Of a DNA stretch of 52,108 nucleotides, positions 1 through 52,108 are shown piece after piece. A program made the position numbers and the translations under genes. The DNA is taken from positions 1-52,108 of the IMG/VR virus record IMGVR_UViG_3300034069_000182. One strand, given 5' to 3'. Each line of letters begins with the position of its first letter. Positions within the stretch are counted from its first letter, which is position 1. This DNA is from a virus. The notes under the pieces were generated by a model that ran no database searches, was not told the DNA's origin, and saw nothing but the letters and a program-made list of their open reading frames with translations.

Positions 1-141
1 AGTGCTGCTTTCGCGCGCTCTGCAACGTCGCTCACTTGTCTTCCCCCGGCTTTCTTCTGGCCCGTCCACGGCAACGTCAGCCCGTCACCAGGACGACGGG
101 GCACGACATGCACATGGGTGTGGAACACGGTCTGCGTGGCG
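1..141. repeat. Terminal overlap, identical to 51968-52108 (wrapped or circularly permuted record)
   Basis: Direct comparison of the two window ends. The unique genome length is therefore 51,967 nt. Confidence 0.95.
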
Positions 142-416
142 TCCGGGCCGATACTGGTGATGATGTTGGCCTGCAAGCCGCGCAAGTTCACGTACTCGGC
201 GGCGATCGCCACCAATACGCTCGCACGCCTGGTCGCCTCGAACGACGCTGCCGCGTTCTGGTCGTGCTCACGGTGAACCACTAACACGTGACCATCGGTG
301 ACCGGGTTCAGCGGCCTGACGACCGCCACCGATCCCGCAGGACCGCTTGGCATCCACCGCTCTACGATGTCGAGGTTTTCCCAGTTCGTGGCGCAGAACG
401 GGCAATGTTCAGGCAT
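1..416 (-). CDS. HIT (histidine triad) family protein, N-terminal part; continues across the wrap into 51823-51967
   Basis: Absent from the ORF track because it runs off the window start. Minus-strand ATG at 416 reads MPEHCPFCATNWEN..PLNPVTDGHVLVVHREH..TQTVFHTHVHVVPRRPGD. This gives a CxxC motif plus the HxHxHxx histidine triad. The start overlaps the stop of 409..642 by 8 nt. Confidence 0.75.
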   Translation of the reverse strand, partial: MPEHCPFCATNWENLDIVERWMPSGPAGSVAVVRPLNPVTDGHVLVVHREHDQNAAASFEATRRASVLVAIAAEYVNLRGLQANIITSIGPDATQTVFHTHVHVVPRRPGDGLTLPWTGQKKAGGRQVSDVAERAKAA

Positions 417-642
417 GGTTGTCTTCCTCCTCGGCTACAACCTCAGCAGCAGCGAGAGCCTTGGCTTGGACATCAGCGATGTGCTCGTCGTGGTCGCCGC
501 CGTCCTGCTCGGTCCACTCGCAGCCCTTACAGGCGTCGAGGTTGAGCAGAATGTCCTTACGGCGCGGGTGGTTGACCCGCTTCACCGTCGGCTTGTGCGC
601 TGAGATGGCTTCTGTGAGTACAGCACGCAACTCCCCGCTCAC
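409..642 (-). CDS. Hypothetical protein, 77 aa, Cys/His-containing
   Basis: ORF track. GTG start in a GTGA overlap with 639..827. The N-terminal ELRAVLTEA and 27 nt of DNA are shared with 44857..45261. Confidence 0.6.
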   Translation of the reverse strand: MSGELRAVLTEAISAHKPTVKRVNHPRRKDILLNLDACKGCEWTEQDGGDHDEHIADVQAKALAAAEVVAEEEDNHA

Positions 643-827
643 AGCCCCACCGCTTTCGTGATCAGGAACATCAGCGCGGCCCCAGCGACGATCGCACCGA
701 CCGACAACGCCAGCTCGATGCTCAGCGGCAGGCCCGGGTTGCTCCGTCGGTACAGCTTGCGGAGCTCAGCCGGCGAGTACGACGCCGCGATTATCTGATC
801 GAACGCTTTGAGTTCTGTCTCGTTCAT
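639..827 (-). CDS. Small membrane protein, 62 aa
   Basis: ORF track. C-terminal hydrophobic helix LALSVGAIVAGAALMFLI. The ATG overlaps the upstream stop by 1 nt. Confidence 0.6.
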   Translation of the reverse strand: MNETELKAFDQIIAASYSPAELRKLYRRSNPGLPLSIELALSVGAIVAGAALMFLITKAVGL

Positions 828-1057
828 CAGGGCCTCCCTACTTTCTCGACGGTGAGGCGGTATCCCTCGCCTCCCTCTACGTACTTGAAGATCTCGTAGG
901 GGAACCCTTCGTCGTGAGCTTCAAGCCATTGCGCGACCGCCCAGATGGCCGACCCCGACACGTCCTGCTTCTCAACCAAGATGTCCCCCGCTTTGTTGAG
1001 ACGCCCCGCGAGGATCTTCCCTGTTGAGGGTTCGTACTGGACCCCGTACTTACTCAT
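827..1057 (-). CDS. Hypothetical protein, 76 aa
   Basis: ORF 827..1150 trimmed to the ATG at 1057 (MSKYGVQYEP..). The upstream part of the ORF is Arg/Gly-rich and overlaps the 1075..1245 gene. Confidence 0.6.
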   Translation of the reverse strand: MSKYGVQYEPSTGKILAGRLNKAGDILVEKQDVSGSAIWAVAQWLEAHDEGFPYEIFKYVEGGEGYRLTVEKVGRP

Positions 1058-1074
1058 TGCGGGATCACTCACCG

Positions 1075-1245
1075 TCAGGGCCTCCCTACTTTCGCCAGGA
1101 TTACCAGCGCGTCTGCCAGTCCGCTGGCCCGCGCCCCGCCGACTAGGCACTCATCCTTGTCGCCGCGGGCTGCGGCCGCTTCGCAGAAGAGAAGCCACTT
1201 CACGCGCTCGGCGTTGATCAGGTCTACTGCATCGCTCAAGGTCAT
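1075..1245 (-). CDS. Hypothetical protein, 56 aa (below ORF-track cutoff)
   Basis: Hand translation: MTLSDAVDLINAERVKWLLFCEAAAARGDKDE..AKVGRP. ATGA overlap with the upstream gene. Confidence 0.5.
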   Translation of the reverse strand: MTLSDAVDLINAERVKWLLFCEAAAARGDKDECLVGGARASGLADALVILAKVGRP

Positions 1246-1367
1246 CGGGTCTCTCCTCGCAGCGCGAGCTCGGTAGCAGCGGCAGCTGCCGCGTCACGGT
1301 TCACCGAAGTGACCATGCGCTGAAGCTCCTGGGTCGAGAGCGTGACGAACCACGCGTGCCCGCTCAC
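1242..1367 (-). CDS. Hypothetical protein, 41 aa (below ORF-track cutoff)
   Basis: GTG start in a GTGA overlap and stop in an ATGA overlap. Reads VSGHAWFVTLSTQELQRMVTSVNRD.. Confidence 0.45.
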   Translation of the reverse strand: MSGHAWFVTLSTQELQRMVTSVNRDAAAAAATELALRGETR

Positions 1368-1534
1368 CGGGCACGCTCCGTAGCCTCGACGTATGCCACG
1401 ACCTCATGAAGAGGCGCGGCGAGCGCAAATCGCCGGTTTCGGTACAACCGGGACCCGTGAGGCTCCCGGACGATCTCCCATTCACCGGAGATGTGCTCGA
1501 AACCTGTGGCAGTTTCGGTCCAGTCGTCGAACAT
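1364..1534 (-). CDS. Hypothetical protein, 56 aa (below ORF-track cutoff)
   Basis: ATG at 1534 preceded by AGGAGGAG. Reads MFDDWTETATGFEHISGEWEIVREPHG.. A stoperator lies 10 nt upstream. Confidence 0.55.
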   Translation of the reverse strand: MFDDWTETATGFEHISGEWEIVREPHGSRLYRNRRFALAAPLHEVVAYVEATERAR

Positions 1535-1544
1535 GGCTCCTCCT

Positions 1545-1557
1545 GTTACGTGTCAAG
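1545..1557 (-). promoter_or_regulatory. Stoperator 13-mer (exact)
   Basis: GTTACGTGTCAAG on the + strand. Its TGA supplies the stop of 1553..1702. It lies 10 nt upstream of the ATG at 1534. Confidence 0.85.
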
Positions 1558-1702
1558 CCGCGATGCGGCGGGTAGTGGTCTTGGATGTGTCGATCAGGTG
1601 CCGCCGACCGAGATCGTCGACGACCGTGAGCACGGTGCCCGCGGTGAACAGCACCGTGGCTGTCCAGCCAGCGGGTCCGCGTGATGCGATGTGGATGGTC
1701 AT
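1553..1702 (-). CDS. Hypothetical protein, 49 aa
   Basis: ORF 1553..1777 trimmed to the ATG at 1702, which is in an ATGA overlap with 1699..2016. Reads MTIHIASRGPAGWTATVLFTAGTVL.. Confidence 0.5.
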   Translation of the reverse strand: MTIHIASRGPAGWTATVLFTAGTVLTVVDDLGRRHLIDTSKTTTRRIAA

Positions 1703-2016
1703 GCCGCGCGCCACCCGAACGAGGCGCGGATCTCGTTCATACCGATGATCCGGTCGAAGTCGTCCCGATCGATCCACCGCCAGGACTTGACGGTGTACTC
1801 AGACCCGTACGAGCGGTCCGCGATCTTCCGTCCCAACTCGATGTGGGCCATTCTGTACTTCGCATCCTCGGGGTCGTCGTGCCGAGCAGCCATAGCGAAC
1901 ACGCTGGTTGCCGTAGTTCCCCAGTCGCCGTAGAGGGTGCCGGTGACATAGCCGTGGAGATCGGTCAGGTTGAAGCTCAGTCCCTGGGTGGGGTTGAGGG
2001 TGTCAGTAGCGCCCAT
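1699..2016 (-). CDS. Hypothetical protein, 105 aa; first gene downstream of the predicted leftward early promoter
   Basis: ORF track. SD is TAGGAGG. Confidence 0.7.
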   Translation of the reverse strand: MGATDTLNPTQGLSFNLTDLHGYVTGTLYGDWGTTATSVFAMAARHDDPEDAKYRMAHIELGRKIADRSYGSEYTVKSWRWIDRDDFDRIIGMNEIRASFGWRAA

Positions 2017-2033
2017 GGTGGCCTCCTAGGTTG

Positions 2034-2046
2034 GTTACGAATCAAG
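2034..2046 (-). promoter_or_regulatory. Stoperator 13-mer (variant)
   Basis: GTTACGAATCAAG, 17 nt upstream of the ATG at 2016. Confidence 0.75.
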
Positions 2047-2277
2047 TCAGCGTGCGTACGTGAGCAGCCGTGAATCGAACACGGTCAGCGCGGTGATGTC
2101 GGCTGAGCGATCCTGCCTGCTCGGCGCCAGCTCGTCGTAGCCACGTGCTTTGGCTCAGAGCTGGACTTCAAAGTATGTTGTGGGCCGTGGCTCCGCATTA
2201 CACGGGATTTGCATCAGGGTCAACGCGCGGTCTGGACTCGCCTGAATCTTGCTGGCCTTTGTTTTGTTGTGGTTATA

Positions 2278-2307
2278 ACTTTAACCGGTGATCCGGTTAC
2301 GTGTCAA
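2278..2307 (-). promoter_or_regulatory. Leftward sigma-A-type promoter candidate (P-left-like) with its -35 inside a stoperator
   Basis: Minus strand reads TTGACA (2307-2302), an 18-nt spacer, then TAAAGT (2283-2278). It is followed by a ~240-nt leader without an ORF. Confidence 0.55.
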
Positions 2308-2308
2308 G
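2296..2308 (-). promoter_or_regulatory. Stoperator/operator 13-mer (exact) overlapping the -35
   Basis: GTTACGTGTCAAG. Its TAA supplies the stop of 2297..2563. Confidence 0.85.
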
Positions 2309-2563
2309 GGGTTCGTCGAAGAATTTCTCGACGAGAATCGACGCCCCGACCAGAGCGGTCTCTCGCATGTCGAAGTTCACCTCGAACAACCGGTCACCAC
2401 CCCGGGTGCCCCGTACGGTCCAGTAGGTCTCGTGCTTAGGAGTCGACCGCAGCCACGCGATCAGCTCGATGCCCTCGGCCTCCGCGCGCAGCTCTCCGGG
2501 GTTGAATCCGTAGTACGCGGTGGAGAACCGCGGGTGCTTCCATTCGATGCCATTGACGATCAT
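2297..2563 (-). CDS. Hypothetical protein, 88 aa
   Basis: ORF track. SD is AAGGAG. Confidence 0.65.
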   Translation of the reverse strand: MIVNGIEWKHPRFSTAYYGFNPGELRAEAEGIELIAWLRSTPKHETYWTVRGTRGGDRLFEVNFDMRETALVGASILVEKFFDEPLDT

Positions 2564-2585
2564 GTCTGACTCCTTGTCTAGGTCG

Positions 2586-2598
2586 GTTACGTGTCAAG
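2586..2598 (-). promoter_or_regulatory. Stoperator 13-mer (exact)
   Basis: GTTACGTGTCAAG. Its TGA supplies the stop of 2594..2695. It lies 22 nt upstream of the ATG at 2563. Confidence 0.85.
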
Positions 2599-2695
2599 GC
2601 TGCGACACGAATGCGTAGCCCGCGATCACCAGGAGCATCACCGGGATGAAGGCGATGATTACGAGTGCTGCGGTCATGTCCACGAGGTTACGCAT
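2594..2695 (-). CDS. Small hydrophobic peptide, 33 aa (27 aa if the start is 2677)
   Basis: Hand translation: MRNLVDMTAALVIIAFIPVMLLVIAGYAFVSQP. The start lies inside stoperator 2687..2699. Confidence 0.4.
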   Translation of the reverse strand: MRNLVDMTAALVIIAFIPVMLLVIAGYAFVSQP

Positions 2696-2699
2696 CAAG
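2687..2699 (-). promoter_or_regulatory. Stoperator 13-mer (variant)
   Basis: GTTACGCATCAAG. It sits back-to-back with, and 16 nt from, the oppositely oriented site at 2716..2728. Confidence 0.65.
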
Positions 2700-2715
2700 T
2701 TTCTTCGACGCAACC

Positions 2716-2728
2716 CTTGACACGTAAC
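2716..2728 (+). promoter_or_regulatory. Stoperator/operator 13-mer (exact, rightward sense)
   Basis: CTTGACACGTAAC. It contains TTGACA, and a weak -10 candidate CATTCT follows after 17 nt. It lies upstream of 2885..3040. Confidence 0.8.
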
Positions 2729-2884
2729 CGTGGCTCGTGCATTCTTGATTCATCCCGATCGGGGAGGTCCCCCGAAATCCCGAGAGCCGGGTAAGCCCCG
2801 GCCACTCACCTAGTCCGAGGTAAGCCCTCGGTTACCGAGCACATCAGTCCCCGGAAGGGCCGGCGGACAGGAAGGAGTTCCGAA

Positions 2885-3040
2885 ATGAACAGCACCGTGA
2901 AGCAGGCCATCGCCCTCGGTCGCGAGGCCGGCGTCCAGGTTCAGCCCTGGGGCGGCGATGAGGTCCGCCTCAACGGCGGGATGATCATGTCCGCCTCGGA
3001 CGCGATCGGCTGGGGCATCCGCCGGGCAGCCGCCCGGTAG
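2885..3040 (+). CDS. Hypothetical protein, 51 aa (below ORF-track cutoff)
   Basis: SD is GAAGGAG. Reads MNSTVKQAIALGREAGVQVQPWGGDEVRLNGGMIMSASDAIGWGIRRAAAR. The leader carries two hairpins with GTAAGCC loops. Confidence 0.5.
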   Translation: MNSTVKQAIALGREAGVQVQPWGGDEVRLNGGMIMSASDAIGWGIRRAAAR

Positions 3041-3123
3041 TCCCGGCCCTCGGCCCCGGGTTAACACCGGGGCCATCCCGATCCCCTCATCCATCAACCA
3101 TCCACAACTCGAAGGAGACACCA

Positions 3124-3330
3124 ATGACCACCATCGCCCGCCGCATCGCCACCGGCCTGTTCCTGCTCGCCGCTCCCGCGGTCATCGCCACCCCCGGCTG
3201 GATCGCATCGGCCGACCCGATCTCGTTCGATCAGTCCTCGTTCCCGTGCCAGGAGGATGAGGTGCTCGGGTTCGACCCGCAGTTCGGACCGGACAAGGTC
3301 GGCTGCATCCACATCGAGGACGTGCGATGA
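3124..3330 (+). CDS. Secreted small protein, 68 aa
   Basis: ORF track. SD is GAAGGAG. Signal-peptide-like N-terminus MTTIARRIATGLFLLAAPAVIATPGWIASA. Confidence 0.6.
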   Translation: MTTIARRIATGLFLLAAPAVIATPGWIASADPISFDQSSFPCQEDEVLGFDPQFGPDKVGCIHIEDVR

Positions 3331-3491
3331 GCTACAGCGCCGGGCAACAGATCGAGGTCGGACTGAGCGGCAATGAGCACTACGTGGTGACCAGCCACCT
3401 CCGCCCCGCACCCTCCGAGGATGTGGCTGCCTACCGCAATTGGCTATCGGTCCTCTCACACTCCGACTCCGAACCGTACTCAACCCACTAG
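3327..3491 (+). CDS. Hypothetical protein, 54 aa (below ORF-track cutoff)
   Basis: ATGA overlap with 3124..3330. Reads MSYSAGQQIEVGLSGNEHYVVTSHLRPAP.. Confidence 0.45.
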   Translation: MSYSAGQQIEVGLSGNEHYVVTSHLRPAPSEDVAAYRNWLSVLSHSDSEPYSTH

Positions 3492-3543
3492 ACGTCGAAA
3501 GCCTCCACGGCCCGTGACAGGTGCTCCCGCTCTACACCTGACA

Positions 3544-3578
3544 GCCCTCGTGCCATCCCCCGGCACGGGGGCTTTCTC
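3544..3578 (+). terminator. Rho-independent terminator candidate
   Basis: 11-bp stem GCCCTCGTGCC / GGCACGGGGGC with one G-U pair, a 7-nt loop, then TTTCT. Confidence 0.6.
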
Positions 3579-3700
3579 ATGCCTCGACCCGGAAGGCCCC
3601 GTAACGCCGTCTCACGTCCACGCTGAGCCCCGAACACCGCGAGCCGGTGTCAGCGGTGCGGAAGGCCAGGAGTCGGCCCGGCAGCGTCGACGTCGAGCGC

Positions 3701-3713
3701 CTTGATCCGTAAC
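3701..3713 (+). promoter_or_regulatory. Stoperator 13-mer (variant)
   Basis: CTTGATCCGTAAC, 24 nt upstream of the exact site at 3738. Confidence 0.55.
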
Positions 3714-3737
3714 CGATCGGGGTTCGAACTCGCCGCG

Positions 3738-3750
3738 CTTGACACGTAAC
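3738..3750 (+). promoter_or_regulatory. Stoperator/operator 13-mer (exact, rightward sense)
   Basis: CTTGACACGTAAC upstream of 3847..4035. Confidence 0.8.
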
Positions 3751-3846
3751 CGCAGTCGCCTCGCATACTTGAGTCACCTCGCCCGGGGTGATCCCCCGGC
3801 TACCTCGCTCATCAGTCGGAGAGTCCGACTAAGAAAGGAGTTCGAA

Positions 3847-4035
3847 ATGAACGCCAACCTGATCACCATCCCGGCCGCCGAGGTCGTGGTCGGCGACACC
3901 ATCGTCGCCGGTGCGGGCACCATGCTCGCCCCCGAGGACCTCGTGGTCCGCCGCATCGAGTCGGATCGGACCTTCGTCCGGTTCAACGGGCTGGTGGACA
4001 TCCACCGCCGGACCAACGTCCGCGTCGCCCGGTAA
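3847..4035 (+). CDS. Hypothetical protein, 62 aa
   Basis: ORF 3739..4035 trimmed to the ATG at 3847, with SD AAAGGAG. Reads MNANLITIPAAEVVVGDTIVAGAG.. Confidence 0.6.
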   Translation: MNANLITIPAAEVVVGDTIVAGAGTMLAPEDLVVRRIESDRTFVRFNGLVDIHRRTNVRVAR

Positions 4036-4054
4036 CCCCCGGGAGAAACCTCGA

Positions 4055-4081
4055 AGCCCCCGCCGTAGCGGGGGCTTTTTC
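4055..4081 (+). terminator. Rho-independent terminator
   Basis: 9-bp stem AGCCCCCGC / GCGGGGGCT, loop CGTA, then a T5 tail. Confidence 0.75.
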
Positions 4082-4319
4082 ATGCCCGCACATCGATTCG
4101 ACACACCACCGAACTCGAGCCCCGCGATCCATCGATCCGATCGACGTCGAACGCGAGCTTCGATCCCGGAACGCCAGCTCGATCTCGAAAGCTCAGCCAT
4201 CCCCTTCGATGCGGAGCCCCGTCGATCCCGAGCGCGCATCGCATCCAAGTAGCACGAGGCAGCGTCGAGCCCGTACGCATCCTCGGTGCCGAGGCACTGT
4301 CGCATCTGGGCACGGGACG

Positions 4320-4510
4320 TCGCACAGCAGGGGGCTGGGGTGTGCAGGGGTCGGGGGTGCGGAGGTACGCAGGGTGCAGGGGGCTAGGGCACAGCGTGTG
4401 CACGTGCAGGGGGGAGTGGGTAGGCAGGGTGTGGGGCACGCCTGCCGGGGTGTGCAGACTCGCTGCGCAGAGGGGGTTGCGCTGTGCGGCGGGGGTGTGC
4501 TAGACTGGGT
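4320..4510 (+). repeat. G-run / GTGCAGGGG-type repeat array next to cos
   Basis: 16 runs of three or more G on the + strand (hand count). Recurring GGGGTGTGCAG and GTGCAGGGG units. No credible ORF. Confidence 0.7.
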
Positions 4511-4590
4511 GTACTCCGGCAGACGGGGTCACAGGGGACACGCATCGCGTGGACCCCTAGGGGGGTATCCCCTGCCCCCCGCGTGTTGAC

Positions 4591-4600
4591 CGGATGGTAA
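4591..4600 (+). other. cos cohesive-end sequence (physical genome termini)
   Basis: CGGATGGTAA followed by TGCGGCTGCCAGATCG matches the overhang and left-end start I recall for Bxb1-like phages. It is flanked by more than 1 kb of non-coding DNA. Confidence 0.7.
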
Positions 4601-4881
4601 TGCGGCTGCCAGATCGTGTACGGGTTTGGAAGTCGATGGAGAGAACAGCGCGGGCCTGGAAGGCCCCGTAATGCCCCCTGAGAGCCCCGTAGACGGACGA
4701 ACGGTGCGGATCGATAGACAGCACCGGGGACAAGCGAAGACGGCCGCAGAGCCGTCGCCGGCTGACGCCCGCGTAGGAAGATATTCGTGTGAAGTGCGTC
4801 ACATTCTACGGGTGAAACGCAAAAGTGGAAGGTTCCTTACCTATGGAGGGGTAAGGGAGCGAGCTCCAGCGAGCGACCGCA

Positions 4882-4934
4882 CCCCGACATAGGTTCTTGT
4901 CGGGGTAGTCGAACGGAGAGAGACTACCCCTTTT
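4882..4934 (+). terminator. Terminator-like hairpin with a competing upstream hairpin (attenuator-like)
   Basis: Stem GGGGTAGTC (4902-4910) pairs with GACTACCCC (4922-4930), followed by TTTT. The alternative helix CCCCGACA (4882-4889) / TGTCGGGG (4898-4905) uses the same GGGG. Confidence 0.5.
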
Positions 4935-5037
4935 AGCGACCTCCGGTCGCCCGGGTAGGTACCGAACGGTGAGTGAGGTACCAGACCGAGGGCGGCCCTT
5001 ATGGGGGCCGCTCCGAGGTCAGTGGTTGGTTTGGGTA

Positions 5038-5173
5038 GGTACGTTACGTAAGCATTACTCACCAACAGAACCAGTGGTTACGTAACCGGGTACGTTACGT
5101 ACGACTAGATACGTAACAGAACCACTAACCCGTGGCCGCCCGGAAGGCGGCCCGCAGCGGGTTACGTTTGTCA
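5038..5173 (+). repeat. Cluster of GTTACGT half-stoperator motifs, including the palindrome GGTTACGTAACC
   Basis: GGTACGTTACGTA occurs at 5038-5050 and 5089-5101. The 12-bp palindrome is at 5076-5087. CTAGATACGTAAC is at 5105-5117 and GTTACGTTTGTCA at 5161-5173. Confidence 0.6.
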
Positions 5174-5196
5174 GGTATGTCACTAGGGAGGGAAAC

Positions 5197-5349
5197 ATGA
5201 CCGCATCGGTCAGCATCCGAGTAGGAGAGATCTTCGAGGACGAAGATGGTCTGTGGAAGGCTCGCCTCATCGTCGGGGACCGTCCAGGGGGGACCATCAC
5301 TTTACCAGAACACCTGGTCCGGTCGGCGATGGAGAACGCTGCTGAGTGA
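5197..5349 (+). CDS. Hypothetical protein, 50 aa (below ORF-track cutoff); first left-arm gene
   Basis: SD is GGGAGGG. Reads MTASVSIRVGEIFEDEDGLWKARLIVGDRPGG.. The stop overlaps the GTG of the HNH gene. Confidence 0.5.
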   Translation: MTASVSIRVGEIFEDEDGLWKARLIVGDRPGGTITLPEHLVRSAMENAAE

Positions 5350-5642
5350 GCTGGGAGTCATCTGACCGTCGTGAGCGGCTGCCGTCCGACTGGCCTCGCA
5401 TCCGCCGCGAGGTTCTGCGGGCGGCTGGTCACCGCTGCCAGATCCGCTACGCGGACATCTGCACGGGGATGGCTACCGAGGTCGACCACGTCCGCTACCG
5501 CGACGAGGAGTCACCTACCCAGGCGTCGTGCAAACCGTGTCATGCGCGGAAGTCCGCGATGGAAGGTGTCGCTCAGCGTGCGAAGCTGCGCGCGATGAAG
5601 AAGCGGCCACCGCCCCGCCACCCGGGGCGTAGAAGCAACTAG
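5346..5642 (+). CDS. HNH endonuclease
   Basis: ORF track. Contains HRCQIRY..C..EVDHV..C..CH, i.e. Cys/His HNH-type motifs. Confidence 0.75.
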   Translation: MSWESSDRRERLPSDWPRIRREVLRAAGHRCQIRYADICTGMATEVDHVRYRDEESPTQASCKPCHARKSAMEGVAQRAKLRAMKKRPPPRHPGRRSN

Positions 5643-5677
5643 GAGGGACCAGGCGTCCCCGTAGCCCAGGAGGCGTC

Positions 5678-6118
5678 ATGGGAACCCGAGGACCGATCCC
5701 GAACCGCTCAGACGAGCGGGTTCGCCGTAACAAAGAAGAGTACGGAGAGGTCACTACTCTCCCCGTCTCCGGACCCGTGAAGTCCCCTCCGCTCGGTCTC
5801 ACCGATCCTCACCCGATCGTCCGAGACCTCTACAACTCTCTAGCCGAGTCGGCGCAAGCCGCGCTTTATCAGCCGTCGGACTGGCACTACGCGAAGTTCA
5901 CCCTCCACTTCGCCGACCAGCTCCTGAAATCCTCCAAACCCTCGTCGCAGATGCTAGTAGCCGTCAATCAGATGCTGTCTTCACTTCTGGTCTCAGAGGG
6001 AGACAGGCGACGGGTTCGGATCGAGGTGGAGCGGACGAAGTCAGACGGTCCGGATGCGACGGTGACGACGATGGGCGAGCTGTTCGAGCGCGCTCTCCGT
6101 AAGCCGAAATCGAGCTAG
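5678..6118 (+). CDS. Terminase small subunit (P27-like)
   Basis: ORF track. The N-terminal MGTRGPIPNRSDERVRRN is typical of this family. It lies next to the HNH gene and near cos. Confidence 0.65.
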   Translation: MGTRGPIPNRSDERVRRNKEEYGEVTTLPVSGPVKSPPLGLTDPHPIVRDLYNSLAESAQAALYQPSDWHYAKFTLHFADQLLKSSKPSSQMLVAVNQMLSSLLVSEGDRRRVRIEVERTKSDGPDATVTTMGELFERALRKPKSS

Positions 6119-6240
6119 AGCCGGCGTCCAGATCGTAGATCTGGCGCGCCCCGAGGCCCCGGCTATGCCGGAGCCGACCGCAGTCCCGGCGGGGTTGAGC
6201 GATCCCCTTCCGTCGCTCCCCCGCTGGGGCTGCTTCCAAA

Positions 6241-6253
6241 CTTGACACGTAAC
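6241..6253 (+). promoter_or_regulatory. Stoperator 13-mer (exact, rightward sense)
   Basis: CTTGACACGTAAC upstream of 6298..6489. Confidence 0.85.
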
Positions 6254-6297
6254 CGAGACGGGGGAAAGACATTAGCGACTTCTACGGCGAACTCAAG

Positions 6298-6489
6298 GTG
6301 TTCGTCGCCACCCACGACTACTCCGGTCGCAGACTCCCCAAGTCCAGGCACTACCCGCTGATCAGCGACGGCCGATACGGCGAGCTGTACGAAGGCGACG
6401 CCGACGGTGCACGCGCACTGGCCGCCGATCTCCTCGCGGCAGCCGACGCGTACGACAGGCTGTCGGCCGAACTCCGAGACGCCGAGTAA
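6298..6489 (+). CDS. Hypothetical protein, 63 aa (start uncertain; possibly the ATT at 6271)
   Basis: ORF track with a GTG start and weak SD. An in-frame ATT at 6271 has GGGGGAAAG upstream. Confidence 0.5.
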   Translation: MFVATHDYSGRRLPKSRHYPLISDGRYGELYEGDADGARALAADLLAAADAYDRLSAELRDAE

Positions 6490-6731
6490 CCCAAGACCCG
6501 GGCGCAACGACCCGACTGAGGCGACCTGCCGTGACGACGGCGGTCTTCGTGCTCAGGAACCGTTGCACTAAGTGCTGACCCGGCCCAGCATGGCCGGTGT
6601 AGGCGCTTTCCGCCCGGAGGATCGGACCCCCCGACAGACGTATGAGCTGCCGGTCTCGTATCCGTCCTCCGGGCCTCAACTTGCCAGGCAGGCGAGACCA
6701 GCCAGTAACCAAGAGCGGTCGCCCCTGGTAT

Positions 6732-6825
6732 CTCCCTGTACGCCAAAGGCAGTAGCGGCCCGCACAGCGGGTGGACCTGACTAAAGCAGGTATTGGGCGT
6801 CCGGTTCGACTTCCGGACCAGGGAG
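6732..6825 (+). ncRNA. tRNA-like cloverleaf element (non-canonical; possible decayed tRNA or structured RNA)
   Basis: 7-bp acceptor-like stem CTCCCTG/CAGGGAG. D-like arm CGC-CAAAGGCAGTA-GCG. Hairpin ACCTG-ACTAAAG-CAGGT. T-like arm GTCCGG-TTCGACTT-CCGGAC abutting the 3' acceptor strand. Against a true tRNA: a 16-nt extra hairpin, an 8-nt T loop, C at position 33, and no CCA. Confidence 0.25.
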
Positions 6826-6894
6826 CGAGGCAGGAACGGGCTTCGGTTCCGCTGCCAGAAAGGCGTGCCCGCGGCCATAACGGCGGGCTTCAAA

Positions 6895-6907
6895 CTTGAC
6901 AGATAAC
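6895..6907 (+). promoter_or_regulatory. Degenerate stoperator-like site
   Basis: CTTGACAGATAAC (2 mismatches), followed by the usual GAGAGGCCGGT-ATG leader. Confidence 0.4.
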
Positions 6908-6918
6908 GAGAGGCCGGT

Positions 6919-6957
6919 ATGAGCTCCACCGGTAAACGGGCTCACCTTTACACGTAA
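6919..6957 (+). pseudogene. Vestigial 12-codon ORF between two stoperator-like sites
   Basis: MSSTGKRAHLYT with a canonical leader. Its stop TAA lies inside site 6946..6958. Confidence 0.3.
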
Positions 6958-6958
6958 C
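6946..6958 (+). promoter_or_regulatory. Stoperator 13-mer (1 mismatch)
   Basis: CTTTACACGTAAC, 18 nt upstream of the ATG at 6977. Confidence 0.55.
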
Positions 6959-6976
6959 CGTCGGAAGGACAGATAC

Positions 6977-7213
6977 ATGACCCGCGAGAGAGAGCAGGCA
7001 GACTTTGCGGGCCTGGTGCTCATGTCGGTAGTCGCCGCCCTGGACGGTAGCCCGTGGGTTACGAAAGGTCATTTACGGGAGCTGTCAAGCGATGTAGCCG
7101 CCGTGGCGGTGGAAAGGATGTCCGAGACAGACTCCTTTTTCCTACCGGACGGAACTCTCTTTGAGAAGCGCGACAGCGACCTAGACGCACTGGACGAATA
7201 TCGGGCTCAGTAG
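6977..7213 (+). CDS. Hypothetical protein, 78 aa
   Basis: ORF track. SD is GGAAGGA. Confidence 0.65.
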   Translation: MTREREQADFAGLVLMSVVAALDGSPWVTKGHLRELSSDVAAVAVERMSETDSFFLPDGTLFEKRDSDLDALDEYRAQ

Positions 7214-7215
7214 AG

Positions 7216-7228
7216 CTTGACATGTAAC
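7216..7228 (+). promoter_or_regulatory. Stoperator 13-mer (variant)
   Basis: CTTGACATGTAAC, 17 nt upstream of the ATG at 7246. Confidence 0.7.
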
Positions 7229-7245
7229 TACTACGAGAGGCCGGT

Positions 7246-8316
7246 ATGACCGTCACGATCACCGCCGACGTCCGCGACGTCACCGGTCAGCCTGACAACC
7301 AGCAGTGGGTGTTCTCGACCGTGCTCCGACAGCAGGACGGCTCGATCCTCACCCAGAAGCAGGTCCGGGTAAACCCGGTGGACGGCGCACTGAGCGTAGA
7401 GCTGGAACCCGGCTTCGCGATCGTCGTCTACGGCGAGTACCGCTGGTTCATCGAGGTCCCCGAGACCGACGCCGGTCTGTGGGGCCTGATCGCCACCTCG
7501 GTCGCGGTCCCTCCGGACACCTCCGCTGAACTGCTCGCTGACGCTGTCAACGGCTACCTCGACGCGAACCCGCCGTCAGCGGACTGGGACGCGTTGTCGA
7601 ACGTTCCGGTGGAGTTCCCGCCGTCTGCGCACGACCACGTCGCCGCGGATGTCACCGACCTCGACTCGGCTATCGCCGCGTACCTGGCCTCGAACCCGCC
7701 CGAGGCAGGCGCGGTGTCCTGGGACGACGTCACCGACAAGCCGTCGACGTTCACCCCGAGCTCGCACACCCACTCGATCGCTAACGTCACCGGGCTACAG
7801 ACCGCTCTCGACGAGAAGCTTGACGAGGACGCGGTGGACGCGCGGGTGGCTGTCGGTACCGCCGCGCTGGTCGACTCGGCACCGGAAACGCTGAACACGC
7901 TCAACGAGCTGGCCGCAGCGCTGGGCGATGACCCGAACTTCGCTACCACGGTCGCCTCGCAGATCGGTGCGAAAGCCGACAAGGCCCGCACGATCACCGC
8001 GGGCACCGGCCTCACCGGCGGCGGCGATCTGACCGCCGACCGGACGCTGTCCGTCTCGTTCGGCACGTCGTCGACGACCGCGTGCGTCGGTAACGACTCC
8101 CGGCTGTCGAACACCCGCACCCCGACTGACGGTTCGGTGACCAACGCCAAGGTCGCATCCGGCGCGGCGATCGCGCTGTCGAAGCTGGCCACCGGCTACG
8201 TCGCCGGCTCGGACAACTCCGGTGCCCGGACGCTGACGATCTGGGTCGGGACCGAGGCGCAGTACACCGCAATCGGCACCAAGGACTCGAACACTATCTA
8301 TCTCAGGACTGCATAG
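7246..8316 (+). CDS. Minor tail / tail fibre-like protein
   Basis: ORF track, 356 aa. Repeated PP..A..W...P..F.P..H.H motifs and coiled segments. Occupies the L5 gp6-like position, from memory. Confidence 0.65.
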   Translation: MTVTITADVRDVTGQPDNQQWVFSTVLRQQDGSILTQKQVRVNPVDGALSVELEPGFAIVVYGEYRWFIEVPETDAGLWGLIATSVAVPPDTSAELLADAVNGYLDANPPSADWDALSNVPVEFPPSAHDHVAADVTDLDSAIAAYLASNPPEAGAVSWDDVTDKPSTFTPSSHTHSIANVTGLQTALDEKLDEDAVDARVAVGTAALVDSAPETLNTLNELAAALGDDPNFATTVASQIGAKADKARTITAGTGLTGGGDLTADRTLSVSFGTSSTTACVGNDSRLSNTRTPTDGSVTNAKVASGAAIALSKLATGYVAGSDNSGARTLTIWVGTEAQYTAIGTKDSNTIYLRTA

Positions 8317-8325
8317 GAGGTCGCC

Positions 8326-9027
8326 GTGGCAGGCATGTCACTTGCCACGACGGCTTTCGCGAAAGCCGCGATCGGCTCCACCGAGATTCAGAAGATCAGC
8401 ATCGGGACCACCGAGATCTGGTCCGCGGCTCCTCCGCCGACCGTCGACTTCGACGCGGTGTCGTCGATGCAAGGCGGGCTGGGCGATCTGTCGTACTCGT
8501 TCTCCGCTGCAGCAGGCTCCCGAGTCTTCGTGGTTACCCATCTGCTCGGCAACGAGACTGTGGCAGGCGTCACCTACGGCGGCAACGCTATGAGCCTGGT
8601 CCAAGGCATCGCGTTCAACAACACGTCCTCCAGCGGCTGGCTCAGGGTCTACACCCTCGCGAGCGCCCCGGGCGGGTCGCAGACCGTGGTCATGGACAAA
8701 AACGGCGGCAACTGGTGCATGTCCTACACGATCTCGTACGCGAACGTCGCGAGCCTCGGAACCCCGGCTACGGCGACCGGTAGCAGCACCAGCCCGTCAC
8801 ACTCTGTGTCAGCCCCGCCGACCAACGGCCGCACCTTCCAGGTTACCGGCTGGAACAACGGAAACGTGTCGTTCACGCCGTCCGGAGGTACCGGCCGCAT
8901 CAACGGGACGCAGGTCGCGGGCGGCCTGACGGGGCGTGACTCCAACGCCGCGGCTACCCACTCCGGGACGCTCTCGTCGTCCTGCCCTTGGGCGAGCATC
9001 GCGGTTCCGATGAACCCGGTCACCTGA
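8326..9027 (+). CDS. Minor tail protein
   Basis: ORF track, 233 aa. GTG start after AGGAGG. Ser/Gly/Thr-rich beta-type composition. Confidence 0.55.
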   Translation: MAGMSLATTAFAKAAIGSTEIQKISIGTTEIWSAAPPPTVDFDAVSSMQGGLGDLSYSFSAAAGSRVFVVTHLLGNETVAGVTYGGNAMSLVQGIAFNNTSSSGWLRVYTLASAPGGSQTVVMDKNGGNWCMSYTISYANVASLGTPATATGSSTSPSHSVSAPPTNGRTFQVTGWNNGNVSFTPSGGTGRINGTQVAGGLTGRDSNAAATHSGTLSSSCPWASIAVPMNPVT

Positions 9028-9040
9028 CGAAAGGGCCGGT

Positions 9041-9301
9041 ATGACGACTGTTACCGCTACCGTGCGCGACATCTCCGGACGCCCCGACGATTCGCACTGG
9101 ACTTTCTCCAGCGACCTGCGCGAGCAGGACGGCGTGATCATCACGCCACGCGTCGTGCGCGTGAAGCCGTTCAACGGAGAGCTCGCGCTGACCTTACCGC
9201 CCGGACCTGTCCGGGTGACACACCACCAGGACCGCTGGTTGATCGACGTCCCAGAAGAGGACTCCGACCTGTGGGACCTGATCGAAGCCGCTACCGACTA
9301 A
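9041..9301 (+). CDS. Hypothetical protein, 86 aa; paralogue of the N-terminus of 7246..8316
   Basis: MTTVTATVRDISGRPDDSHWTFSS..RWLIDVPEEDSDLWDLI aligns with MTVTITADVRDVTGQPDNQQWVFST..RWFIEVPETDAGLWGLI. Confidence 0.65.
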   Translation: MTTVTATVRDISGRPDDSHWTFSSDLREQDGVIITPRVVRVKPFNGELALTLPPGPVRVTHHQDRWLIDVPEEDSDLWDLIEAATD

Positions 9302-9308
9302 GGACTTC

Positions 9309-9566
9309 ATGAACCGCCTTATCACCATGTTCGCCGCTGCTCTTGTGAAGGCGGTCTTCGACTACCTGAGGGCTCACCCCGAGTTCTTGAACCAGGTGAT
9401 CGACCGGGCTACCGCGAAGATGCCCGACCTCGCTGACCTCGACGACAAGATCCTGGCGAAGATCCCGGATCTGTCCCGGCTGGACGACAAGATCATCGGG
9501 CTGTTCCCCGACTTGTCTCGGCTCCCCGAGCAGCTGATCAACGCCATCAACCCGTTCAAGCGCTGA
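9309..9566 (+). CDS. Hypothetical protein, 85 aa, with three tandem 14-aa repeats; lies immediately upstream of lysin A
   Basis: ORF track. Hydrophobic N-terminus, then KMPDLADLDDKILA / KIPDLSRLDDKIIG / LFPDLSRLPEQLIN. Confidence 0.6.
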   Translation: MNRLITMFAAALVKAVFDYLRAHPEFLNQVIDRATAKMPDLADLDDKILAKIPDLSRLDDKIIGLFPDLSRLPEQLINAINPFKR

Positions 9567-10978
9567 TGCCGAGGGTCGTCTACGGCCTGAGCCACTCCGA
9601 GAACGGGTGGCCGATGGTCAACGCAGATGAGTGCGAGTGGACGAAGATCCCCGGCACGAGCGTCACGCTGCAGATCGCCAAGGGACAGCCCCTAGCGATC
9701 CTGCGCGCGTTCGCCGCTGACTTCCACGCGTACGTCGAGCCGCTGCGCGACGCGGACTCCGCGTGCTGGACGCCGACCAACTCGGTCCCGTCGTCGAACC
9801 ACCTGAGCGGCACCGCGATGGATCTGAACTGGAACTCGCACCCGTTCAAGGTCAGCTACGCGGGCTTCGACGAAACCAAGATTGCCACGATGCGAGAGCT
9901 CCTCGCGTTCTACGAGGGCACCGTGTTCTGGGGTCAAGACTGGAACAGTCCAAAAGACCCAATGCACGCGCAATGTGGCTACAACACCTACGGCAACCCG
10001 AAGACAGCCGACTTCATCGCGCGCAAGATCCGCGCTGACGGCTACTCGACTTTCCGGAGGGGTAGCGCCCCGGCGTCCGCAGCCCCCATCCTGGCGGCGG
10101 CCACCGGCCTGAGCGAAGCTCGTGCGGCGGAGATCCTGCCCGCGGTCCGCTCGGGCCTCCGGGAATCCGAGTGCACGAACGTCAACCGCATCGCGATGTG
10201 GCTGGCGCAGATCGGGCACGAGTCCGGTTCGTTCCAGTACACCGAGGAGATCGCCAAAAACGGCCGGTACGCGCCGTACATCGGTCGGACGTGGATTCAG
10301 ATCACCTGGGACTACAACTACCGGTCGTTCTCGCAGTGGGCGTACGCGTTCGGGATGGTTCCGACACCGGACTACTTCGTCGTGAACTACCGCGAGCTCG
10401 CTGACCTGAAGTGGGCGGGCATCGGCCCTGCCTGGTACTGGACGGTCGCCCGTCCGGACATCAACGAGTTGTCCGATCGCCGCGACCTGAACACGGTCAC
10501 CCGCCGGATCAACGGCGGTACCAACGGCCTCGCGGATCGACAAGCCCGCTACAACCGCGCGCTCGCCCAGGGCGATGCGCTGCTTCAACTACTTCACGAA
10601 GAGGACGACTTCTTGTCTGCTCTAACCGACGCTGAACAGCGCGAGTTGCTGGACCTGGCTCGCCAGCAGGCCAAGTACAAGCGCAAGTCCCGCTCGCCGC
10701 TGCACTGGCCCCACGAGGGCGAGGTCGACACGATCGCCGGCCTGTCCTGGTCGACGGACGCCAACGTCCATATCCAGCTGGTCGAGAAGCTTGCTGTGAT
10801 CTACGGCGACCCGGTCTCGATCGCGCTGCTGTACGCGGTGTCGAACTCCGACGATCCGACGAACAACCCCGAGCTGGCGAAGCGCATCTTGAAGCGCGTC
10901 AAGCCCGAGGACATCACCGCTGCTCAGGTCCAGATACAGAAGTGGCTGGCGGCCGAGCAGAAGTTCCATGCCGCTTAA
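9566..10978 (+). CDS. lysA: Lysin A (endolysin: peptidase plus GH19-like glycosidase domains)
   Basis: ORF track, 470 aa. SNHLSGTAMDLNW is a VanY/M15-like motif. IAMWLAQIGHESGSFQYTEE is a GH19-like motif. Confidence 0.85.
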   Translation: MPRVVYGLSHSENGWPMVNADECEWTKIPGTSVTLQIAKGQPLAILRAFAADFHAYVEPLRDADSACWTPTNSVPSSNHLSGTAMDLNWNSHPFKVSYAGFDETKIATMRELLAFYEGTVFWGQDWNSPKDPMHAQCGYNTYGNPKTADFIARKIRADGYSTFRRGSAPASAAPILAAATGLSEARAAEILPAVRSGLRESECTNVNRIAMWLAQIGHESGSFQYTEEIAKNGRYAPYIGRTWIQITWDYNYRSFSQWAYAFGMVPTPDYFVVNYRELADLKWAGIGPAWYWTVARPDINELSDRRDLNTVTRRINGGTNGLADRQARYNRALAQGDALLQLLHEEDDFLSALTDAEQRELLDLARQQAKYKRKSRSPLHWPHEGEVDTIAGLSWSTDANVHIQLVEKLAVIYGDPVSIALLYAVSNSDDPTNNPELAKRILKRVKPEDITAAQVQIQKWLAAEQKFHAA

Positions 10979-11936
10979 GCTCGGCGACCGGAACCCCACG
11001 GTACGCCGTTGGCGTGAGGTGATGGCAGCTCGGTTCGCCGGGTACGCCCGCATCCACGGCCCGCTGCCCACGGACACCGACGAGTTCGGCCCGCGGGCTG
11101 AGGCGTGGCAGACCGAGTACGAGTCCCGGACGTTCCAGCCGCTCGACGGGATCGTCTCCGACGACGACCTGCGCGCGCTGGGGATTACGGCTCCCGAGGA
11201 CACCCGTCCGGTACTACTCACCGTCTCCGGGACGGGAGTCCCCTGGTGGGTAGGTCCGGACGCTGACGTCGCGAGACGTCTCGGGGATGTGTACCTGTGG
11301 CGTCCGGTAGGCCCTCCGTACACCGCGCAGGCGTTCCCGATGGGGCCGTCTGTCGCCAACGGCATCACCGAGGCAACCCGCATCCTCGAAGAGGAACGGC
11401 CTCGTATCGAGCGGTTCGGTCTGTCGATGATCGGCTACTCGCAAGGCGCGATCGTCACCTCCGAGCTGTGGGAGTACCACATCAAGCCGGTGACCGGCCG
11501 ACTGCACTGGGTCAAAGACCACGTGCGCGGGGCCGCGACGTTCGGCAACCCGATGCGCGAGACCGGCAAGGTGTGGCCTGACCCGGGTGGACAGATGCCG
11601 TCGGCGAAGTCGCACGGTATCGCTGACCAGCTGATGGTCGACACCCCGGACTGGTGGAGGAACTACGCCCACAAAGGCGACCTGTATACCGACTGCGAGG
11701 GCGACTCGGGCGAGATGAAGACCGCGATCTACAAGGTCGTGATGATGTCCCGGGTGTTCTCTGGTCCGGATTCGATCCTGCGTCAGCTCCTGGAGATCGG
11801 GGTTAACCCGACGTTCGAGCTGATCGCGCTGATCCGCGCGGTGCTGGACGCTGGTCTGTTCTTCATCCGCGGCACGACTCCGCACACGAACTACAACATC
11901 GACCCTGCGACGGACTTTCTGCGCTCTGTGACTTGA
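10968..11936 (+). CDS. lysB: Lysin B (mycolylarabinogalactan esterase)
   Basis: ORF track, 322 aa. GYSQGA serine-esterase motif. Follows lysA. Its stop TGA lies inside stoperator 11932..11944. Confidence 0.85.
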   Translation: MPLKLGDRNPTVRRWREVMAARFAGYARIHGPLPTDTDEFGPRAEAWQTEYESRTFQPLDGIVSDDDLRALGITAPEDTRPVLLTVSGTGVPWWVGPDADVARRLGDVYLWRPVGPPYTAQAFPMGPSVANGITEATRILEEERPRIERFGLSMIGYSQGAIVTSELWEYHIKPVTGRLHWVKDHVRGAATFGNPMRETGKVWPDPGGQMPSAKSHGIADQLMVDTPDWWRNYAHKGDLYTDCEGDSGEMKTAIYKVVMMSRVFSGPDSILRQLLEIGVNPTFELIALIRAVLDAGLFFIRGTTPHTNYNIDPATDFLRSVT

Positions 11937-11944
11937 TACGTAAC
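11932..11944 (+). promoter_or_regulatory. Stoperator 13-mer (variant)
   Basis: CTTGATACGTAAC, followed by GAGAGGCCTGCC-ATG. Confidence 0.75.
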
Positions 11945-11956
11945 GAGAGGCCTGCC

Positions 11957-12220
11957 ATGACTGTATCGAAATTAGCACCCGCCATCGTCGCGGAAACTCG
12001 GGAACGGGCTCGGTACATAGCTGACGTTCTCGGCTTCGGGGAGGACGCCTGGCTGTTCGACACCAAGAATCCCGATCATTTCGAAGGCGTACGCACTGAC
12101 CGGGTTCTTATCGACGATGACACCGAGGTCCCCCGGGACTTCATGGAGAACATCTACGGGACCGCCACGAAGTTGTACGGCGGCCAGGTGTGCCGCGTAT
12201 CCGTCGACCGTATCGCTTGA
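11957..12220 (+). CDS. Hypothetical protein, 87 aa
   Basis: ORF 11933..12220 trimmed to the ATG at 11957. The TTG at 11933 lies inside the stoperator. Confidence 0.6.
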   Translation: MTVSKLAPAIVAETRERARYIADVLGFGEDAWLFDTKNPDHFEGVRTDRVLIDDDTEVPRDFMENIYGTATKLYGGQVCRVSVDRIA

Positions 12221-12228
12221 CATATAAC
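12216..12228 (+). promoter_or_regulatory. Stoperator 13-mer (2 mismatches)
   Basis: CTTGACATATAAC. It supplies the TGA stop of 11957..12220 and lies upstream of the terminase gene. Confidence 0.55.
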
Positions 12229-12241
12229 CAGGAGGTGAGGA

Positions 12242-13930
12242 GTGGCGGTCCATTACCCGGAGACGCTGCTCCCCGCCCCTAGCCACATCACCGGCCCGAC
12301 CTGGCGGCAGTACGAGGACGGCTCCTGGTTCCTGCCCGAGAAGACTCTCGGCTGGCAGGTAATCAGCTGGCTCTTCGAGTACGTCAACTCCCCCGCTGGC
12401 GACGGCCCGTTCGTCCCGACGCTGGAGCAGGCGCGATTCATCGCCTGGTGGTACGCGGTCGACGACCAAGGGAAGTACGCCTACCGCGAGGGCACGCTCC
12501 GCCGGATGAAGGGCTGGGGAAAGGACCCGATGATCGGCGCGCTCGCGCTCGCCGAACTCTGCGGACCAGTCGCCTTCTCGCACTTCGACGACAACGGTAA
12601 CCCGGTCGGCAAGACCCGGCACGCGGCGTGGATCACGATCGCCGCGGTCTCCCAGGACCAGACGAAGAACACGTTCTCGCTGTTCCCGATCATGGTCTCG
12701 AAGAAGCTGAAGACCGAGTACGGCTTGTCCGTCAACCGCTTCATCATCTATTCCGAGATCGGCGGCCGGCTAGAAGCCGCTACCGCGTCCCCCGCGTCGA
12801 TGGAGGGTAACCGCCCGACGTTCGTCGTCCAGAACGAAACGCAGTGGTGGGGCGTAGGCCCCGGCGGCGAGGTCAACGACGGCCACCAGATGGCCGAGGT
12901 CATCGAAGGCAACATGACCAAGGTCGACGGTGCCCGAACCTTGTCGATCTGCAACGCTCACCGGCCCGGCGACGACACCGTCGCGGAGATGTCTTACCTG
13001 AACTGGCTGGACATCCTGGCAGGTGACGCTATCGACACCGGCGTCCTCTACGACGCCTTGGAGGCCCCGGCTGATACGCCGGTCTCCGAGATCCCGTTCC
13101 CGTCCGACGACCCCGAGGGGTACGAGGCCGGAGTCGCCCAGCTCATGAAGGGCTTGGAGATCGCCCGCGGCGACTCGATCTGGCTCCCGCTCGACGACAT
13201 CTTGATGTCGGTCCTGACGGCGAAGAACGACGTCATCGAGTCCCGCCGAAAGTTCCTCAACCAGGTCAACGCCACCGAGGAATCATGGATCGCGCCGTCT
13301 GAGTGGGATCGCAACCACGACATCAACCTACCTCCGCTGAGGAAGGGCGAGCGGATCACGCTCGGGTTCGACGGCTCGCTGTCCAACGACCACACGGCGC
13401 TCACCGCGTGCCGGGTCGAGGACGGGGCGCTGTTCCTGGTGAAGGTCTGGGTGCCTGAGAAGTACGAGGGGCACAAGGTCCCGCGCCAGGACGTGGACGC
13501 GTACGTCCGGTCGATGTTCGAGAAGTACGACGTCGTCGGTATGCGAGCGGACGTCAAGGAGTTCGAGCAGTCGGTCGACGCCTGGGGTCAGGACTTCCGG
13601 CGCAAGCTGAAGATCAACGCCTCCCCCGGTAACCCGGTCGCCTTCGATATGCGCGGCCAGCAAAAGCGATTCGCGCTGGACTGCGAGCGGTTCCGCGACG
13701 CTGTTCTGGCGGGCGAGGTCAAACACGACAACAACCCGGTGCTCAAAGCGCACATCACCAACGCGCACCAGCACCCGACGATATACGACGCAATCAGCAT
13801 CAGGAAACCTGGCAAAGAATCCAAGCGCAAGATCGACGCCGCTGTGACGGCTGTCCTCGCTTGGGGCTCGCGCCAAGACTTCCTGCTCAGCAAGAGCAAC
13901 ACAGGAAAGGGGGCGGGTCTGCTGCGATGA
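12242..13930 (+). CDS. Terminase large subunit
   Basis: ORF track, 562 aa. GTG start after AGGAGG. Size and position directly before the portal gene. Confidence 0.8.
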   Translation: MAVHYPETLLPAPSHITGPTWRQYEDGSWFLPEKTLGWQVISWLFEYVNSPAGDGPFVPTLEQARFIAWWYAVDDQGKYAYREGTLRRMKGWGKDPMIGALALAELCGPVAFSHFDDNGNPVGKTRHAAWITIAAVSQDQTKNTFSLFPIMVSKKLKTEYGLSVNRFIIYSEIGGRLEAATASPASMEGNRPTFVVQNETQWWGVGPGGEVNDGHQMAEVIEGNMTKVDGARTLSICNAHRPGDDTVAEMSYLNWLDILAGDAIDTGVLYDALEAPADTPVSEIPFPSDDPEGYEAGVAQLMKGLEIARGDSIWLPLDDILMSVLTAKNDVIESRRKFLNQVNATEESWIAPSEWDRNHDINLPPLRKGERITLGFDGSLSNDHTALTACRVEDGALFLVKVWVPEKYEGHKVPRQDVDAYVRSMFEKYDVVGMRADVKEFEQSVDAWGQDFRRKLKINASPGNPVAFDMRGQQKRFALDCERFRDAVLAGEVKHDNNPVLKAHITNAHQHPTIYDAISIRKPGKESKRKIDAAVTAVLAWGSRQDFLLSKSNTGKGAGLLR

Positions 13931-15369
13931 CGACTTACCACGAGCACGTCGAGCGACTGCAAGGGCTCCTCGCACGGGACCTGCCGAACCTGCTGGAAGC
14001 CGAGGCCTACCGCAACGGGACGCGCCGGCTGAAGACGATCGGGATCGGCGCTCCACCGGAGCTGGCTTACCTGGACGTCCAGCCAGGCTGGGTCGCTACC
14101 TACCTCCGCACTCTGTCCGATCGCTTGGACATCGAGGGGTTCCGTATCTCGGAGGATTCCGAGGGGCTCGAAGAGCTCTGGAACTGGTGGCAGGCGAACG
14201 ACCTGGACGAAGAGTCGGTCCTCGGACACGACGACTCGCTAACGTTCGGCCGCGCGTACATCACGGTCAGCCACCCGGACGTCGAGTCCGGAGACCCCGC
14301 GGGTATCCCGCTGATCCGGGTCGAGTCTCCGCTGTATATGTACGCCGAGCTGGACCCGCGCAACACCCGCCGGGTCACCCGGGCTGTCCGTCTCTACACG
14401 ACGCGCGACGACGTCGCGGTCCCGGATCGAGCCACGCTGTACCTGCCTGACGAGACTGTCCCGCTCCGCCGCAACGGTGGGCTCAACGACCAGTGGGTTG
14501 TCGACGGCGAGGTCATCAAACACAACCTGGGCGTGGTCCCGGTCGTGCCGCTGACCAACGACCCGCGTCTGGGCAACCGATACGGCCGCTCGGAGATCTC
14601 TCCGGAGCTCCGCAAGGTCACCGACGCCGCGTCCCGCACGCTGATGAACCTGCAGTCGGCCTCCCAGATCCTGGGCACACCGCTCCGCGTCATCTCCGGT
14701 GTCACCACCGACGAGTTGACCAACGACGGCGAGAACACGACGCTCGACATCTACTACGGGCGCATCCTGACGCTCGCTTCTGAGGCCGCCAAGATCTCCG
14801 AGTTCAAGGCTGCCGAGCTGCGGAACTTCGCCGAGGAGATGGAGGTCTTCCGCAAAGAGGCCGCGTCTATCACCGGCTTGCCGCCTCAGTACCTGTCGTC
14901 CTCGTCGGAGAACCCCGCCTCGGCTGAGGCCATCATCGCTACCGACTCCCGGATCGTGAAGATGGCCGAGCGTAAAGGCCGGATCTTCGGCGGTGCCTGG
15001 GAGCGCGCGATGCGGATCGCGATGCAGATCATGGGCCGCGAGGTCACCGAGGAGTACACCCGGTTGGAGACAGTCTGGCGCGACCCGTCGACTCCGACGG
15101 TCGCTGCTAAGGCTGACGCCGTGTCGAAGCTGTACGCCAACGGTCAGGGTCCGATCCCGAAGGAGCAGGCCCGTATCGACCTCGGTTACACCGCTACTCA
15201 GCGCGAGCAGATGCGCGACTGGGACAAGCAGGAGACCGAGGACATGATCGACACCTTGTACTCCACGACGAAGGCCCAGGCTGACGCCACGCCTAAGCCG
15301 ACGGTCACCGAGACCAAGACGGAGACCCAAACGTCTCCCTCCGGATTTAACCGGACCAAGACCCGGTGA
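13927..15369 (+). CDS. Portal protein
   Basis: ORF 13861..15369 trimmed to the ATG at 13927, which is in an ATGA overlap with the terminase stop. 480 aa. Synteny. Confidence 0.8.
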   Translation: MTTYHEHVERLQGLLARDLPNLLEAEAYRNGTRRLKTIGIGAPPELAYLDVQPGWVATYLRTLSDRLDIEGFRISEDSEGLEELWNWWQANDLDEESVLGHDDSLTFGRAYITVSHPDVESGDPAGIPLIRVESPLYMYAELDPRNTRRVTRAVRLYTTRDDVAVPDRATLYLPDETVPLRRNGGLNDQWVVDGEVIKHNLGVVPVVPLTNDPRLGNRYGRSEISPELRKVTDAASRTLMNLQSASQILGTPLRVISGVTTDELTNDGENTTLDIYYGRILTLASEAAKISEFKAAELRNFAEEMEVFRKEAASITGLPPQYLSSSSENPASAEAIIATDSRIVKMAERKGRIFGGAWERAMRIAMQIMGREVTEEYTRLETVWRDPSTPTVAAKADAVSKLYANGQGPIPKEQARIDLGYTATQREQMRDWDKQETEDMIDTLYSTTKAQADATPKPTVTETKTETQTSPSGFNRTKTR

Positions 15370-16247
15370 ACCCGGAGGAGTACGCCGCAGCGCAGCTCCT
15401 CATCTCCGCCGCAGTAGTCCGCCACGTCAGGAACGTGGCCGGGTTCTTCGCTCAGCCCGCGCTGACGATGTTCGGCTGGCTGCGTCTGCTGGACCTGTTG
15501 TTCCCCGAGATCCAGCGCCGGCGCACCGAGTCATCGGTGCTGGCTCGGCGGTTCTACGACGCGCAGCGGGCTCAGTTCCATCCCGACCTGCCTCGTAACG
15601 ATCGACCTCTGGAGGGGACGACGTTCGAGAAGTTCGTCGAGAACATGGACCCGGCGCGTGAGCGGATGCAGCAGTCGGAGACGCGCGGCGACGCGCTGAC
15701 CCACTTGACGCTACGCGCGGTGCGCGAGGTGGAGAACGCAGGCCGCCAGCAGATCATCCACGCCGTTGAGAACGACCCGGAACCCCGCGTCTTGCGGGGC
15801 TGGGCTCGCGTCGCGACGGGCCGGGAGACCTGCGCTTGGTGCCTGATGCTGATCAGCCGCGGACCTACGTACGTCCGGGCCGAGACCGCTGGTCTCGACC
15901 TTGATACGGAACACGCTCTGGAGCTGTTCGAGAACAAAGACCTGGAGACCTACTTCGCTGACATCAGCGGAGAGATCAAGCAGTGGCACCCCGGGTGTGA
16001 CTGCAAGGTGATCCCCGTCTTCCGGAACGAGGACTGGTTCGGCAAAGAAGCTGCCGATCGCGCCCTCGACCTGTGGGGAGAAGCCACCAAGGAAGCCATC
16101 GCTCTAGAGGACGAAGGCCTCGTCCACAAGAGCGGGAAAAACAAAGGCCAGCCCTTTACTCGTAACGAGCTGGCTATCAACGCCCTTCGCCGTCGCCTGG
16201 AGCGCGGCGAGATCTCAGCACAGCAGTACGCAGCACTCGCTGCTTAG
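15366..16247 (+). CDS. MuF-like minor capsid / head morphogenesis protein
   Basis: ORF track, 293 aa. ETCAWC and HPGCDC motifs. Lies downstream of the portal gene. Confidence 0.7.
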   Translation: MNPEEYAAAQLLISAAVVRHVRNVAGFFAQPALTMFGWLRLLDLLFPEIQRRRTESSVLARRFYDAQRAQFHPDLPRNDRPLEGTTFEKFVENMDPARERMQQSETRGDALTHLTLRAVREVENAGRQQIIHAVENDPEPRVLRGWARVATGRETCAWCLMLISRGPTYVRAETAGLDLDTEHALELFENKDLETYFADISGEIKQWHPGCDCKVIPVFRNEDWFGKEAADRALDLWGEATKEAIALEDEGLVHKSGKNKGQPFTRNELAINALRRRLERGEISAQQYAALAA

Positions 16248-16305
16248 CCCGCCAACCCGACCGACCTGCCAGGAGCAGGAGTCACCCCACGCCCAGGAGG
16301 CACAG

Positions 16306-16818
16306 ATGACCGAACCCACCGACACCCCCTCGACGCCCGAACCCGTAGCTCCCGCTGCCCCGGCTCCGGCGGCTCCCGCTCCCAAGAGCGAGGACCTGCC
16401 TGACTGGGCTCGCGAGAAGCTCTCGAAGGCGAACACCGAGGCCGCGAACTACCGAGTTCAGCTCCGCACCGCGGAGACGCAACTGCAGGAGTACGCGGAG
16501 AAGCTCTCAGCTCTCGAAGCCCAGGCAGCCCAGGCGGCTACCTCCGCGTCCGAGAAGCAGCACGACTTCGACCGTCTGGTGACCGCGGTCCAGGCTCTCA
16601 CCCCCGATCCCACGCCGCTGTTCACGTTCGCGAACACGCTGCAGGGCGATTCGGAGGAAGCGCTCAAGACGCACGCCGAGAGCCTCAAGACCCTGTTCGG
16701 CCTCAAGAACGGCCCCGTGGCCGCTGTCGACCGCTCGCAAGGCCTCGGCACAGAAGCCCCGAGCAACGACCCTGCGGTGGCCTTCACCGCGCTCATGCAA
16801 ACCCAACTAGGCAAGTAA
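16306..16818 (+). CDS. Scaffolding protein
   Basis: ORF track, 170 aa. Ala/Glu/Pro-rich and helical. Lies directly upstream of the capsid gene. Confidence 0.7.
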   Translation: MTEPTDTPSTPEPVAPAAPAPAAPAPKSEDLPDWAREKLSKANTEAANYRVQLRTAETQLQEYAEKLSALEAQAAQAATSASEKQHDFDRLVTAVQALTPDPTPLFTFANTLQGDSEEALKTHAESLKTLFGLKNGPVAAVDRSQGLGTEAPSNDPAVAFTALMQTQLGK

Positions 16819-16828
16819 GGAGCCCCCT

Positions 16829-17833
16829 GTGGCAACTCTTGGAGAACTCGCTCCCGACACCGCGGGCAGCAACCACCAGGGCCGTCTGGCCCACGTCCCC
16901 TCCGACCTGCTCCCCAAGGAGATCGTCGGCCCCATCTTCGACAAGGCCCAGGAGAGCTCGCTCGTCCTGCGCATGGGTGAGATGATCCCGATCTCGTACG
17001 GTGAGACGATCATCCCCACGACCGTGAAGCGCCCCGAGGTGGGTCAGGTCGGCGTCGGTACGTCGAACGAGCAGCGAGAAGGCGGCGTCAAGCCGCTGTC
17101 CGGTACCGCGTGGGACACCCGCTCGGTTTCGCCGATCAAGCTGGCGACCATCGTCACCGTGTCGGAGGAGTTCGCTCGCATGAACCCCTCCGGCCTGTAC
17201 ACCAAGCTGCAGGGCGACCTGGCTTACGCCATCGGCCGCGGTATCGACCTCGCTGTGTTCCATGGCAAGTCTCCGCTGACCGGCTCGGCGCTCCAGGGCA
17301 TCGACACCGACAACGTGATCGCCAACACGACCAACGTTGACTACCTGCAGGAAGCTGGCGACCCGCTGCTGGACCGCCTGCTCGATGGCTACGACCTCGT
17401 TTCGGCCAACACCGACGTGGAGTTCAACGGCTGGGCCGTTGACCCGCGTTTCCGCGCTCACCTGCTCCGCGCGCAGGCTTACCGCGACGCTAACGGCAAC
17501 GTGGACCCGAGCCGCATCAACCTGGCCGCTCAGACCGGCGACGTCCTGGGCCTCCCGGCGCAGTTCGGCCGCGCTGTCGGCGGCGACCTGGGTGCCGCGA
17601 CCGACACCAAGACCCGCATCGTGGGCGGCGACTTCTCGCAGCTGAAGTTCGGCTTCGCCGATGAGATCCGCGTGAAGATGTCGGACACCGCCACCCTGAC
17701 TGACGCCAACGCGAAGAGCGTCTCGATGTGGCAGACCAACCAGATCGCGATCCTGATCGAGGTCACCTTCGGCTGGCTGCTCGGTGACAAGCAGGCGTTC
17801 GTCAAGTTCGTCGACGACACCGACCCCAACTGA
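16829..17833 (+). CDS. Major capsid protein
   Basis: ORF track, 334 aa. GTG start after AAGGAG. Synteny. Confidence 0.8.
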   Translation: MATLGELAPDTAGSNHQGRLAHVPSDLLPKEIVGPIFDKAQESSLVLRMGEMIPISYGETIIPTTVKRPEVGQVGVGTSNEQREGGVKPLSGTAWDTRSVSPIKLATIVTVSEEFARMNPSGLYTKLQGDLAYAIGRGIDLAVFHGKSPLTGSALQGIDTDNVIANTTNVDYLQEAGDPLLDRLLDGYDLVSANTDVEFNGWAVDPRFRAHLLRAQAYRDANGNVDPSRINLAAQTGDVLGLPAQFGRAVGGDLGAATDTKTRIVGGDFSQLKFGFADEIRVKMSDTATLTDANAKSVSMWQTNQIAILIEVTFGWLLGDKQAFVKFVDDTDPN

Positions 17834-17845
17834 TTCTGTCCCGAC

Positions 17846-17858
17846 CTTGATACGTAAC
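17846..17858 (+). promoter_or_regulatory. Stoperator 13-mer (variant)
   Basis: CTTGATACGTAAC, just after the capsid gene. Confidence 0.75.
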
Positions 17859-17886
17859 GGCGGGGCTCTCCCCGGAGGGTCCCGCC
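17859..17886 (+). terminator. GC-rich hairpin after the capsid gene (no T-tract)
   Basis: GGCGGG...CCCGCC outer stem with an inner CTCC/GGAG helix. Confidence 0.35.
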
Positions 17887-17911
17887 GCCGTGTCGCTACC
17901 TGGAGGTTTTC

Positions 17912-18148
17912 ATGACCCACCCCTACAACGGTGCGGTGGTCCGCGGATGGCTCGGCTCGCTCAGCGACTCCGAGATCGTGGCCAAGCTCACCGACCTGAC
18001 CGGGTTCGCCCCGGCTGCTATGGACGAGGACTACGAGCCGGCTGATGCTGCTGCTGCTGTCGCTGCTGACGACACCGTCCAAGAGGCTATCGCCAAGCTG
18101 GAGAAGCGCCTCGCTGATCTCGAGTCCACTGTCGAGGGCATGGCCTGA
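17912..18148 (+). CDS. Hypothetical protein, 78 aa (head-tail region)
   Basis: ORF track. SD is GGAGG. Confidence 0.6.
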   Translation: MTHPYNGAVVRGWLGSLSDSEIVAKLTDLTGFAPAAMDEDYEPADAAAAVAADDTVQEAIAKLEKRLADLESTVEGMA

Positions 18149-18597
18149 TGGCATACGCCGAGCCCAGCGACGTGGTCGCGCGGCTCGGGCGGCCGCTGAC
18201 CGATGACGAAGAGACCCAGGTCGAGACGTTCCTAGAGGACGCCGAGATCGAGATCCGTTCTCGTATCCCTGACCTGGACGACAAAGCCGAGGACGAGGAC
18301 TACCTCAAGCGGGTTATCAAGGTCGAGGCCTCCGCGGTCACGCGCCTGATCCGCAACCCCGACGGCTACATCGGTGAGACCGACGGCAACTACTCGTACC
18401 AGCTCAACTGGCGGCTGAACACCGGGGCGATAGAGATCACCGACAAAGAGTGGGCTCAGCTCGGGCTCTCCAAGAACGTCGGCGTGCTCAACGTCCGTCC
18501 GAAGACTCCGCTGGAGCGCTCGGGTGAATTCCCGGCGTTCGGCTCGGTCGAGTGGCAGGTGTTCCAGCAGAGCTCCCCGCTGTACTGGGGCTACTGA
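18148..18597 (+). CDS. Head-to-tail adaptor (gp6-like connector)
   Basis: ORF track, 149 aa. The N-terminal YAEPSDVVARLGRPLTDDEE..FLEDAE is typical of this family. ATGA overlap. Confidence 0.6.
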   Translation: MAYAEPSDVVARLGRPLTDDEETQVETFLEDAEIEIRSRIPDLDDKAEDEDYLKRVIKVEASAVTRLIRNPDGYIGETDGNYSYQLNWRLNTGAIEITDKEWAQLGLSKNVGVLNVRPKTPLERSGEFPAFGSVEWQVFQQSSPLYWGY

Positions 18598-18959
18598 TGA
18601 GCGGGCTTCTGGACGACGGGGCTAACTACGAGCCCGTAACGGTGTACCCCGAGGTGACCCGGAAGGACCGGCTGGGCAACACCCTGGTCGGTCCTTCCCC
18701 CACCGGAGTCGAGACAGTCGCTCGCTTCCAGATCCAGAACCAGTCGGGTACATCCTCCCGTCGGGCGGAGATGGACGACATAGGCGACATGACCGAGCAG
18801 GTCTACACGATGCGGCTCCCCCGGTCGTTCACGACCGAGTTGAAGTCCGGGTCCGAGGTTGTGTGGCGAGGTGAGCGCTGGGGTGTGTACGGCGACCCTC
18901 GTCGTTACAACGGCTCTCGCCGCACCGCCCGCCTCGAATACGTGGTTCGGAGGTTCTGA
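18597..18959 (+). CDS. Head-tail connector protein
   Basis: ORF 18552..18959 trimmed to the ATG at 18597 (ATGA overlap). 120 aa. Assigned by position. Confidence 0.55.
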   Translation: MSGLLDDGANYEPVTVYPEVTRKDRLGNTLVGPSPTGVETVARFQIQNQSGTSSRRAEMDDIGDMTEQVYTMRLPRSFTTELKSGSEVVWRGERWGVYGDPRRYNGSRRTARLEYVVRRF

Positions 18960-19354
18960 TGCCTTTGTACTACGGGCGATCCGGTCTGAACAAAGTCGTG
19001 GCGCACCTGCCCGGTGTGGTCCACGAGATGCGCTCCGAAGCTGACGAGGTCGCTGACCGGGCGAAGGCCAACCTGGCTGCCGCTCGTGCGAGCACGCAGT
19101 GGGAGAAGATCCACGGCCCGGACCACCTGACGAAGATCACTCGGACCAACGGTTCGGTGGATGCCTACGTCAACATGGAGGCCCCTAGCCCCGAGTCGAT
19201 CGAGTACGGCCACTACCCGTCCGGTGTCTTCGATCCGGAGAAGTACGGTCGCGTCACGAAGGCTCCGCAGGGGCTGTACATCCTCACCGGTGCCGCCGGG
19301 TTCGGCGGCCAGACCGCTATCTCCACCGGCGCTAAGCGCGGGAAGAGGGGGTAG
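18959..19354 (+). CDS. Head-tail connector / tail completion protein
   Basis: ORF track, 131 aa. ATGA overlap. Assigned by position. Confidence 0.5.
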   Translation: MPLYYGRSGLNKVVAHLPGVVHEMRSEADEVADRAKANLAAARASTQWEKIHGPDHLTKITRTNGSVDAYVNMEAPSPESIEYGHYPSGVFDPEKYGRVTKAPQGLYILTGAAGFGGQTAISTGAKRGKRG

Positions 19355-19357
19355 CGC

Positions 19358-19804
19358 ATGGCTGGCAAGCTTCCGATCGTCGGTGAGGTTCTCCTACCGA
19401 TTCTCCGCGGCCACGAGGACCTGTCCAATCCGATCAGCACTGTCCCGTCTCTGGCGGGTGTGCATGTCGGGACGTGGGTCGAGGACATCGACTCCCGCTC
19501 GTTCCCGCTGATCACCGTCCGTCGCGTAGGCGGTACCCGCAGCCCGGAGCATCCGACGCTGTTCACGCAGCCGGTGGTCGAGATGACCGCTTACTCAGCG
19601 GCTGACCTGCCCACTACCGAGCAGATGTACGAGGACGCCCTAGAGGTCTTGTACCGCGCTGCACGTCTCCAAACCAAAACGCCAGCCGGCTACCTGCATT
19701 CGGTGACCGAGACCCTGGGCGCGTCCCACGGCCCGTCACCGTTTGACCGGACCTGGCGCGTCTTCGGCCTGATCCGACTCGGCATCCGGCCCCCTAAGAA
19801 CTAA
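19358..19804 (+). CDS. Tail terminator-like protein
   Basis: ORF track, 148 aa. Lies directly upstream of the major tail subunit gene. Confidence 0.5.
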   Translation: MAGKLPIVGEVLLPILRGHEDLSNPISTVPSLAGVHVGTWVEDIDSRSFPLITVRRVGGTRSPEHPTLFTQPVVEMTAYSAADLPTTEQMYEDALEVLYRAARLQTKTPAGYLHSVTETLGASHGPSPFDRTWRVFGLIRLGIRPPKN

Positions 19805-19812
19805 GGAACCAA

Positions 19813-20664
19813 ATGGCACTGAAAGATGATGCCGTCCTCATTGCCGCGCGGGGGTACGTGTACACCGCTGCGGTCGGCACGGCGGCACCTACCCCTGCTC
19901 AGCTCAAGCTGATCGACCTGGAGCACCCCGAGGCGTGGGACCGCACCGGCTGGGAGCTCGTCGGGCACACCTCCGAGGATGATCTGCCCGAGTTCGGCTT
20001 CGACGGCGGCGACTCCGAGGTCCGCGGCTCGTGGCAGAAGAAGAAGCTGCGCGAGGTCGAGACCGAAGAGATCGCGGACTACGTGGTCATCAACCTGACC
20101 CAGTTCGACGAGTCGGCTCTGGAGCTGTACTTCGGTCCGAACCAGTCGGCTACCCCCGGCATCTTCGGCGTGAAGTCCGGCTCGGTCGTGAACGAGCGTG
20201 CGCTGCTGATCGTGATCGTCGACAACGACGTTCGCCTCGGCTTCCACGCCCGTAAGGCTTCGCTGAAGCGCGAGGACGCGATCTCGCTGGCGACCGACGA
20301 GTTCGGCGCTCTGCCGGTGCGCGCGACCTTCCTCGACTACCAGTCGTACAACCTGTACGAGTGGATCGAAGAGGACTGGTTCAACGCTGCTGACGCGCCG
20401 GTCGTGTACCTGCTCGATCTGGGCGGCGCTACCGGCGGTGACTACACCCTGTTGGTCGGCGGTAAGGCCACGGCTTCTATCGCTTACAACGACAACGCCG
20501 CCGCGATCAAGACCGCGATCGGTGCCGTCGATGACGGTGTCGCCGAGTCTGCGTGGACGGTCACGGCCGACGGCTCGGACTTCGAGATCACGGGTCCGCT
20601 GGCTGTTGCGCTGGGCGTTGACAGCACCACGGGCGGCTCCGGCGTAACCGTCGACGTCGCCTGA
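19813..20664 (+). CDS. Major tail subunit with a C-terminal extra domain
   Basis: ORF track, 283 aa. Synteny. The C-terminal ~80 aa resemble the repeat module of 24092..26149. Confidence 0.75.
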   Translation: MALKDDAVLIAARGYVYTAAVGTAAPTPAQLKLIDLEHPEAWDRTGWELVGHTSEDDLPEFGFDGGDSEVRGSWQKKKLREVETEEIADYVVINLTQFDESALELYFGPNQSATPGIFGVKSGSVVNERALLIVIVDNDVRLGFHARKASLKREDAISLATDEFGALPVRATFLDYQSYNLYEWIEEDWFNAADAPVVYLLDLGGATGGDYTLLVGGKATASIAYNDNAAAIKTAIGAVDDGVAESAWTVTADGSDFEITGPLAVALGVDSTTGGSGVTVDVA

Positions 20665-20670
20665 TTCGAA

Positions 20671-20683
20671 CTTGACACGTAAC
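20671..20683 (+). promoter_or_regulatory. Stoperator 13-mer (exact)
   Basis: CTTGACACGTAAC, just after the major tail gene. Confidence 0.85.
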
Positions 20684-20694
20684 CCGTGTCAAAC

Positions 20695-20737
20695 GGGGAG
20701 CCGCCTGCACACCTTGGCGGGCCTTGGGCGGCTCCCC
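20695..20737 (+). terminator. Strong hairpin after the major tail gene (no clear T-tract)
   Basis: 11-bp stem GGGGAGCCGCC / GGCGGCTCCCC with a 21-nt loop. Confidence 0.45.
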
Positions 20738-20785
20738 ACCTCCCGCTTTACCTAAGCCCGCCACCAATCGAAAGGCCTGCCACCT

Positions 20786-21163
20786 ATGAGCAAGATTCTG
20801 ACCCTCGACACCATCCGAGAGGAAGCCGACCGCGAGTACGGCGCGCCGGTTCAGGTGCAGATCTCCAAGGACACAACCGTGTCCCTCAAGAACGTGATGC
20901 GCCTCCGCAAAGACGTGCGCAAAGACATCCTTACGCGGCTCGAAGCCATCCGGACGATCAACGACAAAGCCGACGGCGACAAGACCGAGGCTGACGCCGA
21001 GAAGCTCACGGACGCAGTCTTCAAGATCCTCGAACTGGCTGCGGGACGCGACTCCGAGACCCTGATGGACGCCGTCGACGAGGACGTCGCCCTCGCCACC
21101 AAGATCCTCAACTACTGGCTGGAGGAGACGCAAGTGGGGGAAGCCTCCAGCTCGGAGGACTGA
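20786..21163 (+). CDS. Tail assembly chaperone (short form)
   Basis: ORF track, 125 aa. Lies between the major tail and tape measure genes. Confidence 0.75.
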   Translation: MSKILTLDTIREEADREYGAPVQVQISKDTTVSLKNVMRLRKDVRKDILTRLEAIRTINDKADGDKTEADAEKLTDAVFKILELAAGRDSETLMDAVDEDVALATKILNYWLEETQVGEASSSED

Positions 21164-21585
21164 TCGACGACTACGGCGACGCCTTGTACGCGGACTTCCG
21201 GGCTGAGTACCACATGAACCTCGCGGATCTGTTCGATCCCGCCTCCCGGCTCGGACCTATCCAGGTCCTGGCGCTTATCAAAGAGCTGCCCCGGGAGGGC
21301 AGGTTCTGGTCCGAGAAACAGGGCGGCCCGCAGTTCCGCGGCTGGGATGACCAGACGTACACCACCGCGGCGCTGGTCAACGAAATCCGAGCACTCAAGT
21401 TCATGTACCTACTGGCGAACACGTCGAAGGACAAGCGCCGCAGGCTGACCCCGCCCGAACCGTTCCCGGTTCCGCAGGTCAAAGCCCACAAGGCGAAGAA
21501 GTACAAACCCGGCTCGTTCGGAGCCGTCGCGGCCATGCGTATGGCTGCTTCCCGCAATCGGAAGGCCCAGGCAACGGGCAGATAG
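20786..21585 (+). CDS. Tail assembly chaperone, long form via a -1 programmed frameshift
   Basis: The frame of ORF 21184..21585 is -1 relative to 20786..21163 and is open back through 21121. The GGGGGAA run at 21136-21142 is the likely slip site. Confidence 0.65.
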
Positions 21586-21596
21586 TGAGGTAGCCC

Positions 21597-24068
21597 GTGG
21601 CTGCAGGGAAAGAGGTCGGCCGCCTAAGTATCAAGGTGACCCCTGACCTCGACGGGTTCTACCGAGATCTGAAGGCCGCGGTCGACGCCGCCGAGAAGAT
21701 GAAGGTCAAGATCCCGGTCGAGCCGGACATGGGCAACTTCCGGCAGGAGGTGGCCGCCAGCACCGCCGGTATGACCGCCAGGGTCAAGGTCCGTGCCGAC
21801 GTGGACAGAGGCCTGCTGGACCGCGTGGCGAACTCTCTGGGCAAGCTGGAAGCTCCGTCGTTCGGATCAGGAATCAACCCCACGGGGTACATGCTGATCC
21901 TCGGGGCAGCGGCGGCGCTGACTCCGCTGATCGCCGGGTCGCTGGGCGCTATCTCAGCCGCTCTTCTCACACTGCCCGGGCTGATCGCTGCAGTAGCCGT
22001 TCCCATCGGAGCACTCGCACTAGGCATCGACGGGTTCAAGCGCGCTGCCGAGAGGCTCAAGCCCGCGTTCGACGGGCTCAAAGAGTCGATGTCTGCCGCG
22101 GTCGAGAACCAGTTCGGTCCGGTGTTCGACCAGCTCGGTAAGGCTATCCCGACCCTGGCCGCGAACCTGCCCAAGGTCACTCAGGGCATGGCGGATGTCG
22201 CCAAGTCGATCGTCGACTCGGTCACTTCCGGCGAGGGTCTCGGACGTATCGAGTCTCTAATCTCGAACATCGGCGCGGCTATCTCCCGATCCGCTCCCGG
22301 CCTCACATCGTTCGTCGACGGACTGCTGAACCTCGCTGAGAAGTTCAGCGGCAAGCTCCCTGCTATCGCCGACTGGATCAACCGCACAGGCGAGTCCTTC
22401 TCGAAGTGGGTCACGGACTTCACGACAGCGGGGCCGGACGGCGTGTCGAAGTTCGACAACGCTATGTCGGGTCTGGGTGACACGCTGCAGATGCTTGGCG
22501 GCGGACTGGTCGACATCCTAAACAAGTCCCTGGAGTTCTTCTCCGACCCACAGAAGATCCAGTCCTTCAAAGCGGAGCTCGACGGGTTGATCGCCTCGAT
22601 CTCCACACTCGTCGACGTGGTCAACGGCCTGGCATCGGCGTTTTCTCGGGTCCCCGGGCTGTCGGACGGTGAGGCGAACTCCCCCTTCGACTTCGCGCCG
22701 ATCCAGATTCAGGGCGCGATCGAGCTGATCAAGCAGATCCCGACCGCCTGGGAGGGCGTCAAGCTCAAGGCCGCCGAGGTGTGGAACTCGATTCCTACTA
22801 TGGCCGCTACAGCCATCGCCTCGATCCGGGCGACCCTGGCTACGCTGCCCGGCCTGTTGTCGGGGATCTGGGCCACGGTCACGGCCAGCGCTTCGTCAGC
22901 GTTCGCCACCATCGGCGCGGCCGTCTCGGCAGGCGCGCGCAGCGTAGTCAACACCGCGGGCAACATCTTCCGCTCGATGGGCTCGGTCATCGCCAACGCC
23001 TTCTCGGCGGCGGTGTCTGCGGTACAAACCGCGTTCTCCCAGATGGTCTCCGCAGCCGCCTCTGGCGCGCAGCAGGTTGTGGCGGAGGTCCAAGCTCTCG
23101 GCGGGAAGATCGCCGCCGCTGCTGGTAACTTCGGCTCGATCCTGGTGGCCGCAGGTAAAGCCCTGATGGACGGCCTGCTGTCCGGTATCAAGGCGGGCCT
23201 CTCTGCGGTACTGGACTTCGCGTCCGGCATCGCCGCCAAGATTGCCGCGGTCAAGGGTCCGCTCCCGAAGGACCGTAAAGAGCTGATCCCCGCCGGCGAG
23301 GCCCTGATGGAAGGCCTCGGTACCGGCATCGAGAACGGCCTGGACCCGGTCCTGGATCGCGCCCGTGAGATCGCTAAGCAGATCTTCTCAGCGTTCAAAG
23401 AGACGTTCGGCACCGCTCCCACGTCGCTGGCGTTCAACCTCGGCAGCATGCAAGGCGACCTCAGCGGGTTGCAGACATCGCTGGAATCGACCGCTACCGC
23501 CTCTAGGGATCTGACCTCGTCCCTGACAACGCCTACCGCAGAGCTCGCCTCCGGATCATCGCTTCTGGGCGACGACGTCAAAGACCAGCTCGACGAGCTC
23601 AAGTTGGCGTACGACCAGCTAGAGCTGCAGCGTAAGCAGCTCAAGGTCCAGAAGAACGAGGCCGGGTCTAAAGAGGACAAGGCCGCGATCCAGGACAAGA
23701 TCGACGCCCTCCAGGCCGAGAAGGACAAGCTGGCCTACCAGAAGGACCAGCTCAAGATCCAGCAGAAGCAGACCGGGCAGATGGGCGAGCAGAAGACGCT
23801 AGCCCAGTTCCTCGGTGAGCAGATCGCTTCGACCTGGCAGCAGGGTACCGACGCTGTCGCCGGGTTCGCTCGGTCCAACCTCGACCAGGCGATGAGCGAC
23901 CTCGGCATCGGCGGGGGCGCGATCACCAACGGTCTGAACGCTGGCCTCGACTGGGGAGTGCAGGCGCTCGGGAACGTCATGAACATCCAGGTCAACTCGG
24001 TTGACGACGCTATCGCGGTGAAGAACAACGAGGTCGCTAAGCAGGCCTTGACTTACACACGCCGCTAA
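21597..24068 (+). CDS. Tape measure protein
   Basis: ORF track, 823 aa. Ala/Gly/Ser-rich and helical. Synteny. Confidence 0.85.
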   Translation: MAAGKEVGRLSIKVTPDLDGFYRDLKAAVDAAEKMKVKIPVEPDMGNFRQEVAASTAGMTARVKVRADVDRGLLDRVANSLGKLEAPSFGSGINPTGYMLILGAAAALTPLIAGSLGAISAALLTLPGLIAAVAVPIGALALGIDGFKRAAERLKPAFDGLKESMSAAVENQFGPVFDQLGKAIPTLAANLPKVTQGMADVAKSIVDSVTSGEGLGRIESLISNIGAAISRSAPGLTSFVDGLLNLAEKFSGKLPAIADWINRTGESFSKWVTDFTTAGPDGVSKFDNAMSGLGDTLQMLGGGLVDILNKSLEFFSDPQKIQSFKAELDGLIASISTLVDVVNGLASAFSRVPGLSDGEANSPFDFAPIQIQGAIELIKQIPTAWEGVKLKAAEVWNSIPTMAATAIASIRATLATLPGLLSGIWATVTASASSAFATIGAAVSAGARSVVNTAGNIFRSMGSVIANAFSAAVSAVQTAFSQMVSAAASGAQQVVAEVQALGGKIAAAAGNFGSILVAAGKALMDGLLSGIKAGLSAVLDFASGIAAKIAAVKGPLPKDRKELIPAGEALMEGLGTGIENGLDPVLDRAREIAKQIFSAFKETFGTAPTSLAFNLGSMQGDLSGLQTSLESTATASRDLTSSLTTPTAELASGSSLLGDDVKDQLDELKLAYDQLELQRKQLKVQKNEAGSKEDKAAIQDKIDALQAEKDKLAYQKDQLKIQQKQTGQMGEQKTLAQFLGEQIASTWQQGTDAVAGFARSNLDQAMSDLGIGGGAITNGLNAGLDWGVQALGNVMNIQVNSVDDAIAVKNNEVAKQALTYTRR

Positions 24069-24081
24069 CTTGAAACGTAAC
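24069..24081 (+). promoter_or_regulatory. Stoperator 13-mer (variant)
   Basis: CTTGAAACGTAAC, immediately after the tape measure stop and followed by GAGGAG. Confidence 0.75.
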
Positions 24082-24091
24082 GAGGAGTTAC

Positions 24092-26149
24092 ATGGCTTCC
24101 AGACTGCTGGACCCCGATACCCTCGTCGAACTCGAAGGTGTCAACGGTGAGTGGTTCGACCTCACCAACGGCACCGAGGGGATCTACCTCGCTACCGAGG
24201 TGACGGGTCTGCTCGACCCTCCGGTGAAGGCGACGTACGAGGAGCCGGGGAACTTCCCCGGCGCTCGGTACCTGAACCACCGAGTCCTCCGACGCGACCT
24301 GGTGTTCGGCGTCGAGATCCTCAACGACGAGAACGACGAGACCTGGCTGCGCCGGGATTCGGCGTGGCGCAAAGCGTGGTCGTTCAAGCGCGACGCGAAG
24401 CTCCACATCACCACCGGAGAGTCCGGGCACCGCTACCTGAAGGTGCGGCTGTTCGAGTCCCCGACGACTGACATGGTCACCGACCCGCGAGGTCGCGAGG
24501 TCAACATTACGAAGATGGTCGTCGTCGCGGGCGACCCGTTCTGGTACGAGGACGATGTCGTCTACCCGATCGAGGTCCAAGAGGATACGACGTTCGACCC
24601 GAACCCGCTTCCGTGGCCGTGGCCGCAGCCGGAGCTTCCGGTCGAGGACATCGAGATCACGGTCCCGAACGCGAACCCGACGGATAACATCATCTGGCCG
24701 AAGTGGACGCTGCCCGGGTCGTCGGAGAAGCCTGCCGAACCGTACATCCCGGGGCTGCCGTGGCTCGGTGCTCCGAAGTCCCCGGCCACGCTGTGGACGG
24801 TCCCGGATTACAAGCTCGATCTCGACGAGGACGAGGACCCGTCGCTCGGCACCCGGCGTATCCGGATGCCTGGGCAGATCGGTGGTCTGCGCGTCGAGGA
24901 AGTCCAGCAGATCTACATCGACGGACGCCCGACCGGCGGCACGTTCAAGATCGGGTACGGCGATGAGTGGACCGAGCCGATCGCGTACAACGCGACGCCG
25001 AACGAGGTCCGCGCTGCGCTGATCGCGCTGGCGGGTATCTCCGCCAACGACGTCGAGGTGTCTCTCGGCGGGGCGACGAACGAGGTCCAGACGGTTCGCC
25101 TCAAAGGCGGCGCTCTGGGCGGCACGTTCACGCTGTCGCTGGGCTCGGAGACCACGGTCGGTATCCCGTTCAACGCCTCCGACGCCGACCTTCAGGGTGC
25201 GTTGGTGGGGCTGGATTCGATCGGGTCCGCTGACGTCAGGGTGAAGTCGACGAAGATCAACGAGGTCCAGGTGGTCGAGTTGGTCGGGGAACCGACCTCG
25301 GGTTCGTTCACGCTGACGCTCGACGGGCAGACCACGGCTCCGATCGCGTACAACGCGACGCCGGCTACGGTGGCGGCCCGGATCGCGGACCTGCCGAACA
25401 TCGACGGTAACTACGTCAAGGTCGAGGGTCTGAACGAGTGGTTCTACTCGCCGTACCGCATCACGTTCGGCGAAGCCCAGAGTCAGGGCGTCATCACCGA
25501 CATCATCTCGGGGATCATCGATTTCATCGGCGGCTTGTTCGGCGGTAACGCCTCGGGCAAAGGCGTCGGCGGTATCGACATCGACGAGATGACAGGTGAT
25601 GTCGGCACGCTCTCGGGGGGTGCTGGGCTCGATGTCCAGGTGACCACCGAACAGGACGGCGACCGGCTGTACGTCGTGTCGTTCCAGCGTGCTGCTGGCG
25701 GGTTGAACCTGCCGCAGCTGGTGGGTGACGCCTCTGGTCTGGAGGGCGATGACCTCTCGATCGAGACCGCTACCAACGTCGACGGCGGTCGCCCGTACGT
25801 CGTCCGGTTCACCGACGACCTGCAAGGCGTGGACGTCCCGACCATGACGGTCGATACGGACGATCTGACCGGCGGGTACGAGGTCGGAAGCCGCGTGGTG
25901 GTTCTCCGCGAGGGCTACACGTACCCGGCTGAGAACGTCGTCGTCGACTCCGATCCTCGCGAGGAGCAGGTGTCTTCGGAGTCTGGTTCCCCGATCTGGG
26001 AGCGGATGAACTCTGTCCGGTTCCTGCACTACATCCCGCCGTACACCGGCGAGGTCACGTTCAAGTTGTCCGTGTCCGGGGCTGTCCCCGGGCAGATTGC
26101 CACGCTGCGCCTTCCGCGCGCCTGGTCCCGTCCGTGGGGCCTAGAATAG
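24092..26149 (+). CDS. Minor tail protein with three tandem 60-aa modules
   Basis: ORF track, 685 aa. The 180-nt repeats are at 24899-25078, 25079-25258 and 25259-25438. Confidence 0.75.
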   Translation: MASRLLDPDTLVELEGVNGEWFDLTNGTEGIYLATEVTGLLDPPVKATYEEPGNFPGARYLNHRVLRRDLVFGVEILNDENDETWLRRDSAWRKAWSFKRDAKLHITTGESGHRYLKVRLFESPTTDMVTDPRGREVNITKMVVVAGDPFWYEDDVVYPIEVQEDTTFDPNPLPWPWPQPELPVEDIEITVPNANPTDNIIWPKWTLPGSSEKPAEPYIPGLPWLGAPKSPATLWTVPDYKLDLDEDEDPSLGTRRIRMPGQIGGLRVEEVQQIYIDGRPTGGTFKIGYGDEWTEPIAYNATPNEVRAALIALAGISANDVEVSLGGATNEVQTVRLKGGALGGTFTLSLGSETTVGIPFNASDADLQGALVGLDSIGSADVRVKSTKINEVQVVELVGEPTSGSFTLTLDGQTTAPIAYNATPATVAARIADLPNIDGNYVKVEGLNEWFYSPYRITFGEAQSQGVITDIISGIIDFIGGLFGGNASGKGVGGIDIDEMTGDVGTLSGGAGLDVQVTTEQDGDRLYVVSFQRAAGGLNLPQLVGDASGLEGDDLSIETATNVDGGRPYVVRFTDDLQGVDVPTMTVDTDDLTGGYEVGSRVVVLREGYTYPAENVVVDSDPREEQVSSESGSPIWERMNSVRFLHYIPPYTGEVTFKLSVSGAVPGQIATLRLPRAWSRPWGLE

Positions 26150-26167
26150 TCTGAAAGGCCAGGTCAG

Positions 26168-26350
26168 ATGGGTTTTACCCTCCGCCTGTTCGGCATCCCG
26201 GTCCTGAGCCTGGAGATCACCGGCGACGGCTCTGCCGAAGAGTACATCAGCCTCACGGGCGGCTCGTTCGAGCTGGCTCCCGAGGAGCCCGAGTACGACG
26301 AAGAGTACTACGAGGAAGACCGTAGCGGGTTCGGCTTCGGGGTGAGCTGA
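26168..26350 (+). CDS. Hypothetical acidic protein, 60 aa
   Basis: ORF track. The stop overlaps the next ATG. Confidence 0.5.
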   Translation: MGFTLRLFGIPVLSLEITGDGSAEEYISLTGGSFELAPEEPEYDEEYYEEDRSGFGFGVS

Positions 26351-28152
26351 TGCCAGCTCCCGCCGCAGACATGACAACCCTGGCGGGTCACCAGCAGCTC
26401 TGGGACACCGTCATGAAGCGCCGCCAGAAGCGGGAAGACGAGCGGATCGCACCGCCGTTGATCCGCCTCTGGGACGGCGACTACAAGCTCCGCGGCCAGC
26501 TCGTCGGGGAGCGCAGCCACAAGTTCGAGTTCATCGAGAACGAGACCGGCACCGCGTCGATCACGATCTCGCTGGACCACTACCTGGCGAAGTGGGTCGC
26601 GTCCCACAAAGGCCGCGCCCGCCGCAACGTCCACGTCTCGTTCGACAAGCAGGGTGCCCGGTGGACGGGCCGCATGGATCACTACGACATCGTCCGGACC
26701 AAAGAGGGCGACGTCTACATGGAGGTCGTGTTCAAGCACGACTACGAAGAGCTCAAGCACATCTACGTGTGGGCGAACCCGTTCCTGCGGCCCGAGTTCC
26801 AGTTCCCGAAGCTGTGGGTGATGTTCGGCCCCGCGAAGTGGGCGCTGCTGCTGACGCTGTTCGTCAACATCCTCCGCCTGGAGACCTCGCTGTGGACGCT
26901 ACCGGACAACCCTCTGGACATCTCCGAGTGGTTCCCGTTCTCGCTGAACCCCGGTAACTGGCGCAACATCGTCAAGCCGTTCCCGTTCCTCGCGGACAAC
27001 TCTCCGCTGACGATCGTGTTCTCCCGGTTCAAGTCGTTCCACGACACCGCGAAGAACGTCCTGGCCGACTCGCAGCTCACCATCGTGTGCCGACGGTACT
27101 TCCACGGCGAGGACCCGCACCCGTTCGCGGAGCTGTCCGGTGAGCTGGGGCTGCCGCTGATCGAGGGTATCGCCTCGCTGATCCCGCTGCGCCACGGCTG
27201 CCTGGTCTGGGACATCGTCGACAACTCCGGGTGGGGTTCGGAGACAGCGTTCGGCGGGTCGCTGCTGACCGGTCTGGTCCGCGCGGTGATGAACATCGCG
27301 TCGGACGGCATGACCGAGGGCATCGACATCTACACCGGGCTGCCGACCTACCCGGGTGAGTACTACACCCCCGGGTTCCTCGGGACGTACCCGAAGGCTC
27401 CGCACGTGGTGTTCATGGAGTCCCCGTACACAGGCATTGAGTCCTCGAAGTTCACGTACACCGAGGCCACGGACACGTCGTTCGTGCTCGGAGGGCAGTC
27501 GATGCCCGGGGTGAACGAGATCATCTCAGCCGGCATCAACATGGGCGGCGACTTCCTGACGTCGCTGATCAACTCCCAGCTAGCCACGCTCGGCGCGTTC
27601 GGCGGCGCGATCGACCTACCGCCGCTCGGCGGCATCATGGACGCGGTCGCCCGTCCGCTGTACGAGAACGTGATCCTCGCGTTCATGGAGATTCCCACGC
27701 TCCGCGCAGCAGGCCTGAGCCTGCCGATCGCTGGGCTAGAGGACATCGTCACCGGCCTCGGGGACTTCCACTACAACGAGGGCTGGGTCGACGGCGCTGA
27801 CAAAGCGTTCACGATCTCCGCGATCATGGCGGCCCGCGCTAAGCAGTGGGCTACCCGGGCGAAGCACTCGCACGAGATCCAGGTGTCCGACGCTGCCCCG
27901 TACATCATCGGTGAGCGTGGTCATGGGCATTTCTGGCTCGGTGACCGGGTCGGTACCACGGTCCTCGGCTACCCCGATCCGTACACGATCTTCGTGGAGC
28001 GGGTCACCAAGCTCACCTACGAGTGGGGTACCGACGGCCCGAAGGGCTGGACCATCACGATCGGTTACAAAGAGCCGGAGGACCCGATCCTCAAGGCGTT
28101 CGAACTGATCCAGTACATCAACTCCAACCTCGGACAGCTCGGAATTTTGTAG
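26350..28152 (+). CDS. Minor tail protein
   Basis: ORF track, 600 aa. Synteny downstream of the tape measure gene. Confidence 0.75.
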   Translation: MPAPAADMTTLAGHQQLWDTVMKRRQKREDERIAPPLIRLWDGDYKLRGQLVGERSHKFEFIENETGTASITISLDHYLAKWVASHKGRARRNVHVSFDKQGARWTGRMDHYDIVRTKEGDVYMEVVFKHDYEELKHIYVWANPFLRPEFQFPKLWVMFGPAKWALLLTLFVNILRLETSLWTLPDNPLDISEWFPFSLNPGNWRNIVKPFPFLADNSPLTIVFSRFKSFHDTAKNVLADSQLTIVCRRYFHGEDPHPFAELSGELGLPLIEGIASLIPLRHGCLVWDIVDNSGWGSETAFGGSLLTGLVRAVMNIASDGMTEGIDIYTGLPTYPGEYYTPGFLGTYPKAPHVVFMESPYTGIESSKFTYTEATDTSFVLGGQSMPGVNEIISAGINMGGDFLTSLINSQLATLGAFGGAIDLPPLGGIMDAVARPLYENVILAFMEIPTLRAAGLSLPIAGLEDIVTGLGDFHYNEGWVDGADKAFTISAIMAARAKQWATRAKHSHEIQVSDAAPYIIGERGHGHFWLGDRVGTTVLGYPDPYTIFVERVTKLTYEWGTDGPKGWTITIGYKEPEDPILKAFELIQYINSNLGQLGIL

Positions 28153-28160
28153 CAGCCGAG

Positions 28161-28173
28161 CTTGATACGTAAC
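28161..28173 (+). promoter_or_regulatory. Stoperator 13-mer (variant)
   Basis: CTTGATACGTAAC upstream of 28190..28636. Confidence 0.75.
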
Positions 28174-28189
28174 GAAGAGAGCCCGCCAC

Positions 28190-28636
28190 ATGCACAAACC
28201 TCTGACCCAAGAACACGCCGACCCGGACAAGCCGGAGGAAGCCCTTGCCTGGGCTTTCTGGGGACTCCCTCACCCGTCCGGAGGCCATTCGCTGTCTAAC
28301 CCGGTGATGGCCAAATACTGGTCAAAGCACTTCACGGAGCTCGGGATTGTGCATGTGGACTCTCTGCGCCGGCTCGCTGACGAGAACGGGAACATCCACG
28401 TCAGCAAGCTGCCTCAGCAGACCAAGAAGTTCCAGGCTCCCGCCCGCGGGCCGCGGAGCCACTACAACCCCGCTGCGCAGTGGGTTCCCTCGGATACCCC
28501 GGAGCCTCCGAAGTTCCGTGTCCAAGATCCTCGGACGCTCACCCAGCAAGAGCAGCAAGCCCAGCTCGACATCTACAAGCAAATGGGCCTGATTCCTACC
28601 GCACCCCTGCCGCAGCATCAGGCTGCGGTCGAATGA
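28190..28636 (+). CDS. Hypothetical / minor tail protein, 148 aa
   Basis: ORF track. Confidence 0.6.
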   Translation: MHKPLTQEHADPDKPEEALAWAFWGLPHPSGGHSLSNPVMAKYWSKHFTELGIVHVDSLRRLADENGNIHVSKLPQQTKKFQAPARGPRSHYNPAAQWVPSDTPEPPKFRVQDPRTLTQQEQQAQLDIYKQMGLIPTAPLPQHQAAVE

Positions 28637-28647
28637 GAGGCCCGCTT

Positions 28648-28980
28648 ATGCCAGACCTGGAAGACACCCAGCCGTTGCACGTGTCTGACCTGCCTACCGA
28701 AGAGATGGACCTCGCTGAGCTGAACACAGGCGGCTTCGAGATCCCGCACCTGGGCTGGGACCTGGACAAAGACGGTGACATCGAAGGCATCGAGGAGTAC
28801 GTCCCCGAGCCTGCGGTGCTGCGCGGCGCTGTGGCCGCGGGACTGGGCTTCGCCGGGTTCGTCCTCGGTAAGACGTTCGACGTCTCGTGGATCGATCAGG
28901 CGGTCGCTATCTACGCGGTGGCTGCACCGTTCGTCCTCGGATTCGTGATCCGCCGCCACGTCACCCCTACGAAACGGTGA
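28648..28980 (+). CDS. Membrane protein, 110 aa (two C-terminal hydrophobic helices)
   Basis: ORF 28480..28980 trimmed to the ATG at 28648, after GAGAGGCCCGCTT. Contains AVAAGLGFAGFVLG and AIYAVAAPFVLGFVI. Confidence 0.55.
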   Translation: MPDLEDTQPLHVSDLPTEEMDLAELNTGGFEIPHLGWDLDKDGDIEGIEEYVPEPAVLRGAVAAGLGFAGFVLGKTFDVSWIDQAVAIYAVAAPFVLGFVIRRHVTPTKR

Positions 28981-29324
28981 CCGAGGTCCTGGATTGGTTG
29001 GCGGTGGCTAGCGGTCCTGCGGGCATCGCGATCGGTATCTACGGCGAGAAGTGGCGCTCCCGGCGACGGGAGCCCGCCGAGATCGAGAAGACCGAGGCGG
29101 AGGCCTCGCAGATCTTCGTCGAGACCGCGGTGGCTCTGATCGCCCCGCTCAAAGCGGAGATCGCGGACCTGACCGTGCGCGTCAACCAACTCGAAGAAGA
29201 GAACTACACGACCAAGACCCGGCTGCAGCTGTCGATCGATTACATCCGCGTCCTGCAGTCGTGGATCAGTAAGCACATCCCGGGACGGAAGCCTCCGGCT
29301 CCCCCGGCCGAACTGCTGCTCTGA
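28977..29324 (+). CDS. Membrane-anchored coiled-coil protein, 115 aa
   Basis: ORF 28887..29324 trimmed to the GTG at 28977 (GTGA overlap). N-terminal hydrophobic segment WLAVASGPAGIAIGIYG, then helical heptads. Confidence 0.5.
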   Translation: MTEVLDWLAVASGPAGIAIGIYGEKWRSRRREPAEIEKTEAEASQIFVETAVALIAPLKAEIADLTVRVNQLEEENYTTKTRLQLSIDYIRVLQSWISKHIPGRKPPAPPAELLL

Positions 29325-29325
29325 A

Positions 29326-29338
29326 CTTGATATGTAAC
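29326..29338 (+). promoter_or_regulatory. Stoperator 13-mer (variant)
   Basis: CTTGATATGTAAC, followed by GGAGG and the GTG at 29349. Confidence 0.7.
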
Positions 29339-29348
29339 GGAGGTCTTA

Positions 29349-31202
29349 GTGGCTGACGACCAGTGGGTGCCTGACGTTCCAGACGGCGCGTTCGTCATCG
29401 GCGGCGGTGACTACCGCTACGGCCAGGACATGACCGAGGACATCGCCCGGTCGCTGTTCCAGGTCCCGGACTTCAACCCGGCCAACGCGCTGCTGGTGCT
29501 GCCGCAGCTGCTGCTGCGCCTGCCGCTGGAAGCGCTGCAGAAGTTCAAAGACTTCATCCCGAACGCGTTGGAAGGCGCGTTCAACACCGTAGCCGGCGCG
29601 GTCGACGCCATCATGGGTGCGATCCGCGAGACCCCGCGGGTGCTGGAGCAGATCCTCTCGTACCTGCCGCAAGAGTTGCGCGACGAACTGGAGCACGCCG
29701 CTGCGCGTATCGGCGCGGTGATCGACGCGATCGTCCAGGCGCTCACCGGCACCTTGAACATCGGTCACACGATCGAAGACCTGATCTTCTCGCTGACCAA
29801 CATCCGGCCCGGTGCGGTCGGCGGTGTGCTGGGCGGCGGGTCGATCGAAGAGACCATCAAGCGCATCGTCGATGCGATCGTCTCGGGCATCGTCGGGGTC
29901 ACCGGCATCGGTGCGGGGATCTCGGATCTCCAGTCGCTGATCGAGCAGATCTCCTCGGCGGCTGCCCGCGGCGGGTTCGCCTGGGACATCCTCGGTATCC
30001 AGAACAACAAGAAGCCGAAGTCCGGACTGTACAAGTCCGAGCGCGGCAACTTCGACCTGGACACCCTGAACTCCACGGTCTCGGTCTCCCCCGGCACCTC
30101 GATCATCGCGTTCGATGTCATCGAGCAGTCGATGCCTATCGGCCTGATCACCTGGATCGGCTGGGGCACCTCGGGCATCACCGAGTTCTACATCAACGTC
30201 TACCGCTGCGTCGACGACCGCTCCGATCCGGAGCTGGGCGAGCTGATCCACCAGTCCGAGAACATCGCGGGTCTGCTGGCGGGCTCCGCGTCCCCCGGCG
30301 CGAACATGGCTTACGAACTCACTACCCCGATCGCGGCTGTAGCCGGCGACCTGCTGGCGTACGAGTTCATCGCCGTCGGCGGCACGCACACGATGCGCGG
30401 CCGGGACTTCAACCTCCCGGACAACGACGGCGCTCCGATCGGCAACGTCGGGGCCACCCGCTCGCTGTCGACGCCTTCTCTTCCCCCGGCCACCCTGGAC
30501 AAAGCCGACGTCACCTGGACCGACAACGTCCCCCGCGTCGGTATCGCGGTGGACACCGGCACCGGCTCGGATCACCACGACCCGCAGGTCGAGTTCTTCG
30601 AGAAGCCTGTAGCTATCCCGGTACCGGCGTGGTGCGACCGCATCGACGCGATCGTCACCGGTAAGGGCGGCGAGGGTGCCGACGGGTTCCTCGGGTTCTA
30701 CGGCAACCCCGGTCAGCCTGGTGGCGTCAACACCGTGACCTGGACCCGTGGTGAGCACTTCTCCGGCACCACCACGATCTTGGAGTGGGATGGCGCTGAG
30801 CTGTCGATCCCCGGGTTCGAGGTGTCCGCTGCTAACGGCTCTAACGGCTCCGGTCAGCGCCCTGTGGCGCTCGGCAAGCCGGTCGGTAAAGGCATCGAGG
30901 AAGTCGAATACAACGGCCTGAAGCTGGCCGCTGGCGGTGATCAGCACGCGTACGGCGGCGCTGGTACCAAGCCTGGCGGCGGCGGTAACGGCGGTCACTG
31001 GCTCGGTATCTACACCCAAGGCGGTCCCGGTGGGCCCGCGTGCGCGGCTGTCCAGTTCCGCAAGGGCGCTCTGCCCGGTGAGGTCGTGGGCGACGGCGAA
31101 GGCGACGTGACGCCTCCGAACACCTCCGCGCTGCACGTCGACGTGTCTGCGACGTCCACCTCGATCACTATCACACCCTCGGGAGCTGTCGACGATGCCT
31201 AG
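29349..31202 (+). CDS. Minor tail protein (Gly-rich C-terminus)
   Basis: ORF track, 617 aa. Confidence 0.7.
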   Translation: MADDQWVPDVPDGAFVIGGGDYRYGQDMTEDIARSLFQVPDFNPANALLVLPQLLLRLPLEALQKFKDFIPNALEGAFNTVAGAVDAIMGAIRETPRVLEQILSYLPQELRDELEHAAARIGAVIDAIVQALTGTLNIGHTIEDLIFSLTNIRPGAVGGVLGGGSIEETIKRIVDAIVSGIVGVTGIGAGISDLQSLIEQISSAAARGGFAWDILGIQNNKKPKSGLYKSERGNFDLDTLNSTVSVSPGTSIIAFDVIEQSMPIGLITWIGWGTSGITEFYINVYRCVDDRSDPELGELIHQSENIAGLLAGSASPGANMAYELTTPIAAVAGDLLAYEFIAVGGTHTMRGRDFNLPDNDGAPIGNVGATRSLSTPSLPPATLDKADVTWTDNVPRVGIAVDTGTGSDHHDPQVEFFEKPVAIPVPAWCDRIDAIVTGKGGEGADGFLGFYGNPGQPGGVNTVTWTRGEHFSGTTTILEWDGAELSIPGFEVSAANGSNGSGQRPVALGKPVGKGIEEVEYNGLKLAAGGDQHAYGGAGTKPGGGGNGGHWLGIYTQGGPGGPACAAVQFRKGALPGEVVGDGEGDVTPPNTSALHVDVSATSTSITITPSGAVDDA

Positions 31203-32673
31203 CGGACTTCGCGGTTACAACGTGTACCGCAACGGCGTTCGACAGAACACCTCCCCGGTTACGGAGCTCGGGTCGGTGACTATCACCGGCCTGACTCCGG
31301 ACACCGACTACTCCGAGCAGATCACGATCACCGCTATCGACATGGCGGGTAACGAGTCGCTGCCCAAGACGCTGGCTGAGCTGGAGGCGGAAGCTGTCAC
31401 CGACGCTTTGTCTCCGGCTGACCCGCTGGACCCGGTGGTCCGGGCGCAGATCGATGCGCTGGTAGCGGCGAAGATCAAGCCAACGTCGGGCAAGGTAGCC
31501 GACGGGGCGATCATCGGGATCGAGACCCCGACCGGGTCGTACTACAAAGCGTACGGCGGGGACCGCACCTCGAACACTCCGCTGACGCTGGAGAAGAACT
31601 TCCGGTACGGCTCGTGCTCGAAGATGTTCACCCACACCCTGATCCTCAAAGCGATCGATGACGAGCTGTTGGACTGGGACGATACGATCAGCGAGTTCGT
31701 CACCGGCGTCCCGAACGGGGACCAGATCACGATCCGGCAGCTGCTGCTGTTCCAGGACGGGCTCAAAGACTGGATGACAGACCCCGCGGTCCAGCAGACG
31801 TACTTCCTCAGCCCGACCACGACGTACGACCCGCTGAACTACATCCGTAACTCGGTGGTGAACTTCGCGCCGGGTCAGGGCTCGTCGTACTCGAACGCGG
31901 CCTCGTGGCTGCTGGGCAAGGTCCTGGAGTCCGTCTACAACGACGGCCGGACGGTCGATCAGATCGTCGTGCAAGAGTGGCAGTCCGCGGTCGATATGCC
32001 GTCGCTGCACTGGCCGACGACGAACTACATGAACCCGCCGTATGTCCGGGGCTGGACCCCGAACCTGGCGCTGCCGCAGATCCAAGCGATCCTCGGGCCG
32101 TTCGCGTTCCTCGCGGCGTTCCTCGGCTACCCGACGTCCAAGGACCTGGAGTTCACCGCGGTCTCGACCTCGTGGTCGGGGGCTGCCGGTTCTCTCGCCG
32201 GGAACATAGAGGACTTCGTTCGGTTCGGTAAAGCGCTGTACGACGGGACGTTTTTGTCCGAGGAGATGCAGCAGCTCCGCGAAGAGATCTTCACGACGTA
32301 CGTCGAGTACGAGCCTGCGGGACCTCATCAGGGTCCGGGCTGGATGGGGTTCGGTCTGAACTCGATCTGCTGGGGAGCGTGGCAGGGTTGGGTGGGCAAC
32401 CTCGGCGGCTACATCGCGGTCATCTTCTACAACTCCGAAGACGGATCGGTCATCGCGGTGACTCTGAACAACTTCTCGGCCCACGTCGACGCGGTCGATC
32501 TGTTCTATCAGATCGCTTACCTGCTCGACCCCGAGTCCACCGGGCACCGGGACTGGATCTTCCGTCCTGATCCTGCTGAGGACGAGGACGAGGTCCGTGA
32601 CCCGACGCTGTACCTGACGGTCGAGTCCACCGGTGACAACCAGATCCCGGCTGACGTGCCGTTCGAGATCTAA
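31195..32673 (+). CDS. Minor tail protein with FN3-like and beta-lactamase / D-Ala-D-Ala carboxypeptidase-like domains
   Basis: ORF track, 492 aa. The N-terminal GLRGYNVYRNG..TGLTPDTDY is FN3-like. The SCSK (SxxK) motif is in FRYGSCSKMFTH. Confidence 0.7.
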   Translation: MPSGLRGYNVYRNGVRQNTSPVTELGSVTITGLTPDTDYSEQITITAIDMAGNESLPKTLAELEAEAVTDALSPADPLDPVVRAQIDALVAAKIKPTSGKVADGAIIGIETPTGSYYKAYGGDRTSNTPLTLEKNFRYGSCSKMFTHTLILKAIDDELLDWDDTISEFVTGVPNGDQITIRQLLLFQDGLKDWMTDPAVQQTYFLSPTTTYDPLNYIRNSVVNFAPGQGSSYSNAASWLLGKVLESVYNDGRTVDQIVVQEWQSAVDMPSLHWPTTNYMNPPYVRGWTPNLALPQIQAILGPFAFLAAFLGYPTSKDLEFTAVSTSWSGAAGSLAGNIEDFVRFGKALYDGTFLSEEMQQLREEIFTTYVEYEPAGPHQGPGWMGFGLNSICWGAWQGWVGNLGGYIAVIFYNSEDGSVIAVTLNNFSAHVDAVDLFYQIAYLLDPESTGHRDWIFRPDPAEDEDEVRDPTLYLTVESTGDNQIPADVPFEI

Positions 32674-32762
32674 GGAGACAAGAGATTTCTGCTCGTTACA
32701 GCAGCTGCCGTGCTGCGGCAGCCAGAGGCGATATCGACTGGCTGAACGACGACATCCGGGCG

Positions 32763-33086
32763 TTGATGATCGACGCTGACGACTACACCGTGAACCTGAC
32801 GTCGCACACGACGTTGGCGAATATCCCGTCCGGGGCGATCATCGCTGTCTCGGAGAGCCTGACCGGTAAGTCGGTGACTTCCTCCGGCTGGGTGAAGGCT
32901 GACCCGACGGTGTTCCCCGAAGTTACGGGGGACACGGGTGAGGCGGTCATCGTCTACAAGCACACCGGTACTTCGTCTACGTCGACGCTGCTGTCGTATC
33001 ACGACTCCCCTACTTACCAATTCGTCATCCCGAACGGGTCGGACATCCGTGTGATCTGGCCGACCGACGGGTTTATCCGATTCTAA
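32763..33086 (+). CDS. Hypothetical tail-region protein (107 aa from the first canonical start; possibly 133 aa from the ATT at 32685)
   Basis: ORF track. The in-frame upstream extension ISARYSSCRAAAARGDIDWLNDDIRAL looks protein-like, and AAGGAG lies 7 nt before the ATT. Confidence 0.55.
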   Translation: MMIDADDYTVNLTSHTTLANIPSGAIIAVSESLTGKSVTSSGWVKADPTVFPEVTGDTGEAVIVYKHTGTSSTSTLLSYHDSPTYQFVIPNGSDIRVIWPTDGFIRF

Positions 33087-33095
33087 GGAGCACGC

Positions 33096-33287
33096 ATGGC
33101 ACTTCCCGAGAACTGGACAGACGGTGTCGGTCAGCAGGTTGACGCGGCGTTTCTGAACCAGCTGGGTTCGGAGCATAACGCGATGCAAGACGCGCTCGAC
33201 GGTAAGTCGATCCTGGTGATCTCCCAGGAGGACTACGACGAGCTGGGGTCTCCGGACCCTGACACGATCTACGTGGTCATCGAATGA
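33096..33287 (+). CDS. Hypothetical protein, 63 aa
   Basis: ORF track. SD is AAGGAG. Confidence 0.6.
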   Translation: MALPENWTDGVGQQVDAAFLNQLGSEHNAMQDALDGKSILVISQEDYDELGSPDPDTIYVVIE

Positions 33288-34243
33288 GTCTGAAGGTCGG
33301 TGGCCTCGACGTTGTCGGTGTGTTCGTCGGGGGTGCTGCGGCGAAGGTCTACGTCGGCGCGATGAAGATCTGGCCTCCGGTTCCGGACTTCACCCCGTTC
33401 ACGATCTCCAGCGAAGACCCTGGCTACACGAACCTCTCCGACGAGCCGGTGCCCGAGGGTGCTTCGGGCTGCTGGGTGACCCTGGTCGGCGGCGGAGGCG
33501 GGGGCGGTGCGGGCTACCAGAGTTTCGATGATACCTACCGCCGCGGCGGCGGCGGCGGAGCGGGTGGGGCAAAGATTCCCCGCGTGTGGGTGCCTCGCGA
33601 GGCTATGGGTTCCTCCTACAGCGTCGTCTTAGGACTCGGCGGGGCGAATACCGGTGGAGGCTCGACAGGATTTGGCGGTGAGGACGGGGGATCGTCCTCG
33701 TTCTTGTCCGGATCTGTGTCGCTGATCGCAGGAGGAGGGGCGCGCGGCGCGATCGCGCTGTCCGGTAGCAGTACGCAGGTGTCCGGGGGCGCTGGAAGCC
33801 TGACGAGCGTCGCCTCCGGGGTTGCCGGGGCCGTCGTTATCCCCGGCGCGCCCGGGGGTAAGGGGGCCGCGTCGTCAGGCTCTGCGGAAGATGGCGGAGA
33901 TAACCCGAGCGGTGCAGGTGCGGGCGGCGGAGGAGGCGGCCGGGTTTCGGACTCTAATAGCCAGACTCCCGGGGGCAGAGGAGGTAACTCCGCGGTCGGT
34001 ACCGGAGGGGAGCGGGGCGGTGCCGGGGCCAACGGGTCCAGCGCCGCCGACCAAACCGGCGGTAACCCAGGCGCTGGAGGAGGCGGTGGCGGTGGCAACA
34101 ACAGCGGGTCCACAACCACCGGTCACGGCGGTAACGGAGGTAAATACGGCGGAGGCGGTGGCGGAAGTGGCGGTCATAGGACTAATGCTCGTCGCTACGG
34201 CGGAGCGGGCGGTGACGGATACGTCCTGATCGAGTGGGAATAA
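33284..34243 (+). CDS. Glycine-rich minor tail protein
   Basis: ORF track, 319 aa. ATGA overlap. Long poly-Gly runs. Confidence 0.7.
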   Translation: MSLKVGGLDVVGVFVGGAAAKVYVGAMKIWPPVPDFTPFTISSEDPGYTNLSDEPVPEGASGCWVTLVGGGGGGGAGYQSFDDTYRRGGGGGAGGAKIPRVWVPREAMGSSYSVVLGLGGANTGGGSTGFGGEDGGSSSFLSGSVSLIAGGGARGAIALSGSSTQVSGGAGSLTSVASGVAGAVVIPGAPGGKGAASSGSAEDGGDNPSGAGAGGGGGGRVSDSNSQTPGGRGGNSAVGTGGERGGAGANGSSAADQTGGNPGAGGGGGGGNNSGSTTTGHGGNGGKYGGGGGGSGGHRTNARRYGGAGGDGYVLIEWE

Positions 34244-34248
34244 CCGCG

Positions 34249-34261
34249 CTTGACACGTAAC
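34249..34261 (+). promoter_or_regulatory. Stoperator/operator 13-mer (exact) overlapping a -35
   Basis: CTTGACACGTAAC. Confidence 0.85.
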
Positions 34262-34278
34262 CCGGTTACGACTAAAGT
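34250..34278 (+). promoter_or_regulatory. Rightward sigma-A-type promoter candidate
   Basis: TTGACA (34250-34255), a 17-nt spacer, then TAAAGT (34273-34278). The hexamers are the same as at the 2278..2307 promoter. Confidence 0.55.
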
Positions 34279-34361
34279 CGCCTGCAAGAGAACGACCGAC
34301 GGGGCCAAGGCCTGAGAACCAACCCCGTCGGCCGCACACCCACCATCAGGAAGGCACTGTT

Positions 34362-34646
34362 ATGTTACGCACTATCGCTGCCGCGGGCATCCTCGCGGCT
34401 GGTCTCGGGCTCGGTATCGCACCGATCGCCCAGGCTGCTCCGGCTCACTGCGCCAACCACGGCACCGGTCACGGTCAGATCTACAAGCACGCCTGCGCTA
34501 CCGGCTCCGGCGGAGCGGGCGCTGACTGGACCTACGCCAAGCACGCCGACGGCTCGTACAAGATGGACGGCACCAAGCACGTCTACAAGTGCCAGCGCCA
34601 CTGCGGCGGCGGCCGCGGCAAGACCGAGACCACCGATCCGTGGTGA
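34362..34646 (+). CDS. Secreted Cys/His-rich small protein, 94 aa
   Basis: ORF track. Signal peptide MLRTIAAAGILAAGLGLGIAPIAQA. It has its own promoter and terminator. Confidence 0.65.
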   Translation: MLRTIAAAGILAAGLGLGIAPIAQAAPAHCANHGTGHGQIYKHACATGSGGAGADWTYAKHADGSYKMDGTKHVYKCQRHCGGGRGKTETTDPW

Positions 34647-34668
34647 TCTAACCCCGCATACCAAGAAA

Positions 34669-34708
34669 CCCCCTACCCGGCCCGCGAAGGCTAGGTAGGG
34701 GGCTTTTT
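34669..34708 (+). terminator. Rho-independent terminator
   Basis: 9-bp stem CCCCCTACC / GGTAGGGGG, followed by CTTTTT. Confidence 0.7.
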
Positions 34709-34748
34709 GCGTTTCAGTGGGTATGGCCGTGGTGACCAGGTTCTTCGT

Positions 34749-34796
34749 GGTTTGTCTGGTCAACCACCGCGGTCTCAGTGGTGTACGGTACAAACC
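34749..34796 (+). other. attP core (Bxb1-type)
   Basis: GGTTTGTCTGGTCAACCACCGCGGTCTCAGTGGTGTACGGTACAAACC matches the Bxb1 attP as I recall it. The central GT is at 34772-34773. Imperfect inverted arms. Confidence 0.8.
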
Positions 34797-36311
34797 ATGC
34801 GAGCGCTGGTAGTGATCCGCCTGTCCCGCGTCACCGATGCTACGACTTCACCCGAGCGTCAGCTGGAGTCTTGCCAGCAGCTCTGCGCCCAGCGCGGCTG
34901 GGACGTCGTCGGGGTGGCGGAGGATCTGGACGTCTCCGGAGCGGTCGATCCGTTCGACCGGAAGCGCCGCCCGAACCTGGCCCGGTGGCTGTCGTTCGAG
35001 GAGCAACCGTTCGACGTGATCGTGGCGTACCGGGTAGACCGGTTGACCCGATCGATCCGGCATCTGCAGCAGCTGGTCCACTGGGCCGAGGACCACAAGA
35101 AGCTGGTCGTCTCCGCGACCGAAGCGCACTTCGACACGACGACACCGTTCGCGGCGGTCGTCATCGCGCTTATGGGAACTGTGGCGCAGATGGAATTAGA
35201 AGCGATCAAAGAACGGAACCGATCGGCGGCGCATTTCAATATCCGCGCCGGGAAATACCGTGGCTCCCTGCCGCCGTGGGGTTACATGCCCGCCCGCGTG
35301 GACGGGGAGTGGAGGCTGCTCGTCGACCCCGTGCAGCGCGAACGCATCCTCGAGGTCTATCACCGCGTCGTCGACAACCACGAGCCGCTGCATCTGGTCG
35401 CCCACGACCTGAACCAGCGCGGCATCCTGTCGCCCAAGGACTACTTCGCGCAGCTGCAGGGCCGGGAGCCGCAGGGACGGGCGTGGTCGGCTACCGCGCT
35501 GAAGCGCTCGCTGATCTCCGAGGCGATGCTCGGGTATACGACTCTGAACGGCAAGACCGTCCGAGACGACGACGGGGCTCCGCTGGTGCGGGCTGAGCCG
35601 ATCCTGACGCGAGAGCAGCTGGAGGCGCTGCGCGCCGAGCTCGTGAAGACCGACCGGACCAAGCCCGCGGTCTCCACCCCGTCGCTGCTGCTGCGGGTGC
35701 TGTTCTGCGCGGTGTGCGGGGAGCCTGCCTACAAGTTCACCGGGGGCGGTAGGAAGAACGCCCGCTACCGCTGCCGGTCGTGGGGCTGGGCGCAGCGGTG
35801 CGGGAACGGCACGGTGGCGATGGCCGAGTGGGATGCGTTCTGCGAGGAGCAGGTGTTGGATCTGCTCGGGGACGCGGAGCGGCTGGAGAAGGTGTGGGTA
35901 GCCGGCTCGGACTCCGCGGTAGAACTCGCGGAGGTGAACGCGGAGCTGGTGGACCTGACGTCGCTGATCGGCTCCCCGGCGTACCGGGCCGGGTCTCCGC
36001 AGCGCGAGGCGCTGGATGCTCGTATCGCGGCGCTGGCCGCGCGGCAGGAGGAGTTGGAAGGGTTAGAGGCTCGCCCGTCGGGCTGGGAGTGGCGCGAGAC
36101 CGGGCAGAGGTTCGGGGACTGGTGGCGGGATCAGGACACCGCGGGTAAGAACACCTGGCTCCGGTCGATGAACGTTCGGCTGACGTTCGACGTCCGCGGC
36201 GGGCTGACTCGCACGATCGACTTCGGGGATCTGCAGGAGTATGAGCAGCATCTGCGGCTGGGCGCGGCTCTAGACCTCGTAAACGCAGAAAAGCCCCCTA
36301 CGGGCCGCTAG
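34797..36311 (+). CDS. int: Large serine integrase
   Basis: ORF 34707..36311 trimmed to the ATG at 34797. Reads MRALVVIRLSRVTDATTSPERQ.. (catalytic Ser region) and has a Cys-rich zinc-ribbon region. 504 aa. Confidence 0.9.
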   Translation: MRALVVIRLSRVTDATTSPERQLESCQQLCAQRGWDVVGVAEDLDVSGAVDPFDRKRRPNLARWLSFEEQPFDVIVAYRVDRLTRSIRHLQQLVHWAEDHKKLVVSATEAHFDTTTPFAAVVIALMGTVAQMELEAIKERNRSAAHFNIRAGKYRGSLPPWGYMPARVDGEWRLLVDPVQRERILEVYHRVVDNHEPLHLVAHDLNQRGILSPKDYFAQLQGREPQGRAWSATALKRSLISEAMLGYTTLNGKTVRDDDGAPLVRAEPILTREQLEALRAELVKTDRTKPAVSTPSLLLRVLFCAVCGEPAYKFTGGGRKNARYRCRSWGWAQRCGNGTVAMAEWDAFCEEQVLDLLGDAERLEKVWVAGSDSAVELAEVNAELVDLTSLIGSPAYRAGSPQREALDARIAALAARQEELEGLEARPSGWEWRETGQRFGDWWRDQDTAGKNTWLRSMNVRLTFDVRGGLTRTIDFGDLQEYEQHLRLGAALDLVNAEKPPTGR

Positions 36312-36386
36312 GGCACGCAGAGGGCTTCTCCGGTAGTCTCTATTCAGTTATACTGCTGAGTCCGTCAGCGTGGACGCTAGAGGGGT

Positions 36387-36659
36387 TTACGGGGCCTCGT
36401 GGACCCGCACGTACGGCTGCAGAGGCTTGTCACGGTAGGCGTGGTATCGCTCGGCCTCCTCGGCGCGGATGGCCTCGATCTCCTGAGCCGCGCTCACCTT
36501 ACGACGCTGCAGTTCCGGATCGTCATGCTGACGCACCGTAATCACCTCTGACTGACGGGTCTGCGTCGAGATGATCTTCAGCAGATCCACCGCCTCGGTA
36601 AGGCGGTCGGCGATCACGGACAGTTGCTCGACGGTGATGTCTTTCTTCTTCTTGCTCAT
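36387..36659 (-). CDS. Hypothetical protein, 90 aa
   Basis: ORF 36387..36794 trimmed to the ATG at 36659 (MSKKKKDITVEQL..). ATGA overlap. Confidence 0.6.
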   Translation of the reverse strand: MSKKKKDITVEQLSVIADRLTEAVDLLKIISTQTRQSEVITVRQHDDPELQRRKVSAAQEIEAIRAEEAERYHAYRDKPLQPYVRVHEAP

Positions 36660-36826
36660 GGTCTCCTCGTTTGCCTGATGAAGTCGGCCCGTGCGGACTC
36701 GTAGTCCGGGTGGAACGTGATGACGCCGTAGAACGATCCGACCGACGGGAACACGATCCACTCCTGGGTGTGCGGGCTCTTGCGGATCAACCACTTCCTG
36801 GCGTCGTTACCCCAGAGCTCCCTCAC
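36656..36826 (-). CDS. Hypothetical protein, 56 aa (below ORF-track cutoff)
   Basis: GTG start in a GTGA overlap. Reads VRELWGNDARKWLIRKSPHTQEWIVFPSVGSFYGVITFHPDYE.. Confidence 0.5.
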   Translation of the reverse strand: MRELWGNDARKWLIRKSPHTQEWIVFPSVGSFYGVITFHPDYESARADFIRQTRRP

Positions 36827-36918
36827 CGGAACCACCCCCGCACGATCTGGATCAGGTGCTCCAGCCGAACCTCGTGGTCGAGCATCCGGATCAGCACCAG
36901 TTCACGCACCCGCTTCAT
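36823..36918 (-). CDS. Hypothetical protein, 31 aa
   Basis: ATGA overlaps at both ends. Reads MKRVRELVLIRMLDHEVRLEHLIQIVRGWFR. Confidence 0.4.
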   Translation of the reverse strand: MKRVRELVLIRMLDHEVRLEHLIQIVRGWFR

Positions 36919-37208
36919 TCCGCGGTCCTGAAGCTGGTAGCTACACGCGGGTAGATGCGCTGCACCCATCCCGATGGGAGGCTGTCGTCCCGGCGGAAGA
37001 AGTTCTTCCGGTTCACCGACCAGTAGACCGTCCCGCCGGGTAGCTCCTGGCTGAATCGGACGTCCGGCAGCCGGTGTCGGCCTTCGTAGCCGGGACCGCC
37101 TACCGAGAGGTATGGACGCCACTTCCTCGCGACCTCGGACTGGGCCATGCACTTGAAGTACTGCTCACCGTTTTGGGTGGGGAACGTTAGCCAGCCGTGC
37201 TTGCTCAT
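36915..37208 (-). CDS. Hypothetical protein, 97 aa
   Basis: ORF track. ATGA overlap. Confidence 0.65.
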   Translation of the reverse strand: MSKHGWLTFPTQNGEQYFKCMAQSEVARKWRPYLSVGGPGYEGRHRLPDVRFSQELPGGTVYWSVNRKNFFRRDDSLPSGWVQRIYPRVATSFRTAE

Positions 37209-37561
37209 TCCGCCCCCTCGTAACGGTCCAGCTCACTCTTGAGCCCTTGGATCTCCAGCTCCAGGTCGAAGACCCGGCCCATCAGGTTGTCGCGCTCCAG
37301 CTCCAGCCGAGCCGCGTCGTCGATCGCTTCCATCGACCGGCGCACCATGTCCGCGATAGCGCCGTGGATCGACGCGGTGAAGTCGGCGTCAGCCTCGTTC
37401 GGGAAGTTCCCGACGTACTCTTTCGACTCGTCCTGGCCCACGGCGAAGACGTCGAACACGTCCCCGTGGGCGCTCTTCTCGACCACCCAGAAACGGTCCT
37501 CAGCCCCTGTGGTCTGCGAGAACACCTGATAAATGCGGTCGCAGAACTCTTGAAATTCCAT
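37205..37561 (-). CDS. Hypothetical protein, 118 aa (C-terminal coiled coil)
   Basis: ORF track. SD is GAGGAAGGA. Confidence 0.65.
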   Translation of the reverse strand: MEFQEFCDRIYQVFSQTTGAEDRFWVVEKSAHGDVFDVFAVGQDESKEYVGNFPNEADADFTASIHGAIADMVRRSMEAIDDAARLELERDNLMGRVFDLELEIQGLKSELDRYEGAE

Positions 37562-37575
37562 GTCGTTCCTTCCTC

Positions 37576-37588
37576 GTTACGTGTCAAG
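37576..37588 (-). promoter_or_regulatory. Stoperator 13-mer (exact)
   Basis: GTTACGTGTCAAG, between the polymerase stop and the next gene. Confidence 0.85.
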
Positions 37589-39418
37589 TTAGAAGCCGCG
37601 AGAACGGAGCTCGGCGTCGTGCTGAGCCATCGTCTCTGCATCCATGTATCCGCTGCCCCAGGACTTACCTGTGACCTCGGGATCGGTATTCACCAGCACC
37701 GGGCCGATGCGCTGCTCCATGATCTGGCCCACCTCCTTGACTGCCGCCTCGGCGTCGGCCTCCGGGAGGGACAGCAGCACCTCGTCATGGACAACGAGCC
37801 GCATGTTCGGGGTGAAGCCCGCCTCGTGCAGGCGCAGTACAGCCGCGCCAGTAACGTCACGTGACGAGCTCTGGATCAGATAGTTGAGCGCTGAGTAGGC
37901 ACGGTCTGGGTCGACCGGCAGGCGACGCCCCGTGGGCGTCGTGATGAAGCCCGCCGAGCCGGCCTCCTGCTGCATCTGCTTGTTGAGCGTGTCGACGCCC
38001 GGGTAGGTGGTCGCGAAGACCTCCAGGACCTTCTTGGCCTCGGGGAAGGTGATACCTGCGTTGGTGGCGAGCTTGCCCGCCCCTCCCCCATAGCACACAA
38101 GAAAATTGGCCATCTTGCCGATTTTCCGATCCACACCTGCGGCGTCCGCGGTCACCTGATGCAGGTCGGACTCCTCCTCAAAAGCCCGGAGCATCGTTTG
38201 ATCGCCGGACAACGCGGCCAGAACACGGAGCTCCTGAGCGCGGTAGTCCACCGACGCGATGATCTGCCCCGGGTCCGCCAGGAAGCAGCGGCGGACCATC
38301 CAATCTCCCGACGGCAGATTCTGAGCCGACGGGTTAGACGTACTCATGCGGCCTGTACGGGCCTGCAGCGGGTTGATCCCCGGATGGACCCGGTCGTTGG
38401 CGTCCCGCCGCTCGATGAAGTTGCGGACCCAGGTCTTCTCCCAGGAACCCCACTTCTTCGCCTCGATCGCAGCCTTCGCCAGCGCGTTGCCCTCCTCAGC
38501 CAGAGCTTCCAGCAGCTCGGCGTTCACCTGGCGCTTACCCGTGGGCGTGTGGCCTTTGATCTTCACGCCCGTGCGCTCCAGACCGTCAGCCAGCTTCTCG
38601 GTGGAGTTCACCGAGTCGACCCCGTACACGTACCGGGCCACCGCGGTGTAGTGCTCGGACTTCCGCAGCATGTCCGCTGACAGCTTCTCCGAGTAGTCGA
38701 CGTCCAGCAGGAACCCGGTGCGTTCGACGTACGACATCACCTCAGCGAGCTTGTGCTCGTACGGGATCAGTTTGTGCGACGACTCCGGGACCAGCGGGGC
38801 TACCTTGCCCAGCAGCCGGGACACCAGGATCGTGTCCATGCCGGCGTACAGCTCGTAGTCCGGGTCGTCCAGGTCGACCAGCGCCCAGATCTTGTCTTTG
38901 GTGGTCTTGTGCTTCTTGGCCAGGCGAGCCATCGAGGCTTTGACCTCTTCGGCGGTCACCGGGTCGATGTAGAACTTCGTCAGCTCTTCCAGCTTGTGGC
39001 CGGTCCCACCTTCTTTGTAGGCCCGGGGGTCTACCAGGTGCGAGTAGATCTTGGTGTCCTCGACCTTCGGCCACATCTGCTCCATCGGCACACCGAGCGT
39101 CCGCTCGATCACCTGGAGGTCGAACGCGGCGTTGTGGATCACGAAGCGCTGGACCTTCTGGAGAGCGGTGACGGCGGCTCCTACGAACGCGCCGCCCCGC
39201 TCCACCGGCAGAACCCACGACTCCCACGGGTTACCGAACTGGATCAGCCGGATACCGAAGTCCGGCTTGTAGATCCCCAGATCCGTGGTCTCGGTATCGA
39301 GGCCGAGAATCCGGAGGTTGGAGCGGATGAAGCTCTCGAACCCGTCGAGATCATCCTCGTGCTCTACGACGTTGACCAGAACTGTCTCGTCCTTGATCTG
39401 GTAGCGGTGTTGCTTCAC
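37589..39418 (-). CDS. DNA polymerase I (3'-5' exonuclease plus family A polymerase)
   Basis: ORF track, 609 aa. Contains LGLDTETT (exo I), RRCF..DYRAQELRVLA, QVTADAAG..R..GKMANF and LVVHDEV. Confidence 0.9.
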   Translation of the reverse strand: MKQHRYQIKDETVLVNVVEHEDDLDGFESFIRSNLRILGLDTETTDLGIYKPDFGIRLIQFGNPWESWVLPVERGGAFVGAAVTALQKVQRFVIHNAAFDLQVIERTLGVPMEQMWPKVEDTKIYSHLVDPRAYKEGGTGHKLEELTKFYIDPVTAEEVKASMARLAKKHKTTKDKIWALVDLDDPDYELYAGMDTILVSRLLGKVAPLVPESSHKLIPYEHKLAEVMSYVERTGFLLDVDYSEKLSADMLRKSEHYTAVARYVYGVDSVNSTEKLADGLERTGVKIKGHTPTGKRQVNAELLEALAEEGNALAKAAIEAKKWGSWEKTWVRNFIERRDANDRVHPGINPLQARTGRMSTSNPSAQNLPSGDWMVRRCFLADPGQIIASVDYRAQELRVLAALSGDQTMLRAFEEESDLHQVTADAAGVDRKIGKMANFLVCYGGGAGKLATNAGITFPEAKKVLEVFATTYPGVDTLNKQMQQEAGSAGFITTPTGRRLPVDPDRAYSALNYLIQSSSRDVTGAAVLRLHEAGFTPNMRLVVHDEVLLSLPEADAEAAVKEVGQIMEQRIGPVLVNTDPEVTGKSWGSGYMDAETMAQHDAELRSRGF

Positions 39419-39432
39419 CCGCCCCTCCCTTC

Positions 39433-39445
39433 GTTACGAATCAAG
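39433..39445 (-). promoter_or_regulatory. Stoperator 13-mer (variant)
   Basis: GTTACGAATCAAG upstream of the polymerase start. Confidence 0.75.
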
Positions 39446-39454
39446 CTGGAGACG

Positions 39455-39685
39455 TTAGAGTCCCAGCTCCCGTCGGATCTGCCCCTCCGGGGTTTCTTCC
39501 TTGACCATCACCCGGCCGTAGTAGGCGATGTTGTTCTTGATCGGGAAGATTCGGTACTCCCCCTCCCCGAAGTCGACTGCCAGCTCGTCACCGCTGATGC
39601 GGTACTCGCAGTCGTCCGGGAACGTCCAGAACAACCCGTTCTGGAGCATGACCATGAACTTCGGAACCTTGATTTCCTCGCTCAA
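39455..39685 (-). CDS. Hypothetical protein, 76 aa
   Basis: ORF track. TTG start after AGGAGG. Confidence 0.6.
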   Translation of the reverse strand: MSEEIKVPKFMVMLQNGLFWTFPDDCEYRISGDELAVDFGEGEYRIFPIKNNIAYYGRVMVKEETPEGQIRRELGL

Positions 39686-39702
39686 TTACACCCTCCTAGG
39701 TG

Positions 39703-39715
39703 GTTACGAGTCAAG
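39703..39715 (-). promoter_or_regulatory. Stoperator 13-mer (variant)
   Basis: GTTACGAGTCAAG. Confidence 0.75.
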
Positions 39716-39727
39716 TTGAAGACCTGA

Positions 39728-40237
39728 TTAACGCGGCGGGTAGAAGAACTTAGCGGGGCGCGGATCGTCCTCGCTCGGATCGTCCTTGGCCGGAGGCATC
39801 CACGCGTGCCAGACCTTGCCGGTCTTCTTCGAGATGCCGGTCTTGTAGACGAAGTCGTCGTACGGCTTCGGCGGAGCCCACTCCGGGGCTTCCTGCGCAC
39901 CCTGCGGAGCCTGACGCCGGTACCCGCCGCCCGAGGACTGAGCGGGAGCCGGTGCAGCCGACCCACCCGCGAACGCCGCGGCGACCTTCTTCACCTTGTC
40001 CATGTAGTCCTTGAACTTCGCATCCAGCAGTGCGTCGGACTCTTCGACCGACGAAGCGTGGATCACGATCCACGGCGCGTCGAAGTCCCGGCCACCCTTC
40101 AGGGTGGTGACGATCTTGCCCTCGCCGGGCGCCACGTTGCTGCTGTTGTTGACCACGGTGGTCGCAGGGGCGGTGGTGGCGACAGGCTGCTCGGGGCCGT
40201 TGTCGTTCGAGGCCCAGGGATCGGTGGTGACAGTCAT
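39728..40237 (-). CDS. Hypothetical protein, 169 aa (function not supportable from sequence alone)
   Basis: ORF track. ATGA overlap. Confidence 0.65.
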   Translation of the reverse strand: MTVTTDPWASNDNGPEQPVATTAPATTVVNNSSNVAPGEGKIVTTLKGGRDFDAPWIVIHASSVEESDALLDAKFKDYMDKVKKVAAAFAGGSAAPAPAQSSGGGYRRQAPQGAQEAPEWAPPKPYDDFVYKTGISKKTGKVWHAWMPPAKDDPSEDDPRPAKFFYPPR

Positions 40238-40419
40238 TCGGTTTCCTTCCGGTTGTTGTAACCGGGGGTGTATAGACCCCCGACGTACATTTCGAGATCC
40301 TGCTGACTCCAGTTGGAGAGCAGGGCTTCCTTCTTGTTGGGGTAGAGCTCAGGCGTCACCCACGCTCGGTACATGTCGACGCCGGACATACCGCCGAACT
40401 GGCCGTCGAAGATGTTCAC
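40234..40419 (-). CDS. Hypothetical protein, 61 aa
   Basis: ORF 40234..40608 trimmed to the GTG at 40419 (GTGA overlap). Reads VNIFDGQFGGMSGVDMYRAWV.. Confidence 0.5.
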   Translation of the reverse strand: MNIFDGQFGGMSGVDMYRAWVTPELYPNKKEALLSNWSQQDLEMYVGGLYTPGYNNRKETE

Positions 40420-41207
40420 GCGGCAGCCCCTGACCCTGCGCAGGACGGGATCAGGTGATCCCTGAACCGTCCCGAGCTGATCGGCACTATGTGGTGGCAC
40501 ACCGGGCACGCCCGGCGATGCTTCGGAGCACTGGAGGTCACCTGCTCGGCGGTAGCCAGGTCGAACAGCTCCCGGTACGTCAGACCGTCCTCGCCGGCTG
40601 ACTTCCACCCGTCGTCAGCGAGACGAGTAGCCATCTCCCCGACAGGGTCACCCGGGCCGTTGTGCGACCGGATCGAGTCCGGGAACACCTTGGACCGTGA
40701 GCCTGGCCCGTCGTGGTCATCGGTCTGCTTGATGACCTTGTGGACCTCTTCGAGCACCGCGCGGTGAGCATTCTTCAGCCGGTCCTTGGCGGCCTGGTCC
40801 CGCAGAACCACCCCGTCGATGTACCTGACCTTGAGCGCTTCCGCGTACGGCGGGTGACGATCCACGAGCTGGGAAACAGCCTGAGGAATCACCTCCATCA
40901 GGTACACGTTGTCCGATCGGCCTTTGAGCGCGTCTTTGATCGACTCCGACGAGTAGTCCCAGTCACCCCGGGCTAGGTCGTCCGCGAACGCGGACTCGCT
41001 CAGGATCTGATACGCGTGACGGCGCAGGAACGAGATAGCCTCGCCCTCCGACGGCTGCGTAGCCGCGGTCATCCGCGACGACTTCTCCAGAACAGCGACC
41101 CACAGGTCCCCGGTCAGGTCTTCCAGCTGATCGGCTGTCAGAGACCACTCCACCCCTGCGGACTTCGCACCTCGTCTGAGGCGCTTGTCCAGGAGAGAGT
41201 CATCCAT
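40416..41207 (-). CDS. Hypothetical protein, 263 aa, with a C-terminal Cys/His cluster
   Basis: ORF track. Contains ACPVCHH..DHLIPSC. Confidence 0.65.
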   Translation of the reverse strand: MDDSLLDKRLRRGAKSAGVEWSLTADQLEDLTGDLWVAVLEKSSRMTAATQPSEGEAISFLRRHAYQILSESAFADDLARGDWDYSSESIKDALKGRSDNVYLMEVIPQAVSQLVDRHPPYAEALKVRYIDGVVLRDQAAKDRLKNAHRAVLEEVHKVIKQTDDHDGPGSRSKVFPDSIRSHNGPGDPVGEMATRLADDGWKSAGEDGLTYRELFDLATAEQVTSSAPKHRRACPVCHHIVPISSGRFRDHLIPSCAGSGAAA

Positions 41208-41334
41208 TCACCGGCTCCAGACTGCGCTTGGCGTAGGTCTCCTCGACCAGAACCTCGATCAGCTCGACCCGGGGAATCTCCCGGGACCGGGCTTCGAAGT
41301 GCAGGTACGGCAGAACGTTCCCGTTACGTGTCAA
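41200..41334 (-). CDS. Hypothetical protein, ~44 aa (start uncertain; TTG inside a stoperator)
   Basis: The frame of ORF 41200..41415 runs through the stoperator. The only start after the upstream stop is the TTG at 41334. Confidence 0.35.
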   Translation of the reverse strand: MTRNGNVLPYLHFEARSREIPRVELIEVLVEETYAKRSLEPVNG

Positions 41335-41335
41335 G
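41323..41335 (-). promoter_or_regulatory. Stoperator 13-mer (exact)
   Basis: GTTACGTGTCAAG, 9 nt after the stop of 41345..42112. Confidence 0.85.
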
Positions 41336-41344
41336 GCCACGGCG

Positions 41345-42112
41345 TCAGACTTCCCAGACCTGGCCGTCAACGGTGAACTTGCCTCCCAGGATCGGGACGA
41401 TCTCAGCCTTGACATGCTTGCCGTCGACCGTGAGCATCCCGAAGCCCATCTGCCAGTTCCCAGCTCCGCCCTTTAGATAGTTGGCCTTCTTCATGTCCAT
41501 CAGGTGCCCGACTTCCATGCCGGTGACGGTCTTGCGGACTGAGCCGCCGTACCCGAACGAGTGCGAGACGACAGCCTGCCGGTGCGTGTGGCCGCAGACC
41601 ACGGACTTGCCGAACTTCTTGGCGCCGTTGAGCGCTGTCGATCCGGCGATCTGGGATAGCGTCATCTTGCCCATGTGCCCGTGAGTGGAGATCCATCCCG
41701 GAGCGATGTCGTAGAAGTCAGGCAGCAGCTCCACACCGAACCCGTCGAAGTCGAGCAGCACGTCGATATCGAAAGCGTGCGTACCCTCCAGGGCCGGTGC
41801 GTTCTTGGCCAGGTACTCGCGGGCTCGCAGATCGTGGTTGCCCTCGTGCATCCCGATCCAGCCGTCGTAGACCTTGCGCAGTGGCTCCATCAGGTTCTTC
41901 TTGGCGTAGTCTGCGTCGCGGTACACCGAACCCTCGAACTCGCCCTTGGTCCCTCGATTCCAGCGCGAGGGCTGCGGCAGGTCTAGGACGTCACCGATAT
42001 GTACCACGCCGTACGGCTGGACATCCCCGATGAAGCGGATGACCGCTTGCATCTCTTTGCGCGCCTCGAAAGGCAACTGAGTGTCGGGTAGAAAGACGAT
42101 TCGTTTAGTCAT
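41345..42112 (-). CDS. Calcineurin-like metallophosphoesterase; candidate recombination directionality factor (Bxb1 gp47-type)
   Basis: ORF track, 255 aa. Motifs GDVLD, GNHD and GHTH. Size and family match what I recall for the Bxb1 RDF. Confidence 0.7.
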   Translation of the reverse strand: MTKRIVFLPDTQLPFEARKEMQAVIRFIGDVQPYGVVHIGDVLDLPQPSRWNRGTKGEFEGSVYRDADYAKKNLMEPLRKVYDGWIGMHEGNHDLRAREYLAKNAPALEGTHAFDIDVLLDFDGFGVELLPDFYDIAPGWISTHGHMGKMTLSQIAGSTALNGAKKFGKSVVCGHTHRQAVVSHSFGYGGSVRKTVTGMEVGHLMDMKKANYLKGGAGNWQMGFGMLTVDGKHVKAEIVPILGGKFTVDGQVWEV

Positions 42113-42288
42113 TTGGTTCCCTTCTCTGCGAGGAGGGATAGCTCCGCGCGTACTGATCGGTAGACGTCGTCCAGCGCGTTGATCGCGTTGGTGACAGATG
42201 TGTAGGTGACGGTGTCGAGGTCGATGTGTAAGGACATACCGCTCTGAGGGGTTTCGACCTCGCGGTAGATCTCGTGGTAGTCGCTCAC
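42109..42288 (-). CDS. Hypothetical protein, 59 aa
   Basis: ORF 42109..42315 trimmed to the GTG at 42288 (GTGA overlap). Confidence 0.5.
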   Translation of the reverse strand: MSDYHEIYREVETPQSGMSLHIDLDTVTYTSVTNAINALDDVYRSVRAELSLLAEKGTK

Positions 42289-42851
42289 TCGACGACCTCC
42301 GTGAACGGAGCCCATTCGTTCACGAACTCCGCTCTAAACACGCTTATCGCGCGCCGCGAGCATTGCCGGTTCCCGAACCTGTCGATTACGTCGACACCAT
42401 CCGGCACGTGCCGGATGTCGTTCCACACCCTCGGCTCGTCCAGATCCACGAGAGCGTCCTCGTCTTCGCCGTCCGCGTACGTGATGTCGTTGAGCGCATC
42501 CACCCACGACAGCGAGTCGTGCTCTTCGTTACGAATCAAGTCGTCGGGCAGCGGAAGATCGAACATAGCGAGCCGGTCGTCCTCCTCTACCGGCTCCTCG
42601 TAGATCCGCTCGACGCAGCCGGCGTAACCCGCGATGTCGGTATAAGAGTCCCGGTGGTACCCCGTACCCTTCACCCGGGCCACCTTGACCAGGATCATCA
42701 GGTTCGCGACGTCCAGGTCAGTAATCGGACGCTCCAGGTACGCGGAGAACAACGCGGAGATGTCGGCGAAGTTCTCCCGGGGGTGCCCGTAGTTCTTGTT
42801 GCGAGGTCCGTGGATCAGGCGCTGCGCCTCTTCCAGGATGCTTTCTGTCAT
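42285..42851 (-). CDS. Hypothetical two-part protein, 188 aa, with an in-frame internal stoperator
   Basis: ORF track. The N-terminal GPRNKNYGHPRENFADIS..VKVAR is a conserved-looking phage domain. The stoperator is read as LIRN at the domain junction. Confidence 0.6.
   Translation of the reverse strand: MTESILEEAQRLIHGPRNKNYGHPRENFADISALFSAYLERPITDLDVANLMILVKVARVKGTGYHRDSYTDIAGYAGCVERIYEEPVEEDDRLAMFDLPLPDDLIRNEEHDSLSWVDALNDITYADGEDEDALVDLDEPRVWNDIRHVPDGVDVIDRFGNRQCSRRAISVFRAEFVNEWAPFTEVVE
42528..42540 (-). promoter_or_regulatory. Stoperator 13-mer (variant) inside a coding region
   Basis: GTTACGAATCAAG, translated as L-I-R-N. Confidence 0.65.
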
Positions 42852-43369
42852 ATCCCTACCTTGTCTTTCAGTGCTTGTACTCCCTGGCTGAGCACCAGGT
42901 CGTTGACATCCGAGCCATCGGGCATCGGGATGATCTTGGCGTTGGGCAGAACACCCGCCACCGTCTCGGCGAACTGCATCCCCGCGTCGTCACCGTCCGC
43001 GAGTATCAACACCTCTCGGTACCCGAGGAATGGTTCGCGGAAGTGCTCTTTCCACGCCTGCGCTCCGGGGACCCCGACCGTGGGGAACCCCGCGACAGAC
43101 GCTGTCAACGCATCGATCTCGCCCTCCGCGATCCCGATACGCTGAGCCGGCTGCAGCAGCGCCAGCGTGTTGTACAGCCGCCCGGTGTCACCTGGGACGG
43201 TCAGGTACTTCGCCTTGCCCTCGGCGGCGTCTAGGCGACGAAACCTCAGCGAGACCACCTGCCACCGCTCGTCCGGAGCCCATCGCAGGTAAGGGATAGC
43301 GAGCATCCCTTTGTACATCTCGTGACCGGGCAGCGGCTCTTCCACGTACCCGAGGCGAAACTGCGTCAC
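42848..43369 (-). CDS. DNA primase, TOPRIM-containing C-terminal part (frame open upstream to 43507)
   Basis: ORF track, 173 aa. Contains IAEGEIDALT..VLILADGDDAG. Upstream in the same frame, SYLLQASQRYHKALAGSAAEEYLATRGL is primase-like but has no canonical start. Confidence 0.7.
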   Translation of the reverse strand: MTQFRLGYVEEPLPGHEMYKGMLAIPYLRWAPDERWQVVSLRFRRLDAAEGKAKYLTVPGDTGRLYNTLALLQPAQRIGIAEGEIDALTASVAGFPTVGVPGAQAWKEHFREPFLGYREVLILADGDDAGMQFAETVAGVLPNAKIIPMPDGSDVNDLVLSQGVQALKDKVGI

Positions 43370-43730
43370 CGCCTCTGCGATAGCCGGCGCGGTCAGCCCG
43401 CGGGTTGCCAGATACTCCTCGGCCGCGGACCCAGCCAGCGCTTTGTGATAACGCTGCGACGCCTGAAGGAGATAGCTCTTGTGCTCTTTCGACTGCTGTT
43501 TGATAGTTCACCTCCTCGTAAGTCATCAGCAACGTGATCGCGTTGCCCCGCGCCGAACAAGCGAGGCAGTTGAAAGCGTTCAGCTGGTACGACACCGCGG
43601 CAGACGGCCGCGACTCCTCGTGGTGCCAGCAGAGGCAGGGAATCCACACCCGGCCCGTGTCCTCGGGCGGTACCCAGTCAGGTGCCAGCCGCTCGATGAC
43701 CTTCGCGATCAGCGTTTGTGAAGGTTCCAC
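43188..43730 (-). CDS. DNA primase, N-terminal zinc-finger part (meaningful only to about 43470)
   Basis: ORF track. Contains CLCWHHEESRPSAAV..FNCLACSARGNAITLLM (CHC2-type finger). The rest of the ORF is Arg/Gly-rich overlap with the other frame. Confidence 0.6.
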   Translation of the reverse strand: MEPSQTLIAKVIERLAPDWVPPEDTGRVWIPCLCWHHEESRPSAAVSYQLNAFNCLACSARGNAITLLMTYEEVNYQTAVERAQELSPSGVAALSQSAGWVRGRGVSGNPRADRAGYRRGGDAVSPRVRGRAAARSRDVQRDARYPLPAMGSGRAVAGGLAEVSSPRRRRGQGEVPDRPR

Positions 43731-43873
43731 CGGAAGACCTCGTACACTTCGATACCCTCGTGGTACGGGAACTGCTGCTTGAGCGCGTCGTCTAGGAACT
43801 CGTAGACGTCCTCGGTGTCGGTGGTCGGATCGACCTTGACGAACGCCTCGATCTTCATCCAGCCCTGGCTCAT
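43709..43873 (-). CDS. Hypothetical protein, 54 aa
   Basis: ORF 43709..43981 trimmed to the ATG at 43873. Reads MSQGWMKIEAFVKVDPTTDTEDVYEF.. Confidence 0.55.
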   Translation of the reverse strand: MSQGWMKIEAFVKVDPTTDTEDVYEFLDDALKQQFPYHEGIEVYEVFRWNLHKR

Positions 43874-44010
43874 CAGAGCGTCGCCTCCGCCGCTTCGACC
43901 AGTCCTTTCACGAGACGGATAATCTCGTCGGCGGCGTACAGGTGGACCGTGAGCGGTACGTCCTCGACCTCGTAGAGCCACTGCTTGGCTGCGGCTACGG
44001 CATCGATCAC
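43873..44010 (-). CDS. Hypothetical protein, 45 aa (below ORF-track cutoff)
   Basis: GTG start in a GTGA overlap. Reads VIDAVAAAKQWLYEVEDVPLTVHLYAADEIIRLVKGLVEAAEATL. Confidence 0.45.
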   Translation of the reverse strand: MIDAVAAAKQWLYEVEDVPLTVHLYAADEIIRLVKGLVEAAEATL

Positions 44011-44141
44011 TTACCCCACCTCCGAGCGGCGCGGTCCACGGAGTGCTCTGAGACGTTCCGGGCCAGCGCGTACTTACGCGGGTCCAGCAGAGCCCCCAGC
44101 AGCTGCTGACGGAGCAGGTTCGGGCGTGCAGTCGGTTTCAT
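44007..44141 (-). CDS. Hypothetical protein, 44 aa (below ORF-track cutoff)
   Basis: ATGA overlap with the endonuclease VII stop. Reads MKPTARPNLLRQQLLGALLDPRKYALARNVSEHSVDRAARRWGK. Confidence 0.45.
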   Translation of the reverse strand: MKPTARPNLLRQQLLGALLDPRKYALARNVSEHSVDRAARRWGK

Positions 44142-44614
44142 CGTTTCTTCCTTCCTTGGTTACGATTCAAGTTCGGGACCTCGATAGGAGCGATCCGTTT
44201 CCCGATCACCGCGAACGCGGGCGGGTTCTCCAGGTAGTCGATGCCACGCTGGAGAGCTTCGGGGTCGTCACCGAGGTGACCGAGTACGTTGCGGTTACAG
44301 GGCGTATCCAGCAGCCCGCGAACGTGCCCGGTTCGGTGGTCGTGGTCGACGGCCAGCTTCTTCCGCAGGCCTCGGCCTTTGCGGCAGATGTAGCACCTGC
44401 CACCTTGAGCCTCGTATATCCGCCAATACTCATCGGCGGTGATGTCGTAGAGCTCCAGAAGACGCTTCTCCCACGCCGTATCCTTTCGGACGGTTCGCTT
44501 TTCGCGATGGTGAGTTGCGCATCGAGGTCCCGGGTGAGGGGCGGCTCGGCGGGTTGTGATCCCGGCCGCTGCGCAGTCGACGCAGCGCCGGGGCTTAGGC
44601 TTAGCCGCCGCCAT
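44138..44614 (-). CDS. Endonuclease VII (Holliday-junction resolvase type)
   Basis: ORF track, 158 aa. Contains CYIC..LAVDHDHRTGHVRGLLDTPCN. Confidence 0.8.
   Translation of the reverse strand: MAAAKPKPRRCVDCAAAGITTRRAAPHPGPRCATHHREKRTVRKDTAWEKRLLELYDITADEYWRIYEAQGGRCYICRKGRGLRKKLAVDHDHRTGHVRGLLDTPCNRNVLGHLGDDPEALQRGIDYLENPPAFAVIGKRIAPIEVPNLNRNQGRKKR
44159..44171 (-). promoter_or_regulatory. Stoperator 13-mer (variant) inside the 3' end of the endonuclease VII gene
   Basis: GTTACGATTCAAG, translated as L-N-R-N. Confidence 0.7.
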
Positions 44615-44687
44615 CCAACCACCCGACCAACCACAGACCTGCGCCCCACGCGATGATCGAGTACGCGATCAGCTGCTCGATGCTCAT
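44601..44687 (-). CDS. Small hydrophobic peptide, 28 aa
   Basis: ATGA overlap. Reads MSIEQLIAYSIIAWGAGLWLVGWLDGGG. Confidence 0.35.
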   Translation of the reverse strand: MSIEQLIAYSIIAWGAGLWLVGWLDGGG

Positions 44688-44860
44688 GCCTCGCTCCATC
44701 CCGACACCCAGCGGGCCTCGTGGTTGGGTTCAGACTGCACAACCGACCCGACAACAGGGTGGTTGAACTTTTGGCAGGCGCATTCGCCGCCGCGGCAGCA
44801 CTCACAAGAATCAAAGAAACAGCTGGTGCATACGTCTTTGGTGGAGTACCGAGGAATCAT
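44684..44860 (-). CDS. Cys-rich small protein, 58 aa
   Basis: ORF 44684..44971 trimmed to the ATG at 44860 (ATGA overlap). Reads MIPRYSTKDVCTSCFFDSCECCRGGECACQKF.. Confidence 0.5.
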   Translation of the reverse strand: MIPRYSTKDVCTSCFFDSCECCRGGECACQKFNHPVVGSVVQSEPNHEARWVSGWSEA

Positions 44861-45261
44861 CGGGCCACAACCGCAGCAGCAGCAGCGAGAAGGGCGGCGG
44901 CATAACCACGCGCCCGTTCGGGAGACATCATCTCGCCATCCGGGGATGCGATAACCTCGGGGTCCGGCCACGCGCTCACGGGATCTTCATTGAACCCAGT
45001 AGGCCACGCGCCCAAGCAGTGGGAGTGCCATTCGCTTAGCGGATTACACGGTTCGGGTAGCTGGATTACCGCCACACCCGGAAGAGACAAGAGAGCGTCA
45101 ACAACATGGGCAGCGTGCGCCTTGGCGATCCGCTCATCCTCGCCGCAGAAGTACGTACGTTCTTCTGGCCAATTCCAGCCGCATCCGCAGCCGAGAAAAT
45201 CTCCGCGCCACCGATGCAGCGCCTGGGCTTCTGTGAGTACAGCACGCAACTCAGGGTTCAC
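44857..45261 (-). CDS. Hypothetical protein, 134 aa
   Basis: ORF 44857..45471 trimmed to the GTG at 45261 (GTGA overlap with the NrdH stop). Its N-terminus is shared with 409..642. Confidence 0.6.
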   Translation of the reverse strand: MNPELRAVLTEAQALHRWRGDFLGCGCGWNWPEERTYFCGEDERIAKAHAAHVVDALLSLPGVAVIQLPEPCNPLSEWHSHCLGAWPTGFNEDPVSAWPDPEVIASPDGEMMSPERARGYAAALLAAAAAVVAR

Positions 45262-45533
45262 TTCTTCACTCCTTTGATCAGCTCCCGGATCTTGTCGGCC
45301 CGGAAGTCGTCCCACCACGCGCCGGTGCTGGCGACGTGAACCACCGGAGCGGTCTCGTAGCCTTTCTGCTTCACCAGCTTCAGAGCCGAGGGGTCCTTGT
45401 CCAGCCGGACCTCGCGGTACTCCACACCGCCTCGGGTCAACGCGTTCTTGGTGAGCGTGCACTTGAAACAATCAGGACCGGTGGTGAACACCGTGACGTC
45501 CTGTTTCTCGTTACGAATCAAGTTATCGGGCAT
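45258..45533 (-). CDS. nrdH: NrdH-like glutaredoxin
   Basis: ORF track. Contains VTVFTTGPDCFKC..TKNAL..GV.Y (CxxC redoxin fold). The ATG at 45533 overlaps the upstream stop. Confidence 0.7.
   Translation of the reverse strand: MPDNLIRNEKQDVTVFTTGPDCFKCTLTKNALTRGGVEYREVRLDKDPSALKLVKQKGYETAPVVHVASTGAWWDDFRADKIRELIKGVKK
45510..45522 (-). promoter_or_regulatory. Stoperator 13-mer (variant) within the first codons of nrdH
   Basis: GTTACGAATCAAG, translated as L-I-R-N. Confidence 0.7.
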
Positions 45534-46354
45534 CAAAAATCCTTAATCTCCATCTTCGAGCCGTCGAACTTCAGCTCGGCGTACAGCCGGCCCGATGGAT
45601 CGGCTCTTCCTGACCTATTTTTGACCACCGACACCCTCAGCGTGTCCCCGCCGAACGTCGACGGGACTCGGTGCAAGGTGGTTACAAGCTCGGGTACGCG
45701 ACCAATCTGCCCCTTGATCCCCGACAGCGGGATCGGCTTGTCACCGGAGTTGTTGTCAGCGGTGACGTGGTGCAGACCGATGATGCACGCGCCGGTCTCC
45801 CGGGCTTTCTCGTGCAGCCAGTCCATCAGGACTTCCAGACCACCGAACGGGTCCTCGTCGTTCGCGGCTACTCCGGTGATGACGTTCGTGATGTTGTCGA
45901 TCACGATCAGCTGCGGGTAGTTCCCGAACGTCTCCTCGTACGCGGCTAGCGAGGTCTCGATGACCTTGAGCGTCGGCTGCGCCGAGTAGTTCAGCCGGAT
46001 AGGGATACCGTGCGGGTTCCCCGGGGCCGCGTTCCACGTCAGCACCTGCGGAGGCAACTGACCTTCGCGTACCGCCCGAGCGGACTCAGCCAGCGGCATC
46101 CCGAGCTCCATCGAGAGGATGCGAGTCGACTGCGTGAACGCGTCCGAGTCAGCCGAGAGGTAGTACGTCGGGATACGGCCTTTGAGCGCTAGAGCGAGCG
46201 TGAACGCCGACTTAGCCCCTCCGGGTGCTGCCGCGATCAGCGCCAGCTGCCCTCGCAGGAAGTTGATGCCCTGCTTGGTCAGCGACCGGAACGGTACAGG
46301 CAGAGGGTCACCCGCGTTCCCTTTCTGCTCGATCGATTGCATGATCGACAGCAT
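45533..46354 (-). CDS. DnaB-like / RecA-fold replicative helicase
   Basis: ORF 45533..46423 trimmed to the ATG at 46354. Walker A is APGGAKS and Walker B is LIVIDNI. 273 aa. Confidence 0.75.
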   Translation of the reverse strand: MLSIMQSIEQKGNAGDPLPVPFRSLTKQGINFLRGQLALIAAAPGGAKSAFTLALALKGRIPTYYLSADSDAFTQSTRILSMELGMPLAESARAVREGQLPPQVLTWNAAPGNPHGIPIRLNYSAQPTLKVIETSLAAYEETFGNYPQLIVIDNITNVITGVAANDEDPFGGLEVLMDWLHEKARETGACIIGLHHVTADNNSGDKPIPLSGIKGQIGRVPELVTTLHRVPSTFGGDTLRVSVVKNRSGRADPSGRLYAELKFDGSKMEIKDF

Positions 46355-46355
46355 T

Positions 46356-46565
46356 TCAGCCCTGCTCCTCGTACTGTTCCTTCGTGATCTCCACGGCGTG
46401 CGGAAAGAACTGGGAGAACTCATCCCCGTACAGGTCGCCCATGTCGGTGCTCGCGGCCGAGTTCATCGCCACCGTTGTCACATCGCCCGGATGCGGCCAG
46501 TCCTTCGCCTCCGACACGATCCAGTACGGGTACATCATCCCCGGGACGCGGTAGTACCTCGTCAT
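46356..46565 (-). CDS. Hypothetical protein, 69 aa
   Basis: ORF 46356..46616 trimmed to the ATG at 46565 (ATGA overlap). Confidence 0.55.
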   Translation of the reverse strand: MTRYYRVPGMMYPYWIVSEAKDWPHPGDVTTVAMNSAASTDMGDLYGDEFSQFFPHAVEITKEQYEEQG

Positions 46566-46729
46566 TCGAACCTCTCCCTTCCGTCTAGCGAGTGGTGCGT
46601 GATCACCCAGCCGCACGCGCCGTCAGCGTCGAACACCGGCTCTATCTCCGGGCCACACACGCAGTCGTCACCGACGTCTTCGTGCTCGATCAGGTCGTCG
46701 ACCGGGATCACGTGTACTGTCTGCGGCAT
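46562..46729 (-). CDS. Hypothetical protein, 55 aa (below ORF-track cutoff)
   Basis: Reads MPQTVHVIPVDDLIEHEDVGDDCVCGPEIEPVFDADGACGWVITHHSLDGRERFE. Confidence 0.5.
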   Translation of the reverse strand: MPQTVHVIPVDDLIEHEDVGDDCVCGPEIEPVFDADGACGWVITHHSLDGRERFE

Positions 46730-46902
46730 CAGCCCTCCCTGAGTGCTTTGACGATCTCCCGCATCTGATGCTCAGCTTGCTGCCCGAACTCAACGCTGGC
46801 GTTGCACGTACAGCCGTCGACTCCCCAGGAGTACTCGGCAGGCTGGTGCTCCTCCAGTACCCGGAGAGCTGTGATGTACTGAACCGCGGTCAGATCCTTC
46901 AC
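46729..46902 (-). CDS. Hypothetical protein, 57 aa (below ORF-track cutoff)
   Basis: GTG start in a GTGA overlap. Reads VKDLTAVQYITALRVLEEHQPAEYSWGVDGCTCNASVEFGQQAEHQMREIVKALREG. Confidence 0.5.
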   Translation of the reverse strand: MKDLTAVQYITALRVLEEHQPAEYSWGVDGCTCNASVEFGQQAEHQMREIVKALREG

Positions 46903-47192
46903 TTCGTACCTCTCGCTATGAACCCGTTGTAGATCGTGCGGCCTTCCTGTTTGGCCTTGACTTCTTCAGCCCAGACTTTGTCGGTAGCTTTGATCAGCGC
47001 CGACTCGGTCGTACCGAGGAACTTCACCAGCGGAGGACCGAGAAGACCCCGGCGGGCGGCGCGCAGCACCCCGCCGAGTTCGTGAACCGCTCTCTTGTCT
47101 TCCAGCTCGACGTCCAAGAGGTTCCCCGGGCCTGGCCGTTTGGTCACGGTCGCTTTCAGCGCCGGATCAGCAAGAGTCCATCGTTCGGTCAC
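46899..47192 (-). CDS. Hypothetical protein, 97 aa
   Basis: ORF 46899..47219 trimmed to the GTG at 47192 (GTGA overlap). Confidence 0.55.
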   Translation of the reverse strand: MTERWTLADPALKATVTKRPGPGNLLDVELEDKRAVHELGGVLRAARRGLLGPPLVKFLGTTESALIKATDKVWAEEVKAKQEGRTIYNGFIARGTK

Positions 47193-47386
47193 GGGCGAAA
47201 CACCTCTTGCTCGCCCCACGGGAGGTCATCCCCTCCCCATCTAACCTCGACTTCCGTGTCTTTGCGGTCCACGAAGATCAGATGCCACCCGCCATCGTTT
47301 TTGATGTATACGTTGATGCAGCCTTGTCTGCTCGTCACCCGAACTGTTCCGAACGGCGCTGCTTTCAATTCCTCGTTACTAGTCAA
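47189..47386 (-). CDS. Hypothetical protein, 65 aa (TTG start inside a stoperator)
   Basis: ORF track. Confidence 0.5.
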   Translation of the reverse strand: MTSNEELKAAPFGTVRVTSRQGCINVYIKNDGGWHLIFVDRKDTEVEVRWGGDDLPWGEQEVFRP

Positions 47387-47387
47387 G
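47375..47387 (-). promoter_or_regulatory. Stoperator 13-mer (1 mismatch)
   Basis: GTTACTAGTCAAG. Confidence 0.55.
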
Positions 47388-47389
47388 TC

Positions 47390-47572
47390 TCATCCCTTCC
47401 TGTGATACCGAGCAGCAGATGCGACGCTGAACAACGGCGTCGGCTTACCCCACTTCGGCGAGTAGTCCCCGACCGCGGCAAGCCCTTGCTTGCGCCAGCG
47501 TCGGACGGTGTCTGTATCGACCCCGAACAGCTCGGTCAGCTGCTCCTCGGTCGCTAGTGATGGATTGCTCAT
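47390..47572 (-). CDS. Helix-turn-helix DNA-binding protein, 60 aa
   Basis: ORF track. EEQLTELFGVDTDTVRRWRKQG is an HTH motif (MerR/excisionase-like). SD is GAGGAG. Confidence 0.65.
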   Translation of the reverse strand: MSNPSLATEEQLTELFGVDTDTVRRWRKQGLAAVGDYSPKWGKPTPLFSVASAARYHRKG

Positions 47573-47580
47573 ATCTCCTC

Positions 47581-47593
47581 GTTACGTGTCAAG
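47581..47593 (-). promoter_or_regulatory. Stoperator 13-mer (exact)
   Basis: GTTACGTGTCAAG, 8 nt upstream of the ATG at 47572. Confidence 0.85.
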
Positions 47594-47714
47594 TTAGAGG
47601 CCCGTTATCGGTGGAGCCCATACCGTGGAGGTGAGAGAATGGCTAGTTCTCGATCATTCACTCCCCCCGGACACCCGGTGTTGGCGCACCGTGCCGATGG
47701 CGTCCGGAAGCTTG

Positions 47715-47727
47715 GTTACGTGTCAAG
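47715..47727 (-). promoter_or_regulatory. Stoperator 13-mer (exact)
   Basis: GTTACGTGTCAAG, 2 nt after the Cas4-family gene stop. Confidence 0.85.
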
Positions 47728-47729
47728 TT

Positions 47730-48566
47730 TCAGGCCATAGAGTATTCACAGCTCAACGCCACGTCGCACCTCGCGCAAGCGTCACCGGGGTTCGGCTCGA
47801 ACTCCCCCGCCTCCAGCTTCGCCTCCATCGCCAGGAACCGTTCGGTGATCTTCTCCTCGGTCCAGTCGGTGAGGTCGTACGGATACGTCGGCTTGCCGGT
47901 CTTCGCCATGAAGTAGATCCCGCGCTGGACGTCGAGGCCGTAGAGCTTCTTCAGCGCCAGCGCGTACACCGCCAGCTGGAAGTCATCCCCCGGCTTAAGG
48001 CCAGTCTTGTGGTCTACAACCATCGGCTCGCCGTCGAGGATCAGTACCGCGTCGATGAAGCCTCTGATCTGGATATCCCCGAGCATGAAGTCAAGATCCA
48101 GCTCGATCCCAGGCTTGCCGTCCGGGGTGCTCCATACCTCCAGCGAGGGATGGTTCTCGATCCAGTCGATGACCTTGTCCACCTGCTCCAGCCCGATCTT
48201 CCAGCGTCGCTCCACGTCGTCAGGACCGCGGTACGGCCCGGACGAGAACCACCAGTCGAGGTTCGGCGTGACGTCCGTGGACTCGCTGATACCTTCCTGG
48301 TACGAGTCCTTGAACACCTCGTACGCCTCTTCGCGGGTCATCGGGCCACCCGGCTCGAAACCCAGCCGGCGAAGCATGTAGTGCTCGGCCACCGCGTGGA
48401 CCGCGGTCCCCTGCTGGAGCCACGCCGCTGGCCGGCGCCAGACCTTGTCAATCCGGGACAGCTTGTACGCCATCGGGCACTTCTCGAACGACGACAGCTG
48501 CGAGACCGATCGAGGTTTCTTCTCGTACTGGTAGTTACGAGTCAAGTTGTCAGCCACGAGAAACAC
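47730..48566 (-). CDS. Cas4-family / RecB-like PD-(D/E)XK exonuclease
   Basis: ORF track, 278 aa. N-terminal Cys (FEKCP), a GFIDAV..DHKTG nuclease core, and a C-terminal C..C..C cluster. The start is uncertain: 48566, 48557 or 48545. Confidence 0.75.
   Translation of the reverse strand: MFLVADNLTRNYQYEKKPRSVSQLSSFEKCPMAYKLSRIDKVWRRPAAWLQQGTAVHAVAEHYMLRRLGFEPGGPMTREEAYEVFKDSYQEGISESTDVTPNLDWWFSSGPYRGPDDVERRWKIGLEQVDKVIDWIENHPSLEVWSTPDGKPGIELDLDFMLGDIQIRGFIDAVLILDGEPMVVDHKTGLKPGDDFQLAVYALALKKLYGLDVQRGIYFMAKTGKPTYPYDLTDWTEEKITERFLAMEAKLEAGEFEPNPGDACARCDVALSCEYSMA
48534..48546 (-). promoter_or_regulatory. Stoperator 13-mer (variant)
   Basis: GTTACGAGTCAAG. It is the first site downstream of the immunity cassette. 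Confidence 0.75.
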
Positions 48567-48687
48567 CGTCGCAGATGCAGGCGTTGAAAATGCCTACGCT
48601 CGGGATCTCGAATACGTGGCAGACGCCATCGTCGGTGTGCTCGTTGGCCGGGTGGTCGCAGACCATGCAGTAGTACTCGTCGTTCAT
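48550..48687 (-). CDS. Cys-rich small protein, 45 aa
   Basis: ORF 48550..48837 trimmed to the ATG at 48687. Reads MNDEYYCMVCDHPANEHTDDGVCHVFEIPSVGIFNACICDG.. Confidence 0.5.
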   Translation of the reverse strand: MNDEYYCMVCDHPANEHTDDGVCHVFEIPSVGIFNACICDGVSRG

Positions 48688-48995
48688 CACGTCTCCAGGT
48701 CTAGGTTCGGGCAGTAGTACTCGTGGACCAGGTCCACCAGTCGGACCGCCTGGTCTCGCGAAACCTTCGGACTCCCGCCCTGCTGCATCATCCCGGCAAG
48801 GGCATTCCGTCCGAATCCGAACTGGATCGCCTCGCACGTAGCCTCCCCGAGCTTCGGGGAGTTCTCGTCGATCAGGTCGACGCCTAAAGCTTCCTCAGCC
48901 GCCGCGGTGAAAGCGTCGTCCAGCGTGTCTGCGTGCACAGGCGCGGCCAGGAACAGCCCAGCCGCAGCCAGCGGTACCAGCAGAAGATTCCTCAT
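48687..48995 (-). CDS. Secreted protein, 102 aa (DUF732-like by recollection)
   Basis: ORF 48687..49196 trimmed to the ATG at 48995 (ATGA overlap). Signal peptide MRNLLLVPLAAAGLFLAAPVHA. The C-terminal ..VHEYYCP resembles mycobacterial DUF732 proteins. Confidence 0.6.
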   Translation of the reverse strand: MRNLLLVPLAAAGLFLAAPVHADTLDDAFTAAAEEALGVDLIDENSPKLGEATCEAIQFGFGRNALAGMMQQGGSPKVSRDQAVRLVDLVHEYYCPNLDLET

Positions 48996-49387
48996 GAAGC
49001 CTCCTCCTTCGGTTTGCGGGAGACGTTGCAGCGCCTGGCCTTCTTCGCCAGGCCCAGCTCCACGAGCAGCGGGCACAGGTTGAAGTCCGCGGGCTGATAT
49101 TCGCGGCGGAGAATATAGCTCAGGAATTCCCCGATTTCGCCCATGATGTATTTGTCGCCGTGACGCTCTTCGCGCTCGACCGCATCCGGCTCGCAATACC
49201 TGTCGATGAATTCTTTCACTTCCCGGTAAATGTAGCTGTCGTCGGTTAGCCAGGTAGAACGGTAAACGTGGAGGCCTCGAATTCCGGGGACCAGATCGAG
49301 TGTATTAGCGCGGATATACGCGTCTTTAACCACGTTCAGAGTAGGGACGATTGTCTTACCGATAACTCGGGAAGTGATCTCGAACAT
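48992..49387 (-). CDS. Hypothetical protein, 131 aa, immediately downstream of the repressor
   Basis: ORF 48992..49396 (TTG), or the ATG at 49387. Lies in a locally lower G+C segment. Confidence 0.6.
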   Translation of the reverse strand: MFEITSRVIGKTIVPTLNVVKDAYIRANTLDLVPGIRGLHVYRSTWLTDDSYIYREVKEFIDRYCEPDAVEREERHGDKYIMGEIGEFLSYILRREYQPADFNLCPLLVELGLAKKARRCNVSRKPKEEAS

Positions 49388-49428
49388 GCGGTGCAAACCA
49401 TTCTTCTAAGAAAAGGGGCGGGTGGTTA

Positions 49429-49899
49429 TCAGGGCTCCACGCTCGGGAAACGCCAGATCTCGTGACGTCCGATCTCGGACAGAGTTGTGTATTCGTTGAC
49501 TCTGATGAGTAGGTCTTCGTCGGATTCCTGACGCTCCCTGTATGCCCAACCCCCGCGTTTGCTGACGCCGGGTATAGGCGGGATGTTCGGATCAAACTCG
49601 ACAACCCAATTGTTCTCACGAAGCATCCGGTAAAACGACCGGAGACGCTTCAGCTTGTATTCTTTCATGCCTTTGCCGCGTGTGGCGATGTATTCGCCAT
49701 GATCCCTCAGGCGTTTATGCGGCGCGCACTGAGAAAGGGGCTCGGGTACCTTGAACGGGTATTCGCGGCGGATAACCTGCCGGGCGGTCAATTTGCCTCC
49801 GTACGCGTGAACGTGCCATGAAACAGCCTGCGGTGTCACACCGTACATCCGAGCGATATCCGCCTCAGTCTCTCCAGTAGCTTTCAGGGCCTCAATCAC
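49429..49899 (-). CDS. Immunity repressor (L5 gp71 / Bxb1 gp69 family)
   Basis: ORF track, 156 aa from the GTG at 49899. The HTH is TEADIARMYGVTPQAVSWH. RLRDHGEY and DLLIRVNE match the L5 repressor as I recall it. The frame stays open upstream to 49939. Confidence 0.8.
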   Translation of the reverse strand: MIEALKATGETEADIARMYGVTPQAVSWHVHAYGGKLTARQVIRREYPFKVPEPLSQCAPHKRLRDHGEYIATRGKGMKEYKLKRLRSFYRMLRENNWVVEFDPNIPPIPGVSKRGGWAYRERQESDEDLLIRVNEYTTLSEIGRHEIWRFPSVEP

Positions 49900-49942
49900 T
49901 TCTAGCGAGAGGCGGGGGGAGCTGTTCTCTGGTGGTTCTCAT
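49892..49942 (-). CDS. 16-codon upstream ORF with a strong SD, overlapping the repressor start
   Basis: AAGGAGG, then 5 nt, then the ATG at 49942. Reads MRTTREQLPPPLARSD. It is in a different frame from the repressor and contains a C6 run. Confidence 0.35.
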   Translation of the reverse strand: MRTTREQLPPPLARSD

Positions 49943-50216
49943 CGGTCCTCCTTGTATTACAGACCAACGTATCTTGCATCTTGTTACAACGCAAGGCACA
50001 ACCCCCTCGATACTTGACAATGCGACGTAGTTTTCTGGTGTCCCAGATCTGGGACTCTTCCCCCGTGGGAGAAAGTAGACCACTTGATCTAGTTCCACGC
50101 AAGTGTCAAACGTCACTAAGTTCGTAGCTGAACCGGCATCGCCACAACCGATACCGGTGTTACAGCTACCAGACCACGACTCGATCCGCAGCGAAGCTGG
50201 CGCGTCTACCTGGTCT

Positions 50217-50516
50217 TCAACACCAGATCCTTTTCCGGCAGTAGCGACTCTTCTTGTCTTTCCCGCGGTCTTTGCCCTGGCCGGCTGAGTCATGTTTGCT
50301 CTCGGATTTCTTCTCCGGATCGCACGTCGGCAGGTCACCGCGGGCCACGTGCCAGTCTGAATCGGCCCTGAGACCGCCGTGCTCCAGCTGGTGAGACACC
50401 GACCGGTGCTCGCACCCGGAGAACCCGTCAGCACGCGCTGACGGGGCTACCAGGACCGCCGCGAGCATCACAGCGCCGACGATGAACCAGACGACGAAGG
50501 CCAGGCGCTTAGTCAT
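50217..50516 (-). CDS. Secreted/exported protein, 99 aa
   Basis: ORF track. Signal peptide MTKRLAFVVWFIVGAVMLAAVLVAPSARA. ATGA overlap. Confidence 0.6.
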   Translation of the reverse strand: MTKRLAFVVWFIVGAVMLAAVLVAPSARADGFSGCEHRSVSHQLEHGGLRADSDWHVARGDLPTCDPEKKSESKHDSAGQGKDRGKDKKSRYCRKRIWC

Positions 50517-50776
50517 GACCGAAATTCCTGCGCAAGGTAGTGACGACTCCTGCGCACGTCGGCCTGCTTCGCGTTCTTCGTGTCCACACTGCTGTGCAGC
50601 ACAAAATCCGCACCGGTGTCGCCACGCTGGTAGATGTGCACCACTCCGTCAACAACGATGACCAGAAGTCTGCCGCCGTCGGCGAACACCTCTCCAACCT
50701 GTTTCCCGTCCGGCACTGGCACACCGGGTTTCAGGCCGGAGGTCATGAACGTTACGTTGTCGTACGTCATGCTCAT
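50513..50776 (-). CDS. Hypothetical protein, 87 aa
   Basis: ORF 50513..50836 trimmed to the ATG at 50776 (ATGA overlap). Confidence 0.55.
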   Translation of the reverse strand: MSMTYDNVTFMTSGLKPGVPVPDGKQVGEVFADGGRLLVIVVDGVVHIYQRGDTGADFVLHSSVDTKNAKQADVRRSRHYLAQEFRS

Positions 50777-51033
50777 ACCTGCCTCACTCTCTTCAGCCCG
50801 ACGGTTCCCGACAGGTTCTCGCGGACGAACGCCCACGACTCAGTCCGTACCCACGACGCGGTGAACAACCCTTCAGCGTGCTCGGCGGCGTGGTGCTTGC
50901 AGAACAGCAGCTCGAACTGACCGTTCTCCCAGCGCTCCATAGCCGCGGCAGAGCACGCGTCGCAACGATCGGTGAGCCGCAGCTCCCCGGGAGGCGTTGC
51001 GCCATCCTCCCGGGGAGGCGAAACCTGGGTCAC
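50773..51033 (-). CDS. Hypothetical Cys/His-containing protein, 86 aa
   Basis: ORF track. Contains CDAC..FCKHH. Confidence 0.6.
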   Translation of the reverse strand: MTQVSPPREDGATPPGELRLTDRCDACSAAAMERWENGQFELLFCKHHAAEHAEGLFTASWVRTESWAFVRENLSGTVGLKRVRQV

Positions 51034-51233
51034 GCGTCCACGTCCTCTCGCTCTACGAACTCGACGTACACCTTCGCTGTCTCAAGATCGGTGTTCAGGA
51101 TCTTGAACCAGAACGGGTTGTCGCCCCGCTCGAACTGGTACAAGTCGTACGACCCGTTGGTCTTCGCGACCAGCTGCCAGTTGTCCGAGTGGTGCATCGC
51201 CCCGTACTCGGTCTCGAACCACTCCCCGCTCAC
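51030..51233 (-). CDS. Hypothetical protein, 67 aa
   Basis: ORF track. ATGA overlaps at both ends. Confidence 0.6.
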   Translation of the reverse strand: MSGEWFETEYGAMHHSDNWQLVAKTNGSYDLYQFERGDNPFWFKILNTDLETAKVYVEFVEREDVDA

Positions 51234-51391
51234 GCTTCCTCCCCTGTAGCCACGGCATCGAGAACGTCTTCATAGGTGTCCCACCATTGCGGGCACTCGT
51301 TGCAGAACCACTCTCCGGGCCGGGAGTCGCTACTAGCGCCCGGGCCGCTTTCTGGCCGCTTGATCACGAAATGGTGCGCGCATGCATTCAC
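51230..51391 (-). CDS. Hypothetical protein, 53 aa
   Basis: ORF 51230..51439 trimmed to the GTG at 51391 (GTGA overlap). Confidence 0.45.
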   Translation of the reverse strand: MNACAHHFVIKRPESGPGASSDSRPGEWFCNECPQWWDTYEDVLDAVATGEEA

Positions 51392-51711
51392 CGGCCTTCC
51401 CCCTCGGTATCCAGTGCAGCGATGGTCTTGCATGGCCACCGAACGTCACTCGGGCGGCAGTGGACGCAGTAGTACTGGCCGGTTGCGGTCCAGATGCCGC
51501 GACGGTGCAGTTCTCGGATTCGTGTTTCCTGCGCCCGGAGGCGAGACACCTCAGCGAAGGTTGGTTTGAGCGCGGCTAGAACAGCGTCAGCCGTGCCGCG
51601 ATCCCAGCCAGTCGGGTCATGGATCTGCCCGTCGATCCCCCACCGTTCGTTGCAGATGACTTGTGCGAGTAGGTCGCGGGCTTGCTGCTCAGCGGACGGG
51701 AAATCACTCAT
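51388..51711 (-). CDS. Hypothetical protein, 107 aa
   Basis: ORF 51388..51747 trimmed to the ATG at 51711 (MSDFPSAEQQARDLL..). Confidence 0.6.
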   Translation of the reverse strand: MSDFPSAEQQARDLLAQVICNERWGIDGQIHDPTGWDRGTADAVLAALKPTFAEVSRLRAQETRIRELHRRGIWTATGQYYCVHCRPSDVRWPCKTIAALDTEGEGR

Positions 51712-51826
51712 CGGAGACTCCGTTCTCGGCGCGATCCATCGCCGCATCCATCAGCACTTGCAGCGCGAGCGAGACCCAACTGCCGGATAGGTGCTGCTCG
51801 AACTCCGCGAATCGTGGATTGGTCAT
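51704..51826 (-). CDS. Hypothetical protein, 40 aa (below ORF-track cutoff)
   Basis: ATGA overlap with the HIT gene stop. Reads MTNPRFAEFEQHLSGSWVSLALQVLMDAAMDRAENGVSDE. Confidence 0.4.
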   Translation of the reverse strand: MTNPRFAEFEQHLSGSWVSLALQVLMDAAMDRAENGVSDE

Positions 51827-52108
51827 TTCAGCCCGTTCTCCTGCTTGTAGTCGGCAATTTCGCGGTCGATGATGATGGTCCGGAGACGCTCAACTTCGGC
51901 GACCAATTCTCGGACTAGTCCGACCTGGAAAAAGTCCATCATCGTGTCCGTGCAGCGCGTGTCGTCCAGTGCTGCTTTCGCGCGCTCTGCAACGTCGCTC
52001 ACTTGTCTTCCCCCGGCTTTCTTCTGGCCCGTCCACGGCAACGTCAGCCCGTCACCAGGACGACGGGGCACGACATGCACATGGGTGTGGAACACGGTCT
52101 GCGTGGCG
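51823..52108 (-). CDS. HIT-family protein, C-terminal part (same gene as 1..416; 51968-52108 duplicates 1-141)
   Basis: ORF track fragment ..FHTHVHVVPRRPGDGLTLPW.. followed by a ~65-aa helical extension. The total gene is 561 nt (186 aa) on the unwrapped genome. Confidence 0.75.
   Translation of the reverse strand, partial: ATQTVFHTHVHVVPRRPGDGLTLPWTGQKKAGGRQVSDVAERAKAALDDTRCTDTMMDFFQVGLVRELVAEVERLRTIIIDREIADYKQENGLK
51968..52108. repeat. Terminal overlap, identical to 1-141
   Basis: Direct comparison. Confidence 0.95.

Follow-up and report, generated by a model that had tools for sequence, protein, structure and literature searches.

What is encoded in a stretch of about 400 nt that lacks a credible open reading frame (ORF) in the left arm of a phage genome? 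The window analysed here (52,108 nt) is the whole genome of a Cluster A1 (Bxb1-like) mycobacteriophage in circularly permuted form. The initial annotation, made by a model from the letters alone, treated the gap (6490-6894) as a single ORF-free object with dense secondary structure, and offered three readings: a tRNA gene in decay, a regulatory or processing element resembling a tRNA, and a new phage non-coding RNA. The lack of a coding frame is borne out, as only Arg/Pro/Ser-rich ORFs cross 6490-6894 and no frame is open across the homologous region. Most of it is indeed densely structured (-189 kcal/mol for all 405 nt, z = -2.66), with the exception of 6828-6892 (z = -0.82). The idea of a single object does not survive comparison with relatives, as a conserved element breaks off at 6728/6729 and resumes at 6914, beyond the end of the gap as first drawn. 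The gap has two parts, a conserved multi-hairpin element (6494-6728 and 6914-6943) and an insertion (6729-6913, insertion X), and the proposals divide between them: a decayed tRNA is the best account of the cloverleaf within the insertion, while a novel non-coding RNA is supported for the left 240 nt, which are conserved, covarying, non-coding and present in A1 phages but are not the part originally stressed. The features, some of them predictions from the letters, are:

6494-6500, + strand: 5′ end of the element, AGACCCG, nearly invariant; begins 5 nt past the stop of a 63-aa ORF.
6504-6566, + strand: hairpin A, GCAACG...CTGAG...CTGCCGT-GACG-ACGGCGG...CTCAG-GAAC-CGTTGC, 22 base pairs.
6570-6608, + strand: hairpin B2 (optional), AAGUGCU..CCGGCC-CAGCAU-GGCCGG..GGCGCUU.
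6612-6674, + strand: hairpin B3 (optional), GCCCGGAGGA...TCCTCCGGGC, distal part variable, arms 100% complementary.
6679-6729, + strand: hairpin C, ACU-U-GCCAGG-CA-GGC-GA-GACC-(loop AGCCAGUAACCAAGAGC)-GGUC-GCC-CCUGG.
6729-6913, + strand: insertion X, 185 nt, between CCCCTGG and CCGGTATGAG of the canonical element, junctions placed by alignment.
6732-6825, + strand: tRNA-like cloverleaf with a 7-bp acceptor stem (6732-6738/6819-6825), a D-like arm and a T-like arm (6799-6818).
6830-6855 and 6867-6888, + strand: two further hairpins, GCAGGAAC..GTTCCGCTGC and GCCCGC..GCGGGC, read from the sequence.
6895-6907, + strand: degenerate stoperator-like 13-mer, CTTGACAGATAAC, two mismatches from the consensus and outside the set with at most one mismatch.
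6914-6943, + strand: motif D, 3′ end of the element, CCGGTATGAGCTCCACCGGTAAACGGGCTC; possible hairpin GAGCUC/GGGCUC, or 3′ strand of helix P1.
6946-6958, - strand: predicted stoperator after the element, GTTACGTGTAAAG on the minus strand, kept after motif D in relatives.

In Bxb1-like (A1) mycobacteriophages the element separates the genes on the small-terminase side from the minor-tail genes. We found it upstream of the minor-tail gene in all 43 A1 relatives checked, in six module arrangements; the Bxb1 copy is the unannotated gp3/gp4 gap (2046-2260), which carries no insertion. Its core consists of hairpin A, hairpin C and motif D, with hairpins B1, B2 and B3 as optional inserts between A and C. 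B2 is present in 13 of the 43 relatives, always alongside B3, and B3 occurs alone in phages of clusters V, J and F. Two of the helices seen initially lie somewhat elsewhere than was thought: CCGGCC/GGCCGG, placed at 6590-6607, is at 6580-6585/6592-6597, and the 13-bp bulged helix given as 6623-6673 is real but starts at 6613 (CCCGGAGGATCGGA at 6613-6626 with TCCGTCCTCCGGG at 6661-6673). Hairpin A has an asymmetric internal loop (NCCCRA / GAAC) and a GACG apical loop, both conserved. Hairpin C has a 17-nt loop that hardly changes, even when its canonical helix is compared with the CCCC/GGGG version. Motif D directly adjoins hairpin C in 40 other aligned copies of the element and in Bxb1, and in the window phage the insertion cuts off the 3′ foot of hairpin C; the end of motif D lies exactly 30 nt before the tail-gene ATG in 28 of the 43 relatives. 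In the minimum-energy folds of several variants the 5′ end AGACCCG and the 3′-terminal CGGGCU of motif D form a closing helix (P1). The P1 sequence is nearly invariant, which leaves no possible covariation signal, and RNAalifold suggests an alternative pairing.

Beyond the A1 phages, fragments of the element with differing boundaries occur in cluster F, J and V phages. These shifting boundaries also fit a recombination-prone DNA region. The element was not found at 27 loci of more distant phages that have relatives of the tail protein, and a genome scan for host or prophage copies with the hairpin C loop pattern returned only two chance matches in unrelated bacteria. Rfam 15 contains no match, at or near a family's gathering score, to the element as present in the window, in seven related loci or in the uninterrupted Bxb1 copy. 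The Rfam search returned only an unrelated tRNA and an abiF RNA in a Cluster J locus. We found no description of the element in the papers searched, and regard it as a new candidate structured RNA motif.

The hairpins of the element in the window fold better than their shuffled controls, with z-scores of -2.59 for hairpin A (6500-6569), -3.57 for B2 (6570-6608), -3.66 for B3 (6610-6676) and -2.70 for hairpin C (6679-6731). A model of hairpin A (R1) scores 98.5 bits on window positions 6500-6568 and recovers a divergent A′ version in eight relatives at 38-42 bits. In its alignment 95.4% of the cells are paired and four pairs changed on both sides, against 25-47% paired cells in slid controls. 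The corresponding model of hairpin C (R2) gives 96.5% paired cells, and hairpins C and D together give 96.8% with three pairs changed on both sides (slid controls 29-55%). The hairpin C helix can be followed step by step, from GACC/GGTC through GGCC/GGTC (a G·U pair, in relative L054) to GGCC/GGCC (in relative L053), and is CCCC/GGGG in Alsfro copy 1 and in Mutaforma13; G·U intermediates are seen in L054 and ThreeRngTarjay. Likewise, the base helix of B3 changes from CCCGGAGGA/TCCTCCGGG to CCCGAAGGG/CCCTTCGGG in three relatives (L011, L015 and L031), and the base helices of B1 and B3 carry compensatory changes, their tips having been swapped meanwhile. The helices are thus kept by compensatory substitutions, as expected of a conserved structured RNA, on the basis of few independent events among closely related genomes and of model-fitted alignments. 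Given a plain MAFFT alignment, RNAalifold proposes a global fold that differs in part. On the + strand, several pairs are mostly G·U; folding energy is uninformative as to strand, as minimum free energies do not favour the + strand.

The element also appears to be under selection. Pairwise diversity is 0.027 in hairpin A (19 canonical-form phages) and 0.024 in C and D (all 26 distinct phages), compared with 0.109 at third codon positions of both flanking genes, roughly a fourfold difference. Low diversity is found without a conserved frame, the pattern of a non-coding sequence under purifying selection. The set of modules varies, and three viable phages tolerate an extra 185 nt separating C from D. 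The element may therefore be not a single folded RNA but a series of hairpins that are independent of one another.

What might such an element do? We consider a cis-acting RNA structure in the late transcript, serving processing or stability, to be the leading reading, with a probability of about 0.5. The left arms of L5 and D29 are transcribed late, from a start about 230 bp from the left genome end (PMC5712189), and on this basis we take the element, which lies in the rightward-transcribed left arm, to act as + strand RNA in cis. Its hairpins of ~18-22 bp would mark the boundary between the packaging genes and the tail, lysis and structural genes. Assuming transcription, RNA ends and cleavage, the likeliest mechanism would be that they serve as ribonuclease processing sites and/or as protective end-structures for the downstream message. 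The tRNA of some relatives and the relic here agree with this picture, as excision of a tRNA also cuts the message at the same spot. A parallel is phage T7, in which RNase III hairpins punctuate polycistronic transcripts: these too are irregular, span about two helical turns and have internal loops, lie in short non-coding operon spacers, and are oriented along transcription at the boundary of functional gene blocks. However, there is no sequence relationship, cleavage of the present element is hypothetical, its single spacer holds a cluster of hairpins that a common helix may close, and the mycobacterial host differs in the specificities of its RNases III, E and J.

On a broader and tentative reading, the A/C/D core would represent a kind of structured phage RNA new to the literature, confined to Bxb1-like mycobacteriophages and active in late gene expression. 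The core might form an RNA-processing hub that punctuates the late operon in concert with inserted tRNAs or tRNA-like structures, or it might modify the polymerase so that the numerous stoperators and hairpins are read through. The tRNA relic and the optional hairpins would then be expansions that a multi-branch RNA tolerates. Few mycobacteriophages are used as much as Bxb1 and its relatives (integrase tools, reporter phages, synthetic genomes, therapy candidates). The presence of the element in every A1 genome examined, its above-synonymous conservation and its position right before the tail genes make it a testable candidate for a post-transcriptional control point, and in the design of synthetic Bxb1 genomes the gp3/gp4 spacer should be handled as a functional sequence.

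It is doubtful, but the foremost of the alternatives, that the element is instead released from the late transcript as a stable trans-acting RNA or works as a put-like processive antiterminator on RNA polymerase. P1 closes the hairpins into a discrete multi-branch domain in the minimum-energy folds described above, the core stays constant while variants gain or lose peripheral hairpins, a pattern shared by many functional RNAs, the hairpin C loop hardly varies, and the element adjoins tRNA genes in some relatives. Against this, a search of 5300-7600 revealed neither promoter-like nor intrinsic terminator-like flanking sites, P1 is invariant and the C-D insertion is tolerated, and the element lies ~1.7 kb from the inferred left genome end (~4750), far from put-type positions. 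Also in favour of a trans-acting RNA, small non-coding RNAs are produced in abundance at other places in Cluster A genomes, starting at the early promoter Pleft and, in D29, as an RNA between genes 63 and 64 (PMC5712189). Like the element, these derive from ORF-free conserved stretches flanked by stoperators, but they belong to the right arm or right end and are early, whereas the element is A1-specific and lies in the late left arm. Models R1 and R2 have no match at the window genome's right end, and an identity of the right-arm spacer that contains motif D with the D29 63-64 RNA was not established, those genes being 10 nt apart in the current record. Among other phage-encoded structured RNAs, the put RNAs of HK022 act in cis on the transcribing polymerase from promoter-proximal positions, and GOLLD and ROOL are large phage RNAs, present in Rfam and often found beside tRNA genes. 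The element differs from them in having no Rfam match, in being much smaller than GOLLD and ROOL, and in not being promoter-proximal like put.

The neighbourhood of the element raises the question of whether its role is exerted at the level of DNA. We take GTTACGWDTCAAG to be the 13-bp asymmetric consensus of the stoperators (repressor sites) of Bxb1-type phages, and 32 sites in the genome match it with at most one mismatch, compared with 0.12 expected. These sites are mostly oriented with transcription in each arm and include 6241-6253, 6946-6958 and 7216-7228; in consensus, repetition and orientation they conform to what is predicted of Cluster A stoperators. Stoperators bracket the element (6241-6253 and 6946-6958), motif D recurs beside some of them, and the insertion bears a degenerate copy; stoperators are, however, short unstructured sites in double-stranded DNA, 13 nt in length as opposed to the 215-323 nt of the element. 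Sequences related to motif D lie beside other stoperators at 47624-47599 of the window (minus strand) and at ~1640-1665 of Bxb1. The right-arm copy is on the minus strand and so runs with the transcription of that arm, which, like the G·U pairs on the + strand, favours action in the transcribed strand.

We judge it improbable, and less probable than a trans-acting or antiterminator RNA, that the element consists of protein-binding sites, extended stoperator context or a recombination-prone landing pad with incidental hairpins. Such a role would agree with the nearly equal folding of both strands, with motif D lying immediately upstream of stoperators at three places, with the insertion of an HNH gene, a tRNA, a 78-aa gene and insertion X at or near motif D, and with the spread of fragments to cluster F, J and V phages. 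Simple protein-binding sites, however, need none of the compensatory changes and G·U intermediates by which the helices are kept, the G·U pairs of the + strand are C·A mismatches in the opposite strand, and motif D stands beside only three of more than 30 stoperators. A mobile element of the MPME or MITE kind was also considered and rejected. MPMEs are ultra-small mycobacteriophage mobile elements of ~440 bp found in several clusters including F, and resemble the element as short segments in phages of several clusters; the element lacks terminal inverted repeats and a transposase ORF, and its copies in clusters F, J and V start and stop at different points.

The second part of the gap, insertion X, is bounded by the repeat GGTAT (6727-6731 and 6916-6920). 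Of the 43 A1 relatives 42 lack it, and the only phages found to share it are Carlyle and Alsfro, with 99.4% identity to the window; Alsfro carries it between two hairpin C copies that differ from each other. Searches for a donor returned only Alsfro and Carlyle (word-11 blastn of 50,697 phage records), only Alsfro (viral-contig scan), and from two metagenome scans first nothing and then two chance matches with unrelated flanks. The degenerate stoperator is followed by a GAGAGG ribosome-binding motif within 6895-6913, and ACGAGAGGCCGGTATGA (6906-6922) is identical to the tail-gene start region at 7233-7249, which suggests that the right junction arose from recombination at GGCCGGTATGA. In the window phage, Carlyle and Alsfro the 185-nt segment was inserted between C and D, probably by illegitimate recombination. 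It brought along a cloverleaf that is most likely a decayed, Asn-like tRNA, together with two hairpins of the ordinary kind, the degenerate stoperator and a copy of the ribosome-binding motif of a gene start. The helices at 6833-6850 and 6867-6888 are where they had been placed, but they are not stable beyond chance (39 of 200 shuffles of 6828-6892 fold as well) and no terminator-like T run follows. Mosaic junctions cluster at this site, with the HNH gene, the tRNA, the 78-aa gene and insertion X all at or near motif D.

The cloverleaf itself (6732-6826) folds with z = -3.34, and none of 200 shuffles folds as well. Its main pieces are in place as first described, CTCCCTG (6732-6738) pairing with CAGGGAG (6819-6825) and GGTTCGA lying in the arm at 6799-6818 (GTCCGG-TTCGACTT-CCGGAC, a 6-bp stem with an 8-nt loop, where a tRNA has 5 bp and 7 nt). 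Membership in the tRNA family was judged by the Rfam RF00005 gathering score (29 bits) and by ARAGORN at default settings. ARAGORN by default reports 0 tRNA genes in the window, and Rfam gives no tRNA match at the gathering threshold, nor at E <= 10 in searches of 1201 nt and 206 nt; a standard tRNA or tmRNA gene was rejected on these grounds. Relaxed ARAGORN does call the cloverleaf, but only at -ps90 or laxer, as a 94-nt "tRNA-Ala(agc)" with a long variable arm, and its calls genome-wide number 4 at -ps90, 31 at -ps85 and 115 at -ps80. The other three -ps90 calls fall where long ORFs run. Removal of the supposed extra hairpin yielded only sub-threshold tRNA-Leu(taa) calls at -ps80, and this candidate was dropped.

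The arms of the cloverleaf were probably misassigned in the initial annotation. At 6759-6771 the 16-nt "extra hairpin" aligns with the tRNA-Asn anticodon stem, but its loop has only 3 nt left (CCCGC-ACA-GCGGG in the minimum-energy fold), and the "anticodon arm" at 6775-6791 sits in the position of the variable arm. Neither candidate loop has all the features of a 7-nt anticodon loop (U33, a purine at 37 and a 5-bp stem), the originally proposed ACUAAAG having C33 and the ARAGORN-assigned ACAGCGG again having C33 on a mismatched stem. Further departures are the 8-nt T loop, the weak D stem and the absence of CCA. When eight tRNAs were compared, the best global alignments were to tRNA-Asn of L5 and of EniyanLRS (z = 3.1-4.0); tRNA-Gln reached 1.8-2.9, and Trp, Glu and Gly at most 0.24. 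As the cloverleaf is called only by relaxed ARAGORN, aligns best with tRNA-Asn and lies at a locus with a genuine tRNA-Trp in relatives (between motif D and the stoperator in 4 of 43), it is most likely a decayed, Asn-like tRNA, and one that probably no longer works as a tRNA. The relic and the genuine tRNA-Trp mark this spacer as a recurrent tRNA-gene insertion site in A1 phages.

Cluster A tRNA genes (L5 genes 7-9 and the A1 tRNA-Trp) share the neighbourhood of the cloverleaf, from the small-terminase side to the lysis genes and beside the minor-tail genes, as well as a 7-bp acceptor stem, GG in the D loop and a GGTTCGA T-like arm. The resemblance to L5 tRNA-Asn is seen in the first half, GTA-GCTCAATGGCAGAGC-GCCCGA...TCGGGTGG against GTA-CGCCAAAGGCAGTAGCG-GCCCGC...GCGGGTGG, and the tRNA of the relatives is followed by a stoperator and then a gene start, as is the insertion here. 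Unlike these genes, the relic has an anticodon loop of 3 nt, the T-loop and D-stem defects already noted and an extra segment of ~24 nt in the variable region, including a 17-nt hairpin, and escapes both default ARAGORN and RF00005; the tRNA of the relatives lies after the element, whereas the cloverleaf lies inside it.

Could the cloverleaf have lost decoding but still serve as a processing signal, at which RNase P and RNase Z cut the late transcript? RNase P requires mainly the acceptor/T-arm stack, and here the acceptor stem and T-like arm abut in tRNA style while the defects are in the anticodon and variable regions. In addition, the sole difference of the window from Carlyle and Alsfro, A6817G, turns U-A into U·G and keeps the T stem, and relatives have a genuine tRNA at the same locus. 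We nevertheless find this unlikely, about as much so as a DNA-level role of the element: three phages at 99.4% identity give no sign of selection on the cloverleaf, the T loop, D stem and missing CCA are themselves defects, the Rfam tRNA model finds nothing even at E <= 10, and the genome has 31 similar calls at ARAGORN -ps85.

Much less credible still is that the whole region is functionless debris of repeated illegitimate recombination between stoperators and gene starts, its structure reflecting GC-richness. The highly variable module content, the fragments scattered in other clusters, the ordinary hairpins at 6828-6892 and an overall z of only -2.7 would fit, but debris would not be expected in 43 of 43 relatives with a diversity about four-fold below that of neighbouring third codon positions, with helices maintained by compensatory changes and with a constant spacing between motif D and the tail gene.

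Least probable of all, finally, is the reading that small proteins, one or several, are encoded here, in line with the annotation in many GenBank records (for example Jorgensen gp4 and Alsfro gp5/gp6). A translated search does find protein homologues, which the initial annotation had named as evidence against an RNA: the window ORF 6572-6784 matches phrog_25290 (E = 7e-29), ORFs annotated in relatives match phrog_26979, phrog_7087, phrog_28044 and phrog_26323, and about half of the GenBank records among the matches listed have a "hypothetical protein" here. These families are, however, inconsistent ORF calls on the element, built from the same calls, with one ORF matching up to four families piecewise, and a Pfam search gave no match. 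Many records, that of Bxb1 included, have nothing annotated here. No frame is conserved among homologues: none is open across hairpin C in all variants (open spans are 13-398 nt), near-identical copies differ by 1-2-nt indels, and substitutions are compensatory within helices. Spurious "hypothetical proteins" on the element have in this way seeded several PHROG families. Among the element's lengths of 206-323 nt many differences are not multiples of 3, and the bases of motif D shared by three mini-ORF versions lie in different frames.

By BLAST, positions 6100-7300 match 323 phage records, mycobacteriophages without exception, with Bxb1-group Fromanvirus (e.g. Carlyle, Bethlehem, DD5 and Trouble) as the top matches. 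Sites resembling the Bxb1-type stoperator, whose consensus we take to be GTTACGWDTCAAG, number 32 in the window at one mismatch or fewer (0.12 expected) and are mostly oriented along transcription: the minus strand carries most of those at ~2716-34261, the plus strand most of those at 37576-48546 and 1545-2699. Together these relatives, the gene order and the 32 stoperator-type sites indicate that the window is a whole subcluster A1 genome in circularly permuted form. We infer that its left end is at ~4750 from where the HNH gene sits in Bxb1, and the stoperator strand layout fits a complete genome with physical ends there. The genes around the gap are:

5346-5642, HNH endonuclease gene
5678-6118, small terminase gene
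6298-6489, 63-aa ORF, directly 5′ of the gap
gap, between the 63-aa ORF and the 78-aa ORF
6977-7213, 78-aa ORF, 3′ of the gap
7246-8316, minor tail gene

The 63-aa ORF (6298-6489) gives DUF6907 in Pfam at E = 3e-4, under the curated cut-off, and matches no PHROG family; its slot is filled by other small genes in relatives, Carlyle gp5 and Bxb1 gp3 being unrelated to it. The 120 nt past the small-terminase stop (6119-6240), up to a stoperator at 6241-6253, are likewise ORF-free, hold small GC-rich hairpins such as CCAGATC-GTA-GATCTGG and have a conserved counterpart at Bxb1 1371-1490.

The initial annotation had described 6490-6894 as an ORF-free, densely structured stretch with a tRNA-like cloverleaf, and the lack of ORFs is real. 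The claim of dense structure holds against shuffles for the whole 405 nt (z = –2.66) and for the first four hairpins and the cloverleaf individually (z = –2.6 to –3.7), but not for the two hairpins at 6828-6892, which fold no better than shuffles (z = –0.82). The helices picked out by eye also exist, although two had been misplaced: CCGGCC/GGCCGG lies at 6580-6597 rather than 6590-6607, and the 13-bp bulged helix starts at 6613 rather than 6623.

Among phage records searched by BLAST, Carlyle alone covers at least 80% of 6480-6900, most other matches listed for this stretch stop at ~6728, and the right part (6725-6895) is shared by Alsfro and Carlyle alone (99.4% identical). In an alignment of 42 distinct copies, the 40 others read ...GGTCGCCCCTGG|CCGGTATGAGCTCCACCGGTAAACGGGCTC, followed in most by stoperator CTTTACACGTAAC or CTTGACACGTAAC; in the window and Carlyle 185 nt (6729-6913, insertion X) separate CCCCTGG from CCGGTATGAG, and it is because these nucleotides interrupt conserved sequence that the matches end at ~6728. 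The gap is thus composite, and the conserved sequence restarts at 6914, beyond the extent first proposed. GGTAT stands at both junctions of insertion X, and its right end, ACGAGAGGCCGGTATGA, is identical to the ribosome-binding/start region of the tail gene (7233-7249), suggesting that recombination took place at GGCCGGTATGA. Alsfro has the insertion between two differing copies of hairpin C; searches of phage, viral-contig and metagenome collections for a donor found none.

The conserved sequence itself is a multi-hairpin element present in 43/43 A1 genomes retrieved via the tail gene. Its parts are:

hairpin A, 22 bp, conserved internal loop, apical loop GACG (A′, a divergent version)
hairpins B1, B2 and B3, optional
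hairpin C, conserved 17-nt loop
motif D, last part of the element

Element architectures in the A1 sample and the window
A-B1-C-D, 19/43
A′-B1-C-D, 9/43
A-B1-B2-B3-C-D, 9/43
A-B2-B3-C-D, 4/43
A-other-C-D, 1/43
A′-B1-C-X-C-D, 1/43 (Alsfro)
A-B2-B3-C-X-D, the window

From the end of motif D to the tail-gene ATG is exactly 30 nt in 28 of the 43. The Bxb1 element occupies 2046-2260, within the unannotated 264-nt gp3/gp4 gap, and in minimum-energy folds of several variants the extreme 5′ AGACCCG pairs with a 3′ CGGGCU. The element is absent from 27 loci of more distant phages with tail-protein relatives and was not found in Rfam, and a hairpin-C pattern scan of 185,579 representative bacterial genomes returned no element and two matches with unrelated flanks.

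Truncated pieces occur in Cluster F (Mutaforma13, Whouxphf, Henu3 and TChen; loci L002 2000-2440, L055, L056 and L041 8780-8960), fused to a homologue of the 78-aa gene (6977-7213) that in Mutaforma13 forms the first part of a longer 636-nt gene, gp99; TChen keeps the Bxb1-type stoperator CTTTACACGTAAC beside its piece. Others are found in Cluster J (ThreeRngTarjay and others), and in Cluster V one phage, EniyanLRS (L057 1201-1275), holds B3 alone, 98.6% identical to the window, in place of ~60 nt of a Wildcat gp133-like gene (compared with the Wildcat locus L058) and with microhomology CTGGAGGGTG at the junction, which looks like a recent single-hairpin transfer between clusters. The boundaries of the pieces in clusters F, J and V vary every time, and the pieces look like products of illegitimate recombination. 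A discrete mobile element was rejected on its inconsistent boundaries and lack of terminal inverted repeats. ThreeRngTarjay also has an abiF RNA (RF03085, 39.7 bits, slightly over the gathering score; L004 669-704) adjoining a tRNA-Gly, ~1.3 kb upstream of the transferred fragment.

Covariance models were built for hairpin A (R1) and for hairpin C with motif D (R2), and all copies were realigned to them. Counted across closely related genomes with few independent events, in alignments fitted to the models, 95.4% of hairpin A cells are paired (25-47% with slid partner columns), with two-sided changes in four pairs (U-A/C-G, A-U/G-C via G·U, G-C/A-U and U-A/C-G), and 96.8% of cells in hairpins C and D (29-55% in slid controls), with such changes in three. 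The clearest series is that of hairpin C: most copies have GACC/GGTC, locus L054 has GGCC/GGTC (G·U), locus L053 has GGCC/GGCC, and Alsfro copy 1 and Mutaforma13 have CCCC/GGGG. Hairpin A changes from CTGAG/CTCAG to CTGGG/CCCAG in locus L039, and ThreeRngTarjay shows the G·U intermediate CTGGG/CTCAG. Compensation extends to the base helices of B1 (CCCCGCC/GGCGGGG to CCCCACC/GGTGGGG) and B3 (CCCGGAGGA/TCCTCCGGG to CCCGAAGGG/CCCTTCGGG), hairpins whose distal parts are swapped for unrelated ones. RNAalifold on the plain alignment gave a partly different global fold, and folding energy did not tell the strands apart; several predominantly G·U pairs favour the plus strand. Among 26 distinct A1 phages, third-codon-position pairwise diversity is 0.109 in both the terminase and the tail gene, against 0.024 for C+D and 0.027 for hairpin A in the 19 phages with its canonical form. 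These data indicate that the helices are maintained and the sequence is constrained.

Copies of the element measure 206, 212, 215-217, 233-234, 255, 265-267, 311-313 and 322-323 nt, no frame is open through hairpin C in every variant examined, and the upstream open span varies between phages, from 13 to 398 nt. Pfam has no match in the element region. A translated search for protein homologues did match plus-strand ORFs to PHROG families of unknown function, but piecewise, up to four families per annotated ORF, a pattern to be expected if genes are called inconsistently on non-coding DNA. Many records, Bxb1 included, carry no annotation here, and many others wrongly annotate the element as protein. 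Three versions of motif D (window 6916..., window 47624... on the minus strand, and Bxb1 ~1640...) share bases that fall in different frames, so motif D is conserved at the nucleotide level. The element as a whole is, on this evidence, non-coding.

What is shown is a conserved, non-coding, helix-maintaining element at a fixed position 5′ of the tail genes; judged by generic criteria it is a candidate structured RNA motif, and it lies outside every Rfam family. The late left-arm transcript of L5 and D29 begins ~230 bp from the left end (PMC5712189). The element would be transcribed within such a late transcript, would act in cis as RNA, and would stand as a divide between the packaging genes and the tail/lysis block. 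Its core hairpins have ~two helical turns each, with internal loops, a form taken by double-strand-specific ribonuclease sites and protective end-structures. A tRNA appears to be tolerated here and its excision would cut the message, so cleavage at this boundary may sit well with normal expression and perhaps even belong to it. We put the probability that the element has a processing or stability role, as a cis RNA in the late transcript, at about one half. A trans-acting or polymerase-modifying RNA is possible but rather unlikely; promoter-like and terminator-like sites were looked for and none found. Our literature search returned neither A1-phage transcript data nor a description of the element, which, sitting in the widely used Bxb1, offers a defined target to study late-gene control in Cluster A phages.

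An HNH endonuclease gene lies directly 3′ of motif D, before the stoperator, in Alsfro (gp7, L005 2250-2729) and Trouble (gp4, L006 1722-2201). A genuine tRNA-Trp(CCA) lies between motif D and the tail gene in 4/43 relatives (L013 2433-2508; also L085, L086, L093 and L095), with stoperator CTTGACATGTAAC two bases past it and then the GAGAGGCCGGTATGA start region as in insertion X, so tRNA cassettes reside at this spot. As HNH gene, tRNA and insertion X are all found there, the 3′ end of the element is a recurrent insertion point. A second ORF-free spacer of ~120 nt (47573-47729, minus strand), just upstream of a 60-aa gene, is flanked by perfect stoperators (47727-47715 and 47593-47581) and ended by the motif-D-like GGTATGGGCTCCACCGATAACGGGCC (47624-47599); 47595-47673 scores 20.7 bits with R2, a similar motif precedes the Bxb1 stoperator at 1668 (~1640-1665), and such non-coding motifs next to stoperators may form a small family. 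A DNA-level role tied to stoperators or recombination would draw on these surroundings, and beside the compensating helices we hold it to be improbable.

The cloverleaf did not stand as a tRNA gene. ARAGORN found no tRNA, calling 6733-6826 only once its threshold was lowered to 90%, as a 94-nt ‘tRNA-Ala(agc)’ whose variable arm is long; genome-wide there are 4 calls at 90%, 31 at 85% and 115 at 80%, and the other three at 90% lie where long ORFs run. Rfam gave no match at gathering thresholds and, in small searches, no tRNA even at E ≤ 10. Globally aligned to eight genuine phage tRNAs, the cloverleaf fits the two tRNA-Asn genes among them best (z = 3.1-4.0), with z = 1.8-2.9 for tRNA-Gln and 0.24 or less for tRNA-Trp, Glu and Gly. 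L5 gene 7 reads GTA-GCTCAATGGCAGAGC-G-CCCGA[CTGTTAA]TCGGG-TGG and the window GTA-CGCCAAAGGCAGTAGCG-G-CCCGC[ACA]GCGGG-TGG. This alignment reassigns the arms: the supposed extra hairpin (6759-6771) lines up with the anticodon stem, one pair being compensated and the loop reduced to 3 nt, and the supposed anticodon arm (6775-6791) is a variable-region insertion relative to tRNA-Asn. Together with the T-like arm loop, which does have the 8 nt described, these features make decoding implausible. Insertion X, which is rare, is laid out like a tRNA cassette (tRNA-like fold, spacer hairpins, stoperator-like 13-mer, ribosome-binding motif) and looks tRNA-derived. In how it would work the cloverleaf is like a phage tRNA gene, and it probably descends from one; it fails tests of tRNA membership by gene finders and anticodon loop. 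That this relic keeps a residual processing function is compatible with the other readings and, in itself, doubtful.

Neutral debris is very improbable beside the maintained helices and low diversity. Encoded small proteins are the least probable reading of all. Motif D holds an ATG and a mini-ORF of 10-12 codons. In this phage the 12-codon mini-ORF (MSSTGKRAHLYT*, 6919-6957) starts at that ATG and stops within the stoperator; its ribosome-binding motif, GAGAGG, comes from insertion X. Where motif D has the CCGACCGAAC form, the frame of the mini-ORF is shifted and, in copies with stoperator and tail-gene start directly behind, ends at an ATGA overlapping the tail-gene start.
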